Of a stretch of DNA of 64,000 nt, positions 1-64,000 are shown piece by piece (within the stretch, counting starts at the first letter, position 1; each line of letters begins with the position of its first letter). Both the position numbers and the translations under genes were made by a program. Location of the stretch: assembly GCA_044892525.1 (NCBI GenBank), contig CM097887.1, positions 74,028,001-74,092,000 on the forward strand, written 5' to 3'. The notes under the pieces are model-generated. The model made no database searches, had not been told where the DNA came from, and saw only the letters and a list, made by a program, of their open reading frames with translations. The DNA is from Schmidtea polychroa (taxonomy: Eukaryota).

Positions 1-971
1 CTGAGTTTAACTTTCTTTCCTTTCACAGGTGCAAATTTCTTCTTTGACCATCAGTCATGTTATAGTTAAAGGTTCTCACCAATTTCCCACAATTCGATCT
101 CTTAATAACTCTTTTCCGCCGGTTTTTAGATTTTCTTTTTTGAAAATAAATTAAATCCTCCTTTTTTCAAATCTCTATGATTTTTATTTAATTAATTTGA
201 ATTTTTTGTTTAAATCTTCTGTGAACCTCCATTACATAAAAATTATGACGCGCCTTTATATTAACATTGGACAGTAGTTTTACCCCTTTCTCAAAATGTA
301 ATGACTATCCATCTTGAATTCAATTAATTAATTTCAATTTTATTCCCACCGAAAATTCACTTGAAAATTAGATTTTAATAACTTTGATTTTGTTAATTTT
401 TGTTTAATCAAAAAATTTATTAAATATTACATAATACTTTACATTTTTTCATTTTATGAGTGTTTTCGTAAATTTAATTTAATAATTACATAATAAGTAG
501 GCTAAAATATAGTTTTACTCCAAAGTTAATTATTTTTAAATGAATAATAAATATAGGCCAGTAATATTTTCATTAACAATATTAAAAATAGCATTATATA
601 TTTGTACATGCCAAAAACATATTAAATGGGGAAATTACTGGGCTAATCATCATATAGAAATGATAAATAATGTAAATTATGTTTACAATCAATGTATTGA
701 TTACCGAAACCCAGACACACACGTTCAGACAGTACATGCCAATGAATAAGGAAGTCTGACTAATTGTGAATGTTACGTATGTGATTCGTTAAAGAAATTT
801 ACTCACACACCAAATGTAGGACAGAATTAAGAAAGATTGTGATTAGTCATTTCAAATTGATTGGTTATTTGCTTGTAACGTGTTTGTACATATAATCGAT
901 TATTCACGATAATTTAATCTTCATTTTTGAGAATTTTCTCTTTTGATTTAATAATATTGTTTTTATAAATC

Positions 972-2767
972 ATGAATTCAAACGGTGTGAATGGATCGTC
1001 AGAATCGTTTAATCCCATATTAACATGGGAAATGGGTATTGTCAACGAGGCAGGAAAATATTTAACAGCAGAAACGTTTGGATTTAAAATAAATGTTTCT
1101 GCTACATCTTTGAAAAAAAGACAACTTTGGACAATGATTCCTGATAAGATGGCTGAATATTTTTTCATAAAATCACACCTTAACCGTTATTTGAGTTCAG
1201 ACAAAGATGGTAAAGTTTCATGTGAAGTTGAAGAAAATGGTACTGAAGAACAATTTTTCATTGAATATTGTCCTAAAGGAACTGGCAAATGGGCTTTTAA
1301 ATCTGTTGCTTATGGGTATTATTTGACAGGTAATGAAGACAGAATATCATGTTTTTCTAAATCACCATCTTGGTGGAGTGCGAGATTAGCAATTCATCCA
1401 CAGGTACTTAAACATTTTTAAAAAATTTTATAAAATGTATGCTTAGGTTCATATGCAAAATATGAAAAGACAACGATATGTTAGACTGCAAGGGGATGAA
1501 TTGCATGGCGATCAAGTTATCCCGTGGGGATTTGACTCTCTCATCACTTTAGAGCACAGTACATGTGGAAAAGTTGCTGTATGCTCAAGAGATCATAGAT
1601 ATTTAAATAAAGATGGAACCTTGTCTGATAAAATTACTGAAAGTAGCTTATATGGCCTTGAACTGCGTGGTGGGGCAAATCCTGGTTTCACTTTTAAAGA
1701 CAACGAAGGGAAATATTTAACACTTATTGGTTCAACTGGAACTGTGAAATCCAAAAACAAAGTTGTTAGCAAAGATGAGATATTTACTTTGGAAATCAGT
1801 TATCCTCAAGTTGGATTACGTGCTCACAATGGAAAATTTGCTTCAATCAAACAGGGAGTTGATTTGTATGCCAACCAGGCAGATGCTGAAGAAAAGGAAA
1901 TATTTCAATTAGAATATCAAAATGCTTCTAAAAAATGGAAAATCAGAACTTGTGATGGTAAATATTGGACAGTTACTTCAGTCAACAGTGGTATTAAAGC
2001 AACAAGCGGAGATAAGTTAGTTTAGATTTTTATGATAACATTTGTTTTAAATTTACTTCTCAAAATGGCGATTAAAGGCCTTATTATTATTTTAGGTAAT
2101 AATTCAATTTTAAATTCAAAATAAATTTAAAAATATTTAAGGGTTTTCAAAATCTAGTACTTTTTAAATTAACTATTTTTATGTTAATTGTGATTTTAAC
2201 TAAAATTATTTAGTAACGAGTCATGCTTATTCGATATAATTCACCTACCCAGTGGAAAAGTATTAATAAAAGCCAGTAACAACATGTATGTCTCGTCTAA
2301 AAAATTGGGTTTAATGTCTGCAACTGGTGAAAATGTTGAAGATGTGGAAAGTCTTTTCCAAGCTATTTTGTTGAACCGTCCTATGATAATTTTCAAATCT
2401 GATTTTGGTCTTGTTGGAATTCGAAATAATAGAGTAGAATGCAATATGTCAACCTATGAAGCTTTTCAACTGGAAACTGTTAATGATGGAAACTATACGC
2501 TTAAAAGTTTATTTGTGTTTATTTGAAACTGTTAATAATTTTCAATTATTAGTAAATGGAAATAAGGATGCCTACTGGCGAATTGGAGATGATAGTGGTA
2601 TTAAAATTGACGGAACCTCTCCACCGCAGCAACTTATTCTTCAATTTGAGAGTGGAACTCATTGCGCAATATTGGCTCCAAATGGTAAATATATCCGCGG
2701 AGAACAAAATGGATTGATGAAGGCTGATTCCGATGAAATCAACAAAGCCTCATTGTGGGAATTTTAA
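972..2767 (+). CDS. FSCN: Fascin (actin-bundling, four beta-trefoil repeats); exons 972-1403, 1447-2015, 2214-2506, 2553-2767, 502 aa
   Basis: Motifs GKYLTAETFGFKINV, SLKKRQLW, W..RLAIHPQV, PWG.D.LITLE and C-terminal LWEF*. GT-AG introns of 43, 198 and 46 nt join the ORF-track pieces in frame (1509 nt, 503 codons). Confidence 0.95.
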
Positions 2768-4960
2768 ATTTTGTAAATAATAATTCATTTGACTATTTTG
2801 TTTTCCATTTTGATAAATCAGTCCGTCTAATTTTTGTTGACTAATATTTGATATGTAGTTGCAGAATAAACATATAATTGTATGACATGAAATTATTCTG
2901 CAATAATTGATAAATTTGATGCGTAGCCATTGCAAGTTTCGATTTGCTTAATATGATGTATTTTTTTATTTTGAAATTTTGCATTAATTGATTTTCAATT
3001 ATTAATGTTTGGTTTTGATAAATAAATAGAATTGTTAACATTTCAACTTTTAATTAGCCATTGTTTAGTTTACGATTGAAATTTGTAATATGTTTATATA
3101 TTGAATTAATTGTTTCATAAACATTGAATATTAGTCGTATATTTACAGTCTGATAATTGCGTCCTTAATTCTTAATATCAATTATTGGGTATTTTTCATT
3201 GTTTAAATGTTAAATTTGTTTACCAAGGAAAATTTGACTAACTTAAGAACTAAATCTAGCCTTGGCATAGAAATATCTGACCTGGAGTTAGTCAAATATT
3301 GAAAACAAGCAAAAATACTAAATTCTGTGTTTCAACTGAACTTTTATTTATAAATCTGCACTACACTTTTAGATATTGTGCAGATATTTGACTCAAACAG
3401 AGTCAAAAATTATTTTTTTCGCAAACAGAAATAATTTAGGAAACACTGAGTTAAAGGGAACATCTGATCTGATTATATAATCACATTCAAAAAATTAAAT
3501 TTTCACTTATGAAAATCGACATACTTACTATTTATAAGTAATATATAAATATATTCTAATATTAAATATAATTTATTACTTGGTTCGAATTTTTTAACCA
3601 TTCATCTTATGATTTTAACTGTTATTTGTCCAAATATGGAAAAATAATCAGCTATACAGCTACATAAAAACAATTTCCCTCACCATCAAACTAGGCCAGG
3701 AATGCGCAGAAATTGCACACATCGCAAGCAGATAACTAATTAAATAACAAGAATTAATAAAATAACAGAACTGAACTCGTCGAAATAGTTTTTACAAAAT
3801 TCTGATTATCCTCATTGATGACACGGCTGTCTAATAGTTACCTTCCATTTAAAATTTTTAACTTTGGTGTTTAATCTAAAATTTGAAATAATTGATAAAA
3901 TTGAATGTTTTGATGGCATAAATGCTGTGCGAATTTGGCATAATTGTAAAGTTCTACTATTATTATTGAACCTAGTGTTGGAAACAAATAAACAGCGCAC
4001 CATGCTAAGTTGAACAAATTCCAAAGATAAAACTATTGAAAAACTTCCGACTCAGTTGTGCGTAGCTCATGCTAAGTTGACCACGGTCCACGGGGCGTAG
4101 TTCACTCTTCAGCAGGTCAAGGAATTGAGAAAAAAACTTTTTCGTTTCGCCAAATGACGGCATGATTTTATAACGGAAAGCGTAGCGTGTAGAAGTCTTA
4201 TAAATTAAAAGAATCATGCGGTGATGCGGGTATATCCTGGCAACGAATGCTGAATTTAGATAAAGCTGAAGTAGCAAAGCTAGTTCTCCGCATCTTTTGC
4301 CAATCAACAAACTCCTCAACTTCAAACTATCATCACTAAATAAGAAGCCAGACAGACAAAAAAAAGAGCCAAAAAACGTCGAAGACAACAAAATGGCATT
4401 ACAAATGGAAATGCCATCAAATCAATTGATGACCAACATTGCGGACTCATCACTCACCTTATTGACTGATTCATTCATTGGCATTAATTGTGATGACTTT
4501 ATGAATCTCTATCTGACTGTTGTTCTATTAATCGTTGTTCAATTTCAGTTCAATGATCTAAATCTGTACAGTAAACCATCCTATAAAGTGTCACTCTTGT
4601 AACGCGATTTCTTTTTCTTATAATGCAATTTTACATTGTAACCAGAATCCCCAATTCAGCGAACACATTTTCTTTTTACGAGACTACCGTTTTCGATCGT
4701 TTGAGATGTACATTTTAGTTTGTTTTCAGTCATAGAACAAAATGGATCACAACAATTATTTTTATTTTATAGTGAATATCAGTAAAATTAAATAGTTAAT
4801 ATAATAAGTATACGACTATACGCCCATATGTAATTTTTGGTATAATTTTGATATCACATATTTTTAAATAGTTAAATTAACTTTTCTATTATTCAGGGCA
4901 GTAAGTAAATTCAATTTTTTGAAATCTAGATTAATTGAAATATTAATTGTAGCCGTCAAA

Positions 4961-5532
4961 ATGTCGAATAATAAAGAAACGAAAATATATATCGCCCCAA
5001 ACCAAAATACAAATTTTGGATAAACTAAACAATCAAGAAAAAACAGCAGATATTGTCAGATATTTAATTTAAACGAGTCAACAATTAGATCGATCAAAAA
5101 TGCAGAAGAAAAGATTAGAAATTCTGTAGCGTCCGGATCATCTGTACTTACCACAATTATTGCTCGTCCGAGAGCAAGTGTAATGGAAAAAACGGAACAT
5201 GATCTCATAGTGTGGGTAGAAGATATGACAAAAAACGGCTTCCTTTGGACGGAAATGTAATCAAACAAAAGGCTCTAAAAATATTCAACTGTTTACAAGA
5301 AACTGAAGAATCCATAGAATATCTTTCCAGTCCCAAGTTTGTTGCCAGCAATGGATGGTTTGAAAAATTCAAAAAATGCCATTCATTTCACAACATTAAA
5401 ATGCATGGAGCAAAAGCATCCGCTGACGTAGATGCAGGTAAAACATATCCGGAAGAACTCCAGAAATTGATTCAAGAAAAGGGCTATTTGCCTGATCAGG
5501 TGTTTAACGCCAATGAAACCGGTTTATGGTAG
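4961..5532 (+). pseudogene. pogo/Tigger (CENP-B/TIGD1-like) transposase fragment, frameshifted and truncated
   Basis: FVASNGWFEKFKK.HSFHNIK..G..ASAD and YLPDQVFNANETGLW* (first DDE motif degraded, then stop). Upstream HTH-like pieces lie in shifted frames. No convincing pair of TIRs found. Confidence 0.85.
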
Positions 5533-5923
5533 AACTTTCATTCAAATTTCAATGACAATTAAACAATATGTTTAATGAAAATATTTATTAAAATAATAAA
5601 GAAGGATGTATAATAAAAGGTTTAAATAAACTACTGTGTATTGTTATTTCAAGACGCCCTAAAGGGATATTTCTACAAACCATGACTGGCTTTAATTATT
5701 GTCAATAGCCCGATCTAAGTGGTGAAAACAAGATGAGGATAAACCCAAATTTTAGCACGATAGTAATAACCCCGAAGTAGGAGTAGAAGTTTTTCTTATC
5801 AAATTTCAACTGATAATTTACCAAGAACAATACAGTAATTAAAAGCAATTACTGGTATTCTGATTTATGCGATGTGAATTCACGTGTAATACACCCGTTT
5901 GCGAATTATAACATAGCCTATAA

Positions 5924-6891
5924 CAGCGGTCGGGAACCTTTTTTAAGTAGAGTCAAATCAACAAAAAATTTCAAAAAAATGAAATTTAAGAGCTGCAGTT
6001 ACAGACATATTCGAGCTAAAAACTTGTGTAGCATTAAAAAATTTGTATATTACGAAATGACTTATCTTATTTAATGGCAGGATTTTCCCTTCTTTATAAT
6101 AAATAAAACAAAATACATATTTTTAATTTTTCAGTATTTATTAAAGTTTATGATAATATAATATTAAATTATGAAAATTATGATAATATAATATTGAAGT
6201 TATGAATCAAATAATATTAAACATTTATTAGTGGGTATTTTGAACTTGTATCATTCCAGCCAACTTTTTAAAATTTTGCACATATTTGGTGGTTTTTAAT
6301 TGTAACAAAGCTTTTAAACTTTCATCTGTCAGCCTGCTCCGGTACTTATTTTTAATGTAGTTCATGGAAGAGAAAAATTGTTCACAATTGTACGTAGAAC
6401 CATAGAGTGTCAAAAGGCCAAGTGCAAATCAAACATTGAGGTTTCCCATTAACTTCTATAAATGCAAATCGTTCAGTCCACATTTTATTGAAACTTCTGT
6501 TTTCATCAATGATTTTTCTTTTTCTTGCATTCATTGTGGTTCAATAATTCAATTGAATTTAATAACTTTAATTATTTAATAAATTTTTGTAATGCACAGC
6601 AATAAAACCTTATCAATTCAAAAAATACTAGGAAACTAATTCACGGAACTTATATAACCGTGAGTAAAAATAATTGAAGAAAATGGTTGCTATGGTAATT
6701 TATTGGTTTAGAATAGATTGCTGAGCAATCGATTTTTTATTTAAATTTAAATATTTTTCGTTTGTGTCTTAGGTGATGATTTCAGAAACATACTGAAAAC
6801 ATTAGATGGCAGCAGCGAATTTTTTTAAAAATATTATTCAAAGTAAGAGCCACAGGTTTTGAAGCTAAGAGCCGCCGGTTCCCGACCGATG
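5924..6891 (-). mobile_element. Non-autonomous hAT (Charlie/SPIN/GTF2IRD2-like) deletion derivative
   Basis: TIR CAGCGGTCGGGAACC (5924) vs reverse complement of GGTTCCCGACCGATG (ends 6891), 14/15. 8-bp TSD gcctataa/gcccataa, 7/8. Internal minus-strand hAT dimerization-domain remnant YGSTYNCEQFFSSMNYIKNKYRSRLTDESL at 6228-6413. Confidence 0.85.
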
Positions 6892-8544
6892 GCCCATAAT
6901 CTAAAAAAAAATCAATAAATATATATTATAGGAAAAATGAAATTAAGTTAACATTGTCATATAAATGGCGACTCACCTCAACTGGTGTGCACACCAACGT
7001 ATATTATAGACAATGTTAACTTTCGCAGTTAGGTGTACAATGTAAATAAATCGTAGCCTTTGATTTAGCTCAGTAGAAATTATTTCCAACAGAAAACTAT
7101 AATTCCCAAATAGATTCCACCGCTATAAATAGATTAATTAGAAATTTAAAAATTAATTAATTATTCTTTAATTTTTTTTCAATTTTTTAAATATCTTTTC
7201 TTTTTAAATTTATTTTATATTTTTTTATCACTTTTTTAATTTTTTTGTACTTTTTAATAATTTTTATATATATTTTTTAATTTATTTTAATTATTTCAAC
7301 TAGGGGACCGAAATTAAAGACGGACAAATAGCATCTAGCGGTGGTCCACAAACCCGCTCGATTGCTCGATGATTATATTGTACACAGATACGCTAACTTT
7401 TCGCGAGTATTTACCCATTCGACACATTTCCAACTTTGATCATTCTGGTTTACACTGGAAACTGCACAAGGTGTTTAATGTTTATTACCTATAACCCAAC
7501 AAAATATTACTTTTTTAATTTGACATTGCGATTGTGTAACATCTAATTTAATAGTTTTGTGATTTCTTTTTTACAAGTTCCTGTCACTCTGTACGCGAAA
7601 CTATATATTAAATTTTAATTTTCCAGTTTTATATCAATGACAGAAATGCTGCCGTTGTAAACTATTTAACAAATTTCATCGGATGGTCATCTATTCAGAA
7701 ACATTTGTTCCAGATGTTTGCATTTGTCCAGTGTTTGATTTGTTTGGATCTAGTTTGGAAAATCTGTCTGACATTACTATCAGTGTTCCAGTTCCAAGAA
7801 CCTTTCCATTTTTCTTGAACCTTACCTTAAAGTTGTTTCTTCGAATCACAACATCTTGAAAATTATGCACATTATGCACATCCTTGCTGCAGCTGATCAA
7901 TAATGTGAATCCAAAAACAACAAGTGGTTAAACAACCCTTATCTCTCAGACATTGTGAGTGAGACTCTTGAATACTCTCGATCTCTTTTATTTTTCCCGA
8001 CCTGCAATTTATAAATTGATATCCAATCATGTCCTACCTGGCGCACTGAATCATTTGTTCGTTCGGACAGTTATGAGCTAAATAATTTTCGTTACAAAAA
8101 CATTTAATATTTTTCATATTTAAATTAAATTTTCTTTTTATATCGACTTATTGTCTTGAGTGAAATTCAATCAAATTCAATTCAACCTCTCCAATTGTTT
8201 CAAGTATATTTGGACCTTGATGTTTGACTTTGGCTGTCATCTCTTTAGGTAAAGTTTTATTGACGATGTTCCCCAATAGACATCCAGTATTGCCAGCCAA
8301 ATTTTTCATCTCCGATAAATAAATGATGATGCTTTTTCCAGCTTGAAATGACTTACTCATCAGTTCGTGGGAACAAACTTCTGAGAAATCACTAAATGTT
8401 CGAATTAATGCTTCCTTTGCTTATTCATGTTATTTCTTCATTTTGAAAAACCCCTTTCATTGAAATGAATGCCTTCCTTTTCAACGTATAGGGCAAAATC
8501 CTCTTTTTAATCATTATATCTATGGTATCGACATAATTAATCAA

Positions 8545-8738
8545 TGAATTTATTAAAAAGAGAACTTGAAGACTATAAATCAGTAATATATCGATGTTTG
8601 TTGATACTCACGAATTTTCGGCATTGCATTTTTCAAGAAAATTCACTTGAAAAAGGCAGTGCCGAAAATTCGTGAGTATCAACAAACATCGATATATTAC
8701 TGATTTATAGTCTTCAAGCTCTCTTTTTAATAAATTCA
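8545..8738. repeat. Near-perfect 194-bp palindrome (93-bp arms, 8-nt loop)
   Basis: Arm tgaatttattaaaaagag...cgaattttcggcattgcatttttcaag, loop aaaattca, then the reverse-complement arm. 3 mismatches counted by eye. Confidence 0.95.
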
Positions 8739-8789
8739 ATGGGAAAAATAATCAGTGGTGAAATTGGAAGAAATAAAAGTTCTTATAAT

Positions 8790-9880
8790 TGTTAGGTTCG
8801 ATGGGTATGTCTTCGAACTAACACAAAAATGTTCTATCTGACTCCACGTAAATAATTTATGCGCGTAGGTATAAATAAACAAGAAATATGATTTAAATAT
8901 TTATTTTTCAATTAAAAGATTATTCACACGTTTAAATAGATATATATATATATATAGGTACACCACGCTGCTTTCTCTAAGTATAGAAAACGGTTATTCA
9001 AACCGCCCTGAAGAGTGTTACTAAGTATCAAGGCTGGCCCTAAATGCGCCAACAGCCCGATATAGGTGAAAGGAAAAAGAGAACGGGACAATCACCAAAA
9101 TTTTCGCTATAGAGTTAACCCAGAAATTGGTTAACTCTTTTCAAATAATTATTGATAACGACACAACACAAAAATACGTGCTGACGTTATGATACCCCTT
9201 ATTTGAAATTACTTTAATTTGTTAAAATATAAACCGATTTGAAAATTACTTATAACTATTTAAATAATGATAAATACTAACTGATTTAATATCTTTACCA
9301 AATAACGTTATAATAGATAATCCACAAAATTAGCTTTCGATCCAATATTTCCAATACAAATTCTTCAATTTGATTGTCGATAAGACTAAATTCCCAAAAA
9401 TTCAAAACTAAATTTTCCTTTAATCGATGAAAATTATGCCAACTGTCACTTCGCCGAAAAATTAGTTTACGATAAAACCAAATTTCCCAAAATTCCAAAA
9501 CCTGACGAGAATTAGTTGGTTGCTAAAAATAGAATTGACTTCTTCTTCTCTAATTTCAGACACTGCGGTTTTCTGCCTTCTCACTTCGTCCCTCCTTCTA
9601 ATTTTTATCTATTATTTATACTAATTTATTTTACGTAATTCTATTAATAGTAATTGTTTAATTACTATTTTTATTATATATTTTAAATAATTTCTATAAT
9701 TCTATTTTTAGTAATTATTTATTACCAATTATATTTTAGTTTTAATTTTAGTATTTACTTTCTATTTTTGGTAATTTTAAAATACTATTTTTATTTTAAT
9801 CCTAATTTTGGTAATTAATTATTATTTTATTTATTATCTAATTTCGAACGTTTATTTCCGGTTCCTACTGAACCCCAACA
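8790..9880 (-). repeat. 3' LTR (1091 bp)
   Basis: Identical by eye to 22634-23738 except (TA)8 vs (TA)15. TGTT...AACA termini. Confidence 0.97.
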
Positions 9881-9882
9881 TG

Positions 9883-9892
9883 TCTTCCCCCT
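9883..9892 (-). promoter_or_regulatory. Polypurine tract (AGGGGGAAGA)
   Basis: Minus-strand purine run ending 2 nt before the 3' LTR. Confidence 0.8.
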
Positions 9893-10185
9893 AACAAGAT
9901 TTTCGTCCCGAAAATTAAAGCGGTAAAGGTAAGACAATTTGCAGCAGATACATAAAAAATAAAAATAAAATAAAATGAATCAACTGATTAAAATATATAT
10001 ATAAAGCAATCAAAGTCAAAATCAAAATAATCAAAAATTGTTAAACGAAATCAAGAATCAGATTAATCAAATGTTGTTCATAATGTCTATCAATTTGAAT
10101 ATCTGGATTGGATTGAGTTGTCGAAGGCGTTGGGATTGAGGACGTATAGCAAATTGCTAGGTCCATTGAACACATAGCCGAATTG

Positions 10186-12348
10186 CTAGTATTTTCTCCT
10201 TTTCATGACCTTGGCACTTTCGTTACGGATCCTTTGTTCTACAATGTCAGGTCTGTAACTGACCACCAAAGTCTCCCGTGTACTTACCTCTTTGTACACA
10301 ATTGAGGAGATGATATATGAGCCCTCATTAGCCTCCAATACTCCGTAATCGGGGAAATTGGATACGGCTACTTCATGGATTGGGCCTCCGTCGTATTCCT
10401 TGATACGCGGTTTCCATTTGCTGTCGGGTCTCTGCCACCAACTAGGATCTTCTCTGTCGAGATCTTCCCGTATTTTGATTGAGTTGCCCCTTCCGACGAA
10501 CTCGCCTTCCTTCACGATGATCGGCTCTCCTGTAATCGTGGGTTCACTCTTTGTTGCCAATATCTTGGTCAACGCGGGATCTGGTGGCTGATAGTGAGTT
10601 TCTAGGAGATTGTCATCCTCATCCTGGATGGATATCCTAGGCATTTTCTTTTTCGTACTCTTAGGAATCTCCTTTTTCCTTTTTGCGGAGATAGGGACAG
10701 TTTTCTCCTTGTCCTCTTTCTGGGGGAGTTTCTCCGTTGTTTTCTTTTTAAACTTCAAATCTTGTAGCTTAAGTAATGGTGCTACAGCTTGGGGTAACGT
10801 TCCTCCTTCTGCTCCTTGTTTGGGTTCACCCAACGGGGCCAATGCTTTCAGGATCTTGGTGACCCGTTCAACTAACTTTTCTGCTGGCTGTGGTTTGTCT
10901 ATTTCCATTTTAGCCGAATTCACCTCTCTACCGTCATTGGTAAGGGTGACTTGGAGGCAGTTATCGTCTGCACTCTCACAAGTGGCATAGTCGTCTTCAT
11001 CAGCAATTGAAATGGCTGGCGGCGACAAGGAATCTTCTTCCACTATTTTCAACAACTTTGACCTGGGGATATCTTCTTTCACATAGCTCTCCATAGCTAG
11101 AGGTTTCTGCCTGCTTGAGGTTCCGGGTTCCATCTGCTTTATTTGTGAAGACACCACCTCTTTCCGGGTGTCTGGTGAAATGTCATCAACCCAGATATCT
11201 CGTAAATTGTCGTAAATCTCCTTAATGGTTGTGACATCATTCTCCGTTTGTAGGTCCGAGAAGTGATGTGCCTCTTTACCGGTGACTGCTTTTGCTAGAT
11301 ATGCCAAACGGTAATACCCGTTGCATTTCTTTAGTTCCCTACTTTCGAGGCATTTAGCTGCGCCTAACTCACGAATTCCGAGTGCGCGCTGCATTGGGAA
11401 TCTGATTACTTCTAATAGGTCCTTTACTAGTAATCCCACGATGATCTTCCCATCGCAGATTTTTCTAATTCTTTCGGCACAGTCTTCTCCGTCGAACTGT
11501 CCTGTTATTTGTTTCTCGGTCATACCATGCGCATGCGATTGGTAATGTTTGACCTGTGCTCTGGGGGTGACTCTCGTGTTGAGTATTAGATCACCATTGA
11601 AGTGTGAGATCGAGATGGCCACGATTGCCGGTTTCAAAAATTGTCGTAATGTAGCGTAGTGAGCTGCTACGAAGATGGTGAGGTTATCCTCTTGTCTAGG
11701 GTCCATGCGCTGTCTAACGAAAGACTTGAATGTTTTAATGTCGTTATCGTTGACATTATATGTCCAGTTTGGGTCATTAACCCATCTCGTTTGTGTTTCT
11801 CTGTGAGGTTCCAGAATTTCCATTGCTATGATGGTATCTATACCTTCACATAACAGTGAGATGTTCTTTTCCCTTCCATCCCCGTTTTCTATCTCGAGGG
11901 TTGTGTGCTTTTGCAGCAAAATGGGGTTTGTGGCGCCAGGAACATAAACCGTAAATGGTTTGTTAATGGCGTGTATCCACAGGTGGTTGGTCAGACTATG
12001 TCTGCCAAACTCAGGCATGACATCGGTAAGCCTAATACTACCGTTATGCTTACCCGGGATTCTTGAGATGATCATTTGACGCTTTGGGGCCTCGTCAAAT
12101 TTAAAATTATTGGGTATGCCTGAACAATGACCGTAAAACCAGTGCCTTTGGCCTTTTCTACTTTGCTCCATAACCTGCTTCTCCAGGTTTTTATAAATAA
12201 GTTTTTCTTTTAGTAAGGTTGTAGCACGTATAATGCTATGTTTTCCTTGATATTGGGATATTGGGTGGCTCTGCATTCCTGAAATAAAAATCATTAACCA
12301 TAATATCAGATATACTGATATGCCATAATAGGCTAAAAAGATATGCAT
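10186..12348 (-). CDS. Accessory ORF (720 aa): N-terminal hydrophobic segment, DEDDh exonuclease-like domain (about 11190-11685, catalytic residues degenerate), long acidic/basic tail
   Basis: Intact 720-codon ORF inside the element. AISISHFNGDLILNTRVTP...VKHYQSHAHGMTEKQI...KICDGKIIVG...RLAYLAKAVTGK...ENDVTTIKEIY follows the ISG20/REX4 sequence pattern. Confidence 0.7.
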   Translation of the reverse strand: MHIFLAYYGISVYLILWLMIFISGMQSHPISQYQGKHSIIRATTLLKEKLIYKNLEKQVMEQSRKGQRHWFYGHCSGIPNNFKFDEAPKRQMIISRIPGKHNGSIRLTDVMPEFGRHSLTNHLWIHAINKPFTVYVPGATNPILLQKHTTLEIENGDGREKNISLLCEGIDTIIAMEILEPHRETQTRWVNDPNWTYNVNDNDIKTFKSFVRQRMDPRQEDNLTIFVAAHYATLRQFLKPAIVAISISHFNGDLILNTRVTPRAQVKHYQSHAHGMTEKQITGQFDGEDCAERIRKICDGKIIVGLLVKDLLEVIRFPMQRALGIRELGAAKCLESRELKKCNGYYRLAYLAKAVTGKEAHHFSDLQTENDVTTIKEIYDNLRDIWVDDISPDTRKEVVSSQIKQMEPGTSSRQKPLAMESYVKEDIPRSKLLKIVEEDSLSPPAISIADEDDYATCESADDNCLQVTLTNDGREVNSAKMEIDKPQPAEKLVERVTKILKALAPLGEPKQGAEGGTLPQAVAPLLKLQDLKFKKKTTEKLPQKEDKEKTVPISAKRKKEIPKSTKKKMPRISIQDEDDNLLETHYQPPDPALTKILATKSEPTITGEPIIVKEGEFVGRGNSIKIREDLDREDPSWWQRPDSKWKPRIKEYDGGPIHEVAVSNFPDYGVLEANEGSYIISSIVYKEVSTRETLVVSYRPDIVEQRIRNESAKVMKRRKY

Positions 12349-12471
12349 GAGTCTTCTAAAAGATCTACATATGCTGAATTTTAATGCTACCTGGAGCTCT
12401 ACGTAAATATAGATTTTAATATATATATAAATATTTATATATGATTTTTCCCTCGGGGGAGTCTGTAATTG

Positions 12472-13527
12472 TCATAATTGCGACATCAGTACTCCATCGT
12501 AAGCCCTTATGGCTTGTCTAAAATATAGCTTGGTCCAAATACCCATAGCTATCAGTGTAGTTACTAGCGATAGTACGGCCGATACCGTAATCCATACCCC
12601 TATGGGTATTTTCAGAATATATCCAACATTAAAGTTCGTGATGGCATTACAGTCACAACAGTTTGTCAGATTTGGGGGCGTTTGGCAAGATATTTGTTGG
12701 ATAGGTGGCAACTGTCTAAGATGTTGCCACATTGCGGGATGTATCACCATGTTCTCCTTGACGACTTTTGGTGGTGTTTTCGTTATAACAGGTTGTCTCA
12801 GAGGTAATATCTCCTCAAATACCTCGAACCACCTATCGTCCTCCCGTTTCCTCGGACTATAGTATATAACTAGAACCGAATATTCTACGGACTGATTTAG
12901 ATACATTTCTTGGGAGGGGGAGTTCTGATCTAACCATAATGTTCCTCTCGTGGTAGATCCGTCTAGAATGCTGATTTTCACCTTCTCCTCCCTGTTAATT
13001 TGCTGGCTAAACTTTACTTTCTCCTTCTCGTAGGATATCGATATGCGATTTGTGAAATCTGCCGTCCGTAGGATCCAATTAGATACGTGATAGGTATACC
13101 ACCCACTCTGATATAACTTTGATGCTGCAATATGCAGTTTATAATCCGTCTCGGCTTTTAAATCATATAAATCCCACTCTTTTTCTTCTGAATCGAGTTG
13201 GCGGACCCGCAAGTACTTGTTGTAGAAATGTAAACTGAATTTTGTGGCATTATCGCACGTTGTCAGAATGCTAATTCCGTTATACGTTCTTATAAAGTGT
13301 AAATGTTTCACTTGCATCGCCATAGGCTGAAAGTATGCCTTTCTATCCCTTTTTGCCATTGCCAAAGTCATCATACAGCTTATTATTAACAAAAAGGTTA
13401 CCGATTTTGGAACACCCCTTGATCTCAATGGGTATCGGTGTTCTTGTGGTTTTTCGGTAGTGTTTGGTTTCACTTGTTTTTCTGGTGCTTTTACTTTTGG
13501 ATTTCCAGAGGCTCCCTTTGTTGAGAT
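12472..13527 (-). CDS. Type I membrane protein (signal-like segment 13404-13354, FN3-like ectodomain motif, TM 12603-12535), in frame with integrase behind a TAA
   Basis: RYPLRSR then SVTFLLIISCMMTLAMA|KRDRK; LYDLKAETDYKLHIAAS; Cys cluster CQTPPNLTNCCDC; TM IGVWITVSAVLSLVTTLIAMGIW. The frame is open from the integrase stop onward. Confidence 0.75.
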   Translation of the reverse strand: MSTKGASGNPKVKAPEKQVKPNTTEKPQEHRYPLRSRGVPKSVTFLLIISCMMTLAMAKRDRKAYFQPMAMQVKHLHFIRTYNGISILTTCDNATKFSLHFYNKYLRVRQLDSEEKEWDLYDLKAETDYKLHIAASKLYQSGWYTYHVSNWILRTADFTNRISISYEKEKVKFSQQINREEKVKISILDGSTTRGTLWLDQNSPSQEMYLNQSVEYSVLVIYYSPRKREDDRWFEVFEEILPLRQPVITKTPPKVVKENMVIHPAMWQHLRQLPPIQQISCQTPPNLTNCCDCNAITNFNVGYILKIPIGVWITVSAVLSLVTTLIAMGIWTKLYFRQAIRAYDGVLMSQL

Positions 13528-14600
13528 TTAGCACTTTTTACACCGATTAGCATGCACCATTATTGGTTCTGCTTTTCTGTTGGCCACCAGTTGTAATATG
13601 AGATTTGTATCCGTGGTTCTCAATACCTCATATGGCCCTTTGAAATTTCGCATGAGTTTTGGTGATAAGCCTTTCTTGTTATAATGACTTTCCAACATCA
13701 CCTGGTCTCCAACCAATATACCATGATCCTTGGCTTTTCGGTCATGATAATCTTTGGATGCCTCCTGATTATATTTTATACTGAGGCCTGCTCTAGCCCA
13801 TGCTTCCTGCATTCTTTCCCGCATTTCCATTAGATAATCTTGCTGATCCAAGTACTGTGTTGCTTTAGGAAAAAACAACAGATCTACTGGCATTTTACTT
13901 TGTCTCAAATACATTAGGTAAAATGGTGTTTCACCTGTTCCTTCGTGTACTGCATTTCTATATGCAAATAAACAGGATGGAATGTGGATATCCCAATCCG
14001 TTTGCCCTGAATTTACATATGATGCTAACATATTAGCTAATGTTCCATTAAATCGCTCTACTAGCCCATCCGTCTGTGGGTGATATGGGGAAGTGTTCAA
14101 CTTTAAAACTCCGAAATAATCATTTATTCCTTTGAGCAAATTACTCATGAAATCAGCTCCCCGATCCGTTAATAGCTTCGTAGGTACTCCATACCTAAAG
14201 ACAATTTGTTCAACGAAAATTCTAGCTATCGTATCAGCTTTGTGATTAGGTATCGGGTAGGCTTCTGGCCACTTAGTCAAGTAGTCACAGAACACTAAGA
14301 TGTACTTGTTTCCGCTATTGGATTCTTTAAATGGCCCCAACACGTCCATTGCCGTCATTTCCATAGGTGTAGATGGTACTGGCATCGGCTTCATTGGCAC
14401 GTGTGGTTTCTTTCCGGTATTTCTTCTGGTGATACAGATCTTACATGTCTGACATCAGGTTTTAACTTCTTGTTTCATGCCGGGCCAAAAATATTTTTGT
14501 TTTAACCTTGACAATGTTTTTCTGGATGACAGGTGGCCTCCTAAGGCTCCATCGTGATACTGCAACATGAGTGCTTCACGGTATTTCTTAGGGACCATTA
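13528..14600 (-). CDS. Integrase (HHCC zinc finger, DDE core, GPY/F), split by an in-frame TGA at 14455-14457
   Basis: YHDGALGGHLS...EVKT*CQTCKIC; TAMDVLGP, LTDRGADF, DGLVERFNGTL; FKGPYEVL. 14454-14401 is an open 18-codon in-frame link. Confidence 0.95.
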
Positions 14601-17600
14601 CAACATTGTCTCTTACATCTGAATATTTGACTAATCCTTCCTCCAGCACAAACTTGTCCTTATTCTTTTCCCAGTATTTCGTGAATTCTGTGGGCACGTA
14701 TTTCGCTTCTAAGGCTTGTCGAATGACATTGATTTCTTCGTCAGCTTTTTGTGCCTCCATTAAATCAGCTAGCCGGTTGGCTTCTCGAGTCAGTGTGAAG
14801 ATAGTCCCTTCGAGACGTCCTTCCTTCACATCTTCTGCCTCCTCCTCCTGGTCCATTCTTGATAAAGCATCTGCATTTCCATTGTGATCTCCTTTTCTAT
14901 AATGGATTTCTATGTCATATGGCTGTAGAATTAATGCCCATCTGACCAGTTTTGATGTATCCATTGTGTGTTTCGTCAACCACTGTAATGGTCTATGATC
15001 GGTATACACTATGATCTTTCGACCCCATAGATAAGTCCTAAACTGGGTTATTGCATACACAATTGCTAAAGCCTCTAGTTCTATCACTGCGTAGTTTCTT
15101 TCATGCGGTTTTAATCCTCTGCTAGCGTATGCAATTGCATACTCATCTCCTAGGTCATCTCTCTGACCTAGCACAGCACCTATGCCCCGAGTGCTGGCAT
15201 CTGTCATAACCAAAAATTGTCTCTCAAAGTCTGGAAATCGCAATATAGGTGGCTTGATGAGTTTTTCCTTGAGCATATCAAATGCTTCTTGCTGTTCTGT
15301 TCCCCACACAAATTTGACATTTTTGCCTTCTAACTGCGTGAGTGGAAAAGCTATAACCGAAAAGTTTCTAATGAATTTTCTGTAGTATCCAACTAGACCT
15401 AAAAACCCTTTGATATGTTTAACGGTTTTAGGCTCCGGGAAATTCTTTACCTTTTCGACATTAGCTGGGTCGGGTTTAACCCCGTCTCGTGATATGATAT
15501 GGCCAACATATACCACTTCTGGTTCGGCCCATTTACATTTGGTCGGTTTCACTTTCATGTTGGCGTTAATCAACCTCTTGAACACATCTTCCAAATGTTC
15601 CAAGTGTTTTTCCAAATTTGGCGAGAATACTATAACGTCGTCAATGTATACCATCGCATGATGTACATCCATGAGCATCAAATTCATTGCTCTTTGAAAT
15701 GTGGCTGGAGCTCCGGTGAGTCCAAATGGCATTACGTTATATTCGTAATGACCCATACTCGTAGAAAACGCTGTTATTGGTATAGTCTCATCTTTTAGCT
15801 TAATTTGATAAAATCCCTTTTGGGCGTCCATTACTGAGAAGAACCTAGCGTTTCTCATGCGTCCATAGATATAATCTAACAATGGCAATGGATGGCTATC
15901 TTTGCATGTTGCTTCGTTAACCATGCGATAGTCGTTACATAATCGTACTGATCCATCCTTCTTGGCCACCACTATCATTGGTGATTGATATGGTGATTTA
16001 CTATGCCTGATTATGCCATGTTTTAACATCAGTTTCACCTGTTTATCTACTGATTCCTCCAGACTGAATGGAATACGGTATGGTCTCAACTTTATAGGTT
16101 TTGTATTGGTGAGAACAATCTCATGTTCTAACAAATTTGTCTTTCCCAGATCATATTCATGTTTCGCGAATACCTGGTCATATTTCCTCAATAACATATT
16201 TACTTGAATATTTTCTTTTCTAGTTAGCACTTTGCTGTTTACTGTAGGTGCATCGTAGTACTCAATGTCTGGATCTCTTTCTTCTGCCTTTACGGTGAGT
16301 ATTGACCCTTCTCCCGTAGCTTGTGGTTCGTTTTGTTTCCAGATTCTGCCCACTCTGGTATCTGGATATAAGTAAAGTGGTTTAATGTCCAGATTGGCTA
16401 CCCTGATTGGTATTCTGCCATTGACTATTAAACCTACGCTATGCGTTACTGGTATATTGTATTTCTCCGAGAATTTTTCGTTTGGTTCGAATACAACTTC
16501 ACCTTCCCAATTATTGCTTGTAGCTACAAAGCAAACTGTTTCCGCTCTGGGTGGTATGATAGTTGTATGATCTATATAAGCTGTATCATCATTGTAAATT
16601 TTTCTCTTTTTACCTCTCGCTCGGATTAACAATCCAGATGCACAGTCGAATACTACTCCTCGTAGTCTTTTTAGGATGTCCATACCCAATAGGCATTCGG
16701 CTGGGAGACTTCTCATCACTATGATGTCGTGATGGAGTTCCTGGTCGCATAGCTTAATCTGGCAGGATAATGATCCTATTACGTTTAATGAGGATCCGTT
16801 CGCTCCTGTTAATTTTACTCCTGCCGGTTTTAGCGACTGCAGTTCATGATGGTTTAACAATTTAGCTTCAATTATGGTACCGTCTGCTCCTGAGTCTATC
16901 ACCGCATTAACTGTATGTCGGTTCACTCTTATTTTTATCATTGGTTTTTTTTCCAAGTTCACTGGGTTATTGACCATCAAGATAGTATCGTGCGAGATAC
17001 CGATTGTATTGGCTCTCGTTTGTTCTGCTTCCAGTAATTCAGGATCACTCAGTTGGGGATTATACTCTTTGAATTTAGCTTTAATTGACTCTAACACTTC
17101 CTTTGGATAGTGCACTTTAAGTAATTCTGGCAATGTTGAGCATGTCAAATTATTAAATATGGTATCTTCACCGATTTTCCATTGGTGTCGTCCTGTTCTG
17201 AGTGTTGTTTCCCTCGAGTGTTCCCGCCCTTCGTTTGGTGCGGATGGTAAACTCCTCAAAGTTGGCAATTGTACGTATCTTGGACTTCTCTTGAATCTGG
17301 GTGACCTTATGTCGAATTTTTGGTCGGAACTGTCATATTCTCCTTCTGAGGACTGTTTTCTCACATAGATTTCCTTTGATTGGTCATATGGAGGAAGATA
17401 TTCCTTGAATCTCGATTTTCTTTGTTGCTGATTCGGTTTTTTGTTGTAGTTCTGTTTTCGTGATTGATTTGATCTTGAAGATGTCTCACGAGAGCCTCCA
17501 TTACCTCCTCCCTTTGAATTGTTATCGTCCCGATAACTCGAATACTCCTCCATTTCTGTTCCAATTACTTCATGTTTGACCAAATGTTTCTGTCTAATTT

Positions 17601-20600
17601 CTTTAATTTCCTTTCTGTGATGTTTGAATAATGCAAACTCTGCACACATAGGACATAGTCCTAATAGCAATTTCCATGACCATCCCCCAATTTTGAATAT
17701 GCTATATGTTGACATCAGTTGTGTAATTATCAGCTTTAAAATTACAAATATTGCGTAAATTCCTGAACAACCAGCAACGAAAATACCAAAATTGGTAAAT
17801 CGTCCCCATATTTTCATCATTACGTTCTTTGCTGCTTCTTTATAGTGTTCCGGTCCAAATAATAGATTGTAGTCTGGTCGTATCAAATTATCATGATAAA
17901 TTGTTCTTATAATTTCCGTGATACCTCTGTCTCTAATTTGTGGGAATAGCAATGTCCTTCTTGCTTCCTCGATATCGTCGGGAGTGTAAATCCCTCCTTT
18001 TGCTAAATCGTCTAATGACTTAAATTCCAGATTATCCTTTAATTTAGTTACCTCCAGGGTCTCTACCCGTTGTGTAGATGGTTTTCTTTCCGGCAGAGAT
18101 ATCCACATGTCATTTATTTTATATAATGGTGATATTGCCGGGTTGCATATAGCTGGTTGAGGTTTAGCGTTTTCCTCAAGTAACTTTCTGGTTACTGGCA
18201 TAACAAATCTCAATTTTCCTTGGTAAGACACTGGCAGTTCTAGAGTGCATTGATTAAATCTGGCTAATTGTACTTCCACTGGTTTACACTCATAGCTATA
18301 TATAGCTTCTCCCATGATTCTGCCAAACATTCCATCTTCCAATAACATTGGAGTAACCAACTCTGGGTTAACGATAGATATTGCTAGTCTATTTCGGACT
18401 ATTTCACGGTTTAGCTTGCAATCGTTTAGTATCACCTCTTGATACATATCTTGCATTTGTCCTTGCAAATCATGATATAAATAATCTACCTTATTATTTA
18501 TATAATTCGTGATTTTGATATCCTTTACATGTAGGACCTTGGAATTCCGGATATATTCTCTGGACAGGAAAATTCCTTTGTAGTTCGTCTCGTATACTCT
18601 TTTCCCACATTTAGTCCTTTTATCTTTTCGGACAAATCGAATTGCTTCCGTCTTGTCTTCCGATATCAATACTAGAGGTGTGTTTTCCTCTCCGATATCT
18701 TCCTTCTCTTGTTTGTTGATTTTCTTCAACGTTTTTGCTTTATCCCAAACCTTTTCTGGATTCTGGGAGTCCCGATATTTAGTTCCATTTAATTTTCTAA
18801 AAGGAATTTTCTTGAGGAAAGCCAACTCACAATGATCTCTCATTTGTTCGTAAATTAACGTAGTGGTTCCCGTTTTACAACTACCGAACTTGGCATTGCA
18901 TTGCGGATGTGCCATCAATTTTCCTGTGGCCACATCGAATGTTCCCTCGTATTCTCGTAGCTCCACTGAGTAATCTTCTATGTCTACCACATAGGAAACT
19001 AAATTGCTACCGCGAATTTTCTTTCTACCTTCGCATGTTCCGTCTGAAGCGATTGTTCCTCCTCGGGTGATTGTTATTCCCAAGGTTTTCCCAATTTCTG
19101 CTGAAATTGATACCTCGTTGTCTATCCTCACACTTCCTTTTCGAAATGCATCTAAGCAATCTTCGGGCATTATGTTTACCGGCCTTGGTATTAATGTTGC
19201 GGTTAGAAAAGCAGAATAGCTATTACTACCGCAATAATATTCGAACGTAGCTCTCTGAACTCTACATTCCTTTATCGTGGTTCTATAAAATTCACTCTCT
19301 TGGTAGACATAATATTCTACCTTTTCCCCTTGATGAACCTTCTCGGGGTACGCCTCTTTGCACTCAATTGCATCTACTAGCGAATATACCCGAGATAGTT
19401 TAGGGTTTCCACAGTCAAATACTGTTAATGAATTTGTTTGTTTTAATATGCCCATCATCACTAGGAACATCAGGATCATGCTTGTCATGTTTCCTGTGCC
19501 TGGACTACCATTATTTATGGCTTCTTCTACGACTTCAAATCGTGGTTTTGGAATCGTTTCTTTTTCCCAAAATTTGTTTACGGTCATCCATACCTCCAGG
19601 TAATAATCTACCATTTCGACTATTTGATCGATTTCTCGTTCTATAAGCCTTTTATCATCCCCTATCCGGGCCAAGGCATTTTGAATTAACAATGATAAAG
19701 ATGTTACCACTTTCCCTCTTGTTAACCCTTGCTGCACGAATGCTTCTATGACATCCTGGGTATCTCTTGTTGTTACATCTTTGGATACTCTGTCCATTGT
19801 CTTCTTGACCTCTTTTGTTATTTTCTTTACTTCGATCCCCTTGATTTTTGGAATTCTCCATTCGGGCCTGATAATCCCGATCATTTGTTGTATACGTTGC
19901 CACAATAACGACCTTTCTGCTGTTGTCTCATCTCCCGCCTGGTCGTCCATTTCTTGAGCTATCCCTGCTAATGTTTTTAACTGAATTTTCCGAATCGTTT
20001 CCGGATTTAACTGCTCCTTGGGTGGAGGTTTCATCTGATCCTTTCTAGGACGTCCTCGTGCATCTTTTTTCACTTTCTCCGGAGGTTTTTCATTCTCCAG
20101 ATTTGTTACTGCTTGTGACGTAGTAGCTCCTACGTTTGTTTCTCCTGGGTTTAATCTGATGTATTCTGAGAAGTAATCTTCCTCGTCAATGTCCACCATT
20201 TGACAGGGATTAATTTCCTCTAGTCTTATTTCCTCAATTTCTTCCGCAATTTGGTTTGCTATATCTGGCAGTCTCATTAATGACCACTGGGACTCTGGTG
20301 GAGTTACTGGGATGATCATTACCGTGGTTGTTGCCAGCGGTAGACAACCCACATCCACTAAATATTCATCGTCATCCACTTGCCTGCCATGGACCATTAT
20401 CAGGAATATACCTGTAGTCTGATCGGTGGCAATTACATCTCTCCTCAATATTTTAACCTTGATATAGCAATTATAAATCATTGTTAATGGTTCTTTTCCC
20501 ATCATTCGCACGTCTAGATTAATGTTGCCTTGTCTATCAGGCTGACTTCGGATAGCTTTCCCATTTTTCCTCATCAGCGCTTCAATTTGCGTCTGGAATG

Positions 20601-21882
20601 GGCTTGTTTCCTTTACCACTGGTAGTATAAGTGGAATTATTGCTTCCAACAAATCTACTGGTATACGCAATACTAACATCCAGTCAAGTATTTCCTTTAT
20701 AGTTTCTCCATCTCGTGGAGATTTCTGCAATTCCAACCCTAGTCGCTGGGTTAATTGTTGGGTTTCTTCCAATCTCTCTATTTCCATTTGAGTAATCAAG
20801 AATACGCTATCTTGATCCATTACTGCTACTGGCTTCTGTGCTCTCTTTGCTATGAGCTTTGTCACTCTACCTGGGAGTATCCCGTTCTGTAGAAGTGTTT
20901 GATTTGCTTCTAATTTTACTCCACATAAGTATAAGTCATATCCTTGATGCTTAATACTTGTCAATGTTTCCTTTAATTTATCGGCTCGACTTCTTACATT
21001 TATATCGAGATTATACTCTTTATCCTGTGGGAGTTTTATATTGAGCTGGGCATCTTGGAGATCCCACTCATGTTCCAAGAGTTTTCCTAATTTCCTTAGG
21101 ATTTTGTACGTGTCGTTATGATACTTTGGATCATCTTCGACCTGCGATATCAGTTTTACTACTGTATCGATTTCGTGAATTTTAATTTCTGTTTCTCCCA
21201 ATTTTCCCAATTGTCTGGCCAGCTTCTGCTGGTACTCATATCTGGAATCCACCAGTTTTAAACATTTTGTTAGGGTATCTGACCCTTCTTTTACCTTTGC
21301 TTTCCCTGTCAAGGTTCTATCGAACTCGCTTAGTATGGTGGCCATACTAGGTTCATCATCGGAACTCTCCTCTGATTCCGTTTCCTGAAGGTCCTCTCTA
21401 ACGGAGTCCTTTTTTCTGAGATACTCATCTCTTCCAACTTCTACCATGAAGATGGTGCCTTCTTGGTCGGTCAATCTAGCCAACCTATTCTTTTCTTCCT
21501 GGATTTCCATTTCCAGTTGTTGCAGATACGTTAACCCTTGATCCTGGTTAACCATGAAAGTTGTCTTAGACTTGTTCACATTACCCTTATCGGTATTTTT
21601 TTTGAACTGACTCGTGTTTCCACTCTGGTTCTGAGGACATGACCTCATCATATGTCCGAATTTCCCACATCCGTGACATTTTATCTTTCCTGATGAATTT
21701 ACATCATCTCTTTTGATTGTACTAAAATTATTGCTGTTCTGAGGACTTCTAGTCTTGCAGACCGCAGCAACATGTCCCTTTCGCTTACATTTTTCGCATT
21801 GCAAATTCTGCACTCTACAATTTTCCGCACTGTGGTTATTCCGTCCACATTTGGTACATTGTATACTTTTACGATTGTCCAT
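14455..21882 (-). CDS. Gag(NC)-X-Env-Pol polyprotein: 3 intact CCHC knuckles, UBL, unknown region, glycoprotein, aspartic protease (VIDSGA, about 16900), dUTPase-like linker, RT (VYIDD, about 15640), RNase H (TDAS, about 15200), start of integrase
   Basis: 2475-aa ORF with canonical Gypsy motifs PYRIP, LCNDYR, MPFGL..APATFQRAM, YIDD, GFLGLVGYYRKFI, TDASTRGIGAVL, TDHRPL, NADALSR. Confidence 0.95.
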   Translation of the reverse strand: MDNRKSIQCTKCGRNNHSAENCRVQNLQCEKCKRKGHVAAVCKTRSPQNSNNFSTIKRDDVNSSGKIKCHGCGKFGHMMRSCPQNQSGNTSQFKKNTDKGNVNKSKTTFMVNQDQGLTYLQQLEMEIQEEKNRLARLTDQEGTIFMVEVGRDEYLRKKDSVREDLQETESEESSDDEPSMATILSEFDRTLTGKAKVKEGSDTLTKCLKLVDSRYEYQQKLARQLGKLGETEIKIHEIDTVVKLISQVEDDPKYHNDTYKILRKLGKLLEHEWDLQDAQLNIKLPQDKEYNLDINVRSRADKLKETLTSIKHQGYDLYLCGVKLEANQTLLQNGILPGRVTKLIAKRAQKPVAVMDQDSVFLITQMEIERLEETQQLTQRLGLELQKSPRDGETIKEILDWMLVLRIPVDLLEAIIPLILPVVKETSPFQTQIEALMRKNGKAIRSQPDRQGNINLDVRMMGKEPLTMIYNCYIKVKILRRDVIATDQTTGIFLIMVHGRQVDDDEYLVDVGCLPLATTTVMIIPVTPPESQWSLMRLPDIANQIAEEIEEIRLEEINPCQMVDIDEEDYFSEYIRLNPGETNVGATTSQAVTNLENEKPPEKVKKDARGRPRKDQMKPPPKEQLNPETIRKIQLKTLAGIAQEMDDQAGDETTAERSLLWQRIQQMIGIIRPEWRIPKIKGIEVKKITKEVKKTMDRVSKDVTTRDTQDVIEAFVQQGLTRGKVVTSLSLLIQNALARIGDDKRLIEREIDQIVEMVDYYLEVWMTVNKFWEKETIPKPRFEVVEEAINNGSPGTGNMTSMILMFLVMMGILKQTNSLTVFDCGNPKLSRVYSLVDAIECKEAYPEKVHQGEKVEYYVYQESEFYRTTIKECRVQRATFEYYCGSNSYSAFLTATLIPRPVNIMPEDCLDAFRKGSVRIDNEVSISAEIGKTLGITITRGGTIASDGTCEGRKKIRGSNLVSYVVDIEDYSVELREYEGTFDVATGKLMAHPQCNAKFGSCKTGTTTLIYEQMRDHCELAFLKKIPFRKLNGTKYRDSQNPEKVWDKAKTLKKINKQEKEDIGEENTPLVLISEDKTEAIRFVRKDKRTKCGKRVYETNYKGIFLSREYIRNSKVLHVKDIKITNYINNKVDYLYHDLQGQMQDMYQEVILNDCKLNREIVRNRLAISIVNPELVTPMLLEDGMFGRIMGEAIYSYECKPVEVQLARFNQCTLELPVSYQGKLRFVMPVTRKLLEENAKPQPAICNPAISPLYKINDMWISLPERKPSTQRVETLEVTKLKDNLEFKSLDDLAKGGIYTPDDIEEARRTLLFPQIRDRGITEIIRTIYHDNLIRPDYNLLFGPEHYKEAAKNVMMKIWGRFTNFGIFVAGCSGIYAIFVILKLIITQLMSTYSIFKIGGWSWKLLLGLCPMCAEFALFKHHRKEIKEIRQKHLVKHEVIGTEMEEYSSYRDDNNSKGGGNGGSRETSSRSNQSRKQNYNKKPNQQQRKSRFKEYLPPYDQSKEIYVRKQSSEGEYDSSDQKFDIRSPRFKRSPRYVQLPTLRSLPSAPNEGREHSRETTLRTGRHQWKIGEDTIFNNLTCSTLPELLKVHYPKEVLESIKAKFKEYNPQLSDPELLEAEQTRANTIGISHDTILMVNNPVNLEKKPMIKIRVNRHTVNAVIDSGADGTIIEAKLLNHHELQSLKPAGVKLTGANGSSLNVIGSLSCQIKLCDQELHHDIIVMRSLPAECLLGMDILKRLRGVVFDCASGLLIRARGKKRKIYNDDTAYIDHTTIIPPRAETVCFVATSNNWEGEVVFEPNEKFSEKYNIPVTHSVGLIVNGRIPIRVANLDIKPLYLYPDTRVGRIWKQNEPQATGEGSILTVKAEERDPDIEYYDAPTVNSKVLTRKENIQVNMLLRKYDQVFAKHEYDLGKTNLLEHEIVLTNTKPIKLRPYRIPFSLEESVDKQVKLMLKHGIIRHSKSPYQSPMIVVAKKDGSVRLCNDYRMVNEATCKDSHPLPLLDYIYGRMRNARFFSVMDAQKGFYQIKLKDETIPITAFSTSMGHYEYNVMPFGLTGAPATFQRAMNLMLMDVHHAMVYIDDVIVFSPNLEKHLEHLEDVFKRLINANMKVKPTKCKWAEPEVVYVGHIISRDGVKPDPANVEKVKNFPEPKTVKHIKGFLGLVGYYRKFIRNFSVIAFPLTQLEGKNVKFVWGTEQQEAFDMLKEKLIKPPILRFPDFERQFLVMTDASTRGIGAVLGQRDDLGDEYAIAYASRGLKPHERNYAVIELEALAIVYAITQFRTYLWGRKIIVYTDHRPLQWLTKHTMDTSKLVRWALILQPYDIEIHYRKGDHNGNADALSRMDQEEEAEDVKEGRLEGTIFTLTREANRLADLMEAQKADEEINVIRQALEAKYVPTEFTKYWEKNKDKFVLEEGLVKYSDVRDNVVMVPKKYREALMLQYHDGALGGHLSSRKTLSRLKQKYFWPGMKQEVKT
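17626..19488 (-). CDS. Embedded envelope glycoprotein domain, chuvirus (Jingchuvirales) G / herpes gB-like class III fusogen
   Basis: Internal signal-like MILMFLVMMGILKQTNS|LTVFDC, Cys-rich ectodomain, GEAIYSYECKPVEV...CTLELPV...RFVMPVTRKL...CNPAISPLYKINDMW, GGIYTPDDIE, C-terminal TM FGIFVAGCSGIYAIFVILKLII. The family call is recalled motif similarity, not a search. Confidence 0.8.
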
Positions 21883-21927
21883 AATTTTCCTACTGGTACA
21901 ATCTTTCGCTATATGCCCTTTTCTATG

Positions 21928-22533
21928 TCAATTGAAACACTCTACCGGTGTTCTTTCACTGTTTACCAGGAACATGGTTGACTTTTCCAAGCTGCTTTCA
22001 ATTACGACAGCTTTCCGTGTCAATTCGTCAAAATCGTCGCTAGTATGTAATATTAGAGCGTTCCTCATTGTAGGAGTAAGTCCTGCCCATAGCTGATCCT
22101 TAACTAACAATTCTGTTGGCTTTGCCCATGTGGTTTTTGGTCCAAATGCTCTTTCAGCAATTAAAGATAGCTGGTGTGCAAATTCCCCCACATGTTCATT
22201 GGCATTCTGTTTTCGATGGTAAAATTGTTGTCTAAATATTCTTCCCGCATCTCCGGGCAATATTCGAGCAGTCATTTGTTCTCTCATTTCGGCCCATGTT
22301 TTCGGTACTTGAGCAACTGGTAATGCCATAATGTCATTATATTTTTCTCTTGCCAGCCCCTTCAAATATATAGGCAGCCTTTGTATCATGATATTATCTG
22401 GATAGGCGTATGCTTTGGCCATCTGATAATATTCAGACATAAACTCTGGGAATTCTCCCGGATCACCGCTGAATGCCTTTACGGGCAGAGCGGGATATCT
22501 GGCAAATGCATTTACATTAGCTTCCTCTGCCAT
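21928..22533 (-). CDS. Gag capsid domain (retrotransposon gag), ending at an in-frame TGA inside the first zinc knuckle
   Basis: PVKAFSGDPGEF...LPIYLKGLAREKY...RKQNANEHVGEFAHQL...DQLWAGL. Reading on through the stop gives CFN*HRKGHIAKDC, in frame with 21882. Confidence 0.9.
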   Translation of the reverse strand: MAEEANVNAFARYPALPVKAFSGDPGEFPEFMSEYYQMAKAYAYPDNIMIQRLPIYLKGLAREKYNDIMALPVAQVPKTWAEMREQMTARILPGDAGRIFRQQFYHRKQNANEHVGEFAHQLSLIAERAFGPKTTWAKPTELLVKDQLWAGLTPTMRNALILHTSDDFDELTRKAVVIESSLEKSTMFLVNSERTPVECFN

Positions 22534-22610
22534 TTGATTTTCCAGTTTTACTCTGGTTCTAGTTCCTAACGCTATTTTGTTTTAATTCAATATATACCCG
22601 CTGATAATTT

Positions 22611-22630
22611 GAATCACGTCGGGCTCACCA
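22611..22630 (-). promoter_or_regulatory. Primer-binding site complementary to the 3' end of tRNA-Trp
   Basis: Minus strand TGGTGAGCCCGACGTGATTC, 3 nt after the 5' LTR. The complement GAATCACGTCGGGCTCACCA matches the metazoan tRNA-Trp 3' end (…AATCACGTCGGGGTCACCA) with 1 mismatch. Confidence 0.85.
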
Positions 22631-22633
22631 AAA

Positions 22634-22781
22634 TGTTAGGTTCGATGGGTATGTCTTCGAACTAACACAAAAATGTTCTATCTGACTCCACGTAAATAAT
22701 TTATGCGCGTAGGTATAAATAAACAAGAAATATGATTTAAATATTTATTTTTCAATTAAAAGATTATTCACACGTTTAAAT

Positions 22782-22816
<35 letters not shown>

Positions 22817-23738
22817 TACACCACGCTGCTTTCTCTAAGTATAGAAAACGGTTATTCAAACCGCCCTGAAGAGTGTTACTAAGTATCAAGGCTGGCCCTA
22901 AATGCGCCAACAGCCCGATATAGGTGAAAGGAAAAAGAGAACGGGACAATCACCAAAATTTTCGCTATAGAGTTAACCCAGAAATTGGTTAACTCTTTTC
23001 AAATAATTATTGATAACGACACAACACAAAAATACGTGCTGACGTTATGATACCCCTTATTTGAAATTACTTTAATTTGTTAAAATATAAACCGATTTGA
23101 AAATTACTTATAACTATTTAAATAATGATAAATACTAACTGATTTAATATCTTTACCAAATAACGTTATAATAGATAATCCACAAAATTAGCTTTCGATC
23201 CAATATTTCCAATACAAATTCTTCAATTTGATTGTCGATAAGACTAAATTCCCAAAAATTCAAAACTAAATTTTCCTTTAATCGATGAAAATTATGCCAA
23301 CTGTCACTTCGCCGAAAAATTAGTTTACGATAAAACCAAATTTCCCAAAATTCCAAAACCTGACGAGAATTAGTTGGTTGCTAAAAATAGAATTGACTTC
23401 TTCTTCTCTAATTTCAGACACTGCGGTTTTCTGCCTTCTCACTTCGTCCCTCCTTCTAATTTTTATCTATTATTTATACTAATTTATTTTACGTAATTCT
23501 ATTAATAGTAATTGTTTAATTACTATTTTTATTATATATTTTAAATAATTTCTATAATTCTATTTTTAGTAATTATTTATTACCAATTATATTTTAGTTT
23601 TAATTTTAGTATTTACTTTCTATTTTTGGTAATTTTAAAATACTATTTTTATTTTAATCCTAATTTTGGTAATTAATTATTATTTTATTTATTATCTAAT
23701 TTCGAACGTTTATTTCCGGTTCCTACTGAACCCCAACA
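22634..23738 (-). repeat. 5' LTR (1105 bp)
   Basis: Direct repeat of 8790-9880. The 14-bp length difference is entirely in the TA microsatellite. AATAAA on the minus strand at 22744-22749. Confidence 0.97.
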
Positions 23739-24368
23739 TAATAATAATTAATCCAATTTATAATAATTTATTATAATTTTCATATTCTCTCCATCGAAAT
23801 CTTCTAATATGTCTAAATAATATATTATCTCACTCGGATAGCTTGTAAGATCTATTAGAAATTATTAATTATAAAAACACACTTTTTTAAATTTCTAATT
23901 TTCTATCAGCTACTTATTTAAACAAACTTAATTATTTATTTCTACACCTAGCATCCAAGTGGAGTACAAATTGATCTCTGTCAATGTGATATTTCTTTGG
24001 AAACCAACGCTTATAACTTTTTAGAAACATTTAATTGCATTGCAAGATCTCTCATAGAACCTTTTATCTTTCCATAACGCTTACATAACATAAAATTCCG
24101 TACGTCCCGAATCGCCTAAAAGGGCAAATATAGACAAAAATTTCATTTTTAGTATTAACTCATTTCCTGCTAAATTTATTTTTATCTTTTTTTTCAAATA
24201 ATATTAATTATATATAATAATTATTTACTAAAAAAAGAATTTAATTTTATTACGTTAATTAATATTAATCAAAATTAAAATTAATTAATATTAATTAAAA
24301 TTAAAATTAATTAATATTAATTTAGATAAAAACTTAATCAGTTTTCATACCAATTAATTAATAATTAA

Positions 24369-24597
24369 CCCTTTCAGCCCTGCCGGTGGCATTTGTCACC
24401 ATAACATTTAGAGGTCTCTACTTAATATACATGTCCATATTTTTGCTCTTAATAATTAGGTGCCATTCCAACTAATTAATTCCTATACATATGAAGCAAA
24501 CCAGTTCAAATTTTGTTTTGTAAAGCTTTTGTAAAGCTTTCCACTAATAATAATTAAAAAAAATATTTTCAAATTTAAAAACCAATGGCTTAAATGG
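24369..24597. mobile_element. Probable piggyBac-type MITE
   Basis: TTAA|CCCTTTCAGCC ... GGCTTAAATGG|TTAA (imperfect TIR 9/11, TTAA on both sides). Confidence 0.5.
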
Positions 24598-24733
24598 TTA
24601 AAAGATAAAATTAATGTAATATAAAAAAATAAAAATCTAATAAATGTAAAGGTCAGAGTATAGAGATAAAACCTCCTAAATTTGCTACATTAAAACAAAA
24701 CACTCGATGAGTTCTTTTAATATTATTTGCTAT

Positions 24734-27700
24734 AATTGTTAAAATAAGATTCGAAATATTACAAATGAAGTCTTTCTTGGATTAAAAAAAATCAAAGTCC
24801 CTATTATTAAACTATAAATCAATTATTTATGAAGTCAAAAGCGGACTTACCACTTGAACTGAAACGACAGATTCATGAGAAAACCAAAAAAATGATGTAT
24901 AAAGTTCAAGTGAGCTTTCTGTCGCACATTGAAACTTCTATGATGGTAGAAAAATTGTTCAGTGACGTCCATGACATCAGATGGTATAGTTTAAGTGATG
25001 TATTTGATCAATTATGGGAAAGTCAAGAAATCAGATTAAAAATTTCACTATAAATTGGTCAGCTCAACAAGTGATTTTAAGTTTTATAAATTATTTTTCC
25101 GACAATATTACACGACATTAAATTTCAGATTATTTTTAACCAATAGAAAATGAACATTTTTGGCACAGCCTTTCTGTTGGTGCTGTTGTCGATTATCACT
25201 AATGCAGGTAAATTGCTTTATAAATTTCATGAAAAACAAATAAAAAAATATTTTTTCTTTCGTTCTAGCAAGAACGCCACAATTTATCAATCCTTGTTCA
25301 ACGAAATGCTCATTTGAGGAAGATAGAATTTTCAAATCCGGACAAAAGTACGTCTACTCATATGAAGGAGAATCAAATATCAAAACGACAAAAGGATCAT
25401 ACGAAACGACAGGCGTCAAGATAAAGTCCAAAGTTACAATTACCGGCTTGTCAAATTGTGAAATGAAACTCTCAGTAAGTATTCATCATTATTTTTAAGG
25501 AATAAATAATAATTTTTTTATAACTTGCACGTTTTGCTTATCACGAGCAACGAAACGGAAATATAAAACTATGAGCCACTTTGAATTTAAGTTGGAATTT
25601 ATGCCAGTAAAATTCAGTTTGGCTAGATGCTACTAGACTCATTATATAATAAAAAACTCAAAAAACTTAATTTTAAAATTCATTTTCCTAGTTATCCGAC
25701 GTACAAATCTTCGATAAAACGTCTGGCGACGGAAATCAATTCAAAGAATCACCGAATAGCAACAAATTCAAATCGGCATTGGAACTGAATGATGTCTTTT
25801 TCACCAAAGAATCCAATGAAGTCAAATCCGTGTGCATGGATAGCGAAGAACCCCTTTGGTCTGAAAATATCAAAAAAGCAATTTTAGACAGTCTGGCCAA
25901 CCAAGGAATCCAAACGAAACATAACACTTACAAGGTATTATTATATTTTTGTATTGAAAGCATTTCCAATAATATACAATCAAGGTTTGAGAGACTGAAT
26001 ATAAGCTTTTTCATCTTTTAGCGTGACCTTGACAATTAATATTGTTTTACTTTAATTTGATTATATTAATTTTATATTATAATTATTAATTATTTAGTTA
26101 TGAAAAGGTTATAAACAATTAATTGACATATAATTAAGCTCAAATTTATCCTAAATAGTTAATAATTAAAACAAAATTAATTTAATCAAATGGAAATAAA
26201 ACACCTAAATGAAAAATTGACTCTTTTCTATTTCAAGTTCATGTTGATAATATAAATTTATAATTTTAAAAACAATAAATAATTCATTTAATAATAATAA
26301 TATCGACACCCAAAATATTTTTTTAAATAAGTAAAATAAAAATCAAACTTCAAAGATAGAAAGATTGAAGCAAATTAAGGGGATTCGACCTGACTAAATA
26401 CTTATCCTAATTAAGTTAACCTTCAAAGATCTATGAAATATTAATTCCTACTATTTACAAGCCAAACTTGCTATCAGTTTTATGAAAAAAACGATTAGAA
26501 AAATGTCATTCTTCTCCTGTTTAATGTTCACCAGTAAATTTTTGGGACATAATCCTTTCGACGCGTTTCAACATAACTCATAAATTAAGTTTATTTCATG
26601 CTTCACTACTTTCTGTTGAATCATTGTCATATTCACGCTTAGTCATTTCTTACTTCAGATTGCTTATGAAATTCTTTTCAAAACTGTTTTCTTTATCATT
26701 GCAGAATGTCTTAGTTCGTTCTTCAGCCTTTCCCAAATTTTGCCAAAGATTGGCAGTGTTTGGTCTGATTCAATACTTCACACTTATGTCCTTTAAAACC
26801 TTAACATATTGAATAAATTTCAACTTCTCTTCAAAATTAAGAGTTTTCTATTGTTAGATTGAAAGAATACTTTTTATTGACATGTAACTATTGTCACAAA
26901 TTTGCTTAACATTTTATTTTAAAATATGCCAAATTAAGGGGCTCGTAAAAAAGTCGTTTTTACCTGTAATGACGAACGAGGTCCCATTTATATTAATTTT
27001 GTATTTTTTGAATATTCCATGTTCAAATTTTAAATATTTAACATTAAAATAAAAATTATTAATTGATAAAATTTGTATTTATTTCTATTAAACATTCAAC
27101 AATATTTTATTGACTATAATAAGTAGATAATTTAAGTAAAATATATTTTATGTAAAGTCAGTGCATATTGAAAATATTATTTGAAAATTTTTTTATTTTT
27201 AAATTTAATATTTTAATTTTTTGTCTTCCATCAATGTAAATTTTCACTTGAAATTATTTTAATGTTATTAAAATAAAAAATTGATAGAATAAAACGGTTT
27301 GTTTTTAAATGCTTTTATGTTGTCCAAAATCCAAAAATAAATTGATTTTTTAAAATTTAAAATTGTAAAAACTCTTTTTTAATCATGATGATCGTAGAAG
27401 AAATGCAATAAAATGGCACCTCTATTAAATTTATCAAACATTATGCATTAAAACAAATTTATTATCGCTTTTAGAAAACAAGTCATGGAAAATGTTTCAT
27501 CACTTCTTATGAAAAATCACCGAAAGAAGACGCAAGTACAAACTCTGTCAACTTCCAATACGATTTACAAACCTGTGACAATAAGCAGATCTCGAATTCC
27601 ATATTCAGTGACATCACTCGATTTGTAATATTCAACACCTCTCAAGTCTCTTGCAAATATCTTTACAAAGACCAGTCAGACTTGGTTTCAATCCGATGTC

Positions 27701-30700
27701 AAGAAGAATACAAAACCGCCACGATTAAAACAAATGATAACCAAATAGTCGTAGAAATAACAACAAATATTTATAAAGAAAATCAACTACCGACTTCAGA
27801 CCGAAAATTTCCAAGTAAATTATTAAAGATTCTAAATTAGATGAAAGTAATGTTGCAAACCTTTAGATAAAAATCTAATTGAAACTTCCATTGAACAAAC
27901 TGAAGATGAAGTCGAAGCTGAAGAGTCAACATATCCGGCTGTTAAAAAAACCCTAAAAGAAATTTGCGCCCAGTATAAATCATTAGAATCGTCCAAGATT
28001 CCGAAACTATTCATGGACTTGGTAAATCAATTAAAGAGCTTGAATTCAAAGGAGTTTAAAGAACTGTATCTGGACATTCAAAAATCCGATATCTGTCCCG
28101 AAAAAGCCACGGAAATAAAGTGAAATATTTGATTTTTCTTCGAGAAATTAATTTCTTTTATTTAGATCGGTTTTCTACGACGCTTCCGGATTCGTAAACA
28201 CTCAATCTTCGATATCAGTTATGGTCGATCTAATAAAAACTTCTCAAATTTCACTATTTGATCAGAACATTTGGCTAACATCCTTGTCTTTCATGCAAGA
28301 AGCTCCGACAATTGAAACATTGAAAGAACTCGAAACAATTGTTTCCGTTGCAAATCCCAACACTCCATTGTTTCTCAGTCTGGGTTCGCTGACTCATCTT
28401 TATTGCAAAGAAGATCCGAAATCGTGTCTAACTGATCCAACTATTGCCAGTATAGTTTCAAAATTTCTTCACAATCTTAATGAAGATTGCTCGATTCCTA
28501 AGGATGCAACCGATGATCACGTCACCAAAATACAAATATCTCTCAAAGGTCTTGGTAATCTAAAATACTACCCAGCGAACGTTATTAAAACTCTTAACAA
28601 ATGCATAACCAAGGACACTAATAAGCTATCAATCAGAATCAGTGCATTGGAGGTCATGAAACATATGGACTGCAAACAAGACGTAATTTTTTTCTTCATG
28701 AGTTTATTCTCAGTTTAATCCATTTACGGATAAATATACCCTATAGTAATAAAACATATTTAACATCGAATCACAACTCATTGACTTAACAAAAATGTAT
28801 CAATGTAGATAATTTATAGCGGCATTGACTTTCCAAATTATTTTTTATCAAATTATAAACTGAAATAATTAAAGCCATCAATTAAACAAATGCATTTTAC
28901 GAACACTTACGAACAAAAACAACATTTTTAAAATAGCCATTTGGAGAAATTGAATAAATTATGCAACATCGATAGTGAAAACTTAATTTTCAGATAGCAT
29001 TGAAATATAAATGTCATGTTGTCGATTAAAAATAAAAGTTAAGGTAAACTTTCAATTTTACTTATGCCGACTAAATTTTCAATTGTAGGTCTAAAAATAT
29101 TTTTTTATTATTATAAATCTTAACCAAAGTCTTTATAAACGTTAAAGGATTAAACTGAAGTGCAAACATTAAATTAATTTTGTAAATAAATTAAATTCAT
29201 TTATTTTAGCGAACAAATGCCTTGAATATTTTGCTCAATAACGAAAATGACTCAGAACTGAGAATCAACGCCTATTTAACTGTAATGGGCTGTTCCGATA
29301 TCAATACTCTTTTCAAAGTCCGAGAGGTATTATCCAAAGAGAAGGTCAATCAAGTAGGGTCATTCATTTGGACACATCTTACAAACATCAAAGAATCAAA
29401 TGACCAGTTAAAAGTTAACATAAGAGAATTGTTAGACAATGTCGATTTAAAGAAAGAGTTTGACATTAGTAAATTGAAGTTCTCCAGAAACATTGAAAAA
29501 ACCTTCGAGACAGTCAATTACGGAGTTAATTTCGATTCCAATGTTATTTTTTCAGAAAAGTCTTTTGTACCTCGATCAGTGTCATTAAATACAACTGCAT
29601 CAATATTTTCTAAATCGACAAATTTCCTTGAAATGTCTGCACGACTTGAAGGTTTGGAAGATCTTCTTTTCAAGTTACTCGGACCAGAAGGCTATCTAAA
29701 GAAAGCAAAAGGTATTCAAGATAACCTAGAGTTAATTAATATACTGAATGAGATGAGTGGTAGTGTAAACATCAAACTGTTTGGAAATCAAGTCTCATTC
29801 ATTGAACTAATACGAGGAACATTAACTTCAATCAAAAAATACAATATCATTGAAGAAATAATGTATTGGACTCAAGATAAAAGTTTCGATTTCAACAAGA
29901 ATATACAACTCGTAGATAAGACTGTAGTCATTCCGACATTATTGGGATTTCCATTGAAATTCAAGTTACAAGGGTCAGCAGCGATAAACATAAAGATTAA
30001 ATCCAAATTTGACGTAGCTGGATTGGTTAGTTGGCCAATATCCATGAATATAGACAATTATATTTCTCCAAATATCAACGCAGAACTTCATACGGAAATT
30101 GTTTATCAAACACCTTTCACGAGCTACGGAATGAGAATGAAGTTGAAATCAGGAACAAATACAGAATTCAAGGCAACAATATTCACCAACAAAAACGAAG
30201 AATTATCTTTAAAATTTGACAGTCCCAAAACTGTTCAGAATATTTTTTCAGTAGAAGGAAACGCATATGTAATACATAGAGATAAAGAAATTATTCAATT
30301 ACAGGATAAATTAAAAGAAACCAAATTGTGCACATCAGAAATGACGGTGAGGCTTTTGGGAATAAGAGTCTGTGGAGAAGCCAAATTACTGGATCCTTCA
30401 ATTCGTAAAGATACACTTCTTTTTGGACCATTTGCCGCAAAAATATTCATTGCAAAGATAGACACTCAAACTGAATACATTCTTCAAGCCTCGGCGAAAA
30501 CCTCGGCATTCATTTCACAAACGGGAAAAGTATACACCAACCGCCATATTAAATTCGAAATCAACACACCTAATTCAAGGTATTACGATCGAAGGTTTTA
30601 TGGAGAACTTATGATGGACTTCAAACAAAAAGACTTCAAATTAGAACTCGTTACACCATGGACCGACGCACTTGTTTCTGCAAGACTAAAACTAACTGAC

Positions 30701-33700
30701 GATGAAAGAAAAATTGCTTTCAATTTTAAAGCCAACAAACAAAACATCATTGACATTTCGGCAGACCATTTGGTATTTTCATCATCAAAAAGATCCAATA
30801 CCAAAGGAGGAATTTCAATTCGAATCTTGAATTCGACACCGATTAAAAACAGATGGAATTTGGAAGTGACTAACGACGAATACTCATTCAATTTTATATC
30901 GAAAGGCTTATTAAAGGAAGACACTCACTTAAAAATCAAAGTCTTACGAAAAAATTCCTACAGAAACTTGTCTCCGTTTAATACGTACGAAATTTCAGGA
31001 TTCTACAATACCTATTTTGGAAATGGAAAGATTTCAGGAAGAACGAGTGAAAACTACTATGGACATCGATGGGATATTAAAATAAACCACAGGAATAAAC
31101 AACTGAAAGAGTACCAAATCATATTTCGACACAAAACTGAAGATAAAAGCTCAAAAAACCTCAACAAATACATTTTAACTACGACCTTTAATTACGGAGA
31201 AAAGGCGGAAAACTTTATAAATTTCAAAACCGAAAACGAATTATCTGACAAACATATTCGAACATCACTGAAAGCCAGTTATGGTGGGAGAGAAACACCA
31301 AATAACAAGGCGTACGAAGAAGAAATGAGTATGAAACTATATGGAGGTTACACTTGGAAAAGCGATGCCATATATTACGCCGAAGGCAGTCTCAGTTTTA
31401 AATTACCGTCGAAAAATCTTAATTATGAAGGTCGTTATGTAAGCGAAATTGGCAAGAGAGTATTTAAATTATCATTGGATCTTGATAAAGACCAACAATC
31501 AAAAATCAACCTAAAAATTAACTATCTCCAGCCAAAACTTTACTTGAAGGATACAGATTTCGATGTCGTGTTTTCTCTGCCATACCATAACTTTGACCTC
31601 AAATGGAAACTGATGGAAATTGATGTTAACAAATACACTTACACCCTCGACAGTAAATACAACACATATGACATGAAAATCGACGGAGTTCACACTCAAA
31701 TTTCAAGACTAGATCACGACTCCTATGTATCCATAAAATTGCCTCGAATCCAAGGATTTCCTACAGATGTCAAAGTAAAATTGAGAGTCAATCTAGTTGA
31801 CATGGCGAAAGCTAAAATCCAAGGAGGAATTGAAATTCCAAACACAGATTATAAATATTCCTTCGACAGTGAGCTTTCATACATTCCAAATAACCTCTTC
31901 AAGATCTCGAAATCCGAAATAAATTCCGTCCTCAAATACAATATTGAAATTTCCAGTAAACAAAGACTATTGAAATCTAAATTCATCTTCACTTGTTCTC
32001 CAGAAGAGTTTAGAACTCTCTTCAATGTCGATTTCAATCGAAACGGCAACACTGATGATCAACTCGAGTTTGACATTCAAGCTTTGCACAAAAATCCAGT
32101 TTATAAACAATTTGACAACGTCGCCCGTTTAGCAGTCCGATACCCAGGAAATCGACATTCGATCGGGTTTAAATCCGAATTCAAATACAGCGAAATGCTC
32201 GCTCAAATAGACCTGATCTGGAATAAGAACCAACGAATTTCTATTACGTCGACATATGAATTGGATAACAGTTGGACACAGAAAGGTTTGACGGCCTCTT
32301 TAACAGTGAAAACTCCATTCGTCGGTTACGAACAAATACATTTCGGAATCAATGCTTTTGGACAACTTCGTTACAGAAAGATCAACTTTGAATGCAAATG
32401 GGCTGACAATAAAAAGTTAATGTTTGACATTGTTATTCAACCAAGGAGTTCGAGCGATTTCTCACTAAATGCCAAGCTGACCAGTCCCTTTAAAGGATTT
32501 AATTTGGTAACATTTCAAGCTAAACATATCCACACTTCTAACTCGATTAACACTCAATGTGTCGTTGAAATCGGACCAGTGAAACGATACCAAATAAAGT
32601 TCGAAGCAATCAACAACAGTGAAGATAAAAACCGAGACCTTATGTCAAATATTCTAATTGAGAGTGGGATCTATCCTTCATTCAAAATGTCTCTTTTGCA
32701 TAAAGACGATTCAGTACATTACAAGAGTCAGTTCGATGTCCTTTGGATGAAGACCCAATCTATCAATGTCAAAAGCGATATTTCATTTAATCTAGAAGAT
32801 TACGAATTAAAAACAAAAGGAAATGTCGAATTATTCTCCTCCATTAAGGTAGCGAAACAAATGAAAATTGTTTGGTCATTAGAGAATCAAGACAGTCAAT
32901 TTTTACACAATGTCCAAATGTTCCATAATAACAAAAACCTTTTCCAAACAACAATCAAAGGATTCTATGAAACCGAAGGTGACAAGTTAAAAATGGAATT
33001 CAATGGAGTTGCATCGGTTATGAACGGCAGATCCATGAAGATTGCCAATGTTTTCATCTATAGTGTTTCTTCTATTCAAAATCAGTTCTCCATCAGTCAA
33101 GAAACAAACACCATTTACTCTCACAATTTCAACATCAATTCAAAGAATCTAAAACTGAAACTTTTCATTCCAAACATCAAATCGAAAACCGTGGAATTCG
33201 AATACAAAATAAACAAGAAAGAAGGGGAAGTTGAAAGTCAAATTTTCGTGAAAATAAATGAAAAGCATTTATTCCACATTGAGACTGAAGAGAAATATCG
33301 GCAGTTAGACAACAAGGAAATGAAAATAAAACATATCTTGAAATTCATGTCGGATAATACATTCATCAAGAATTTTGAAACGGAAACCGAGATTAAAACA
33401 AAACCTCAATTTTTCAAAGTGGACTTCAAACTGAAATCGGACAACCTCGTCACGTTAACGGTGACCGCGGAAGCGTTCAAAGAATCCCATAAAAAGAAAA
33501 TCCTACTTATTATCGACTCAAAATCCGAATCCCCAAAACAACTGAAATTTGACTGGGAACATATTTATAAAGATTCCGATAGTTCATTTACTAATAGTTT
33601 GGACTTTAGTATGAATAAAATTTTACACTTCAACTCGAAGATCAATCTCAAGAGTTTTGAACTGATAAAAATCGACATCATGCTAAAAAAGCGAGATATT

Positions 33701-36700
33701 CTGAAATACTTTAAGCTAAAGCATTCCCAACATTTACTGGGATATGAAGATCAAATAGATACGAACCTATTCAACAAAAGGTTCGAATTCACAAACACAA
33801 TAATATCAAGAGGAGGAATTTCAATTCAATTCAAACTGCATACCGACCTACTTTTCTTTAAGTCAATTGAAATCTTCGGCAGATTCAGCAAAGCGCACGA
33901 AATAAAAGTATACTACCAACTACAAAGAGACTTGAATAAAATCGAAAAGATCAAAGTGATTTTCTCCAATTTACATGGAATCCAAAAGCTAACTGTCGAG
34001 ACCACAACACTTTTCAAACTCGAATTCAATCTCGACAGAAAACAATTCAAAACTATTCTGTTCGACTTCAAGTTCCTTCCAAACTCAAACGAATCGGCAA
34101 TGAAATTCAAATTCAACTATGACGGCGACAGAAATGCTTTGAAGCATTCAAGCGAATTGAAACTAAATATTGGAAATAGAAAATTCCAAATCGAAAACAA
34201 AGTTGAAAAAGTCAAATGGAGCTATTTACTCTTTGAAACTGAAATCAAGACCAACGACCTTAACTTTAAAAACTACCGAACCGGTTTCCAATACAATATC
34301 CGACCATCCAAATACTCGACAGATATCAAGCTGTTTTTCAACGATAAATTCATCAAATTGTCTTCGGAATTGGACTCAAGTTTTGGGTCAAAAGTCGAAT
34401 TGAAAATCGAAACCTCCTTTGAAGTTCTTAAAGAAGTCTCGTTTGAATTGAAACACAAACAGAACTTGGCAATAACCCAAGTGAATCACAAGTGTAAAAC
34501 TGTTATTAAATCCTACGATAATTTCTTGAGATTAGAAAGTGATATCGAATGGAGTGGATTCAATTACATCAAAGTCGAATCAACTTTCGAAGGAAAAGTT
34601 TCAGACAATCGTTACACAATCGAACCAAAATCATTGAAATTTCTTCATCAGTATCACAAAAGTGTTATGAAAGACAGTTTCCAACTGACCTTATCTAAGA
34701 ACAGACATCTCAAATTCATTCTCGAAGTACCATTGAATAGGAAATCCAAATCCTTATTCGAATTCGAATCTTCTTTTCAAAATTTCAAACAATTAACAAT
34801 TGATTTCAATATCAACTTCTCTGAAAGTGAAGAAAAGTCACTCGCCTTAAAGATCGTTAGAAACAATGAAATAGCTATTAATATGGAATCTAAATTGAAA
34901 CATCAAGATAAACTCGTCCTCATGACTCTGGACCTAGAAACTGCGAGGAACTTTAAATCTGGACTATCAATTGAATTTGTTGAAAATACTTTCGGAACGA
35001 AAGCTGTCAAAGTGACATTTACCAGCTCTTTATTAACAGAATCTATAGTTTTGAAAACAAACGTCAACATTCAGAAAAAAGAAATCTCTCTGTCTCTCAC
35101 TGGAGCAATAGATCAGCAAGCATCATTTTATGGAAAAGTGTCTAAAAATCAAAATCATATACAAATCAAATACGGAAAACACAACTTTAATTTTGAGAGT
35201 TTGATGGACAAGATTGACGGATTAAAACTTATAAAAGTCTCATTATCATCTATTGTCCAATTCAACACGGAACTAACTCGTTCCTCCACCTACTTGGGAT
35301 TAAAAGGTGACTTTGATAATCATTCTCTTCAAATTTCCTATAACTACAAAGGAGAACTCAAATTCGAATTTAACATCAAACAAATATTCGGTGCCATAAA
35401 AATAAATCAGATTATATCAGAATCCAACATCATTTACAAACTTGAAGGAAAATCCAACATTGCAGAATGGACAACAATGTATTCCGAATTGGATATCACC
35501 AAATCCTCCAAAATTGTCACAATGGTATTCTACATTAAAAAAGAAAACAAAAATATATTAAAGTTGAATTTTGAACAAATGTTTTCCCAATCAATTACTT
35601 TCACTTATTCATCGATTCACAAAATGTTCCAAACTGGAAAACTTGAAATAAACTACGAACAATTTCCCAAAAAATTGACAATGAAGTTCGATGGGAAAAA
35701 TTCCATATCACAGCCAATAACTGCCAAATACGATTTAGAAGACAACTCTTTCTCCGGGGAAATTACTAGCCCATTCGAATGGCTAAGATCGGGTTCGATC
35801 AAAGGTCAACTGACCAAGTCCATCGATGAAGTTAAAGGCCAATTCGACATCAATCACAATAAATTAAAAAAACCAATCAATGGGGAAATAACAATTCAAA
35901 GAAAATTTAATTTGTTTAAAATTGAACTCAAAACTCCATTTTTGTATCCATTCAACCAATTGAGTTTTCGAAATGAAAGATCTGATTCAATTTTAATAAT
36001 CGAACTAAATGATGCCCAAGATCAACTATTTTATTACAAACTAAAGACCTACTCAAAAGCGAAATATGACTTCGATACATCCATAACAATACCGAGACTT
36101 TTATCAGAATTCAAATTGAGTTGTTCATCCAATTTTGATTTTGAGAATCCAACAAAATCTATCAAAATCCTCGTAAAATCAAACCGATTCTCTGACACTA
36201 ATCTCAGTGCCACCTACAACCTCAATCAAGATGAATACAAAATCCAATTTTCCCACCCTAAAACAGAAGGCCGTTTCGAATTGAAAATTTCTCAATATCA
36301 AGAGTCCGGAAAACAAATCGAATTTTTATCCCAAATCGGCGACACGAAACACGAAGCCGAAATTGCCTACCAGATCAAAGATCCAAATGATATATTTATC
36401 AAATCGACTGTCAGATGCATTTCACAGTTTTCGTCTCCAGCTAGTTTAGAACTCAACTACAAACACAAATTGAACATGCCAAACAATTTCAATATCGACA
36501 CCCAGCTTCGATTTAATGACAAAACCGTTTTTTACAAAGCGATCTCATGGAAACTCCAACCCGATTACAGTTTCGATTTTGTGGGAAAAATAATCGTTTC
36601 ACCCCAGACAAAAGAGTACGAAAACAAAATCGAATTATCTAACAAACGAGGAGAAATAATGGAATTGATAATTTCTGCCACTGAAATTCTGCGAGATGAA

Positions 36701-39700
36701 ATTAAAGTTCGTGTCGTTCGAAAGGAAGACAATTTTGAAATCTTATTGAAAACTCCATTTGAATATGCAAAATCTGTTAATTTCAATATCCAAAAAGAAC
36801 TGAAACCGAACTCATGGACTCAAAAAATGACTTTCTCTACGAATACTCTGGGAAAATATGAGTTGCTCTCTGAATACAAATTTTTAACAAATACCGATAT
36901 CGAAATATCCAATCAAATTAATACTCCAACAACCAATCGAAAAGCTTATATTCAAATCAATTTAAAAAATTTAGACAACGATCAATTGCTGACTGGATTA
37001 GTAGAAGTTCTCGGTGAAACTTATCAGTTGAGTTTATCAAGACTAAACCAACACTTACAAATCAAAATAAATTCTCCATTTGAATATCTGAAAAAACTCG
37101 AATTGTCAATAAAAGATAAATCAAATTTCTATGAACTGGAAGGATTTTACAATCAATATCAAATGAAAATCATCGTTTCTCAGAATCAAGAAAATTCCGC
37201 ATTAACAGTCCAATCAAATACCGAATATTTCAAGGTCATTTCGCTATTGATCGAAAATTCCATGAGCGATAATTTAGACAAATCCATAAAGATCAAATTC
37301 AAAATGGATGAAAAATATTTCAAAACCGATTTTAAAGTCAATCGCAATAAAAGATCTTTGATATTCAATTCAGAAAATGACTTAATAAATTACTTACCGA
37401 AAGCTTTCTCAGGAAGTATTCAATTATCTTTGGCACCAATCGACATGAGAGTGGAACTGAAAATCAACGACAATAGACCTCTAAATTTCATTTTCAACCG
37501 AGATCAATTTCTAATCAGTTTGAAAAGAAACTCCAAAAGCGTAATATCAATTGAAATTTCAAAAAAAATCAAAAATCAACTCGACGCCAAATTCCAACTT
37601 GACAACGATGAATATTCAATGAGAACTGTTGTCGACAATTCACAAGAAAATTTTATGTTTTCAATAATCGCGTTGAAAAACAAAGTTAACAAACTAATCG
37701 AATTCAACAGTGAAATCGGCAAAAGAAACGGAAACCTAAATGTAAAAATGGAATATTTATCCAATGCGGTTTTCAAATTCAAATTCACCAATGAAAATCT
37801 ACCCAACCGAAAAATTTCAATAGAAATGAGATTATTTTCTTTCAATGGAGTTACTGATCTGATTGTCCAGCGAAAACCATCGGAAATCAATTTGAAATTT
37901 TCATGGAATCTTCTTTTCAAAGAACAACAATTACACATTGGATCGATAATATATGCAATCAAATCATCAACACCAATAAATTACCTAGTCATTATGAACT
38001 TGCAAAAGGTTTCATATGAAATACAATTTGTCGAATCAGAAAACGGCGAATTCCAATTTAAAATCTCTTGTCCAATCAAATCTCTTGATTTCGAAGCGAA
38101 ATATCAACTGGAAAAGAAACCCAATAGTTATGGATTGTGGCTGACATGCAGAAATAGTCTGATTGGAGAGTACACCATAAAATCTCAAATGAAATTTAAT
38201 AATGATCCAGAAATTAAATTCCTTTTGTCATCAGCTAGACCAATCGTTCAATTCAAATGGGCTATGATAACGTCTGTTTCCAATGAGATCTCCATCAACA
38301 CCGAGCTTGGATTACTGGACTGGGAAAAATTGTCTTTCGATTTTCAATTATCCACAAAGAAACTAATAAAACTGATAGCCGTTCTTAAAACTCCTTTTAA
38401 ACCAGTTAAAAATATTCAAATAACGAAAAACATTAAATACACTTCCTTCTTTGAACACAAATACGAAACAATTATCATATACAATGGCATTACGAATTTC
38501 AAATACATTGCCATCCATGAGATCAAATTATCTGAGAAAATCTTTAAATTTCAAGGAGGTTTCCACAATGACAATACAAAACTAATAGCGGTTAATATTA
38601 GCCATTCCGGAAATCACAAAGAAATGGACCATTCCTTTATATGGCATATCAAAGACCAGAAATTTGGATGGAAATTCAATGGTGGATTTAGACCGTTGTT
38701 TGAAGGCAAGAGTGAAATATACACTCCATTCCATGAAACTGGGAAAATAGTATTAATGGGCAAGCACATGGGACAAGGAATTATTCTTGAAGCTGGAAAT
38801 AGAAATCAACGCCTAGGATCATTTGAGTATATAAACGAGAGAGATGTGCAAATGATGAAAATAACTCCTCCAAAAAATTTCGGAAAACCATTGGCAGTGA
38901 AATATACTTCAAAAAGACTAAGAAGAAGCGCTGGCAACGAAATAGAAACTGAAGTAACATACGGAGTTGAAAAACTTCTAGAATGGGCCAGTAAATTTGA
39001 AATGAAAAACGATGAATACAACGCATTAATCAATTTAAAAATGCCGAAATTCACTGAAAAGTCAGCAGAACTCTCATTGAAACATAATTATCGTGACAAG
39101 ACTTGGAACTTTGATCACCAATTTACAATAAAAGATCCAGCATTCAAAGTTTACCGATTGTTTGGCAATTTATTCATGGAAAGTTTGAGAAATTTAAAAA
39201 TGTCAATGAACGCAGAACATCCAACTTTCGGTTCAATGCATATGTCTATCGGACATTCCTGGACTCCAAACCAATACGGACATCATATTATCATAAAATC
39301 TAACGATAAAACCTGGATAACCCACAACGGAAATATGAAATACAATTTCGACGAATCCTCATTTTCTACTGAATTGAAAACCGGCATGAATTCCAAACAC
39401 TTTGCTGTCAAAGCGTCCCATTCGGGTACATGGAAAAAATTCCTCCAAAGTCTCATTGTGGATTACAACGACATTCCACATTTGATTTTCAAAAGCAACG
39501 TAATTCCAAATGAGCGATCGGAAATCGAGATCAATTTCCCGCAAATAAATTCAATTAAATTGAAAATGATTATAAATAACAACAAAAATAAAATTGATTT
39601 AATCTGTGAGCGCAAATCTGATAAATACGTTTTGGAAGTGACAAGCACATTAAAACAATTTGAAATTCAATTGAATTTGAACGAGAAAAATATTGGATCA

Positions 39701-40247
39701 CTATTAATTAAATATGATCAATTAAAGCTATTCGTTGATGGAAAGTATCTGAAGAATTTCTGTACCGTTGAAATGGCATTCCAGCAATCAACAATTTCTC
39801 TGATAATAAAATCATCCAATAAAATGTTTGAAAAAATACAATTAATGATTTCAGCCAATAAAATGAGTTTCGGAATCGATCGGTACGGAACTCCTTACAC
39901 AATAAAAACCGAGTACGATTATTCTCCAAATAGTGTTCTGATTAAAATGAACTCGTCATTTAAACAGTTGTCAAAATTCACTCTTCATGTTCAACCGAAT
40001 CAAATCAAATTGGAACTCAACGAATTCCACCAACAAATCGACTATATTCTCACCCAACACCATGTCAAACTTATTTCCATAAACAACTTCCAACCAATCC
40101 GCTATATACTCTGCGAAGTTCTTATTGAAAATCCCAATAATGCCATGTGGAAACTGACTGTTGATTCTTTCGACACGGTATCGAAAATAAAATTCACAAA
40201 CGATAAATTAAGTTTTGAAAATCGAAACAACTATTTCCGTGTCCGGT
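24734..40247 (+). repeat. First unit of a tandem segmental duplication (visible part; partner is 48487-64000, offset 23,753 bp)
   Basis: All ORF-track entries recur at exactly +23,753. Only scattered substitutions and no net indel were seen. Confidence 0.97.
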
Positions 40248-43200
40248 CATTGGATTTCGAAGTTAATCGTAAAATCAAAAAAGAAATCACTCTTTGGACT
40301 GTGTTGTTGAATTCTAATCAACAGCAAATTTTTACAATACAAATGGAGAATAAAAAAGAAGTTTATTTTGCTAAATTAGAAACATACCTTGGAGAACACC
40401 TCGTTGCATCATACAATATTCCATTAAAAGAACTAATTATAAGTTTAAAATTCAAAGACAGCTTTCTAAATATCATTCAAAAGTTCCAGGAAACATCTAA
40501 AGGTTCCTCGAAAACTTTCGTTTTTAATTTAACAATTGAATCATCATATGCTTTCTTAACATCATTTCACAACAGTGTCACTTTCACAGCTTCCGACATG
40601 TCGTACAGCTTAAAGACAGTTTCCAAGTACAATACCAAAATAATCGAGTTTCAAGGAAAACTATCAAAAACGAAATTGTTTGGTCATCTGAGAATAAAAA
40701 ACTCCGAGTTTACTTTAAGACTCATACGGACCAATGATGATAAAATGAACATTGAAATCCAAGTCCCATATAATAAAATAATGATGACTTTAGAAAAAGA
40801 AAAAAATAAATATTCAATTAGTCTACAATTCAACGATAAAGATGTTCTTGTTATTCGAACGAATCAAAATTCCAACATCCAAACATCTTTTGAACATGAA
40901 TCAACAGTTGAGTTTTACGGTCGACAAATTTGGAATCTCAAGTTCAAAACTGACTATAGAAAATACGTAATGAAAATGACTGCCCCAACAACTTTCGATA
41001 TGTCTATAACAAATGATTGGAATAAAAATGAAATGACTAAGTTAGGATTCCTGGCGAAATATTTTCTCAACGGAAAGCCAACTGAATTCGGCGCCGAATT
41101 AAACTTTTTGTTAACAAGTCAATCAAGTTTGGTTAAAGTTAATCTCGAAAATCAGTATCACATCATTAAATTAATGAAAACCATTGATGTGACAAAAAGC
41201 AAAGAAATAAATATTGAGTTAATTAATAAAAATACAAAAGAGTCCTGGGCAGCAGTCATCACGACAGTTAAAGACAAAACATTTGAATTGGAATGGAAAA
41301 CACCGACAAGTAATAGAAAAATAAAATACAATCAAATCATAGTAAACAACGTTAAAACATCAGTTGATTTGGATATTGTTGACAGTTTGAAATTGACATT
41401 GAAAACCGATGAGACGAATCCAAAGATTTGGACTGGAAGTTTAAGTTTATTCAAAGTAAGAATTGCAGAAATTGAAGTCGGTAAAGACTATGTGCAAGCT
41501 ACTATTAATAAAGACGGCACAGAAAACAACAGAATTTTCTTCAAATGGACTACTTCATCACAAGGCGAATTGAAAAAAGATTACATCAGAACTAGACAAG
41601 TGACAATCGTGCAAAAATCTCTAAACATTAATGTTGACATTGTGCAAAAAACCGTAATAAAGAGCACCGTTTATTCAACAATGACCACGATGAAATATCA
41701 ACTCATTGACAAATCGATGAAAACATTGACAATTGGTGCCAGTATTGATTTCAGCGAAAAAAACAAAATTGTCATTGATCTTCCAAATCCTTACATGTCA
41801 ATCAAAACAATTTTCATGCGATCTCAACCAAATAAATCCAAACTTACATATCAAATGGAAACGTACTTGAATGAAAATGCAAAAGTTCACGGATATTTCA
41901 TTATCAAAACTGGATCGAATCCAGGAGTAATGACAAGGCTTTATTACAATCCAAAAGATGAATCAGAATTCTTCCACATGCATTCGAAATATATTGATGA
42001 CCGACAAATGGAAACGATCGTCTATAAAAATAAAGATCAAACGAAAACGACTTATTTTCAAGTGTTGCTAAGACTTCTGAATGAACATCATATTGAATCA
42101 ACATTCGCCATCAAACTCGACACGATATCCACAACAATCAAAGCGATTAAACAAATCAAATACGTCGCCCAATCAAAATTAAGCGATTTCTTGATCAATG
42201 AGATCAAATGGATAGCCGTTGAAACCAAGAACCGATACAATCAATTGGTAGACAAAATTCCCAACTTTACAACAATGCAAAATCAGCTGTTTATGTTTTT
42301 CAGAAAAATCAAAAATGAAATAAATTCATTCTCAAAAGAATTGAGCGAAATAATTGCAAAAAATGAATTCTATATACAAACGATATTGGAAAAAGTTAAT
42401 AAATGTTTTTCCATAAGATTTTTTCTCTACGAATGCGCAATGGGAATTGCAAACAAAGTTGAAGCAGTTTTTAAAACTGTTTTTAATACTATAAAATCCA
42501 AAATCCTATGCATAATGAGGCTTTATTGTCATCTTTGGTATAGAGTCACTTCTTTAATAACAAAACCGATCACAAACCTCATCAACTTTTATTTCAAAGA
42601 ATATTTGCTACTGGCTCAGAAATATTTCGTAAATAATCTCGAAAGGATGAAAATATCTCTCGATCAAAAACTGAATATGATTTTCTCGACATATATTCAA
42701 ATCCAAAAATTCATCAAGTTATCTATTTTAAATTATACCTTTAAAATAGTTGAAAAGACCATTGAAATTGCAAAATCGACACTGAAAATCATCATGTCGG
42801 GTTCTTTGGATTTTCTAAAGCATGAAAATGAGTTGAAAAATCTTTACAAAAATTTGATAAACACTTTAGAAAAAGTCTCTAAAGCGATTTTAGGCAGAAT
42901 TGACAATTTAGTGAATCAAGTCGACTCGAATCTGAATAACGTAATTGGTGAAAAATTCTTTTATATTATTACGACATCAATGTCAACCATGTCGAGCTAT
43001 GTAATTGATCAGTTGAAAGATGAAGAAAATCAGAAAATTATTACATCCTTTGTTTATTCCTCAATCACTTATCCTCTCTATAGCTGGGGCAATGAAATAC
43101 AAATATTAACAAGGGAGTCAATTTCTCCATATTTCTTTGTAGTTGATGGAAGGAAAGATCAAAAGCTCTTCGACGATAATGATTTCAAAATTACTGTAAG

Positions 43201-45082
43201 AATGACTTCTCCTATTCCGTTTAATGACTTCAAATCTTTGCCCGATTTTGGATATGTAAGAAGAAAAATCCACAAAATTCAAGCAGCAATCAATTTAATA
43301 AAACAAACCATCACAAATCAACTTGCAAATGGATGCAGATATTTCAAACTGAAAAGTTGGTTTACATTGTATTTTCCACGGACATCATTCACATCAATTC
43401 TACCGGAATTCGAAAACTATGCGACCATATCTAAAAGATCAGTGATGACATTTGACAAAGCATCATTCACGCTCAGTCCGGATTCCTGTAGAGTTCTATT
43501 AAGCAAGGACTTAAAATTCAAGAAATGGGAAATTATCATGAATCAACAAAACGATAAACAATCGTTTACAATCAATATCGGATCAAATACATTTGAAATA
43601 TCAGGATCAAATTACAAAGTAAATTTGAATGGAAAACCTTCAGATCTACCGATTGAAATCGGTTCAACAAGTTTAATTGGGTTGGGAAGAATGATGAAAT
43701 TAAAAGACAACAAACTCGGTTTGACAATCACAATAGATCCAGTAAATGAAATATTCACGGTCGGCATCAGTGGTTGGTATCACGGAAAGGTGCGAGGATT
43801 ATTTGGAAATTCAGACAATGAACCATTCAATGATTTCATGCTGGACAACGGAAAGATAGTTGCTAATGACGTATTTATGAAAGAAATAAGCTATAAAGGT
43901 CAAAGTTGTAAAGTTGTATCAGATGAAGAACAAGAAATAGTGAAACCACTAAAATACTGTCCCTATATACGAAGAATGGTTTGCAAATTTTTATTCCAAT
44001 GCCCATTTTCACCATTGGCAGCCTGTTTCAACACAGTCAATCCAAGGAAATTTCAGAAACTTTGTGCCCATAGCACAGAGGAAGTTCTTACAAAACTGGA
44101 TCCATCAATCTGCAAAGCGGCAAGACAATATCAATCTCAATGTCAAAAGGCTGGTGTGAATATACAGGTGCCTCCTCCTTGCAAAAAATGTGATATGGAA
44201 AACGACAAACCCCTCTCAATTAATGAATTTAGAAATGTCAAAATCAAAGAAAAAGTTTCAGATATCGTGTTCATAGTCGACAAAGGAACTTGTTTAAATT
44301 CTTTACACGACAAGCTACCAAATCTTGTAACTGGACTTGAGAAAGAAATGAAAACAAAAGGCATTGATTCTGTCCATTACGGCCTCGTTACCTATGCTGA
44401 TGATGGAAACAATCCAGCAAATTTCCACACTGTCGGTCAAAAATTATTGGGATCAAACCAAGAAATGATCACATCCTTGAAAACTCTCAAACCCAGCTAT
44501 GGGAAATTTAAGGACTTAGTTGGAGCAATTGTAACAGCTGCTAACTATCCATTCCGAGAACACGCATCGAGACATTTGATCATTATTTCATGCACAAGCA
44601 CTAATGAATATCCAAACGTCTTACAAAATCTGGCAGATAAATTAACAACGAAGGCTATCCATGTGAGTTTATTGACAGACTTTTCCTTCAAACTCAAAGA
44701 CGCAAATAAACAGTCCATCATATTTGGAGTTGATTCACAAAATATCTACACTGCATTATCCAGAAATGGCGATAAAAATTTCACATCTCGACCAGAAAGT
44801 GATTTCTTGTATCAATTAACAATGAAAATGAAAGGAGTCGTATTCGACAACAAATATCTCACTGTTAGTCAAGAATTAACTAGAACCCGATTCGTCAGTT
44901 CATTCGCCAATCAAATCAGCCAAAGAGCAACACCAGCAAAATCATCAAGGTGTGTCTGTGTTGACGATGGCGAATACAACTGCACACCATTAGACACACA
45001 CACAATCTTTCCAGTAATTCGATTTTTCATTTCTATGGAATAGAATTTTAATTTTTGTTCATTTCAGGTACAACGAGCTTAA
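25150..45082 (+). CDS. Large lipid transfer protein (apolipophorin/Apoltp/vitellogenin superfamily), about 5,811 aa; exons 25150-25207, 25269-25474, 25692-25934, 27475-27814, 27867-28119, 28166-28682, 29210-45013, 45068-45082
   Basis: Signal peptide MNIFGTAFLLVLLSIITNA; G.KYVYSYEG and HGKC..SY LLT motifs; ELRINAYL, VNQVGSFIWTHL, KFSRN, SFVPRSVSLN (DUF1943-type); C-terminal VWD (GKVRGLFGNSD.EPFNDF) and a vWA-like domain. GT-AG junctions keep frame (17,436 nt). Extra small exons in the 1.5-kb intron cannot be excluded. Confidence 0.9.
26480..26850 (-). pseudogene. Degraded pogo/CENP-B-type HTH remnant in intron 3 (also duplicated near 50230-50600)
   Basis: Minus-strand RKTLNFEEKLKFIQYV...* resembles the CENP-B N-terminal HTH start; interrupted by stops. 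Confidence 0.35.
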
Positions 45083-45539
45083 CGCAGACATTTTGAAATA
45101 TTTTGAAACATTTTTTATTTGATTTGAAGTTAAATAAATTATTTTTGCATCAATTTGTTTTCATTTTTGTTTTCATAGATTTCATTTGGATAATTGAATT
45201 TTTATTTTTAAAAGAAAAATTTAAAATATTATATTTTAATTATTGTAAACAATTAAATTCTATTATTTTATTTACATTAAAACAACTAAATAAAAATAAT
45301 GTAAAATTGGCATAACATGTCATAATAATAAGTAGAATATTGGGGAAATATTTCACTTGTGGTAGGACTAAACTATAAAAAATTTATCTGGTACAGTTAA
45401 AGATATTTGAGCTCCTTATTCATGGAAACATATTAAAAAAAATAACTCCATTGAAAATATGTTCAAAATTACATTGAAACATGTTTCCCCCTGTAAATAG
45501 TTTATTCTTACCACCAGAACTACCAGCTGTTGAACTATA

Positions 45540-48482
45540 CCTATATTTACCATTACCAGTCAAAATGATTGGTTGATTAATACTATGAAAGTGGCTTTGC
45601 TAATCAATAATAATGCTAACTGGCTATTTGTAAACTACAATAAATATTTAAATTAATAAGAATAAATGAAAATAGAGACTTATTGTTTCGATGAGATAAA
45701 TAATTACCGCTGAGAAACTATAAATAAATTGGTCCAGATATGATGTAATGTTTATTTAGTTGAAAAATAAAACCAAATGATTTTAATTTATAAAAAATAG
45801 GAACAGAGCAATAATGTATCTACAAAACTGAACAGAAAATAGCTATAGGTCTTTTTTGTTTGCCTTGCTAGCAAAATAATTACTTTACAAAATCTTTACA
45901 ATTAAAAATTTTGTTTGTGAACACTTTCCGCACACATGTAATTTACACGAAGAACAAATATTCGAAGTTGTATTATTCTTGCAGTATCCTATTTGACACC
46001 ATTTTCGCACAATACATGAATTTTTAGCAATTGTCTCTTCTTCTCTTTGAGGGACAGGGAGACTTGTTTTCAAATTTTGATATTCTCTGGTAAGTTCATT
46101 GCTAGTTAAAACATAAAATCTTTTGTATATATGTTTTCTCCAGTCGTTGCCTTATACAACACCCAAACATTTATCTCAGCTAGATCTAAAATGTTAAAAA
46201 ACACTTGGAGTGGCCATCGCCTTGAACCAGATTTAACGCTATATTTTCTTGCCATTTGGTCAGATGTATTCATGCCAAATTTAGTTTTATTATAATATTC
46301 AACAGTCTCGGGCAAACATTTTCCACTTTTTCAATTTTGACGGATTTGTGTTTTGTACTCAGTAAAAGTACTTTCTTTGTTCGCTTGCTTTTGTAAATTG
46401 TGAGAAGCATTCCTTCGGATTTGTATAAAGATGTTGAAAAGCGAGGCATGTTATCTTTCTTTGTTTGAAAAATTTTGGTAATTCCTTTCTGTTGGCGCGT
46501 ATAGATCCAACTATTGAAGTTTTTAGTTAAAATTTTAGATGCTATTGGTAAACTTGTAAACAAATTATCTGTCATAACACATCGTCCTTTCATAATATAC
46601 AGTTCCACAAGTTTTAGCACAACATATTGACCTAGAGGAACTGATGATTCTCGTACCTCGGCTTTTTCGAGAAATGGAAACCCATTTATAATAGATTTCC
46701 TTCTGACATCTAAAGCCAGCCAAAATGTTATGCGAAATTTATTTGGTTTGTTGAGCATATATTGTGTGAATCGACATCTAGTTCATGAACGGTAAAATTT
46801 TCTCCTGGTTTTATAACAGTTTTGGGTGTTTTGTATAAATTTGTTCCATATTGTTGATATCAACGCTGAATTCTGTTGTAATCTTTGACTTCTTATACTT
46901 TCTTATCAAAACGAAGAAATAATTTCTACTCATCACTGTACTAAAAAACTTGGACCCCATTGCTTATTCCATAAATAACAAGCCTTCAAGTTTCTGACTT
47001 CATATGCCCCACGAGCATATAGAATCCCAATAAAAGCTAGAAATTTTTATTTTGTAAGTATCCATGAATCTCCTAAGACTCGAGAGGTTTCTTTTTCTGT
47101 ACCAATTCTTATATATTCTACAATTGAGTAACTACACGTTTCATAATATTTCTCTTTGCATATCCTGTAGGACCGGATACATCTTTGAAAATAGATTGAA
47201 TTGGATTTCTTCCACTACCAGAACCAGCTTGTAATTTTTCCCACATTGTACCATCTGTTGAAATTTCGTTATGATCGTCTTGTTTATGTTCATTATTTTC
47301 ATACTCAGAGCTTGAGAGTTGTATGTTTCCTTTTCTTTTACGAATATTCAAAATATTTTCATAATCACTATTATTTTCTATATCAGTAGACTTGCCGATA
47401 ATCTCTTCATCGATAAAAGTACTACTATTTATGGTCTCAAAGGGTATATTATCTTTACCACATGGTCCACTTTCATCATTCAGTAGTTCGCTTTCACTAT
47501 CATACAGGTCATCGTCTTCAATATCAGAATATTCCATTGGAATGTCATTTATTTTCCCCAATAATGTGGCACTATTTTTCAGTTTATCCATTTTATGGGA
47601 TCGATGCTAAAATTAGAATTATTTGTGAAAATAATAGTCTAACTCAGGGGTAGGGAACCTTTTTATTTCCGTAGGCCACATTGAAATCTGTCGCCTCCGA
47701 ATGAGGCCGCAGTCAAAAAGTATTTTAACATTAATTAATTTCATTTTAAATCTTTTATTTATATACAGTTAGTAATTAAAACAATATTTATAATTAGTCT
47801 CCAGATTTAAAAAAATGCAGCTATACGAAATTTTCTGGAAAATTTTTATTATTTTTGAATCGAAAAATTGATGCAAATAATTCATCATTTCACAAATGAG
47901 AGCTCAATAATCTTATTTATTCGTCTATATAAGTTTTGTATTTATGGGTGTGGATGATTGACTTTTATATTTAGTTCTTTGTACTCGGCGGGATGCTTGT
48001 ACAGTAAAGTATATATACAGTTCGGAAGTTACAAGTATTTTTATTTGTAAATTCTCAAAATTTATGGTTTTTTATATAAATTAAGATTTATTTCAATAAG
48101 GCTCCGGAGGCCGCACATGAAGCTCCGGGAGGCCGCAGGTTCCCCACCCCTGGTCTAACTAAACAGCTAATAATTCATAAAAGGTAACTTTTATTTCTCT
48201 TACCTAAAATATATCAATATATCAATATCAAAGTTGTTTATGTTTATTGTCGTCGGCCGCTTTGATAATGGCACCAGTTAATGAGTGGTGTCGGTATAAA
48301 TAGGTATAAGACAGAATTATTTTTCTTAGTATTAAAATTGAAAAATAAAATTATTCATAATATTTACTACTTATAAAAGTCATCTATAAAAGTCATGACA
48401 TTATTTTTTTTTGATATACCTATTTTTCATATAGAATTTTTACCATAAACCAATCATTTTGACTGGTACTGTAAGACTAGTG
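45540..48482 (-). mobile_element. Decayed piggyBac (PGBD-like) transposon
   Basis: Fragments 47118-47591, 46270-46758 (VMTDNLFTS), 46106-46315 (YNKTK.G..DQM, RRWPLQVFFNILD) and 45885-46073 (Cys-rich tail). 21-bp perfect inverted repeat at 45554-45574 and 48448-48468. Right end CTAGTG|TTAA; left end degenerate. Confidence 0.9.
47645..48152. mobile_element. hAT MITE nested in the piggyBac 5' region
   Basis: TIR CAGGGGTAGGGAACC / GGTTCCCCACCCCTG (14/15); perfect 8-bp TSD GTCTAACT at 47637-47644 and 48153-48160. Confidence 0.92.
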
Positions 48483-48902
48483 TTAAAATTGTTACAATAA
48501 AATTCGAAATATTACAAATGAAGTCTTTCTTGGATTAAAAAAAATCAAAGTCCCTATTATTAAACTATAAATCAATTATTTATGAAGTCAAAAGCGGACT
48601 TACCACTTGAACTGAAACGACAGATTCATGAGAAAACCAAAAAAATGATGTATAAAGTTCAAGTGAGCTTTCTGTCGCACATTGAAACTTCTATGATGGT
48701 AGAAAAATTGTTCAGTGACCTCCATGACATCAGATGGTATAGTTTAAGTGATGTATTTGATCAATTATGGGAAAGTCAAGAAATCAGGTTAAAAATTTCA
48801 CTATAAATTGGTCAGCTCAACAAGTGATTTTAAGTTTTATAAATTATTTTTCCGACAATATTACACGACATTAAATTTCAGATTATTTTTAACCAATAGA
48901 AA

Positions 48903-51900
48903 ATGAACATTTTTGGCACAGCCTTTCTGTTGGTGCTGTTGTCGATTATCACTAATGCAGGTAAATTGCTTTATAAATTTCATGAAAAACAAATAAAAAA
49001 ATATTTTTTCTTTCGTTCTAGCAAGAACGCCACAATTTATCAATCCTTGTTCAACGAAATGCTCATTTGAGGAAGATAGAATTTTCAAATCCGGACAAAA
49101 GTACGTCTACTCATATGAAGGAGAATCAAATATCAAAACGACAAAAGGATCATACGAAACGACAGGCGTCAAGATAAAGTCCAAAGTTACAATTACCGGC
49201 TTGTCAAATTGTGAAATGAAACTCTCAGTAAGTATTCATCATTATTTTTAAGGAATAAATAATAATTTTTTTATAACTTGCACGTTTTGCTTATCATGAG
49301 CAACGAAACGGAAATATAAAACTATGAGCCACTTTGAATTTAAGTTGGAATTTATGCCAGTAAAATTCAGTTTGGCTAGATGCTACTAGACTCATTATAT
49401 AATAAAAAACTCAAAAAACTTAATTTTAAAATTCATTTTCCTAGTTATCCGACGTACAAATCTTCGATAAAACGTCTGGCGACGGAAATCAATTCAAAGA
49501 ATCACCGAATAGCAACAAATTCAAATCGGCATTGGAACTGAATGATGTCTTTTTCACCAAAGAATCCAATGAAGTCAAATCCGTGTGCATGGATAGCGAA
49601 GAACCCCTTTGGTCTGAAAATATCAAAAAAGCAATTTTAGACAGTCTGGCCAACCAAGGAATCCAAACGAAACATAACACTTACAAGGTATTATTATATT
49701 TTTGTATTGAAAGCATTTCCAATAATATACAATCAAGGTTTGAGAGACTGAATATAAGCTTTTTCATCTTTTAGCGTGACCTTGACAATTAATATTGTTT
49801 TACTTTAATTTGATTATATTAATTTTATATTATAATTATTAATTATTTAGTTATGAAAAGGTTATAAACAATTAATTGACATATAATTAAGCTCAAATTT
49901 ATCCTAAATAGTTAATAATTAAAACAAAATTAATTTAATCAAATGGAAATAAAACACCTAAATGAAAAATTGACTCTTTTCTATTTCAAGTTCATGTTGA
50001 TAATATAAATTTATAATTTTAAAAACAATAAATAATTCATTTAATAATAATAATATCGACACCCAAAATATTTTTTTAAATAAGTAAAATAAAAATCAAA
50101 CTTCAAAGATAGAAAGATTGAAGCAAATTAAGGGGATTCGACCTGACTAAATACTTATCCTAATTAAGTTAACCTTCAAAGATCTATGAAATATTAATTT
50201 CTACTATTTACAAGCCAAACTTGCTATCAGTTTTATGAAAAAAACGATTAGAAAAATGTCATTCTTCTCCTGTTTAATGTTCACCAGTAAATTTTTGGGA
50301 CATAATCCTTTCGACGCGTTTCAACATAACTCATAAATTAAGTTTATTTCATGCTTCACTACTTTCTGTTGAATCATTGTCATATTCACGCTTAGTCATT
50401 TCTTACTTCAGATTGCTTATGAAATTCTTTTCAAAACTGTTTTCTTTATCATTGCAGAATGTCTTAGTTCGTTCTTCAGCCTTTCCCAAATTTTGCCAAA
50501 GATTGGCAGTGTTTGGTCTGATTCAATACTTCACACTTATGTCCTTTAAAACCTTAACATATTGAATAAATTTCAACTTCTCTTCAAAATTAAGAGTTTT
50601 CTATTGTTAGATTGAAAGAATACTTTTTATTGACATGTAACTATTGTCACAAATTTGCTTAACATTTTATTTTAAAATATGCCAAATTAAGGGGCTCGTA
50701 AAAAAGTCGTTTTTACCTGTAATGACGAACGAGGTCCCATTTATATTAATTTTGTATTTTTTGAATATTCCATGTTCAAATTTTAAATATTTAACATTAA
50801 AATAAAAATTATTAATTGATAAAATTTGTATTTATTTCTATTAAACATTCAACAATATTTTATTGACTATAATAAGTAGATAATTTAAGTAAAATATATT
50901 TTATGTAAAGTCAGTGCATATTGAAAATATTATTTGAAAATTTTTTTATTTTTAAATTTAATATTTTAATTTTTTGTCTTCCATCAATGTAAATTTTCAC
51001 TTGAAATTATTTTAATGTTATTAAAATAAAAAATTGATAGAATAAAACGGTTTGTTTTTAAATGCTTTTATGTTGTCCAAAATCCAAAAATAAATTGATT
51101 TTTTAAAATTTAAAATTGTAAAAACTCTTTTTTAATCATGATGATCGTAGAAGAAATGCAATAAAATGGCACCTCTATTAAATTTATCAAACATTATGCA
51201 TTAAAACAAATTTATTATCGCTTTTAGAAAACAAGTCATGGAAAATGTTTCATCACTTCTTATGAAAAATCACCGAAAGAAGACGCAAGTACAAACTCTG
51301 TCAACTTCCAATACGATTTACAAACCTGTGACAATAAGCAGATCTCGAATTCCATATTCAGTGACATCACTCGATTTGTAATATTCAACACCTCTCAAGT
51401 CTCTTGCAAATATCTTTACAAAGACCAGTCAGACTTGGTTTCAATCCGATGTCAAGAAGAATACAAAACCGCCACGATTAAAACAAATGATAACCAAATA
51501 GTCGTAGAAATAACAACAAATATTTATAAAGAAAATCAACTACCGACTTCAGACCGAAAATTTCCAAGTAAATTATTAAAGATTCTAAATTAGATGAAAG
51601 TAATGTTGCAAACCTTTAGATAAAAATCTAATTGAAACTTCCATTGAACAAACTGAAGATGAAGTCGAAGCTGAAGAGTCAACATATCCGGCTGTTAAAA
51701 AAACCCTAAAAGAAATTTGCGCCCAGTATAAATCATTAGAATCGTCCAAGATTCCGAAACTATTCATGGACTTGGTAAATCAATTAAAGAGCTTGAATTC
51801 AAAGGAGTTTAAAGAACTGTATCTGGACATTCAAAAATCCGATATCTGTCCCGAAAAAGCCACGGAAATAAAGTGAAATATTTGATTTTTCTTCGAGAAA

Positions 51901-54900
51901 TTAATTTCTTTTATTTAGATCGGTTTTCTACGACGCTTCCGGATTCGTAAACACTCAATCTTCGATATCAGTTATGGTCGATCTAATAAAAACTTCTCAA
52001 ATTTCACTATTTGATCAGAACATTTGGCTAACATCCTTGTCTTTCATGCAAGAAGCTCCGACAATTGAAACATTGAAAGAACTCGAAACAATTGTTTCCG
52101 TTGCAAATCCCAACACTCCATTGTTTCTCAGTCTGGGTTCGCTGACTCATCTTTATTGCAAAGAAGATCCGAAATCGTGTCTAACTGATCCAACTATTGC
52201 CAGTATAGTTTCAAAATTTCTTCACAATCTTAATGAAGATTGCTCGATTCCTAAGGATGCAACCGATGATCACGTCACCAAAATACAAATATCTCTCAAA
52301 GGTCTTGGTAATCTAAAATACTACCCAGCGAACGTTATTAAAACTCTTAACAAATGCATAACCAAGGACACTAATAAGCTATCAATCAGAATCAGTGCAT
52401 TGGAGGTCATGAAACATATGGACTGCAAACAAGACGTAATTTTTTTCTTCATGAGTTTATTCTCAGTTTAATCCATTTACGGATAAATATACCCTATAGT
52501 AATAAAACATATTTAACATCGAATCACAACTCATTGACTTAACAAAAATGTATCAATGTAGATAATTTATAGCGGCATTGACTTTCCAAATTATTTTTTA
52601 TCAAATTATAAACTGAAATAATTAAAGCCATCAATTAAACAAATGCATTTTACGAACACTTACGAACAAAAACAACATTTTTAAAATAGCCATTTGGAGA
52701 AATTGAATAAATTATGCAACATCGATAGTGAAAACTTAATTTTCAGATAGCATTGAAATATAAATGTCATGTTGTCGATTAAAAATAAAAGTTAAGGTAA
52801 ACTTTCAATTTTACTTATGCCGATTAAAATTTCAACTGTAGGTCTAAAAATATTTTTTTATTATTATAAATCTTAACTAAAGTCTTTATAAACGTTAAAG
52901 GATTAAACTGAAGTGCAAACATTAAATTAATTTTGTAAATAAATTAAATTCATTTATTTTAGCGAACAAATGCCTTGAATATTTTGCTCAATAACGAAAA
53001 TGACTCAGAACTGAGAATCAACGCCTATTTAACTGTAATGGGCTGTTCCGATATCAATACTCTTTTCAAAGTCCGAGAGGTATTATCCAAAGAGAAGGTC
53101 AATCAAGTAGGGTCATTCATTTGGACACATCTTACAAACATCAAAGAATCAAATGACCAGTTAAAAGTTAACATAAGAGAATTGTTAGACAATGTCGATT
53201 TAAAGAAAGAGTTTGACATTAGTAAATTGAAGTTCTCCAGAAACATTGAAAAAACCTTCGAGACAGTCAATTACGGAGTTAATTTCGATTCCAATGTTAT
53301 TTTTTCAGAAAAGTCTTTTGTACCTCGATCAGTGTCATTAAATACAACTGCATCAATATTTTCTAAATCGACAAATTTCCTTGAAATGTCTGCACGACTT
53401 GAAGGTTTGGAAGATCTTCTTTTCAAGTTACTCGGACCAGAAGGCTATCTAAAGAAAGCAAAAGGTATTCAAGATAACCTAGAGTTAATTAATATACTGA
53501 ATGAGATGAGTGGTAGTGTAAACATCAAACTGTTTGGAAATCAAGTCTCATTCATTGAACTAATACGAGGAACATTAACTTCAATCAAAAAATACAATAT
53601 CATTGAAGAAATAATGTATTGGACTCAAGATAAAAGTTTCGATTTCAACAAGAATATACAACTCGTAGATAAGACTGTAGTCATTCCGACATTATTGGGA
53701 TTTCCATTGAAATTCAAGTTACAAGGGTCAGCAGCGATAAACATAAAGATTAAATCCAAATTTGACGTAGCTGGATTGGTTAGTTGGCCAATATCCATGA
53801 ATATAGACAATTATATTTCTCCAAATATCAACGCAGAACTTCATACGGAAATTGTTTATCAAACACCTTTCACGAGCTACGGAATGAGAATGAAGTTGAA
53901 ATCAGGAACAAATACAGAATTCAAGGCAACAATATTCACCAACAAAAACGAAGAATTATCTTTAAAATTTGACAGTCCCAAAACTGTTCAGAATATTTTT
54001 TCAGTAGAAGGAAACGCATATGTAATACATAGAGATAAAGAAATTATTCAATTACAGGATAAATTAAAAGAAACCAAATTGTGCACATCAGAAATGACGG
54101 TGAGGCTTTTGGGAATAAGAGTCTGTGGAGAAGCCAAATTACTGGATCCTTCAATTCGTAAAGATACACTTCTTTTTGGACCATTTGCCGCAAAAATATT
54201 CATTGCAAAGATAGACACTCAAACTGAATACATTCTTCAAGCCTCGGCGAAAACCTCGGCATTCATTTCACAAACGGGAAAAGTATACACCAACCGCCAT
54301 ATTAAATTCGAAATCAACACACCTAATTCAAGGTATTACGATCGAAGGTTTTATGGAGAACTTATGATGGACTTCAAACAAAAAGACTTCAAATTAGAAC
54401 TCGTTACACCATGGACCGACGCACTTGTTTCTGCAAGACTAAAACTAACTGACGATGAAAGAAAAATTGCTTTCAATTTTAAAGCCAACAAACAAAACAT
54501 CATTGACATTTCGGCAGACCATTTGGTATTTTCATCATCAAAAAGATCCAATACCAAAGGAGGAATTTCAATTCGAATCTTGAATTCGACACCGATTAAA
54601 AACAGATGGAATTTGGAAGTGACTAACGACGAATACTCATTCAATTTTATATCGAAAGGCTTATTAAAGGAAGACACTCACTTAAAAATCAAAGTCTTAC
54701 GAAAAAATTCCTCAAGAAACTTGTCTCCGTTTAATACGTACGAAATTTCAGGATTCTATAATACCTATTTTGGAAATGGAAAGATTTCAGGAAGAACGAG
54801 TGAAAACTACTATGGACATCGATGGGATATTAAAATAAACCACAGGAATAAACAACTGAAAGAGTACCAAATCATATTTCGACACAAAACTGAAGATAAA

Positions 54901-57900
54901 AGCTCAAAAAACCTCAACAAATACATTTTAACTACGACCTTTAATTACGGAGAAAAGGCGGAAAACTTTATAAATTTCAAAACCGAAAACGAATTATCTG
55001 ACAAACATATTCGAACATCACTGAAAGCCAGTTATGGTGGGAGAGAAACACCAAATAACAAGGCGTACGAAGAAGAAATGAGTATGAAACTATATGGAGG
55101 TTACACTTGGAAAAGCGATGCCATATATTACGCCGAAGGCAGTCTCAGTTTTAAATTACCGTCGAAAAATCTTAATTATGAAGGTCGTTATGTAAGCGAA
55201 ATTGGCAAGAGAGTATTTAAATTATCATTGGATCTTGATAAAGACCAACAATCAAAAATCAACCTAAAAATCAACTATCTCCAGCCAAAACTTTACTTGA
55301 AGGATACAGATTTCGATGTCGTGTTTTCTCTGCCATACCATAACTTTGACCTCAAATGGAAACTGATGGAAATTGATGTTAACAAATACACTTACACCCT
55401 CGACAGTAAATACAACACATATGACATGAAAATCGACGGAGTTCACACTCAAATTTCAAGACTAGATCACGACTCCTATGTATCCATAAAATTGCCTCGA
55501 ATCCAAGGATTTCCTACAGATGTCAAAGTAAAATTGAGAGTCAATCTAGTTGACATGGCGAAAGCTAAAATCCAAGGAGGAATAGAAATTCCAAACACAG
55601 ATTATAAATATTCCTTCGACAGTGAGCTTTCATACATTCCAAATAACCTCTTCAAGATCTCGAAATCCGAAATAAATTCCGTCCTCAAATACAATATTGA
55701 AATTTCCAGTAAACAAAGACTATTGAAATCTAAATTCATCTTCACTTGTTCTCCAGAAGAGTTTAGAACTCTCTTCAATGTCGATTTCAATCGAAACGGC
55801 AACACTGATGATCAACTCGAGTTTGACATTCAAGCTTTGCACAAAAATCCAGTTTATAAACAATTTGACAACGTCGCCCGTTTAGCAGTCCGATACCCAG
55901 GAAATCGACATTCGATCGGGTTTAAATCCGAATTCAAATACAGCGAAATGCTCGCTCAAATAGACCTGATCTGGAATAAGAACCAACGAATTTCTATTAC
56001 GTCGACATATGAATTGGATAACAGTTGGACACAGAAAGGTTTGACGGCCTCTTTAACAGTGAAAACTCCATTCGTCGGTTACGAACAAATACATTTCGGA
56101 ATCAATGCTTTTGGACAACTTCGTTACAGAAAGATCAATTTTGAATGCAAATGGGCTGACAATAAAAAGTTAATGTTTGACATTGTTATTCAACCAAGGA
56201 GTTCGAGCGATTTCTCACTAAATGCCAAGCTGACCAGTCCTTTTAAAGGATTTAATTTGGTAACATTTCAAGCTAAACATATCCACACTTCTAACTCGAT
56301 TAACACTCAATGTGTCGTTGAAATCGGACCAGTGAAACGATACCAAATAAAGTTCGAAGCAATCAACAACAGTGAAGATAAAAACCGAGACCTTATGTCA
56401 AATATTCTAATTGAGAGTGGGATCTATCCTTCATTCAAAATGTCTCTTTTGCATAAAGACGATTCAGTACATTACAAGAGTCAGTTCGATGTCCTTTGGA
56501 TGAAGACCCAATCTATCAATGTCAAAAGCGATATTTCATTTAATCTAGAAGAATACGAATTGAAAACAAAAGGAAATGTCGAATTATTCTCCTCCATTAA
56601 GGTAGCGAAACAAATGAAAATTGTTTGGTCATTAGAGAATCAAGACAGTCAATTTTTACACAATGTCCAAATGTTCCATAATAACAAAAACCTTTTCCAA
56701 ACAACAATCAAAGGATTCTATGAAACCGAAGGTGACAAGTTAAAAATGGAATTCAATGGAGTTGCATCGGTTATGAACGGCAGATCCATGAAGATTGCCA
56801 ATGTTTTCATCTATAGTGTTTCTTCTATTCAAAATCAGTTCTCCATCAGTCAAGAAACAAACACCATTTACTCTCACAATTTCAACATCAATTCAAAGAA
56901 TCTAAAACTGAAACTTTTCATTCCAAACATCAAATCGAAAACCGTGGAATTCGAATACAAAATAAACAAGAAAGAAGGGGAAGTTGAAAGTCAAATTTTC
57001 GTGAAAATAAATGAAAAGCATTTATTCCACATTGAGACTGAAGAGAAATATCGGCAGTTAGACAACAAGGAAATGAAAATAAAACATATCTTGAAATTCA
57101 TGTCGGATAATACATTCATCAAGAATTTTGAAACGGAAACCGAGATTAAAACAAAACCTCAATTTTTCAAAGTGGACTTCAAACTGAAATCGGACAACCT
57201 CGTCACGTTAACGGTGACCGCGGAAGCGTTCAAAGAATCCCATAAAAAGAAAATCCTACTTATTATCGACTCAAAATCCGAATCCCCAAAACAACTGAAA
57301 TTTGACTGGGAACATATTTATAAAGATTCCGATAGTTCATTTACTAATAGTTTGGACTGTAGTATGAATAAAATTTTACACTTCAACTCGAAGATCAATC
57401 TCAAGAGTTTTGAACTGATAAAAATCGACATCATGCTAAAAAAGCGAGATATTCTGAAATACTTTAAGCTAAAGCATTCCCAACATTTACTGGGATATGA
57501 AGATCAAATAGATACGAACCTATTCAACAAAAGGTTCGAATTCACAAACACAATAATATCAAGAGGAGGAATTTCAATTCAATTCAAACTGCATACCGAC
57601 CTACTTTTCTTTAAGTCAATTGAAATCTTCGGCAGATTCAGCAAAGCGCACGAAATAAAAGTATACTACCAACTACAAAGAGACTTGAATAAAATCGAAA
57701 AGATCAAAGTGATTTTCTCCAATTTACATGGAATCCAAAAGCTAACTGTCGAGACCACAACACTTTTCAAACTCGAATTCAATCTCGACAGAAAACAATT
57801 CAAAACTATTCTGTTCGACTTCAAGTTCCTTCCAAACTCAAACGAATCGGCAATGAAATTCAAATTCAACTATGACGGCGACAGAAATGCTTTGAAGCAT

Positions 57901-60900
57901 TCAAGCGAATTGAAACTAAATATTGGAAATAGAAAATTCCAAATCGAAAACAAAGTTGAAAAAGTCAAATGGAGCTATTTACTCTTTGAAACTGAAATCA
58001 AGACCAACGACCTTAACTTTAAAAACTACCGAACCGGTTTCCAATACAATATCCGACCATCCAAATACTCGACAGATATCAAGCTGTTTTTCAACGATAA
58101 ATTCATCAAATTGTCTTCGGAATTGGACTCAAGTTTTGGGTCAAAAGTCGAATTGAAAATCGAAACCTCCTTTGAAGTTCTTAAAGAAGTCTCGTTTGAA
58201 TTGAAACACAAACAGAACTTGGCAATAACCCAAGTGAATCACAAGTGTAAAACTGTTATTAAATCCTACGATAATTTCTTGAGATTAGAAAGTGATATCG
58301 AATGGAGTGGATTCAATTACATCAAAGTCGAATCAACTTTCGAAGGAAAAGTTTCAGACAATCGTTACACAATCGAACCAAAATCATTGAAATTTCTTCA
58401 TCAGTATCACAAAAGTGTTATGAAAGACAGTTTCCAACTGACCTTATCTAAGAACAGACATCTCAAATTCATTCTCGAAGTACCATTGAATAGGAAATCC
58501 AAATCCTTATTCGAATTCGAATCTTCTTTTCAAAATTTCAAACAATTAACAATTGATTTCAATATCAACTTCTCTGAAAGTGAAGAAAAGTCACTCGCCT
58601 TAAAGATCGTTAGAAACAATGAAATAGCTATTAATATGGAATCTAAATTGAAACATCAAGATAAACTCGTCCTCATGACTCTGGACCTAGAAACTGCGAG
58701 GAACTTTAAATCTGGACTATCAATTGAATTTGTTGAAAATACTTTCGGAACGAAAGCTGTCAAAGTGACATTTACCAGCTCTTTATTAACAGAATCTATA
58801 GTTTTGAAAACAAACGTCAACATTCAGAAAAAAGAAATCTCTCTGTCTCTCACTGGAGCAATAGATCAGCAAGCATCATTTTATGGAAAAGTGTCTAAAA
58901 ATCAAAATCATATACAAATCAAATACGGAAAACACAACTTTAATTTTGAGAGTTTGATGGACAAGATTGACGGATTAAAACTTATAAAAGTCTCATTATC
59001 ATCTATTGTCCAATTCAACACGGAACTAACTCGTTCCTCCACCTACTTGGGATTAAAAGGTGACTTTGATAATCATTCTCTTCAAATGTCCTATAACTAC
59101 AAAGGAGAACTCAAATTCGAATTTAACATCAAACAAATATTCGGTGCCATAAAAATAAATCAGATTATATCAGAATCCAACATCATTTACAAACTTGAAG
59201 GAAAATCCAACATTGCAGAATGGACAACAATGTATTCCGAATTGGATATCACCAAATCCTCCAAAATTGTCACAATGGTATTCTACATTAAAAAAGAAAA
59301 CAAAAATATATTAAAGTTGAATTTTGAACAAATGTTTTCCCAATCAATTACTTTCACTTATTCATCGATTCACAAAATGTTCCAAACTGGAAAACTTGAA
59401 ATAAACTACGAACAATTTCCCAAAAAATTGACAATGAAGTTCGATGGGAAAAATTCCATATCACAGCCAATAACTGCCAAATACGATTTAGAAGACAACT
59501 CTTTCTCCGGGGAAATTACTAGCCCATTCGAATGGCTAAGATCGGGTTCGATCAAAGGTCAACTGACCAAGTCCATCGATGAAGTTAAAGGCCAATTCGA
59601 CATCAATCACAATAAATTAAAAAAACCAATCAATGGGGAAATAACAATTCAAAGAAAATTTAATTTGTTTAAAATTGAACTCAAAACTCCATTTTTGTAT
59701 CCATTCAACCAATTGAGTTTTCGAAATGAAAGATCTGATTCAATTTTAATAATCGAACTAAATGATGCCCAAGATCAACTATTTTATTACAAACTAAAGA
59801 CCTACTCAAAAGCGAAATATGACTTCGATACATCCATAACAATACCGAGACTTTTATCAGAATTCAAATTGAGTTGTTCATCCAATTTTGATTTTGAGAA
59901 TCCAACAAAATCTATCAAAATCCTCGTAAAATCAAACCGATTCTCTGACACTAATCTCAGTGCCACCTACAACCTCAATCAAGATGAATACAAAATCCAA
60001 TTTTCCCACCCTAAAACAGAAGGCCGTTTCGAATTGAAAATTTCTCAATATCAAGAGTCCGGAAAACAAATCGAATTTTTATCCCAAATCGGCGACACGA
60101 AACACGAAGCCGAAATTGCCTACCAGATCAAAGATCCCAATGATATATTTATCAAATCGACTGTCAGATGCATTTCACATTTTTCGTCTCCAGCTAGTTT
60201 AGAACTCAACTACAAACACAAATTGAACATGCCAAACAATTTCAATATCGACACCCAGCTTCGATTTAATGACAAAACCGTTTTTTACAAAGCGATCTCA
60301 TGGAAACTCCAACCCGATTACAGTTTCGATTTTGTGGGAAAAATAATCGTTTCACCCCAGACAAAAGAGTACGAAAACAAAATCGAATTATCTAACAAAC
60401 GAGGAGAAATAATGGAATTGATAATTTCTGCCACTGAAATTCTGCGAGATGAAATTAAAGTTCGTGTCGTTCGAAAGGAAGACAATTTTGAAATCTTATT
60501 GAAAACTCCATTTGAATATGCAAAATCTGTTAATTTCAATATCCAAAAAGAACTGAAACCGAACTCATGGACTCAAAAAATGACTTTCTCTACGAATACT
60601 CTGGGAAAATATGAGTTGCTCTCTGAATACAAATTTTTAACAAATACCGATATCGAAATATCCAATCAAATTAATACTCCAACAACCAATCGAAAAGCTT
60701 ATATTCAAATCAATTTAAAAAATTTAGACAACGATCAATTGCTGACTGGATTAGTAGAAGTTCTCGGTGAAACTTATCAGTTGAGTTTATCAAGACTAAA
60801 CCAACACTTACAAATCAAAATAAATTCTCCATTTGAATATCTGAAAAAACTCGAATTGTCAATAAAAGATAAATCAAATTTCTATGAACTGGAAGGATTT

Positions 60901-63900
60901 TACAATCAATATCAAATGAAAATCATCGTTTCTCAGAATCAAGAAAATTCCGCATTAACAGTCCAATCAAATACCGAATATTTCAAGGTCATTTCGCTAT
61001 TGATCGAAAATTCCATGAGCGATAATTTAGACAAATCCATAAAGATCAAATTCAAAATGGATGAAAAATATTTCAAAACCGATTTTAAAGTCAATCGCAA
61101 TAAAAGATCTTTGATATTCAATTCAGAAAATGACTTAATAAATTACTTACCGAAAGCTTTCTCAGGAAGTATTCAATTATCTTTGGCACCAATCGACATG
61201 AGAGTGGAACTGAAAATCAACGACAATAGACCTCTAAATTTCATTTTCAACCGAGATCAATTTCTAATCAGTTTGAAAAGAAACTCCAAAAGCGTAATAT
61301 CAATTGAAATTTCAAAAAAAATCAAAAATCAACTCGACGCCAAATTCCAACTTGACAACGATGAATATTCAATGAGAACTGTTGTCGACAATTCACAAGA
61401 AAATTTTATGTTTTCAATAATCGCGTTGAAAAACAAAGTTAACAAACTAATCGAATTCAACAGTGAAATCGGCAAAAGAAACGGAAACCTAAATGTAAAA
61501 ATGGAATATTTATCCAATACGGTTTTCAAATTCAAATTCACCAATGAAAATCTACCCAACCGAAAAATTTCAATAGAAATGAGATTATTTTCTTTCAGTG
61601 GAGTTACTGATCTGATTGTCCAGCGAAAACCATCGGAAATCAATTTGAAATTTTCATGGAATCTTCTTTTCAAAGAACAACAATTACACATTGGATCGAT
61701 AATATATGCAATCAAATCATCAACACCAATAAATTACCTAGTCATTATGAACTTGCAAAAGGTTTCATATGAAATACAATTTGTCGAATCAGAAAACGGC
61801 GAATTCCAATTTAAAATCTCTTGTCCAATCAAATCTCTTGATTTCGAAGCGAAATATCAACTGGAAAAGAAACCCAATAGTTATGGATTGTGGCTGACAT
61901 GGAGAAATAGTCTGATTGGAGAGTACACCATAAAATCTCAAATGAAATTTAATAATGATCCAGAAATTAAATTCCTTTTGTCATCAGCTAGACCAATCGT
62001 TCAATTCAAATGGGCTATGATAACGTCTGTTTCCAATGAGATCTCCATCAACACCGAGCTTGGATTACTGGACTGGGAAAAATTGTCTTTCGATTTTCAA
62101 TTATCCACAAAGAAACTAATAAAACTGATAGCCGTTCTTAAAACTCCTTTTAAACCAGTTAAAAATATTCAAATAACGAAAAACATTAAATACACTTCCT
62201 TCTTTGAACACAAATACGAAACAATTATCATATACAATGGCATTACGAATTTCAAATACATTGCCATCCATGAGATCAAATTATCTGAGAAAATCTTTAA
62301 ATTTCAAGGAGGTTTCCACAATGACAATACAAAACTAATAGCGGTTAATATTAGCCATTCCGGAAATCACAAAGAAATGGACCATTCCTTTATATGGCAT
62401 ATCAAAGACCAGAAATTTGGATGGAAATTCAATGGTGGATTTAGACCGTTGTTTGAAGGCAAGAGTGAAATATACACTCCATTCCATGAAACTGGGAAAA
62501 TAGTATTAATGGGCAAGCACATGGGACAAGGAATTATTCTTGAAGCTGGAAATAGAAATCAACGCCTAGGATCATTTGAGTATATAAACGAGAGAGATGT
62601 GCAAATGATGAAAATAACTCCTCCAAAAAATTTCGGAAAACCATTGGCAGTGAAATATACTTCAAAAAGACTAAGAAGAAGCGCTGGCAACGAAATAGAA
62701 ACTGAAGTAACATACGGAGTTGAAAAACTTCTAGAATGGGCCAGTAAATTTGAAATGAAAAACGATGAATACAACGCATTAATCAATTTAAAAATGCCGA
62801 AATTCACTGAAAAGTCAGCAGAACTCTCATTGAAACATAATTATCGTGACAAGACTTGGAACTTTGATCACCAATTTACAATAAAAGATCCAGCATTCAA
62901 AGTTTACCGATTGTTTGGCAATTTATTCATGGAAAGTTTGAGAAATTTAAAAATGTCAATGAACGCAGAACATCCAACTTTCGGTTCAATGCATATGTCT
63001 ATCGGACATTCTTGGACTCCAAACCAATACGGACATCATATTATCATAAAATCTAACGATAAAACCTGGATAACCCACAACGGAAATATGAAATACAATT
63101 TCGACGAATCCTCATTTTCTACTGAATTGAAAACCGGCATGAATTCCAAACACTTTGCTGTCAAAGCGTCCCATTCGGGTACATGGAAAAAATTCCTCCA
63201 AAGTCTCATTGTGGATTACAACGACATTCCACATTTGATTTTCAAAAGCAACGTAATTCCAAATGAACGATCGGAAATCGAGATCAATTTCCCGAAAATA
63301 AATTCAATTAAATTGAAAATGATTATAAATAACAACAAAAATAAAATTGATTTAATCTGTGAGCGCAAATCTGATAAATACGTTTTGGAAGTGACAAGCA
63401 CATTAAAACAATTTGAAATTCAATTGAATTTGAACGAGAAAAATATTGGATCACTATTAATTAAATATGATCAATTAAAGCTATTCGTTGATGGAAAGTA
63501 TCTGAAGAATTTCTGTACCGTTGAAATGGCATTCCAGCAATCAACAATTTCTCTGATAATAAAATCATCCAATAAAATGTTTGAAAAAATACAATTAATG
63601 ATTTCAGCCAATAAAATGAGTTTCGGAATCGATCGGTACGGAACTCCTTACACAATAAAAACCGAGTACGATTATTCTCCAAATAGTGTTCTGATTAAAA
63701 TGAACTCGTCATTTAAACAGTTGTCAAAATTCACTCTTCATCTTCAACCGAATCAAATCAAATTGGAACTCAACGAATTCCACCAACAAATCGACTATAT
63801 TCTCACCCAACACCATGTCAAACTTATTTCCATAAACAACTTCCTACCAATCCGCTATATACTCTGCGAAGTTCTTATTGAAAATCCCAATAATGCCATG

Positions 63901-64000
63901 TGGAAACTGACTGTTGATTCTTTCGACACGGTATCGAAAATAAAATTCACAAACGATAAATTAAGTTTTGAAAATCGAAACAACTATTTCCGTGTCCGGT
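48903..64000 (+). CDS. Second copy of the large lipid transfer protein gene (incomplete; giant exon from 52963 runs off the window)
   Basis: Same exons at +23,753. No stop is seen in the giant exon up to 64000, which explains its absence from the ORF track. Confidence 0.9.

Follow-up and report, generated by a model that had tools for sequence, protein, structure and literature searches.

An env-bearing Ty3/Gypsy element of Schmidtea polychroa with an apparently undescribed 3' module encoding a second membrane protein and a nuclease-fold protein

The window, a stretch of 64,000 nucleotides from Schmidtea polychroa (GCA_044892525.1, contig CM097887.1, positions 74,028,001 to 74,092,000), contains an LTR element whose two 3' genes are designated X and Y. 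The features located are the following.

8790-23738, minus strand: whole LTR element, about 14.9 kb
22634-23738, minus strand: 5' LTR, 1105 nt
8790-9880, minus strand: 3' LTR, 1091 nt, same as the 5' LTR except for an AT microsatellite
8786-8789, twin at 23739-23742, no strand: 4-bp target site duplication (TSD), TAAT
22611-22630, minus strand: primer-binding site (PBS), tRNA-Trp(CCA)
9883-9892, minus strand: polypurine tract (PPT)
21630-22533, minus strand: gag capsid and zinc knuckles (PF03732, E 5e-4; PF00098), premature stop at 21928-21930
20815-21060, minus strand: ubiquitin-like domain 1 (profile match)
20293-20520, minus strand: second ubiquitin-like stretch, recognised by eye and conserved in both L054 and L058
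17695-19488, minus strand: env, with signal peptide, predicted class III (gB/chuvirus-type) fusogen ectodomain and anchor (17695-17799), in frame inside ORF1
14910-16947, minus strand: protease (PR), dUTPase-like spacer (by eye), reverse transcriptase (RT), RNase H
13531-14595, minus strand: integrase (IN), premature stops at 14455-14457 and 13528-13530
12475-13416, minus strand: X, with signal peptide (13354-13416), predicted FN3/Ig-like ectodomain, anchor (12532-12627) and short tail; last part of ORF1
12466-12474, minus strand: ORF1 stop UGA followed by CAAUUA, a CARYYA readthrough motif
12277-12471, minus strand: 65-codon stop-free in-frame linker, ending with a small hairpin, a T-rich tract and AG before Met 12276
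11790-12276, minus strand: Y domain 1, AlkB/2OG-Fe(II)-type double-stranded beta-helix fold without conserved metal triad
11179-11703, minus strand: Y domain 2, ISG20-like DEDDh exonuclease fold, one of five catalytic positions canonical
10186-11178, minus strand: charged low-complexity tail of Y, then a C-terminal domain with no family assignment; stop at 10186-10188

The structural hallmarks of Ty3/Gypsy (Metaviridae) elements, namely TG...CA LTRs, PBS, PPT and TSD, were all found, the last three as an earlier note on this DNA had reported, and the Gypsy-type domains follow the order PR-RT-RNase H-IN that Ty3/Gypsy requires. The 20 nt of the PBS match the 3' end of the host genome's own tRNA-Trp(CCA) genes. 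The LTRs, previously described as identical, differ by 14 nt of the AT microsatellite and by no substitution. Matches to env in the host genome numbered 67, at 92-100%, indicating a family of at least 67 copies, and X and Y gave 130 and 68 matches, respectively; 55 of the 67 env matches are followed on the same strand by X within 8 kb. The PBS pattern gave 261 matches, which include tRNA genes and hence provide no copy number. The family is young, and so is this copy, as the earlier note proposed, but the copy is defective.

A single frame of 12.3 kb runs from the gag ATG (22533) to 10186, so that the coding region of this length noted earlier does exist as one frame, but four stops interrupt it before its end. 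Three of these are premature and specific to this copy: 21928 falls in the first zinc knuckle of gag, 14455 in the zinc-binding domain of the integrase (present in 0 of 18 sister copies), and 13528 after the integrase (0 of 17 sister copies). The family has continuous gag, env and pol frames, and five of the 67 env matches are held in open frames of at least 3300 aa; in this copy the frames are broken, and its description as structurally complete does not stand for gag and pol. The fourth stop (12472) is the true end of ORF1 in the family. An altered genetic code was ruled out, as the stops are a mixture of TGA and TAA and sister copies lack them.

The four non-standard modules listed in the earlier note were all recovered. 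The fusogen in the interval between gag and protease matched Pfam PF24664 (E 5e-87) as a sequence profile only, and by this profile env is a class III (gB/chuvirus-like) fusogen. A two-sequence profile of the first ubiquitin-like domain matched NEDD8 (E 0.0012), and all 60 matches listed belong to the ubiquitin family. The counterpart of the second ubiquitin-like stretch in L054 and L058 matched UBX (E 0.006); the stretch in the window had no match of its own in profile and sequence searches, and a PDB sequence search with env and this stretch gave no useful match. The second membrane protein is X, with its signal peptide and anchor, and the exonuclease-like protein is Y, with ISG20-type profile and fold matches.

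The X/Y module is kept in five other lineages: X and Y are present in L040, and the order IN-X, then Y, recurs in L047, L052, L053 and the distant metagenome element L058, whose RT is 55% identical to that of the window. Among 15 sequences, pN/pS was 0.04 for IN, 0.12 for Y, 0.07 for the exonuclease part of Y and 0.17 for X. The three premature stops, together with the mosaic of subfamilies that makes up this copy, might point to a one-off chimera, a misassembly or neutral captured DNA. This explanation has next to no probability, being opposed by the 130 X and 68 Y genome matches and by contigs from two public runs that cover all 30 bins, and refuted by the purifying selection and by the same layout in the unrelated contig L058. 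The presence of the extra domains in sister copies and distant lineages, on which the earlier note had made the question of a chimera depend, therefore shows that the element is no chimera. The anatomy, conservation and purifying selection of the element, and the folds of the two Y domains, are taken as established.

X is fused downstream of the integrase in the same ORF, and its signal peptide and single anchor, the pattern of a type I membrane protein, were likewise found in L047, L052 and L058. An FN3/Ig-like ectodomain is suggested by a model of low confidence (pLDDT 44; best Z 7.1 with rmsd 2.4 over 62-67 aligned residues); matches in an atlas search scored 0.86-0.90, with FN3 receptors and FNDC proteins as look-alikes, and a Pfam search of X gave no match. 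Between families X varies more than any other part, with 32% identity as compared with 63% for env and 86% for IN. Positive selection on X was excluded, since pN/pS was 0.15-0.21 across all its parts.

The model of Y (pLDDT 95) aligned with ISG20 (Z 18.6, rmsd 2.8, 161 aligned; Foldseek E 2e-9), and the Y family profile matched ISG20L2 (E 2e-31). With the two-domain model as query, domain 1 resembled, in fold only, ALKBH3/6/7 and prolyl hydroxylases (Z 9.6-10.6 over 135-149 residues; for ALKBH6, Z 10.6, rmsd 4.9, 145 aligned). The metal triad of AlkB/2OG-Fe(II) dioxygenases has the motif HxD/E...H. No such triad was seen in domain 1 by inspection, where one His column reaches 50%, and an atlas search with this domain gave only scores below 0.83. 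Neither word-index protein searches at near lengths, which also included the X of L052, nor a search of viral contigs returned a relative. In the window four of the five catalytic residues of domain 2 are lost, whereas all five are kept in 31 of 57 scorable Y rows; the other 26 keep two or fewer. By tree topology, the clade that includes the window Y comprises 10 rows (support 98/99). The exonuclease domain of the window Y is degenerate yet under purifying selection.

At the ORF1/Y junction, UGA-CAAUUA with an in-frame spacer of 126 or 129 nt was found in all 18 sister copies examined, and the same junction occurs in L040, L048 and L049, against a background of 15 in 7901 stop-like triplets. 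A known 3' motif, its conservation and an open frame downstream, the marks of a readthrough site, are thus combined here, with no significant RNA structure downstream of the window stop (z 0.11 and -0.52). In L058 the stop reads UGA-CGG, with a stem-loop from about 8 nt on (z -3.2); UGA-CGG plus a stem-loop is a type II readthrough signal (PMC3542737). In L047, Y lies in the -1 frame behind a candidate -1 slippery site, G_GAA_AAU, and a modest stem-loop (z -1.7). We infer recoding from three different textbook signals at one homologous junction; L050 and L051, which have no alignable junction, are outside this comparison. The natural linkers are free of stops, which is rare by chance, since shuffled linkers were stop-free in 8, 15, 2 and 2 of 3000 cases; in L058 only 22 codons separate the ORF1 stop from the first Met, and 300 of 3000 shuffles were stop-free. 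At the amino-acid level the linker shows no conservation (29 non-synonymous versus 7 synonymous codons), the linker contains hydrophobic stretches that bear on the membrane side a fused Y would reach, and in L049, a decayed copy, it has an in-frame stop (by eye). Recoding is not universal, because in L052 and L053 ORF1 closes with two stops and Y begins 260-410 nt further on at its own Met. A special UGA-suppressor tRNA-Trp was ruled out, the 5-bp anticodon stem being normal.

These signals make it quite likely that a few ribosomes get beyond the ORF1 stop, by readthrough in the window and L058 and by -1 frameshifting in L047, so that Y is appended and a rare, membrane-tethered X-Y product results. 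Y may also start from its own Met, and an origin of Y exclusively from its own start (12276), on an RNA made by splicing, trans-splicing or an internal promoter, would make the stop contexts and open linkers incidental or parts of promoter or splice elements. Most homologous proteins do begin at a Met near this position, an acceptor-like T-rich AG precedes the Met by 2-4 nt in four of five lineages inspected (window, L040, L047 and L052, not L053), a hairpin lies just upstream in the window and, with one pair swapped, in L047, and a CCAAT-like box is common to the gaps of L052 and L053. Nevertheless, three lineages each combine a long open linker with a textbook recoding signal that differs from one lineage to the next. 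Both routes could operate side by side, and the exclusive origin appears improbable. Contigs of four runs contained no joint at the acceptor-like site 12278 among the matches listed. The loose ends with poly-T that run X7 showed (17612, 21202 and 21211) were too weak for use.

In the favoured reading, translation of the genomic RNA would give a single polyprotein of about 3,350 aa with two passages through the ER membrane. Env and X would be released by signal peptidase, and the element's protease would cleave the cytosolic portions at a border motif that occurs seven times at domain junctions, thereby producing Gag, Env, Pol and X in equal amounts. X is tentatively proposed to be a fast-evolving attachment or adhesion protein that most likely accompanies the fusogen at the surface of the particle or cell. 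Y may ancestrally be a 3'-5' nuclease trimming RNA or ssDNA, with its active site retained in many relatives, and the window-lineage Y could be a pseudo-enzyme, its best candidate role, held with some reserve, being to bind and shield the element's nucleic-acid ends from host nucleases or small-RNA defence. Recoded Y is degenerate in all lineages seen (window, L040, L047 and L058), whereas separately started Y is intact (L052 and L053), a pattern which hints that a nuclease may have turned into a tethered decoy. Alternatively, X and Y might act on the host cell rather than in particles. X would then be a decoy resembling a cytokine receptor, or an adhesion protein, on cells expressing the element, Y would suppress RNA surveillance in the cytosol, and spread may be intracellular or cell-to-cell. 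The receptor-type look-alikes of X and the host-modulating cargo of the Burro element (PMC6431247, in excerpt) would fit this alternative, but env and X would be released from one polyprotein and hence be equally abundant, and env, X and Y are retained together in a copy that lacks pol (L052); neither point is decisive, and we regard the alternative as rather unlikely.

GAG-ENV-POL errantiviruses with a gB-type env have been catalogued for Platyhelminthes, Bryozoa and Nematoda (PMC13524379, Chary and Hayashi 2026), and planarian Burro/GYPSM1 has a ubiquitin/SUMO-like domain and an env that lies between gag and pol in the same frame (PMC6431247, in excerpt). The layout that the earlier note considered possibly undescribed is thus published as regards the in-frame env, whereas the X/Y module was not found in print in the available portions of these sources. 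Smed_errantivirus_1-6 (PMC13524379) share gene order, fusogen type and many young copies with the window element; by hand count, 67 of the first 100 env residues match the printed row of Smed_errantivirus_4, and the L052 env resembles Smed_errantivirus_1 by eye. However, the window element belongs to none of the families listed there, and the six Smed rows give no PBS, in contrast to its tRNA-Trp PBS. The terms fibronectin, AlkB, exonuclease, accessory and readthrough are absent from the main text of that paper as far as it was available. Burro/GYPSM1 also shares the single polyprotein and a dUTPase-like PR-RT stretch, but exceeds 30 kb as against 14.9 kb with 1.1-kb LTRs, bears MATH, BIR, BCL2 and ankyrin cargo with no Pfam match in the window element, and is described in section 7 of the excerpted account without X, Y or recoding (PMC6431247).

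In the bdelloid rotifer elements Juno/Vesta a DEDD nuclease was likewise captured 3' of pol, but their ORF3 is of the DEDDy/RNase D class with intact residues and env is lacking (PMC5408684), whereas the window Y is of the DEDDh/ISG20 class, fused to an AlkB-like domain, catalytically degenerate and accompanied by env and X. An orchid Ty3/Gypsy element also carries an AlkB-type fold, an m6A demethylase that is functional and recognisable by sequence (PMC9289625, in excerpt), unlike Y domain 1, a fold-only match without conserved metal triad. SIRE1 expresses an env-like ORF by stop-codon suppression and shares an extra ORF past the stop at the end of pol (cited in PMC2829016, in excerpt); it is a plant Copia element with an env-like product, whereas the window element has its env further upstream and would make a nuclease-fold protein in this way. 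CARYYA and UGA-CGG plus stem-loop signals are shared with viral type I/II readthrough (PMC3542737, PMC4132726), but unlike SIRE1 and the viral cases the recoding signals of the window element and its relatives differ between lineages. The listings of literature searches included no account of X, Y or ORF1/Y recoding, and the 3' module of X and Y is apparently undescribed.

In conclusion, the copy is probably a recently inserted, defective member of an active Ty3/Gypsy family that belongs with the gB-type errantiviruses of gag-env-pol order, a grading that covers the whole explanation, including the 3' module and its mechanism. A wider view, held as doubtful, is that of a widespread invertebrate retrovirus-like lineage that joins a class III fusogen to an FN3-type attachment protein cut from the integrase tail and to a tethered AlkB/ISG20-fold counter-defence pseudo-enzyme, whose dose is set by separately evolved recoding of two readthrough kinds and one frameshift. 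Herpesviruses and paramyxoviruses separate attachment from fusion. The catalogued gene order would become a complex genome plan with accessory genes, likened to those viruses, and the abundance of the family in the host genome makes it matter for genome annotation. Three recoding signals at one junction would offer a natural experiment on the tuning of accessory-protein dose, and a captured ISG20 look-alike, active and dead in sister lineages, would provide a way into the means by which retroelements of regenerating animals counteract RNA defence.

The element has the anatomy that the earlier note had described, with its long terminal repeats (LTRs), TAAT repeat, primer binding site (PBS), polypurine tract and Pfam domain series all present, as follows.

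8790-23738, minus strand, the element
22634-23738 and 8790-9880, minus strand, LTRs, whose sole difference is the length of an AT microsatellite
22611-22630, minus strand, PBS, 20 nt matching the 3' end of tRNA genes in the host genome, Trp(CCA) by ARAGORN
9883-9892, minus strand, polypurine tract
both sides of the element, flanking repeat TAAT

A single frame with four internal stops runs from 22581 to 10186, and in it Pfam identified gag, a zinc knuckle, a Monjiviricetes fusion glycoprotein (E 5e-87), protease, reverse transcriptase (RT), RNase H and integrase (IN), in this order. Hydrophobic stretches mark out the env anchor and both ends of X, the protein after integrase. The description of the element as complete was wrong for the window copy, because its frame is interrupted; it is this copy that is defective and not the family, its three premature stops being private.

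The env query matched at least 67 places in the host genome at 92-100% identity (67 scored among 3079 candidates), five of them inside open frames of at least 3300 aa, the length from gag through X. X was found at 130 places, and Y, the protein encoded 3' of the ORF1 stop, at 68. X lay no more than 8 kb downstream of env in 55 of the 67 matches and no more than 40 kb in 59, in a pairing that used 126 of the 130 X rows and left out four short second fragments. Nineteen sister 3' regions were taken from the best-scoring matches, which biases them to well-kept copies, and junctions were read in 18, L029 being omitted since its X match ends early and its Y lies in a different frame. The stop at 14455 was present in 0 of 18 sisters and that at 13528 in 0 of 17, whereas all sisters read keep the stop at 12472, and ORF1 is therefore gag-UBL-env-PR-RT-RH-IN-X.

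In 15 equal-length sequences, from which five sisters were excluded over indels or length, pN/pS was 0.04 for integrase, 0.17 for X, 0.12 for Y and 0.07 for the Y nuclease fold. The nearest sister of the window copy differs between IN, X and Y, and thus this copy is a recombinant. X subfamilies about 8% apart in DNA (window 12475-14454 against the sisters L021-L039) occur in free combination with the IN and Y types, making the elements mosaics by module.

The ORF1 stop of the window, with the six bases after it, is UGA-CAAUUA. The same holds for 18 of 18 sisters, whose spacers measure 126 or 129 nt, and for the diverged L040, L048 and L049, which form one subfamily, despite drifted flanks. CARYYA is a readthrough motif that is active after UGA too, according to the available parts of PMC4132726 and PMC3542737, and it follows 15 of the 7901 stop-like triplets of the window. 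CAATTC, one base off this motif, follows the Y stop (window 10180-10188, minus strand) and is not found in L047, a separate family. The distant metagenome contig L058 has UGA-CGG at the ORF1 end and, about 8 nt further along, a stem-loop (z -3.2), a type II readthrough signal, and in L047 Y lies in the -1 frame and overlaps the ORF1 end, with G_GAA_AAU upstream of a stem-loop (z -1.7), GGA being a tolerated slippery-site variant (both in the available part of PMC3542737). The linkers are stop-free in the Y frame over 65, 66, 85 and 96 codons, against 8, 15, 2 and 2 per 3000 shuffles, in tests picked after sequence inspection and with window and L040 related; their remaining two frames hold 2-15 stops each, and their amino acids show no conservation. 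Functional recoding at this junction is, on these sequence features, probable. Alternatively, or possibly alongside recoding, Y may have a separate message, since most homologues start at a Met near 12276 and an acceptor-like tract precedes this Met in four of five lineages. Also against recoding, ORF1 and Y are not joined by an open link in the diverged lineages L052 and L053, and no significant RNA structure was found behind the window ORF1 stop. A small palindrome or hairpin before the acceptor-like AG (window about 12297-12313, minus strand; L047 about 7511-7526), with one base pair swapped between the two families, could be an RNA structure or paired GATA sites.

The layout of IN-X followed by Y is old. 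L047 carries env-PR-RT-RH-IN-X and then Y in the same genome, at identities to the window of 63% for env, 73% for RT, 86% for IN, 32% for X and 43% for the Y nuclease, and L052 and L053 share the 3' tail (env 43%, IN 64%). L058, reached via the homologue P0016, has a single 3184-aa frame from gag to X, then Y, and the same PBS as the window (RT 55%, env 48% identical); the X of L058 does not align with that of the window (18%, score 33), yet follows the same signal-ectodomain-anchor plan. One copy (L052 2134-5499, minus strand) has an in-frame env-X fusion with pol deleted, then Y with intact catalytic motifs, and is possibly a non-autonomous env-X-Y element. The genome holds at least 91 more Y-like loci, 26-37% identical to the protein P0012, mostly within open frames of about 490-530 aa.

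X consists of a signal peptide, a beta-rich ectodomain of about 240 residues, a single anchor and a short tail. Its single-sequence model was poor (pLDDT 44), with the better part matching FN3/Ig sandwiches at Z no higher than 7.1, and an atlas search returned FN3 receptors (scores 0.86-0.90), so that a putative FN3/Ig-like ectodomain is a lead rather than a proof. For Y, 93 relatives emerged from a search of 1.84 billion proteins with a two-sequence profile, many of them matching RNase_T; the ten checked came from Logan, ENA, JGI or MetaClust under uninformative names. In the model built from a 71-row alignment (pLDDT 95), the C-terminal half resembles ISG20 (Z 18.6, rmsd 2.8, 161 aligned; Foldseek E 2e-9; profile E 2e-31), and the N-terminal half AlkB homologues and prolyl hydroxylases (Z about 10), with no conserved metal triad in the alignment of relatives. 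The five catalytic positions could be scored in 57 of 71 rows; all five residues are retained in 31 rows and two or fewer in 26, with one in the window; by eye, the motifs of L052 and L053 are complete.

Novelty of the env-between-gag-and-pol layout, which the earlier note had left to a database check, was lost to published work. The available parts of the sources describe Burro, with env in frame between gag and pol and SUMO-like and dUTPase-like domains (PMC6431247), and nine Platyhelminthes elements of the gag-env-pol kind (PMC13524379); the closest catalogued relatives are planarian. The main text of PMC13524379 had no match for fibronectin, AlkB, exonuclease, accessory or readthrough. Available parts of other sources report DEDDy ORF3s in rotifer elements (PMC5408684), orchid Gypsy elements that carry an AlkB domain (PMC9289625) and SIRE1 stop suppression (as cited in PMC2829016). 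Literature searches found nothing on the X-Y module, which Repbase, GyDB, Grohme 2018, figures or the authors' repository may annotate. The apparently new part is the X-Y module with its candidate recoding signals.

Beside the element, window 24728-64000 holds a tandem duplication, 99.8% identical across 15.5 kb, of a vitellogenin/apolipoprotein-type gene (5277-codon open frame 29210-45043; Vitellogenin_N, VWD, C8), which is either a very recent event or an assembly artefact, and window 1447-2022 (plus strand) an exon with a Fascin domain (PF06268, E 1e-20). Among the matches listed, a long tRNA-Trp(CCA) tandem array of 284-bp period (L057) extends from G000:C4:55022433 onward; the pattern matched 856 times genome-wide, 838 on one strand. 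The tRNA of this array is the primer tRNA of the element, and we take it to be a plausible UGA reader.

The fast divergence of X suggests that it may act in attachment or adhesion beside the fusogen. A single polyprotein would cross the ER membrane twice, env and X would be released by signal peptidase, and the element protease would cleave at a motif that recurs seven times at domain borders. Occasional recoding would append Y, tethering it as a binder without catalytic activity that may shield the nucleic acids of the element.

Follow-up and report, generated by a model that had tools for sequence, protein, structure and literature searches.

Schmidtea polychroa contig CM097887.1 (GCA_044892525.1) carries, within the 64,000-nucleotide stretch analyzed here (positions 74,028,001 to 74,092,000 of the forward strand; hereafter the window), a single minus-strand frame of 12,348 nt, or 4,116 codons (22533 to 10186), with internal stops at codons 202 (TGA), 2693 (TGA), 3002 (TAA), and 3354 (TGA) and a terminal TAG at 10186-10188. 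The question raised by this locus is whether all four internal stops tune the expression of one giant protein through readthrough, as a preliminary description had proposed, or whether only some of them do. The frame is real coding sequence, because shuffled sequence contains at least 244 in-frame stops (200 shuffles), and the existence of one such frame with four internal stops was confirmed. Spacers of 15, 18, 18, and 41 codons had also been described behind the stops; those of 15 and 41 codons do equal the distance to the next ATG. For the two of 18 codons, that ATG lies 20 and 51 codons away; they reflect non-ATG starts of the open reading frame track rather than true intergenic spacers. 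The features of the element are as follows, in window coordinates.

22634 to 23738, minus strand: 5' LTR (TG...CA), a direct repeat of the 3' LTR
22613 to 22630, minus strand: primer-binding site, beginning TGG, just inside the 5' LTR
21931 to 22533, minus strand: Gag capsid region at the polyprotein start (Retrotrans_gag, E 4.8e-4, under the curated cut-off)
21928 to 21930, minus strand: stop 1 (TGA), private, within a CCHC zinc knuckle (a stop in 1/30 loci, the window only)
19500 to 21927, minus strand: zinc knuckles (zf-CCHC), then about 600 residues without a Pfam match
17584 to 19485, minus strand: fusion glycoprotein of the gB type (Monjiviricetes-like), lying in frame after gag and ahead of the protease (PF24664, E 5e-87)
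14461 to 16953, minus strand: aspartic protease, reverse transcriptase, RNase H, and the first half of the integrase zinc-binding domain (Pfam)
14455 to 14457, minus strand: stop 2 (TGA), within the integrase zinc-binding domain (a stop in 2/30 loci)
13531 to 14454, minus strand: remainder of the integrase (rve, E 3e-9)
13528 to 13530, minus strand: stop 3 (TAA), private, just past the integrase (a stop in 1/30 loci)
12475 to 13527, minus strand: post-integrase membrane protein, its layout matched in public polyproteins
12466 to 12474, minus strand: stop 4 (TGA) with the 3' hexamer CAATTA, the fixed polyprotein end and a candidate readthrough site
12277 to 12471, minus strand: 65-codon in-frame spacer under nucleotide-level constraint, with an upstream Met at 12348
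12279 to 12300, minus strand: T-rich 3' splice-acceptor-like site, AG at 12280-12279, 2 nt upstream of Met 12276
10186 to 12276, minus strand: accessory ORF from Met 12276 (structure model pLDDT 85)
about 12291 to 11800, minus strand: predicted AlkB-like jelly-roll fold
about 11682 to 11179, minus strand: predicted ISG20/REXO4-like DEDDh exonuclease fold
9881 to 9892, minus strand: polypurine tract
8790 to 9880, minus strand: 3' LTR

The element spans 8790-23738 (15 kb) and is a young Ty3/gypsy LTR element (Metaviridae) with the order gag, gB-type env, pol, and membrane protein. It has two TG...CA LTRs, which align over 1,109 columns with 1 mismatch and 14 gap positions, a primer-binding site that may be tRNA-Trp-like, a polypurine tract, and a 4-bp target-site duplication on both flanks (ATTA, a weak indicator in AT-rich DNA), and its domains, as identified with Pfam, follow the order PR-RT-RH-IN. 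Its gag is 57% identical to that of a sister family, in which the region between gag and env is in the same frame and 37% identical. The gB-type glycoprotein, whose upstream boundary was placed by eye from the translation, has a hydrophobic segment at 17787-17737 (hydropathy). At the family level env lies in one frame with gag and pol, as seen across copies, related families, and public polyproteins, and env precedes RT and IN in 13 public single polyproteins of 2,627-4,057 aa. The family encodes one 3,353-codon polyprotein comprising Gag, an unknown domain, the gB-type Env, PR, RT, RH, IN, and a second membrane protein. It is made without a frameshift, and cleavage is presumably due to its own protease and to signal peptidase. 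The preliminary description was right about the absence of frameshifts and about a protease-processed mega-polyprotein, with the cutting itself presumed.

The gag-env-pol layout is of the known Burro-like kind. The giant planarian gypsy elements Burro and GYPSM1 likewise carry Env in frame between gag and pol, encode a huge polyprotein, and have accessory ORFs (PMC6431247), although Burro exceeds 30 kb and the element described here, at half that length or less, is without BIR, MATH, BCL2, or ankyrin cargo (Pfam). A post-integrase membrane protein, a nuclease ORF, and readthrough are not described for Burro in the portion of PMC6431247 covered here. The GAG-ENV-POL errantiviruses with an HSV/gB-type Env from Nematoda, Bryozoa, and Platyhelminthes also combine a Ty3/gypsy pol with a class III-type env before pol and are multi-copy and recent (PMC13524379), and the nematode elements of Sacco et al. 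2022, as cited there, are of the same kind. The class III-type glycoprotein between gag and protease that characterizes errantivirus/Burro-like elements is present in this one as well. The main text of PMC13524379 has no matches for readthrough, exonuclease, fibronectin, splic-, or polyprotein; the present family may appear in its supplements.

A comparison of genomic copies, which the preliminary description had suggested as a way to see which stops are fixed, returned stop 4 alone (30/30 loci). Stops 1, 2, and 3 are open in 29/29, 28/29, and 29/29 of the other copies compared. Related elements are uninterrupted where the window has these stops, and related families continue for 375-440 residues beyond the integrase, past the equivalent of stop 3. 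Scattered stops are common in the family (12/29 other copies in the gag stretch and 10/29 in the pol stretch). On the opposing side, 3 nonsense changes among the 14 near-private substitutions of the window copy are slightly above expectation (P 0.04). Stops 1 to 3 are nonsense mutations of the window copy, that is, ordinary decay, because they are nearly absent from other copies, and stops 1 and 2 split zinc-binding domains. A model in which all four stops are programmed and together set the product ratio can point to the one frame without frameshifts and to the C that follows stop 1 as well as stop 4, but with stops 1 to 3 private or nearly so, two of them interrupting zinc-binding domains, and related elements open at these places, it retains hardly any credibility. 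In the explanation that we favor, which we consider probable as a whole, the window copy is a recent and now non-autonomous insertion of an env-carrying Ty3/gypsy family.

Stop 4 is a different matter. TGA CAATTA is identical in 58/64 loci, the other 6 not being contiguously aligned across the site, although this 9-mer is only modestly distinctive, as 23/1,341 windows are equally invariant. The codon is directly followed by CARYYA, the TMV-type motif of PMC7026636 and PMC4132726, for which the chance is 0.0025 by composition, and a reporter carrying UGA-CAAUUA showed readthrough of about 15% (PMC4132726). The spacer downstream is in frame and stop-free in 50/57 copies, the one length change that is common among them adds 3 nt, and 65 open codons would arise by chance with a probability of 0.0034 (shuffles). 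Shared variants in the spacer have no third-position excess (3, 3, 1), and so give no amino-acid-level signal, and the stretch immediately after stop 4 has no significant hairpin (z -1.0 to -1.5). Judging from sequence, readthrough at stop 4 is likely. A minority of ribosomes would read past UGA-CAAUUA, so that the membrane protein continues across the spacer and on into the accessory ORF.

The equivalent junctions of relatives are informative in this regard. Two of them, L174 and L175, cluster with the window at 99/99 in an integrase tree composed of the window and unnamed relatives. The L174 junction is TGA CAA, with a hairpin of z about -6 and 709 open codons that contain a homologous accessory ORF; the L175 junction, from a decayed copy with no assigned downstream ORF, is TGA CGG with a hairpin of z -4.1 and 87 open codons. 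By contrast, two sister families in the same genome that are closer to the window than L174 have TAG or TAA followed by GGGGAA, and the frame of both closes 7-13 codons past the stop; readthrough is therefore dispensable in the clade. Overall, UGA-C with an open frame is found in 3/5 clade junctions, and the exact CARYYA is found in the family of the window only. A search of viral contigs found no relative, and a search of genome contigs found one contig, which ends before the junction; L179 also runs off. A -1 frameshift into the accessory ORF was considered for one sister family, in which the ORF lies in the -1 frame, shares an overlap of 17 codons with the pol end, and has a hairpin spanning the stop. 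It was rejected on account of that family's own sister, in which a stop closes this frame 6 codons upstream of the Met. Of the preliminary proposal of stop-codon readthrough, the part concerning stop 4 remains likely, given its classic context and the recurrence of UGA-C in distant relatives, and the part concerning stops 1 to 3 fails.

It is also possible that no functional readthrough takes place, stop 4 being an ordinary terminator, the accessory ORF being expressed only from RNA that is spliced, in cis or in trans, or started internally, and the open spacer and CAATTA being by-products of splice and other cis signals. In 9/12 families an acceptor-like AG is found no more than 11 nt from the starting Met, as against 0/28 downstream Mets (a criterion set post hoc), the closest homologues of the accessory ORF are called from the Met equivalent to 12276, next to the acceptor, and 29/31 positions in 12300-12270 are invariant across 58 copies. 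Furthermore, 8/11 junctions close within 45 codons, constraint on the spacer is at the nucleotide level (third-position shared variants 1/65 vs 96/318), and a rotifer paper states that spliced messages are the usual source of ORF3 expression (PMC5408684). This explanation does not account for the fact that the three TGA-C junctions, and no others, are followed by long open stretches in frame, with strong hairpins at two of them, and we regard the explanation as unlikely. The preliminary description had named spliced RNAs initiating each downstream ORF as an outcome that would speak against it, and this holds in part, with a conserved acceptor-like site 2 nt before the starting Met of the homologues. 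Thus, a single leaky stop combined with a spliced start is the best reading of the locus, and on present sequence comparisons a fairly probable one: the accessory ORF would be made mainly from spliced RNA using the acceptor before Met 12276, with readthrough contributing the fusion. A splice donor candidate lies near the gag start in the window and is not clearly common to the sister family. Retrotransposed spliced copies were sought among five indel copies near stop 4 and rejected, as these break at scattered places and none at the acceptor; a sixth locus examined there consists of the accessory ORF only. In contigs from four sequencing runs, no informative joint turned up among 15 listed of 63, a result that points in neither direction. 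As a separate observation, CAATTACAG could itself act as a 3' splice site, which counts against the readthrough reading.

The predicted structure of the accessory protein combines two folds, followed by a charged C-terminal region. Its model matches ISG20 with Z 18.8 (rmsd 2.9, 162 aligned), a DnaQ-like fold, and ISG20L2 in Foldseek (E 1.5e-8); it matches ALKBH6 with Z 11.2 (rmsd 4.2, 146 aligned), and several AlkB and prolyl-hydroxylase chains score Z 9.8-11.2 over residues 20-183 within the whole-protein model. The ExoI D-x-E pair is absent from the accessory ORF of the window and present in 15/31 aligned rows, and RNase_T matches 13/31 aligned homologues. Residues 20-183 contain no H-x-D/E of the AlkB iron-binding triad, and one His is conserved in 27/31 rows. 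No exonuclease domain was found in 120 long polyproteins, a point against the readthrough reading, and word-index protein searches with the accessory ORF returned no match of near or greater length, a weak negative. These models and alignments suggest that the accessory protein is a pseudo-nuclease whose catalytic residues were lost in one clade.

The loss of catalytic motifs from the accessory ORF of the window, together with the absence of amino-acid-level constraint on the spacer, would also fit readthrough that serves RNA stability, with the passage of ribosomes shielding the genomic RNA from nonsense-mediated decay and the fusion protein being incidental. Protection of RNA from nonsense-mediated decay by readthrough is familiar from retroviruses, and here the pol stop is followed by several kb of genomic RNA. 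The leaky context is missing, however, from sister families whose 3' regions are just as long, and we consider this explanation decidedly doubtful.

Termination at stop 4 also has a plausible product of its own. The post-integrase protein has a signal-like segment (13404-13354), a beta-rich ectodomain, a transmembrane segment (12597-12547), and a tail ending S-Q-L. The ectodomain was modeled poorly (pLDDT 43, best Z 6.7), and its predicted resemblance to fibronectin III is a lead only. A C-terminal [ST]-x-[VLI] precedes the polyprotein stop in 10/10 junctions examined, and this ending is found in 10/19 clade proteins vs 2/101 others. Stop 4 leaves this conserved S/T-x-hydrophobic motif free, possibly for PDZ binding. 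Our literature search found no description, for such elements, of a second membrane protein with a PDZ-type tail behind the integrase or of an AlkB-fold/ISG20-like accessory protein.

Individual parts of this arrangement have precedents. In the Sirevirus SIRE1, an env-like ORF behind pol is reached by stop-codon suppression (via PMC2829016); as here, one in-frame stop after pol stands before an accessory 3' ORF. SIRE1 is a plant Ty1/copia element, whereas the present one is an animal Ty3/gypsy element with a pseudo-nuclease ORF and a splice-acceptor-like start. The SIRE1 context is presumably also of the CARYYA type. The rotifer LTR elements Vesta and Juno share a nuclease-fold accessory ORF, in their case a DEDDy exonuclease ORF3 (PMC5408684), and an orchid gypsy element shares an AlkB-fold one (PMC9289625). 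Unlike in these elements, the nuclease here is ISG20/REXO4-like, both folds are in one protein, and the window copy has neither the ExoI acidic pair nor HxD/E.

These results carry a caution, in that recoding should not be read from a single transposon copy, as ordinary decay accounts for the greater part of what looks striking here. More tentatively, the clade may have kept programmed UGA readthrough over deep divergence by way of CAAUUA, CAA plus a hairpin, and CGG plus a hairpin, yielding three products, one possibly a decoy. If so, the locus would produce a surface protein whose PDZ-type tail is free and two forms of the AlkB-fold/ISG20-like pseudo-nuclease, one tethered to the membrane and made by readthrough, the other soluble and made by splicing, and the pseudo-nuclease might act as a decoy against host RNA defense. 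Stop 4 itself is a candidate for readthrough of the SIRE1 kind behind pol, in a clade of animal Ty3/gypsy elements, and the membrane protein and accessory modules bear on the cell-to-cell movement of env-carrying elements and on host RNA surveillance.

Translation of the minus strand from 22533 to 10186 gave 4,116 codons in a single frame, with internal stops only at codons 202, 2693, 3002, and 3354 (TGA at 21928, TGA at 14455, TAA at 13528, and TGA at 12472; stops 1 to 4), against at least 244 stops in that frame in shuffled sequence, confirming the one-frame, four-stop structure of the preliminary description. Pfam places gag first, then CCHC knuckles and a Monjiviricetes-type fusion glycoprotein (E 5e-87), followed by protease, RT, RNase H, and integrase; the frame lies between two LTRs:

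23738-22634, minus strand, 5' LTR, direct repeat of the 3' LTR
9880-8790, minus strand, 3' LTR, direct repeat of the 5' LTR

The LTRs are nearly identical (1 mismatch and 14 gap positions), a PBS and a PPT border them on the internal side, and a 4-bp duplication flanks the element, which indicates a young insertion. The 3' end of the PBS (22611-22613) is one base longer than in 28 of 29 other copies. The same domain order occurs in a single ORF in 13 public proteins of 2,627-4,057 aa, and a sister family whose RT is 75% identical to that of the window also runs from gag to pol in one frame.

Searches of the element's own genome returned 40 and 41 DNA matches, the best 30 of each were extracted, and each locus, the window included, was scored at each stop position as stop or sense only. 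Among these best 30, stop 1 is present in one locus, stop 2 in two (the window and one other copy), stop 3 in one, and stop 4 in all 30. The family thus has a single frame up to stop 4, with three private breaks in this copy, and stops 1 to 3 are decay: stop 1 breaks a CCHC knuckle, stop 2 breaks the integrase zinc-binding domain, and other copies carry scattered stops of their own in the gag (12/29) and pol (10/29) stretches. The window has 13 private substitutions, two of them nonsense, per 8,943 covered sites, with 16500-19700 outside the coverage of the other copies. Counting stop 2, the nonsense share (3/14) is slightly high relative to the 5.6% expected (P 0.04), a mild excess attributable to the window having been picked for its stops. 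Expression tuned by all four stops had been proposed, with a comparison of copies as the check on which are fixed; the proposal fails for the first three and survives for stop 4, a candidate readthrough site.

Past the integrase, the frame continues as a membrane protein: a signal-like segment leads into an ectodomain, followed by a TM helix and a short tail. Related families carry the same extension of 375-440 residues. This membrane protein is 27% identical to that of a sister family, versus 86% for the integrase. Compared with other copies (13200-11700), the window looks mosaic: its nearest copies match it at 99.8% in gag and the accessory ORF but at only 97.5% across pol and the membrane-protein region. 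The polyprotein ends in S/T-x-V/L/I at all 10 junctions examined, and in 10 of 19 public clade proteins, chosen by eye for long tails, versus 2 of 101 other gypsy proteins. We take this tail to be a class I PDZ-binding motif, and since such motifs function only at a free C-terminus, we infer that most ribosomes terminate at stop 4, the true end of the polyprotein.

Several features nevertheless suggest that a fraction of ribosomes may continue. At stop 4, 58 of 64 loci share the identical sequence TGA CAATTA, and the remaining six lack a contiguous alignment there. CARYYA is the TMV readthrough signal (PMC7026636), and in a mammalian reporter it supported ~15% readthrough when placed after UGA (PMC4132726). 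Its chance occurrence is 0.0025, and the motif had no role in the choice of window. Of 57 copies, 50 keep the 65-codon spacer between stop 4 and Met 12276 of the accessory ORF in frame and open; its sole widely shared length variant is +3 nt (32 copies), and shuffled spacers remain open in 2.4% (41 codons) or 0.34% (65 codons) of cases. Shared third-position variants number 1/65 in the spacer versus 96/318 in the flanks (P 3e-8, indicative only, as the copies are related). Against readthrough, this constraint could be entirely splice signal, CAATTACAG is itself acceptor-like, and the spacer shows no signal at the amino-acid level.

Two elements from outside the genome join the window's family in the integrase tree (99/99). 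In L174, whose integrase is 66% identical, the stop reads TGA CAA, with a hairpin (z ~ -6) and 709 in-frame codons past the stop, the homologous ORF included. L175, a decayed copy, carries the second classic viral readthrough context, TGA CGG, with a hairpin (z -4.1) and 87 open codons. Among 11 junctions, long open frames follow exactly three, and these are the three with TGA-C; at the remaining eight the stop is TAG or TAA, and the frame closes within 45 codons. On the other side, the leaky stop with an open frame is absent from the two closest sister families, no significant hairpin was found after stop 4 in the window, and a search of 120 long polyproteins revealed no fusion of polyprotein and accessory protein. 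On balance, we consider selected readthrough at stop 4 probable. The spacer would add at least one hydrophobic segment to the product, so that the nuclease fold could come to lie in either the cytosol or the lumen.

The accessory ORF may also have its own message. Its four best homologues have their first residue aligned with Met 12276 rather than Met 12348, and a T-rich tract ending in AG, resembling sites that precede inferred host exons within the window, lies 2 nt upstream of Met 12276. From 12300 to 12270, 29 of 31 sites are invariant across 58 copies, and by a criterion set after viewing, 9 of 12 families have an acceptor-like site at most 11 nt from the starting Met, compared with 0 of 28 downstream Mets. 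A spliced message is the usual expression route for such ORFs (PMC5408684). The conserved acceptor-like site and the homologue starts point to a spliced subgenomic RNA as the source of the accessory protein. This speaks in part against the preliminary description, which was right that there is no frameshift but preferred readthrough and proteolysis to separate ORFs.

The accessory ORF has 74 homologues, with an RNase_T match in 13 of 31 aligned. In a structure model from the homologue alignment (pLDDT 85), residues 223-390 match ISG20 (Z 18.8 by structure comparison; Foldseek E 1.5e-8 to ISG20L2) and residues 20-183 resemble AlkB or prolyl-hydroxylase folds (Z 9.8-11.2). The ExoI D-x-E pair, kept in 15 of 31 aligned rows, and H-x-D/E are both absent from the window's ORF, so its protein is probably a pseudo-enzyme. 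The same exonuclease-fold ORF occurs in at least seven other families of this genome (loci L111-L125, L141-L169, and L181-L204), where env precedes pol wherever the extracted sequence reaches that far, and in several of which the polyprotein ends in E-T-x-V with a second stop immediately after. Three elements from outside the genome (L176, L177, and L178) have two accessory ORFs, 1.9 kb past the pol stop; in L177 and L178 the second ORF is short and truncated and is homologous to the first. Two clade members in bacterial MAG records (L180 and P0087; Turicibacter and Flavobacteriaceae labels) are probably eukaryotic contamination.

The window also holds a tandem duplicate (24728-40247 and 48481-64000; 99.8% identical over 15.5 kb, spacing 23,753 nt), either a recent duplication or an assembly artefact, of a vitellogenin/apolipophorin-like gene with Vitellogenin_N, open beta-sheet, VWD, C8, and VWA domains and a single 5,277-codon open stretch (29210-45043). 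Other neighbours are:

969-2767, plus strand, Fascin gene exons
5203-5532, plus strand, transposase relic (HTH_Tnp_Tc5)
8542-8741, near-perfect inverted repeat of 200 nt, MITE-like, with 96-nt arms (96%), ~50 nt from the 3' LTR
46270-46782, minus strand, transposase relic (DDE_Tnp_1_7)

Stop 4 is fixed in a conserved context, and a conserved acceptor-like site lies upstream of Met 12276. In the mechanism that we propose, the polyprotein would be cut by proteolytic processing, its tail motif would be bound by a PDZ protein, and the accessory ORF would be expressed by splicing, with some readthrough at stop 4; the pseudo-nuclease may have a role of its own. In planarian Burro elements, env sits between gag and pol and shares their frame (PMC6431247), and a GAG-ENV-POL order with gB-type Env is described in nematodes, bryozoans, and flatworms (PMC13524379); the present element has a compact Burro-like or GAG-ENV-POL layout but is not Burro proper. 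The plant element SIRE1 offers a precedent for readthrough after pol (as cited in PMC2829016), and the window's element is a candidate for the same. Exonuclease and AlkB accessory ORFs occur separately, in rotifer gypsy elements (PMC5408684) and an orchid gypsy element (PMC9289625), whereas both folds are probably combined here. The combination of these features was not found described in the literature searched, which covered few subscription papers.

Follow-up and report, generated by a model that had tools for sequence, protein, structure and literature searches.

The element and its genes

The window, i.e., the whole stretch of 64,000 nucleotides that was analysed, carries on its minus strand a Ty3/gypsy element of 14.9 kb. 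This is a recently active, env-bearing element of the gag-env-pol type and is related to published planarian errantiviruses. Its features, including the domains encoded by its last open reading frame (ORF4), are as follows.

22634..23738 (-): 5' LTR (TGT...ACA), with a 4-bp target duplication, TAAT (LTR alignment)
22611..22630 (-): primer-binding site complementary to the 3' end of tRNA-Trp (sequence match)
21928..22533 (-): gag capsid region; its final stop codon is in the polyprotein frame (Retrotrans_gag, E = 5e-4, not reaching the curated cut-off)
13528..21882 (-): polyprotein with zinc knuckles, Monjiviricetes-type env, protease, RT, RNase H, and integrase (Pfam)
12472..13527 (-): ORF3 frame with signal-like and C-terminal transmembrane segments, in frame with integrase (no Pfam match)
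12279..12300 (-): splice-acceptor-like site (T-rich tract, then CAG), 2 nt ahead of the likely start ATG of ORF4
10186..12348 (-): ORF4, the 3'-most ORF of the element, with 720 aa when counted from the first ATG; likely true start Met25 at 12276
11785..12273 (-): double-stranded beta-helix domain of the 2OG-Fe(II) dioxygenase type (AlkB/prolyl-hydroxylase-like), devoid of the HxD/E...H triad (model folded alone)
11179..11751 (-): ISG20/REX4-type DEDDh fold in which four of the five catalytic residues are replaced (profile, structure model, realignment, copies)
10186..11150 (-): charged linker and C-terminal region with a basic KRRKY end (sequence, pN/pS)
8790..9880 (-): 3' LTR, with a polypurine tract ahead of it at about 9883-9892 (LTR alignment)

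TG...CA LTRs, a target duplication, a primer-binding site, a polypurine tract, and the order protease, RT, RNase H, integrase assign the element to Ty3/gypsy. In full, its genes and domains are arranged as gag, zinc knuckles, env, protease, RT, RNase H, integrase, ORF3, ORF4. Since gag and pol are separated by a class III-type fusion glycoprotein, it is assigned to the GAG-ENV-POL type (fold class after PMC13524379). By Pfam, this env (Monjiviricetes_fusion, E = 5e-87) is located between the zinc knuckles and the protease, and the RT is matched with E = 1.6e-32. ORF3 may code for a second surface protein.

The two LTRs differ, over 1109 alignment columns, by one mismatch and one gap. The family is abundant, with at least 152 matches (150 scored of 1132 candidates), and many copies are 95-100% identical. 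The polyprotein of the window copy contains in-frame stops at 14455-14457 and 13528-13530, which are missing from 33 of 34 and from 36 of 36 aligned copies, respectively; the window copy is thus broken. Its ORF4 is nevertheless open, as had been stated in the original prediction, which was made from the sequence alone.

The likely start of ORF4 is Met25, the position at which homologues start (seen with P0003); codons 1-24 show few variants and no clear selection. A T-rich tract followed by YAG is found 1-11 nt ahead of the likely ATG in seven of the eight families examined, from which we infer that ORF4 is made from a spliced subgenomic mRNA. Contigs from four runs span the element, none of which is on record as RNA, and an acceptor joint was not among the best 15 of 56, which is uninformative either way. 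The KRRKY end of ORF4 could possibly act as a nuclear signal.

Two observations concern the surroundings and the primer of the element. Just outside the 3' LTR, an inverted repeat of 96 bp (8542-8741) is 96% complementary with an 8-nt spacer. The primer tRNA is encoded by tRNA-Trp(CCA) genes that are repeated in tandem with a period of 284 bp, in an array that begins on C4 at about 55.02 Mb; the tRNA-Trp pattern has 821 matches across the genome, and of the first 100 listed, 99 belong to this array.

The exonuclease-type and beta-helix domains of ORF4

A captured ISG20/REX4-like DEDDh exonuclease which appears catalytically dead had been predicted at 11190..11685. The four peptides quoted for it all are within the single minus-strand ORF of 720 aa at 10186-12348 (P0001). 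The location proved correct, but the domain is somewhat longer (about 11179-11751).

The relationship is faint when ORF4 is used on its own. Pfam gave no match for the 720-aa protein itself, ISG20L2 was matched only weakly by the single sequence (E = 0.015), and a pairwise test against a named REX4 resulted in E = 5e-6. A word-seeded homologue search with ORF4 alone returned 0 matches from 4227 candidates, and four proteins when the alignment was used; the ESM Atlas gave just RNase_T leads below 0.9 for ORF4 and nothing for its beta-helix part. A phmmer search with ORF4 against 1.84 billion representatives retrieved 80 proteins, many of which have Pfam RNase_T matches. The family profile that was used for the comparison with the ISG20 group (71 rows) matched ISG20L2 with E = 1.6e-30, ISG20 with 8e-19, SDN1 with 3.7e-16, and PAN2 with 0.003. 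The AlphaFold model of ORF4 residues 26-403 (pLDDT 93, pTM 0.90) has ISG20L2 (E = 5.8e-9) and ISG20 as its best Foldseek matches, and its alignment with ISG20 by VIA-align covers 162 residues with a Z of 18.3 and an rmsd of 2.9. Both profile and model thus reveal a DnaQ/RNase H-like fold that is closest to ISG20/ISG20L2, in support of the predicted fold. Arenavirus NP, which had been named as a viral parallel, was absent among the 50 fold matches listed, and a resemblance is still possible. The NP domain works as an active nuclease, so that the parallel is a loose analogy.

The DEDDh motif set consists of ExoI D-x-E, ExoII D, and ExoIII H and D (PMC9157404). Upon realignment with 17 REX4 homologues, the D-E-D-H-D positions of ORF4 are occupied by Ala228, His230, Leu311, Leu366, and Asp371. 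The canonical set is absent, and only the ExoIII Asp371 is kept. The original description of a lost ExoI D-x-E and of an ExoIII His replaced by Leu next to a retained Asp is thereby confirmed. It had missed the loss of ExoII, the fused AlkB-like beta-helix domain, the retroelement setting, and the existence of sister families whose motifs are intact. An Asp (Asp310) does occur next to the ExoII position, out of register by one residue. In ISG20, Met14 and Arg53 contact the ribose 2'-OH (PMC9157404); their equivalents in ORF4 are Tyr231 and Gln270, so that these contacts are not kept, and the GH-motif His is Leu306. The 2'-OH contacts of ISG20 are mostly missing from family members with intact motifs also. 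The median net charge of the exonuclease domain is +3 in family rows with lost motifs (dead rows) compared to +7.5 in REX4. By descent, the domain belongs to the ISG20/REX4 group; by its catalytic positions, it does not qualify as an active member of it. The feature is real, and its reading as a pseudo-nuclease is well supported.

The N-terminal part of ORF4 (residues 26-188), when modelled alone, folds into a double-stranded beta-helix with a pLDDT of 92. The model shows eight strands and an N-terminal helix, with strand numbers assigned from its secondary structure. The best fold match has a Z of 10.6 (rmsd 3.7, 141 aligned), and the 32 highest-ranking matches all represent 2OG-Fe oxygenase-type or uncharacterised chains. 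The subfamily cannot be named, because prolyl hydroxylases (P4H) and several ALKBH proteins tie at a Z of about 10 and Foldseek mixes cupins with oxygenases. A relation to AlkB at the sequence level was not detected by any sequence method tried, including Pfam. The motif of 2OG-Fe(II) dioxygenases comprises an HxD/E...H triad and an Arg on strand VIII. Both parts of the iron triad occur together in 0 of 47 rows, the triad is missing from family members with an active exonuclease motif too, and no strand-VIII Arg was found at core positions 172-177. Conserved instead are Glu/Asp177 (47 of 47 rows) and His126 (42 of 47); judged from the AlkB topology, these two could face what would presumably be the cofactor cavity of the modelled fold.

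Relatives, copies and selection

From 105 collected sequences, 13 partial ones were dropped, leaving 92 with a usable exonuclease domain, 19 of which are REX4. D-E-D/E-H-D is intact in 38 of the 73 family rows; another 33 are dead, and two could not be read. None of the five positions is kept in 22 of the 29 fully readable dead rows (ExoIII Glu was scored as not kept). Genomic context covers eight of the 73 rows. In the seven loci of the same genome other than that in the window, gag, env, and pol are found upstream in four, a part of them in two, and ORF3 alone in one; three of the seven, representing sister families, have intact motifs. In the REX4 gene of the host itself, the motifs are intact.

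In a first tree, from a quick search, 32 of the 33 dead rows grouped together (support 98). This single origin of the dead state was gone in a second tree of 81 rows, from which 21 motif columns, eight long branches, a host exon, and the two unreadable rows had been removed. There, the dead state requires four changes, at least two of which are forced by supported branches; the catalytic motifs have thus been lost at least twice in the family. With the motif columns removed, the window protein is within an all-dead clade of nine (SH-aLRT 95), the library members of which match ORF4 at about 24-35% identity. The element family is split from REX4 with support 99-100. When the tree is rooted with REX4, the intact state comes out as basal, which places capture before loss. 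The exonuclease was indeed captured, as predicted, not by the window element but in an old event in the ancestor of the whole family. The outgroup consisted of REX4 sequences, and the donor subfamily may be REX4, ISG20L2, AEN, REXO1, or SDN.

Two further dead members were noticed. The protein at L047:6413-8185 (-) represents an independent motif loss inside an otherwise intact clade (support 97), and library protein P0021 has a long repetitive acidic tail.

Residues that are specific for the element family, being absent from REX4, are still found in dead rows: R263 in 32 of 33, D286 in 31 of 33, R326 in 30 of 33, and W386 in 26 of 31. Some of these may build an interface between the two domains.

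Copies of the element were examined as the full-length top of the 152 matches, which are 79 besides that in the window. At the first ExoI position, 77 of these have Ala, one Ser, one Glu, and none Asp; the ExoI Glu is found in 0 of 79, ExoII is Leu in all 79, and ExoIII has its His in one and its Asp in 78. Because the motif loss is fixed across these copies, it is not damage to a single copy.

Variants present in at least three of the 79 copies were counted as shared and compared with private ones. Shared variants passed through replicating elements, whereas private ones mostly arose after insertion. In the dead domain, shared variants comprise 12 nonsynonymous and 80 synonymous changes (pN/pS 0.04) with no stops, compared to a pN/pS of 0.71 and nine stops for private variants. 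Near-duplicate loci among the 79 could inflate the shared counts; the result was unchanged at a threshold of at least five copies and in a subset of 40 copies for which the upstream regions were matched. In this subset, pN/pS is 0.04 for the exonuclease domain (Fisher p = 2e-7), 0.02 for RT, 0.03 for RNase H, and 0.02 for integrase. Other parts of ORF4 have values of 0.06 (beta-helix), 0.12 (linker), and 0.06 (C-terminal part) in the subset, and of 0.06-0.08, 0.11-0.12, and 0.06-0.07, respectively, over both sets of copies; ORF3 is highest among the regions tested (0.14). A pair from a second dead family has a dN/dS of 0.02-0.04 at near-saturated dS, and dS is saturated in three between-family comparisons.

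Both ORF4 domains are thus held by selection almost as tightly as RT. The fact that pN/pS is 0.04 in the dead domain, compared to 0.02-0.03 for RT, RNase H, and integrase, indicates a selected pseudo-nuclease rather than a relic, and the claim of a pseudo-nuclease stands with strong purifying selection added to it. We consider it very likely that the exonuclease domain of ORF4 is under selection without performing canonical catalysis. A neutral relic, open merely since the copies are young, could be argued from the near-identical LTRs and the many copies of 95-100% identity, but it is hardly tenable and was rejected on the contrast between shared and private pN/pS, the shared variants being overwhelmingly synonymous and stop-free, and the fold persisting across a deeply diverged dead clade.

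Possible roles of ORF4 and comparison with known systems

We propose that the fusion of a REX4/ISG20-type DEDDh exonuclease with an AlkB-like beta-helix domain took place in an ancestor of the family. In the lineage of the window element, neither domain has retained its canonical catalytic set, yet both are preserved by selection. ORF4, translated from the putative spliced message, would act by binding. Candidate surfaces are those common to active and dead members and absent from REX4 (TPR263, D286, GIRD/EL 324-328, and W386xD388); the His126/Glu177 pocket would be a second one. Its most likely job would be to shield the RNA of the element, or to occupy a host factor of RNA decay or of a small-RNA pathway, such that transcripts survive to be copied. 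That ORF4 is an accessory protein with two non-canonical domains which shields from, or jams, host RNA surveillance has in our view about an even chance of being right.

The original prediction had already suggested an RNA-binding decoy against host surveillance, which we retain as a hypothesis. It is somewhat weakened, because the 2'-OH contact positions are Tyr231 and Gln270 and the GH-motif His is Leu306. Canonical binding of RNA 3' ends is doubtful, since the 2'-OH contacts are missing in the window protein and in most intact members. As family-only residues persist while these contacts are lost, the conserved function probably is not a simple reuse of the old RNA pocket. The modest net charge of the domain also counts against jamming of surveillance, and the low pN/pS points to a stable constraint, unlike the fast change that is often seen in antagonists. 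The comparison of family-2 copies bears on the same question. Copies L048/L049 and L050/L051 are 93-97% identical over most of gag and 95-96% in the RT core, compared to 84-89% in env and 69-81% in ORF3/ORF4. This suggests that a 3' cassette was swapped, or that modular recombination occurred, between these copies; the apparent swap would fit a conflict with the host, with one pair only to suggest it.

Most gypsy elements replicate without an ORF4-type gene. This, and the apparent exchange of the 3' cassette between lineages, make it unlikely that ORF4 is a non-catalytic replication cofactor which protects cDNA or RNA ends, or aids assembly of the particle or pre-integration complex or nuclear entry, without acting on host defence. 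Such a cofactor would nonetheless agree with a constraint equal to that on the core enzymes and with the basic C-terminus of ORF4. The RNA-specific Arg is missing from intact relatives, which raises the possibility of DNA as the ancestral substrate, and auxiliary roles in replication have been proposed for DEDDy ORFs (PMC5408684).

It is rather improbable that ORF4 is not dead at all and uses a re-built non-canonical site, composed of Asp371, Glu369, Asp310, and His230 or located in the His126/Glu177 pocket. A re-built non-canonical active site has been reported for Maelstrom; in ORF4, 78 of 79 copies retain the ExoIII Asp, Asp310 is only one residue off the ExoII register, and Glu/Asp177 and His126 are conserved in the family. 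The replacements vary among dead rows, though, with 22 of the 29 fully readable ones keeping none of the five positions; His230 is not conserved; and the two halves of the iron triad are not found together in any of the 47 rows.

Poxvirus C16/C4 use a dead 2OG-oxygenase fold. By analogy, ORF4 might bind proteins and antagonise a host pathway that does not involve nucleic acids (cell death, stress, innate signalling), which we regard as quite improbable. Vaccinia C16 is among the fold matches of the beta-helix, but its Z of 8.3 is no better than that of many cellular oxygenases, and the protein is linked to nucleic acid by the complete nuclease site that roughly half of the family members retain. 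Modules related to apoptosis and ubiquitin are known from Burro elements (PMC6431247), and a sister polyprotein has a weak Bcl-2 match (E = 0.006). The latter concerns residues 405-437 of L042:2828-6688, is below the cut-off, and is located just before env, as in Burro (PMC6431247). A Bcl-2-like stretch that was suspected by eye in the window polyprotein had no Bcl-2 match in PDB.

Returning to shielding from host surveillance, a wider version of it is tentative and, in our estimate, on the doubtful side. The family would be a widespread accessory-gene family of enveloped flatworm retroelements, combining an RNA/DNA-trimming enzyme with an AlkB-fold reader, which became, on more than one occasion, a double pseudo-enzyme recognising a modified base or RNA end and blocking the host small-RNA or decay machinery. 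If true, this would be a silencing suppressor encoded by an animal LTR element, and a single genome would harbour both its active and its dead versions.

Among cellular proteins, ISG20, ISG20L2, and REX4 (REXO4) share fold and motif spacing with ORF4 and are its best profile and structure matches; ORF4 differs in having lost four of five catalytic positions and the 2'-OH contacts and in being fused to a beta-helix. Maelstrom and EXD1 are inactive DEDD derivatives that kept RNA binding (PMC5408684) and offer a precedent for the proposed mode of action of ORF4. They and Exuperantia (a fold match with Z 10.6) resemble ORF4 in having a DEDD fold without canonical catalysis, but are host genes from other DEDD subfamilies, whereas ORF4 is encoded by an element and has intact sisters.

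Exonuclease genes are known from bdelloid Juno and Vesta LTR elements and from Terminons, the ORF3 of which is an RNase D-like DEDDy protein with intact residues (PMC5408684; echoed in PMC6338049). As in the window element, a DnaQ-like exonuclease gene is located 3' of pol and beside transmembrane ORFs, its activity not being shown in that paper (PMC5408684). In contrast, the rotifer proteins are DEDDy and intact and occur in clades mostly without env (PMC5408684), whereas the window family is DEDDh and REX4-like, is fused to an AlkB-like domain, is dead in 33 of 73 rows, and resides in an env-bearing element.

The GAG-ENV-POL order has been published for errantiviruses from flatworms, nematodes, and bryozoans (PMC13524379) and is also found in Burro/GYPSM1 (PMC6431247). 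Smed_errantivirus_1-6 share with the window element an env between gag and pol; judged by eye rather than computed, the window env is closest to Smed_errantivirus_4 among the six published rows (PMC13524379). The similarity to these elements suggests a planarian host. The terms 'exonuclease' and 'DEDD' have 0 occurrences in the main text of the errantivirus paper (PMC13524379), and the section on Burro lists no exonuclease domain (PMC6431247). Burro/GYPSM1 is about 30 kb long and codes for a polyprotein of roughly 5000 aa with BIR, MATH, and ankyrin cargo (PMC6431247); the window element, at 14.9 kb, has half this size and no BIR, MATH, or ankyrin by Pfam. Gypsy elements from orchids have an extra ORF with a 2OG-oxygenase fold, an AlkB/2-ODD protein of recent origin that closely resembles plant ALKBH and is active as an m6A demethylase (PMC9289625). 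The beta-helix of ORF4 differs from it by having no AlkB sequence match and no iron triad and by its fusion to an exonuclease fold. Troyka was considered as a relative and proved unrelated, having CG termini and no env (PMC12440569).

A REX4-type DEDDh domain, an AlkB-like fusion, or a dead form in such elements was not found in the literature searched; Repbase, the original Burro paper, and subscription journals, which lie outside it, may hold partial annotation. Exonuclease cargo and AlkB cargo are each known separately in LTR elements; their fusion and the dead form appear new.

To our knowledge, few element-encoded counter-measures are known, and how animal LTR elements resist control by piRNA and RNA decay is largely open. 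One genome carries natural versions of the same accessory protein with active and with dead motifs, the dead one under constraint at the level of RT. This provides a ready comparison for what a captured exonuclease does for a retroelement, in a genome that probably belongs to an animal group tractable by RNAi; for the rotifer DEDDy ORFs, this role was left open (PMC5408684). In addition, ORF4 contains an AlkB-fold domain which has no annotation and escapes sequence searches.

Elsewhere in the window, a single open frame of 5252 aa at 29285-45043 (+) has vitellogenin/lipid-transfer domains (Vit_open_b-sht, VWD, C8). The exon upstream of it is duplicated about 23.75 kb later (28221-28718 and 51974-52471). 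ORFs with a Fascin domain and a DDE_Tnp_1_7 transposase fragment, which we take to be piggyBac-like, are found at 972-2025 and 46270-46758.

Follow-up and report, generated by a model that had tools for sequence, protein, structure and literature searches.

The polyprotein of an errantivirus family in Schmidtea polychroa ends at a UGA codon that is likely to direct programmed type I readthrough in the clade to which the family belongs (the A clade), because the stop, the hexamer behind it and an in-frame open spacer leading into the next gene, ORF2, are conserved there. The copy described here lies in a window of 64,000 nucleotides, the whole stretch of DNA that was analysed. From comparison of the sequences, we consider it moderately probable that this readthrough is a derived, minor source of a fusion protein in the A clade, added to an ancestral expression of ORF2 from a spliced or subgenomic RNA. 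The junction consists of the following features:

12463..12474, minus strand: polyprotein stop TGA CAA TTA CAG, a candidate readthrough signal in type I context
12277..12471, minus strand: spacer of 195 nt (65 codons), open and in frame with both ORFs
10186..12276, minus strand: ORF2, 696 aa from the ATG at 12276

The element that carries this junction was delimited from its LTR pair, its ends and its Pfam domains:

8790..23738, minus strand: Ty3/gypsy LTR retrotransposon with envelope, of the GAG-ENV-POL errantivirus type, 14.9 kb
22634..23738, minus strand: 5' LTR
8790..9881, minus strand: 3' LTR
12475..22533, minus strand: single polyprotein frame, broken in the window copy by stops at 21930, 14457 and 13530

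The LTRs are 98.6% identical, and the element has TG...CA ends and a 4-bp target duplication, TAAT. A primer-binding-site-like stretch after the 5' LTR (22630-22611), found as the same motif in sister families, presumably resembles tRNA-Trp. From 22581 to 10186 the minus strand is a single reading frame interrupted by five stops. Pfam domains follow in the order gag, zinc knuckles, fusion glycoprotein, protease, RT, RNase H and integrase, and then comes a membrane-protein tail; the fusion glycoprotein, between gag and pol, is chuvirus/gB-like (PF24664, E 5e-87). LTRs and the gypsy-type PR-RT-RH-IN order are both present, and on the features tested the element is a member of the gB-type errantiviruses. 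Platyhelminth GAG-ENV-POL errantiviruses with an HSV/gB-type ENV, Smed_errantivirus_1-6, were described by Chary and Hayashi (eLife 2026, PMC13524379). As far as the passages of that paper go, our element shares their gene order, env type and similar size (14.8 kb is listed for 1 and 2), and its ENV matches that of Smed_errantivirus_4 at about 67 of 100 residues, counted by eye. Next to the 3' LTR, on its outer side, lies an almost perfect inverted repeat of 200 bp with 96-nt arms (8542-8741), probably a MITE. Elsewhere in the window lie fascin-domain coding exons (969-2025), a piggyBac/IS4-like transposase fragment (PF13843, 46270-46782) and a vitellogenin/apolipoprotein-like gene in one open frame of 5,277 codons (Vit_open_b-sht, VWD, C8). 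The last (24728-45043 and 48481-64000) is within a 15.5-kb duplicated block whose copies are 99.8% identical and 23,753 bases apart; no comparable long frame exists in the second copy, which is either a recent broken duplicate or an assembly artefact.

A preliminary description of the window had taken the ORF upstream of the stop for a separate accessory gene. It is instead the C-terminal end of one gag-env-pol polyprotein, because the TAA at 13530 is private to the window copy (sense in 28 of 29 other copies, a gap in the remaining one) and unbroken frames exist: 4 of 131 matches hold a polyprotein frame of 3,366-3,369 codons, which equals the distance from 22581 to 12475. On this comparison, the upstream stops at 21930, 14457 and 13530 are decay of the window copy. 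The TGA at 12474, which closes the 3,369-codon gag-env-pol-membrane frame, was also considered as a premature-stop artefact; this was rejected, since unlike those three stops it is present in every copy. The end of the polyprotein runs through a hydrophobic signal-like segment, an Ig/FN3-like domain, a transmembrane-like helix and a short tail, of which two parts were placed on the window:

12790..13056, minus strand: Ig/FN3-like beta-sandwich in the ectodomain of the tail protein, weakly assigned from an AF2 model
12535..12603, minus strand: hydrophobic helix, from sequence and a predicted helix, then a 20-residue tail to the TGA

The tail model has a pLDDT of 63-84 in blocks up to residue 180 and lower values beyond, with 46 over the whole model. 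Its best fold match reaches Z 8.8 and many FN3 rows stand at Z 7-8; the FN3 look-alikes of the domain score 0.87-0.90, with low recognition. As modelled, the helix is probably transmembrane. Pfam gave no match for the membrane tail or for ORF2 of the window.

At the junction itself, the minus-strand reading CAA TTA TGA CAA TTA CAG ACT given earlier is confirmed, with the TGA at 12474-12472, as are the 41 in-frame open codons that follow it up to an ATG at 12348. The same open frame extends past 12348 to a second ATG at 12276, the start common to all homologues, and in full the open frame behind the TGA is 761 codons long. The claim that this context is the same as that of tobacco mosaic virus (TMV) holds for the nine bases CAA UUA CAG, which are identical, but not for the stop, which in the relevant part of PMC13517186 is UAG for TMV and is UGA here. 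CAR YYA thus stands directly behind the stop as CAA TTA, and the strict UAG stop of Beier and Grimm is not present. Of the TGA triplets in the window, 2 of 1,633 on the minus strand and 4 of 1,322 on the plus strand are followed by CARYYA. In dinucleotide shuffles the 41 codons are free of stops in 2.4% of cases and the full 65-codon spacer in 0.15%. Judged by these counts, the junction is a real, non-random feature.

Conservation was followed first in the family of the window copy, family A, where 79 other loci were found and six were dropped as not spanning the junction, leaving 73; here as in the other families and clades, copies are related, so that counts are not independent. TGA and CAATTA are unchanged in all 73 copies, which answers the question of conservation raised in the preliminary description. 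Few nine-base windows elsewhere match this invariance: none of 536 in the tail, three of 185 in the spacer and one of 467 in ORF2. In 65 of the 73 copies the spacer has no stop and stays in frame, and its sole widely common indel is a 3-nt insertion (57/73). Shared variants divide into synonymous and non-synonymous as 1:7 in the spacer, versus 72:48 and 53:17 in the flanks, and pN/pS for the spacer within family A exceeds 1, a value from 8 shared variants only. The pattern suggests that the spacer is constrained mainly at the nucleotide level.

Older relatives in the A clade carry the junction further back. With L135 as query, 23 older loci were collected (67-100% identity to L135), and the stop could be aligned in 14 rows, among which L183 and L194 represent a single element and L180 duplicates L181. 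The motif TGA-CARYYA stands in 10 of these 14, once as CAACTA, which still fits the rule; the four exceptions are one changed stop, two cases of TGA-TAA and one CAATTG. Stop, hexamer and in-frame spacer are kept across older subfamilies at 70-94% DNA identity, as would be expected of a readthrough signal, and the ORF2 proteins of the window and L178 are 51% identical. Older spacers have a length divisible by three in 10 of 12 rows; four of the 12 are wholly stop-free and eight contain stops, and most rows with spacer stops are also decayed in their coding flanks. For the window and L178-L180, the spacer frame has no stops versus 8-9 and 3-5 in the other two frames (shuffle P 0.0015-0.0095). 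Spacer pN/pS is below 1 in 7 of 7 subfamily pairs (0.46-0.90), and after random substitution at the observed divergence the frame is still open in 8-16% of trials. Such weak constraint on amino acids suggests that an open frame matters more than the residues of the linker, as for a tether or for protection from nonsense-mediated decay.

Sister families in the same genome end their polyproteins in other ways. Integrase of family B (12 loci) is 86% identical to that of family A; in RT, identity to A is 82% for A2 and about 75% for B and C, and in gag it is 57% for B and C and 40% for D and E. The polyproteins of B and of C (15 loci, with the polyprotein end visible in six) close with TAG GGGG, once TAA GGGG, those of D-I with double stops and that of K with TAA. 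From stop to conserved ATG the distance is 195 nt in A. In B it is 200 nt, which puts the ATG out of frame; in C it is 201 nt and keeps the frame, but the spacer there holds several stops, one of them six codons before the ATG. The TGA-CARYYA motif is absent from all families examined, B-K, and none of these can read through in frame; the motif is therefore not needed by the group. Ranks of identity, rather than a tree, suggest that it is derived in the A clade. An open frame before the ATG can also arise otherwise: family B (L075:2271-2525) has no readthrough signal, yet in most of its 12 loci 85 open codons lead into the ORF2 ATG and, lying in the -1 frame, share 52 nt with the end of the polyprotein. 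Minus-one frameshifting in family B was rejected as a candidate, no in-phase slippery heptamer being seen by eye. Three family B copies stand head-to-tail with 14.2-kb spacing at G000:C2:100871906-100904732. Family D includes copies with internal deletions: L034:4944-5688 joins pol pieces directly to ORF2, and L035:2-3944 passes from gag to the tail with most of env and pol missing.

What nearly all families share is the region immediately before the ORF2 start, which in the window reads:

12274..12298, minus strand: splice-acceptor-like site, with TTAAT, a T-rich tract, CAG (ending at 12279) and the ATG at 12276

TTAAT, a T-rich tract and YAG precede the ORF2 ATG in nearly all families; the YAG lies 2-8 nt before the ATG in A, B, C, F, G, H and I and further off in J, K and D, and by eye the layout could not be made out in L036, a D-family row. 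Within family A, the YAG is kept in 73/73 copies and the ATG at 12276 in 72/73, and across the A clade the acceptor AG persists while the codons over it change, with a loss in L198. The start Met is invariant in seven aligned proteins, including four outside homologues, and in-frame stops lie just upstream of the ORF2 start in families C, F, G, I and J. The site before ATG 12276 fits UUNYAG, given as the flatworm acceptor motif in the part of PMC12582326 that treats it, where it is also suggested that retrotransposon transcripts may receive a spliced leader. Candidate splice donors are present in the 5' leader of the element. Because families incapable of readthrough nearly all keep UUNYAG and the ATG, a separate spliced ORF2 RNA is probable. 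The preliminary description had set such an RNA against readthrough into ORF2; it is probably real as well. Of the readthrough proposal, the conserved signal in the clade stands, but as the way in which ORF2 is made readthrough is not supported.

Among the contig matches listed (n=15; assembled contigs from 4 runs, none recorded as RNA), no joint was seen at 12279. Nor did a processed genomic copy of ORF2 appear, 0 of 100 exact matches to the ORF2 start being non-T four bases upstream, the one position tested. Together with the motif and the open frame kept in the clade, this last count would fit readthrough as the main or only ORF2 route in the A clade, with the acceptor-like site a relic. 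Processed copies are rare in any case, however, and the acceptor AG and ATG 12276 are invariant like the stop context and have survived amino-acid changes; the same Met, moreover, starts the four closest outside homologues. We regard readthrough as the main or only route as very unlikely, and continue with the two-route account, in which spliced ORF2 RNA comes first.

The spacer also contains possible RNA structure and a further start codon:

12449..12460, minus strand: GC hairpin TCCC-CCGA-GGGA, family A-specific
12304..12374, minus strand: run of small conserved hairpins, from paired cells and compensatory pairs
12346..12348, minus strand: ATG 12348, a possible minor start, in 73/73 copies and 9/9 aligned rows

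The GC hairpin pointed out earlier is indeed present at 12460-12449 but is not conserved: it is among the most variable parts of the spacer within family A and is absent from the seven older relatives aligned, and as a readthrough stimulator it was rejected for this lack of conservation. Folding of the whole spacer is no better than that of shuffles (z -0.99 and -0.72). Five helices, one of them short and just upstream of the run, have 92.8% of 138 cells paired and four compensatory pairs in six sequences; these helices are suggestive only, because the structure was derived from the same six related sequences. Short hairpins occur at similar places in families B and C. In families F-I (L118-L131), a GC-rich hairpin, in one case with a TTCG loop, lies directly before the acceptor-like site, 40-90 nt from the ORF2 ATG and at about the position of the A/B/C hairpins; it is a candidate for a conserved splicing or trans-splicing element. 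Rfam gave no match near a gathering score, whether to a known RNA family or to an IRES. Other candidates were tried and set aside: a small intron within the spacer, as the GT of A, B and C is absent from older A-clade rows; an alternative acceptor at the CAG after the hexamer, which is CTG in four older rows; and a sigma-70 promoter scan, which is irrelevant and matched at chance level.

As the constraint on the spacer falls largely on nucleotides, the hexamer could belong to another cis-element. Taken to its end, this would mean that there is no meaningful readthrough, that ORF2 comes only from a spliced or internally promoted RNA, that TTATGACAATTAC is a DNA or RNA cis-element (a promoter, a factor site or a 3'-end signal) and that the openness of the frame follows from a structured spacer that changes slowly. 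Such a reading would account for synonymous sites that are far less diverged in the spacer than in the flanks, for conserved hairpins with compensatory changes and for the Leu codon preceding the stop, which is likewise invariant in the aligned A-clade rows; it also sits well with all other families managing without the motif. It leaves unexplained, however, why an exact type I hexamer stands in register behind the stop, why length changes come mostly in threes and why only one frame is open, and on balance we hold it, although it is the main rival, to be rather unlikely.

Translation of the spacer need not involve readthrough: ribosomes could re-initiate at ATG 12348 or scan to it, or the CAG at 12463 could serve as a splice acceptor, and the product would be an N-terminally extended, membrane-anchored ORF2. 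The complete retention of ATG 12348 and the 24-residue hydrophobic leader that it opens speak for this, but the ATG sits within one conserved stem, the 41 open codons before it are left unexplained and the CAG is variable in older rows as noted above; we consider this the case only with a very small probability.

ORF2 encodes an N-terminal domain, a DEDDh fold (about 11685-11173), a low-complexity linker and a C-terminal region. Its exonuclease-like character, proposed from the first reading of the window, is borne out by predicted structure, which has an ISG20/REXO4-type DEDDh fold. Confidence in the AF2 model is high over about residues 41-395 (numbered from ATG 12348), and in Foldseek the model matched ISG20L2 (E 7.9e-9), ISG20 (rmsd 2.5 over 164 columns) and also Pan2. 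The full DEDDh set of catalytic acidic residues and histidine is not found in the window ORF2. The first acidic motif is absent in families A, A2, B and C and in three outside homologues (window, L178, L075, L097, P0002, P0003 and P0005) and present in families D, F and I (L039, L118 and L129). Because it is missing in the A clade, the ORF2 product of the readthrough clade is a probable pseudo-nuclease. Database homologues of ORF2 number 76, with lengths of 95-1,113 aa, and none is long enough for a polyprotein fusion; a word-indexed search returned none, and none was found among viral contigs. The N-terminal domain (window about 11790-12230) has a high-confidence model with only weak cupin/2OG-dioxygenase-like fold matches (E about 1e-4 to 1e-3).

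In the account that we prefer, the main and ancestral route would be translation of ORF2 from its own processed RNA, as all related families appear to do, this RNA being cis-spliced or leader trans-spliced at the UUNYAG just before ATG 12276. In the A clade, a minor route may exist beside it: a few per cent of ribosomes would pass UGA-CAA-UUA on the full-length RNA, cross the 65-codon spacer and finish ORF2, giving a polyprotein-ORF2 fusion. After cleavage, the fusion would yield a membrane-anchored FN3/TM protein carrying the DEDDh-fold domain. Readthrough may also keep the region behind the polyprotein stop translated, and hence less exposed to nonsense-mediated decay; a link between readthrough and nonsense-mediated decay is known from MuLV. 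A bolder extension, improbable but worth stating, is that ORF2 is expressed in the manner of a downstream gene in a host operon, with a spliced leader added by trans-splicing behind a conserved array of hairpins, and that one clade, in which the nuclease domain has lost its first catalytic motif, has recently gained a plant-virus-type leaky stop. A second, membrane-tethered pseudo-nuclease would then be made with gag-env-pol and could be packaged into the particle, where it might, for instance, act as a shield that binds RNA and counters small-RNA defence. If true, an animal retrovirus-like element would hold a type I readthrough signal whose recent gain can be traced among sister families of one genome.

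The closest precedent is SIRE1 of soybean, a copia element (Sirevirus) whose pol-env stop codon was reportedly found by Havecker and Voytas in 2003 to be read through, and is said to use CARYYA. Its pol and env are separated by an in-frame stop, as cited in a passage of PMC2194720, and our element is likewise an LTR retroelement with one in-frame stop between pol and a downstream accessory ORF. The two differ in that SIRE1 is a plant copia element with an env-like downstream gene, whereas the element here is an animal gypsy type that stops with UGA and has its env within the polyprotein; its downstream gene encodes a DEDDh fold and has, in parallel, an acceptor and start codon of its own. With the TMV signal UAG CAA UUA CAG the junction shares, beyond the nine bases after the stop, that no conserved stimulatory hairpin is needed, to go by the relevant parts of PMC13517186 and PMC9272376; apart from the stop, the difference is that the candidate signal here is known from sequence only. 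According to the sections on this motif in PMC13517186, a 2026 review, CAR YYA acts in plants, mammals and yeast, without downstream structure and also with UGA, and type I readthrough is found in plant viruses and not known from animal viruses. A DEDD-superfamily exonuclease as an additional ORF behind pol has a parallel in the LTR retrotransposons Juno and Vesta of bdelloid rotifers, which carry a DEDDy-type ORF3 (Rodriguez et al. 2017, PMC5408684, in the passages on these elements). That ORF3 is RNase D-like with intact acidic residues, whereas the fold here is ISG20/ISG20L2/Pan2-like (DEDDh) and, unlike in Juno and Vesta, the A, B and C clades are without the first acidic motif. PMC5408684 has no occurrence of readthrough terms. 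In the main text of PMC13524379 the words 'readthrough', 'read-through' and 'exonuclease' do not occur; its passages gave no mention of the junction, of ORF2 or of the FN3/TM tail, and its supplements were covered for taxon names. More generally, a literature search whose reach left out most subscription papers found no description of the junction.

The accessory module of such errantiviruses, an FN3/TM tail with an ISG20-like gene, likewise has no description in the literature searched. The motif occurs in a recently active animal errantivirus family of about 100 copies, with sister families in the same genome that are without it. This provides a natural comparison for how a recoding signal arises, and for what it adds when the downstream gene has its own start.
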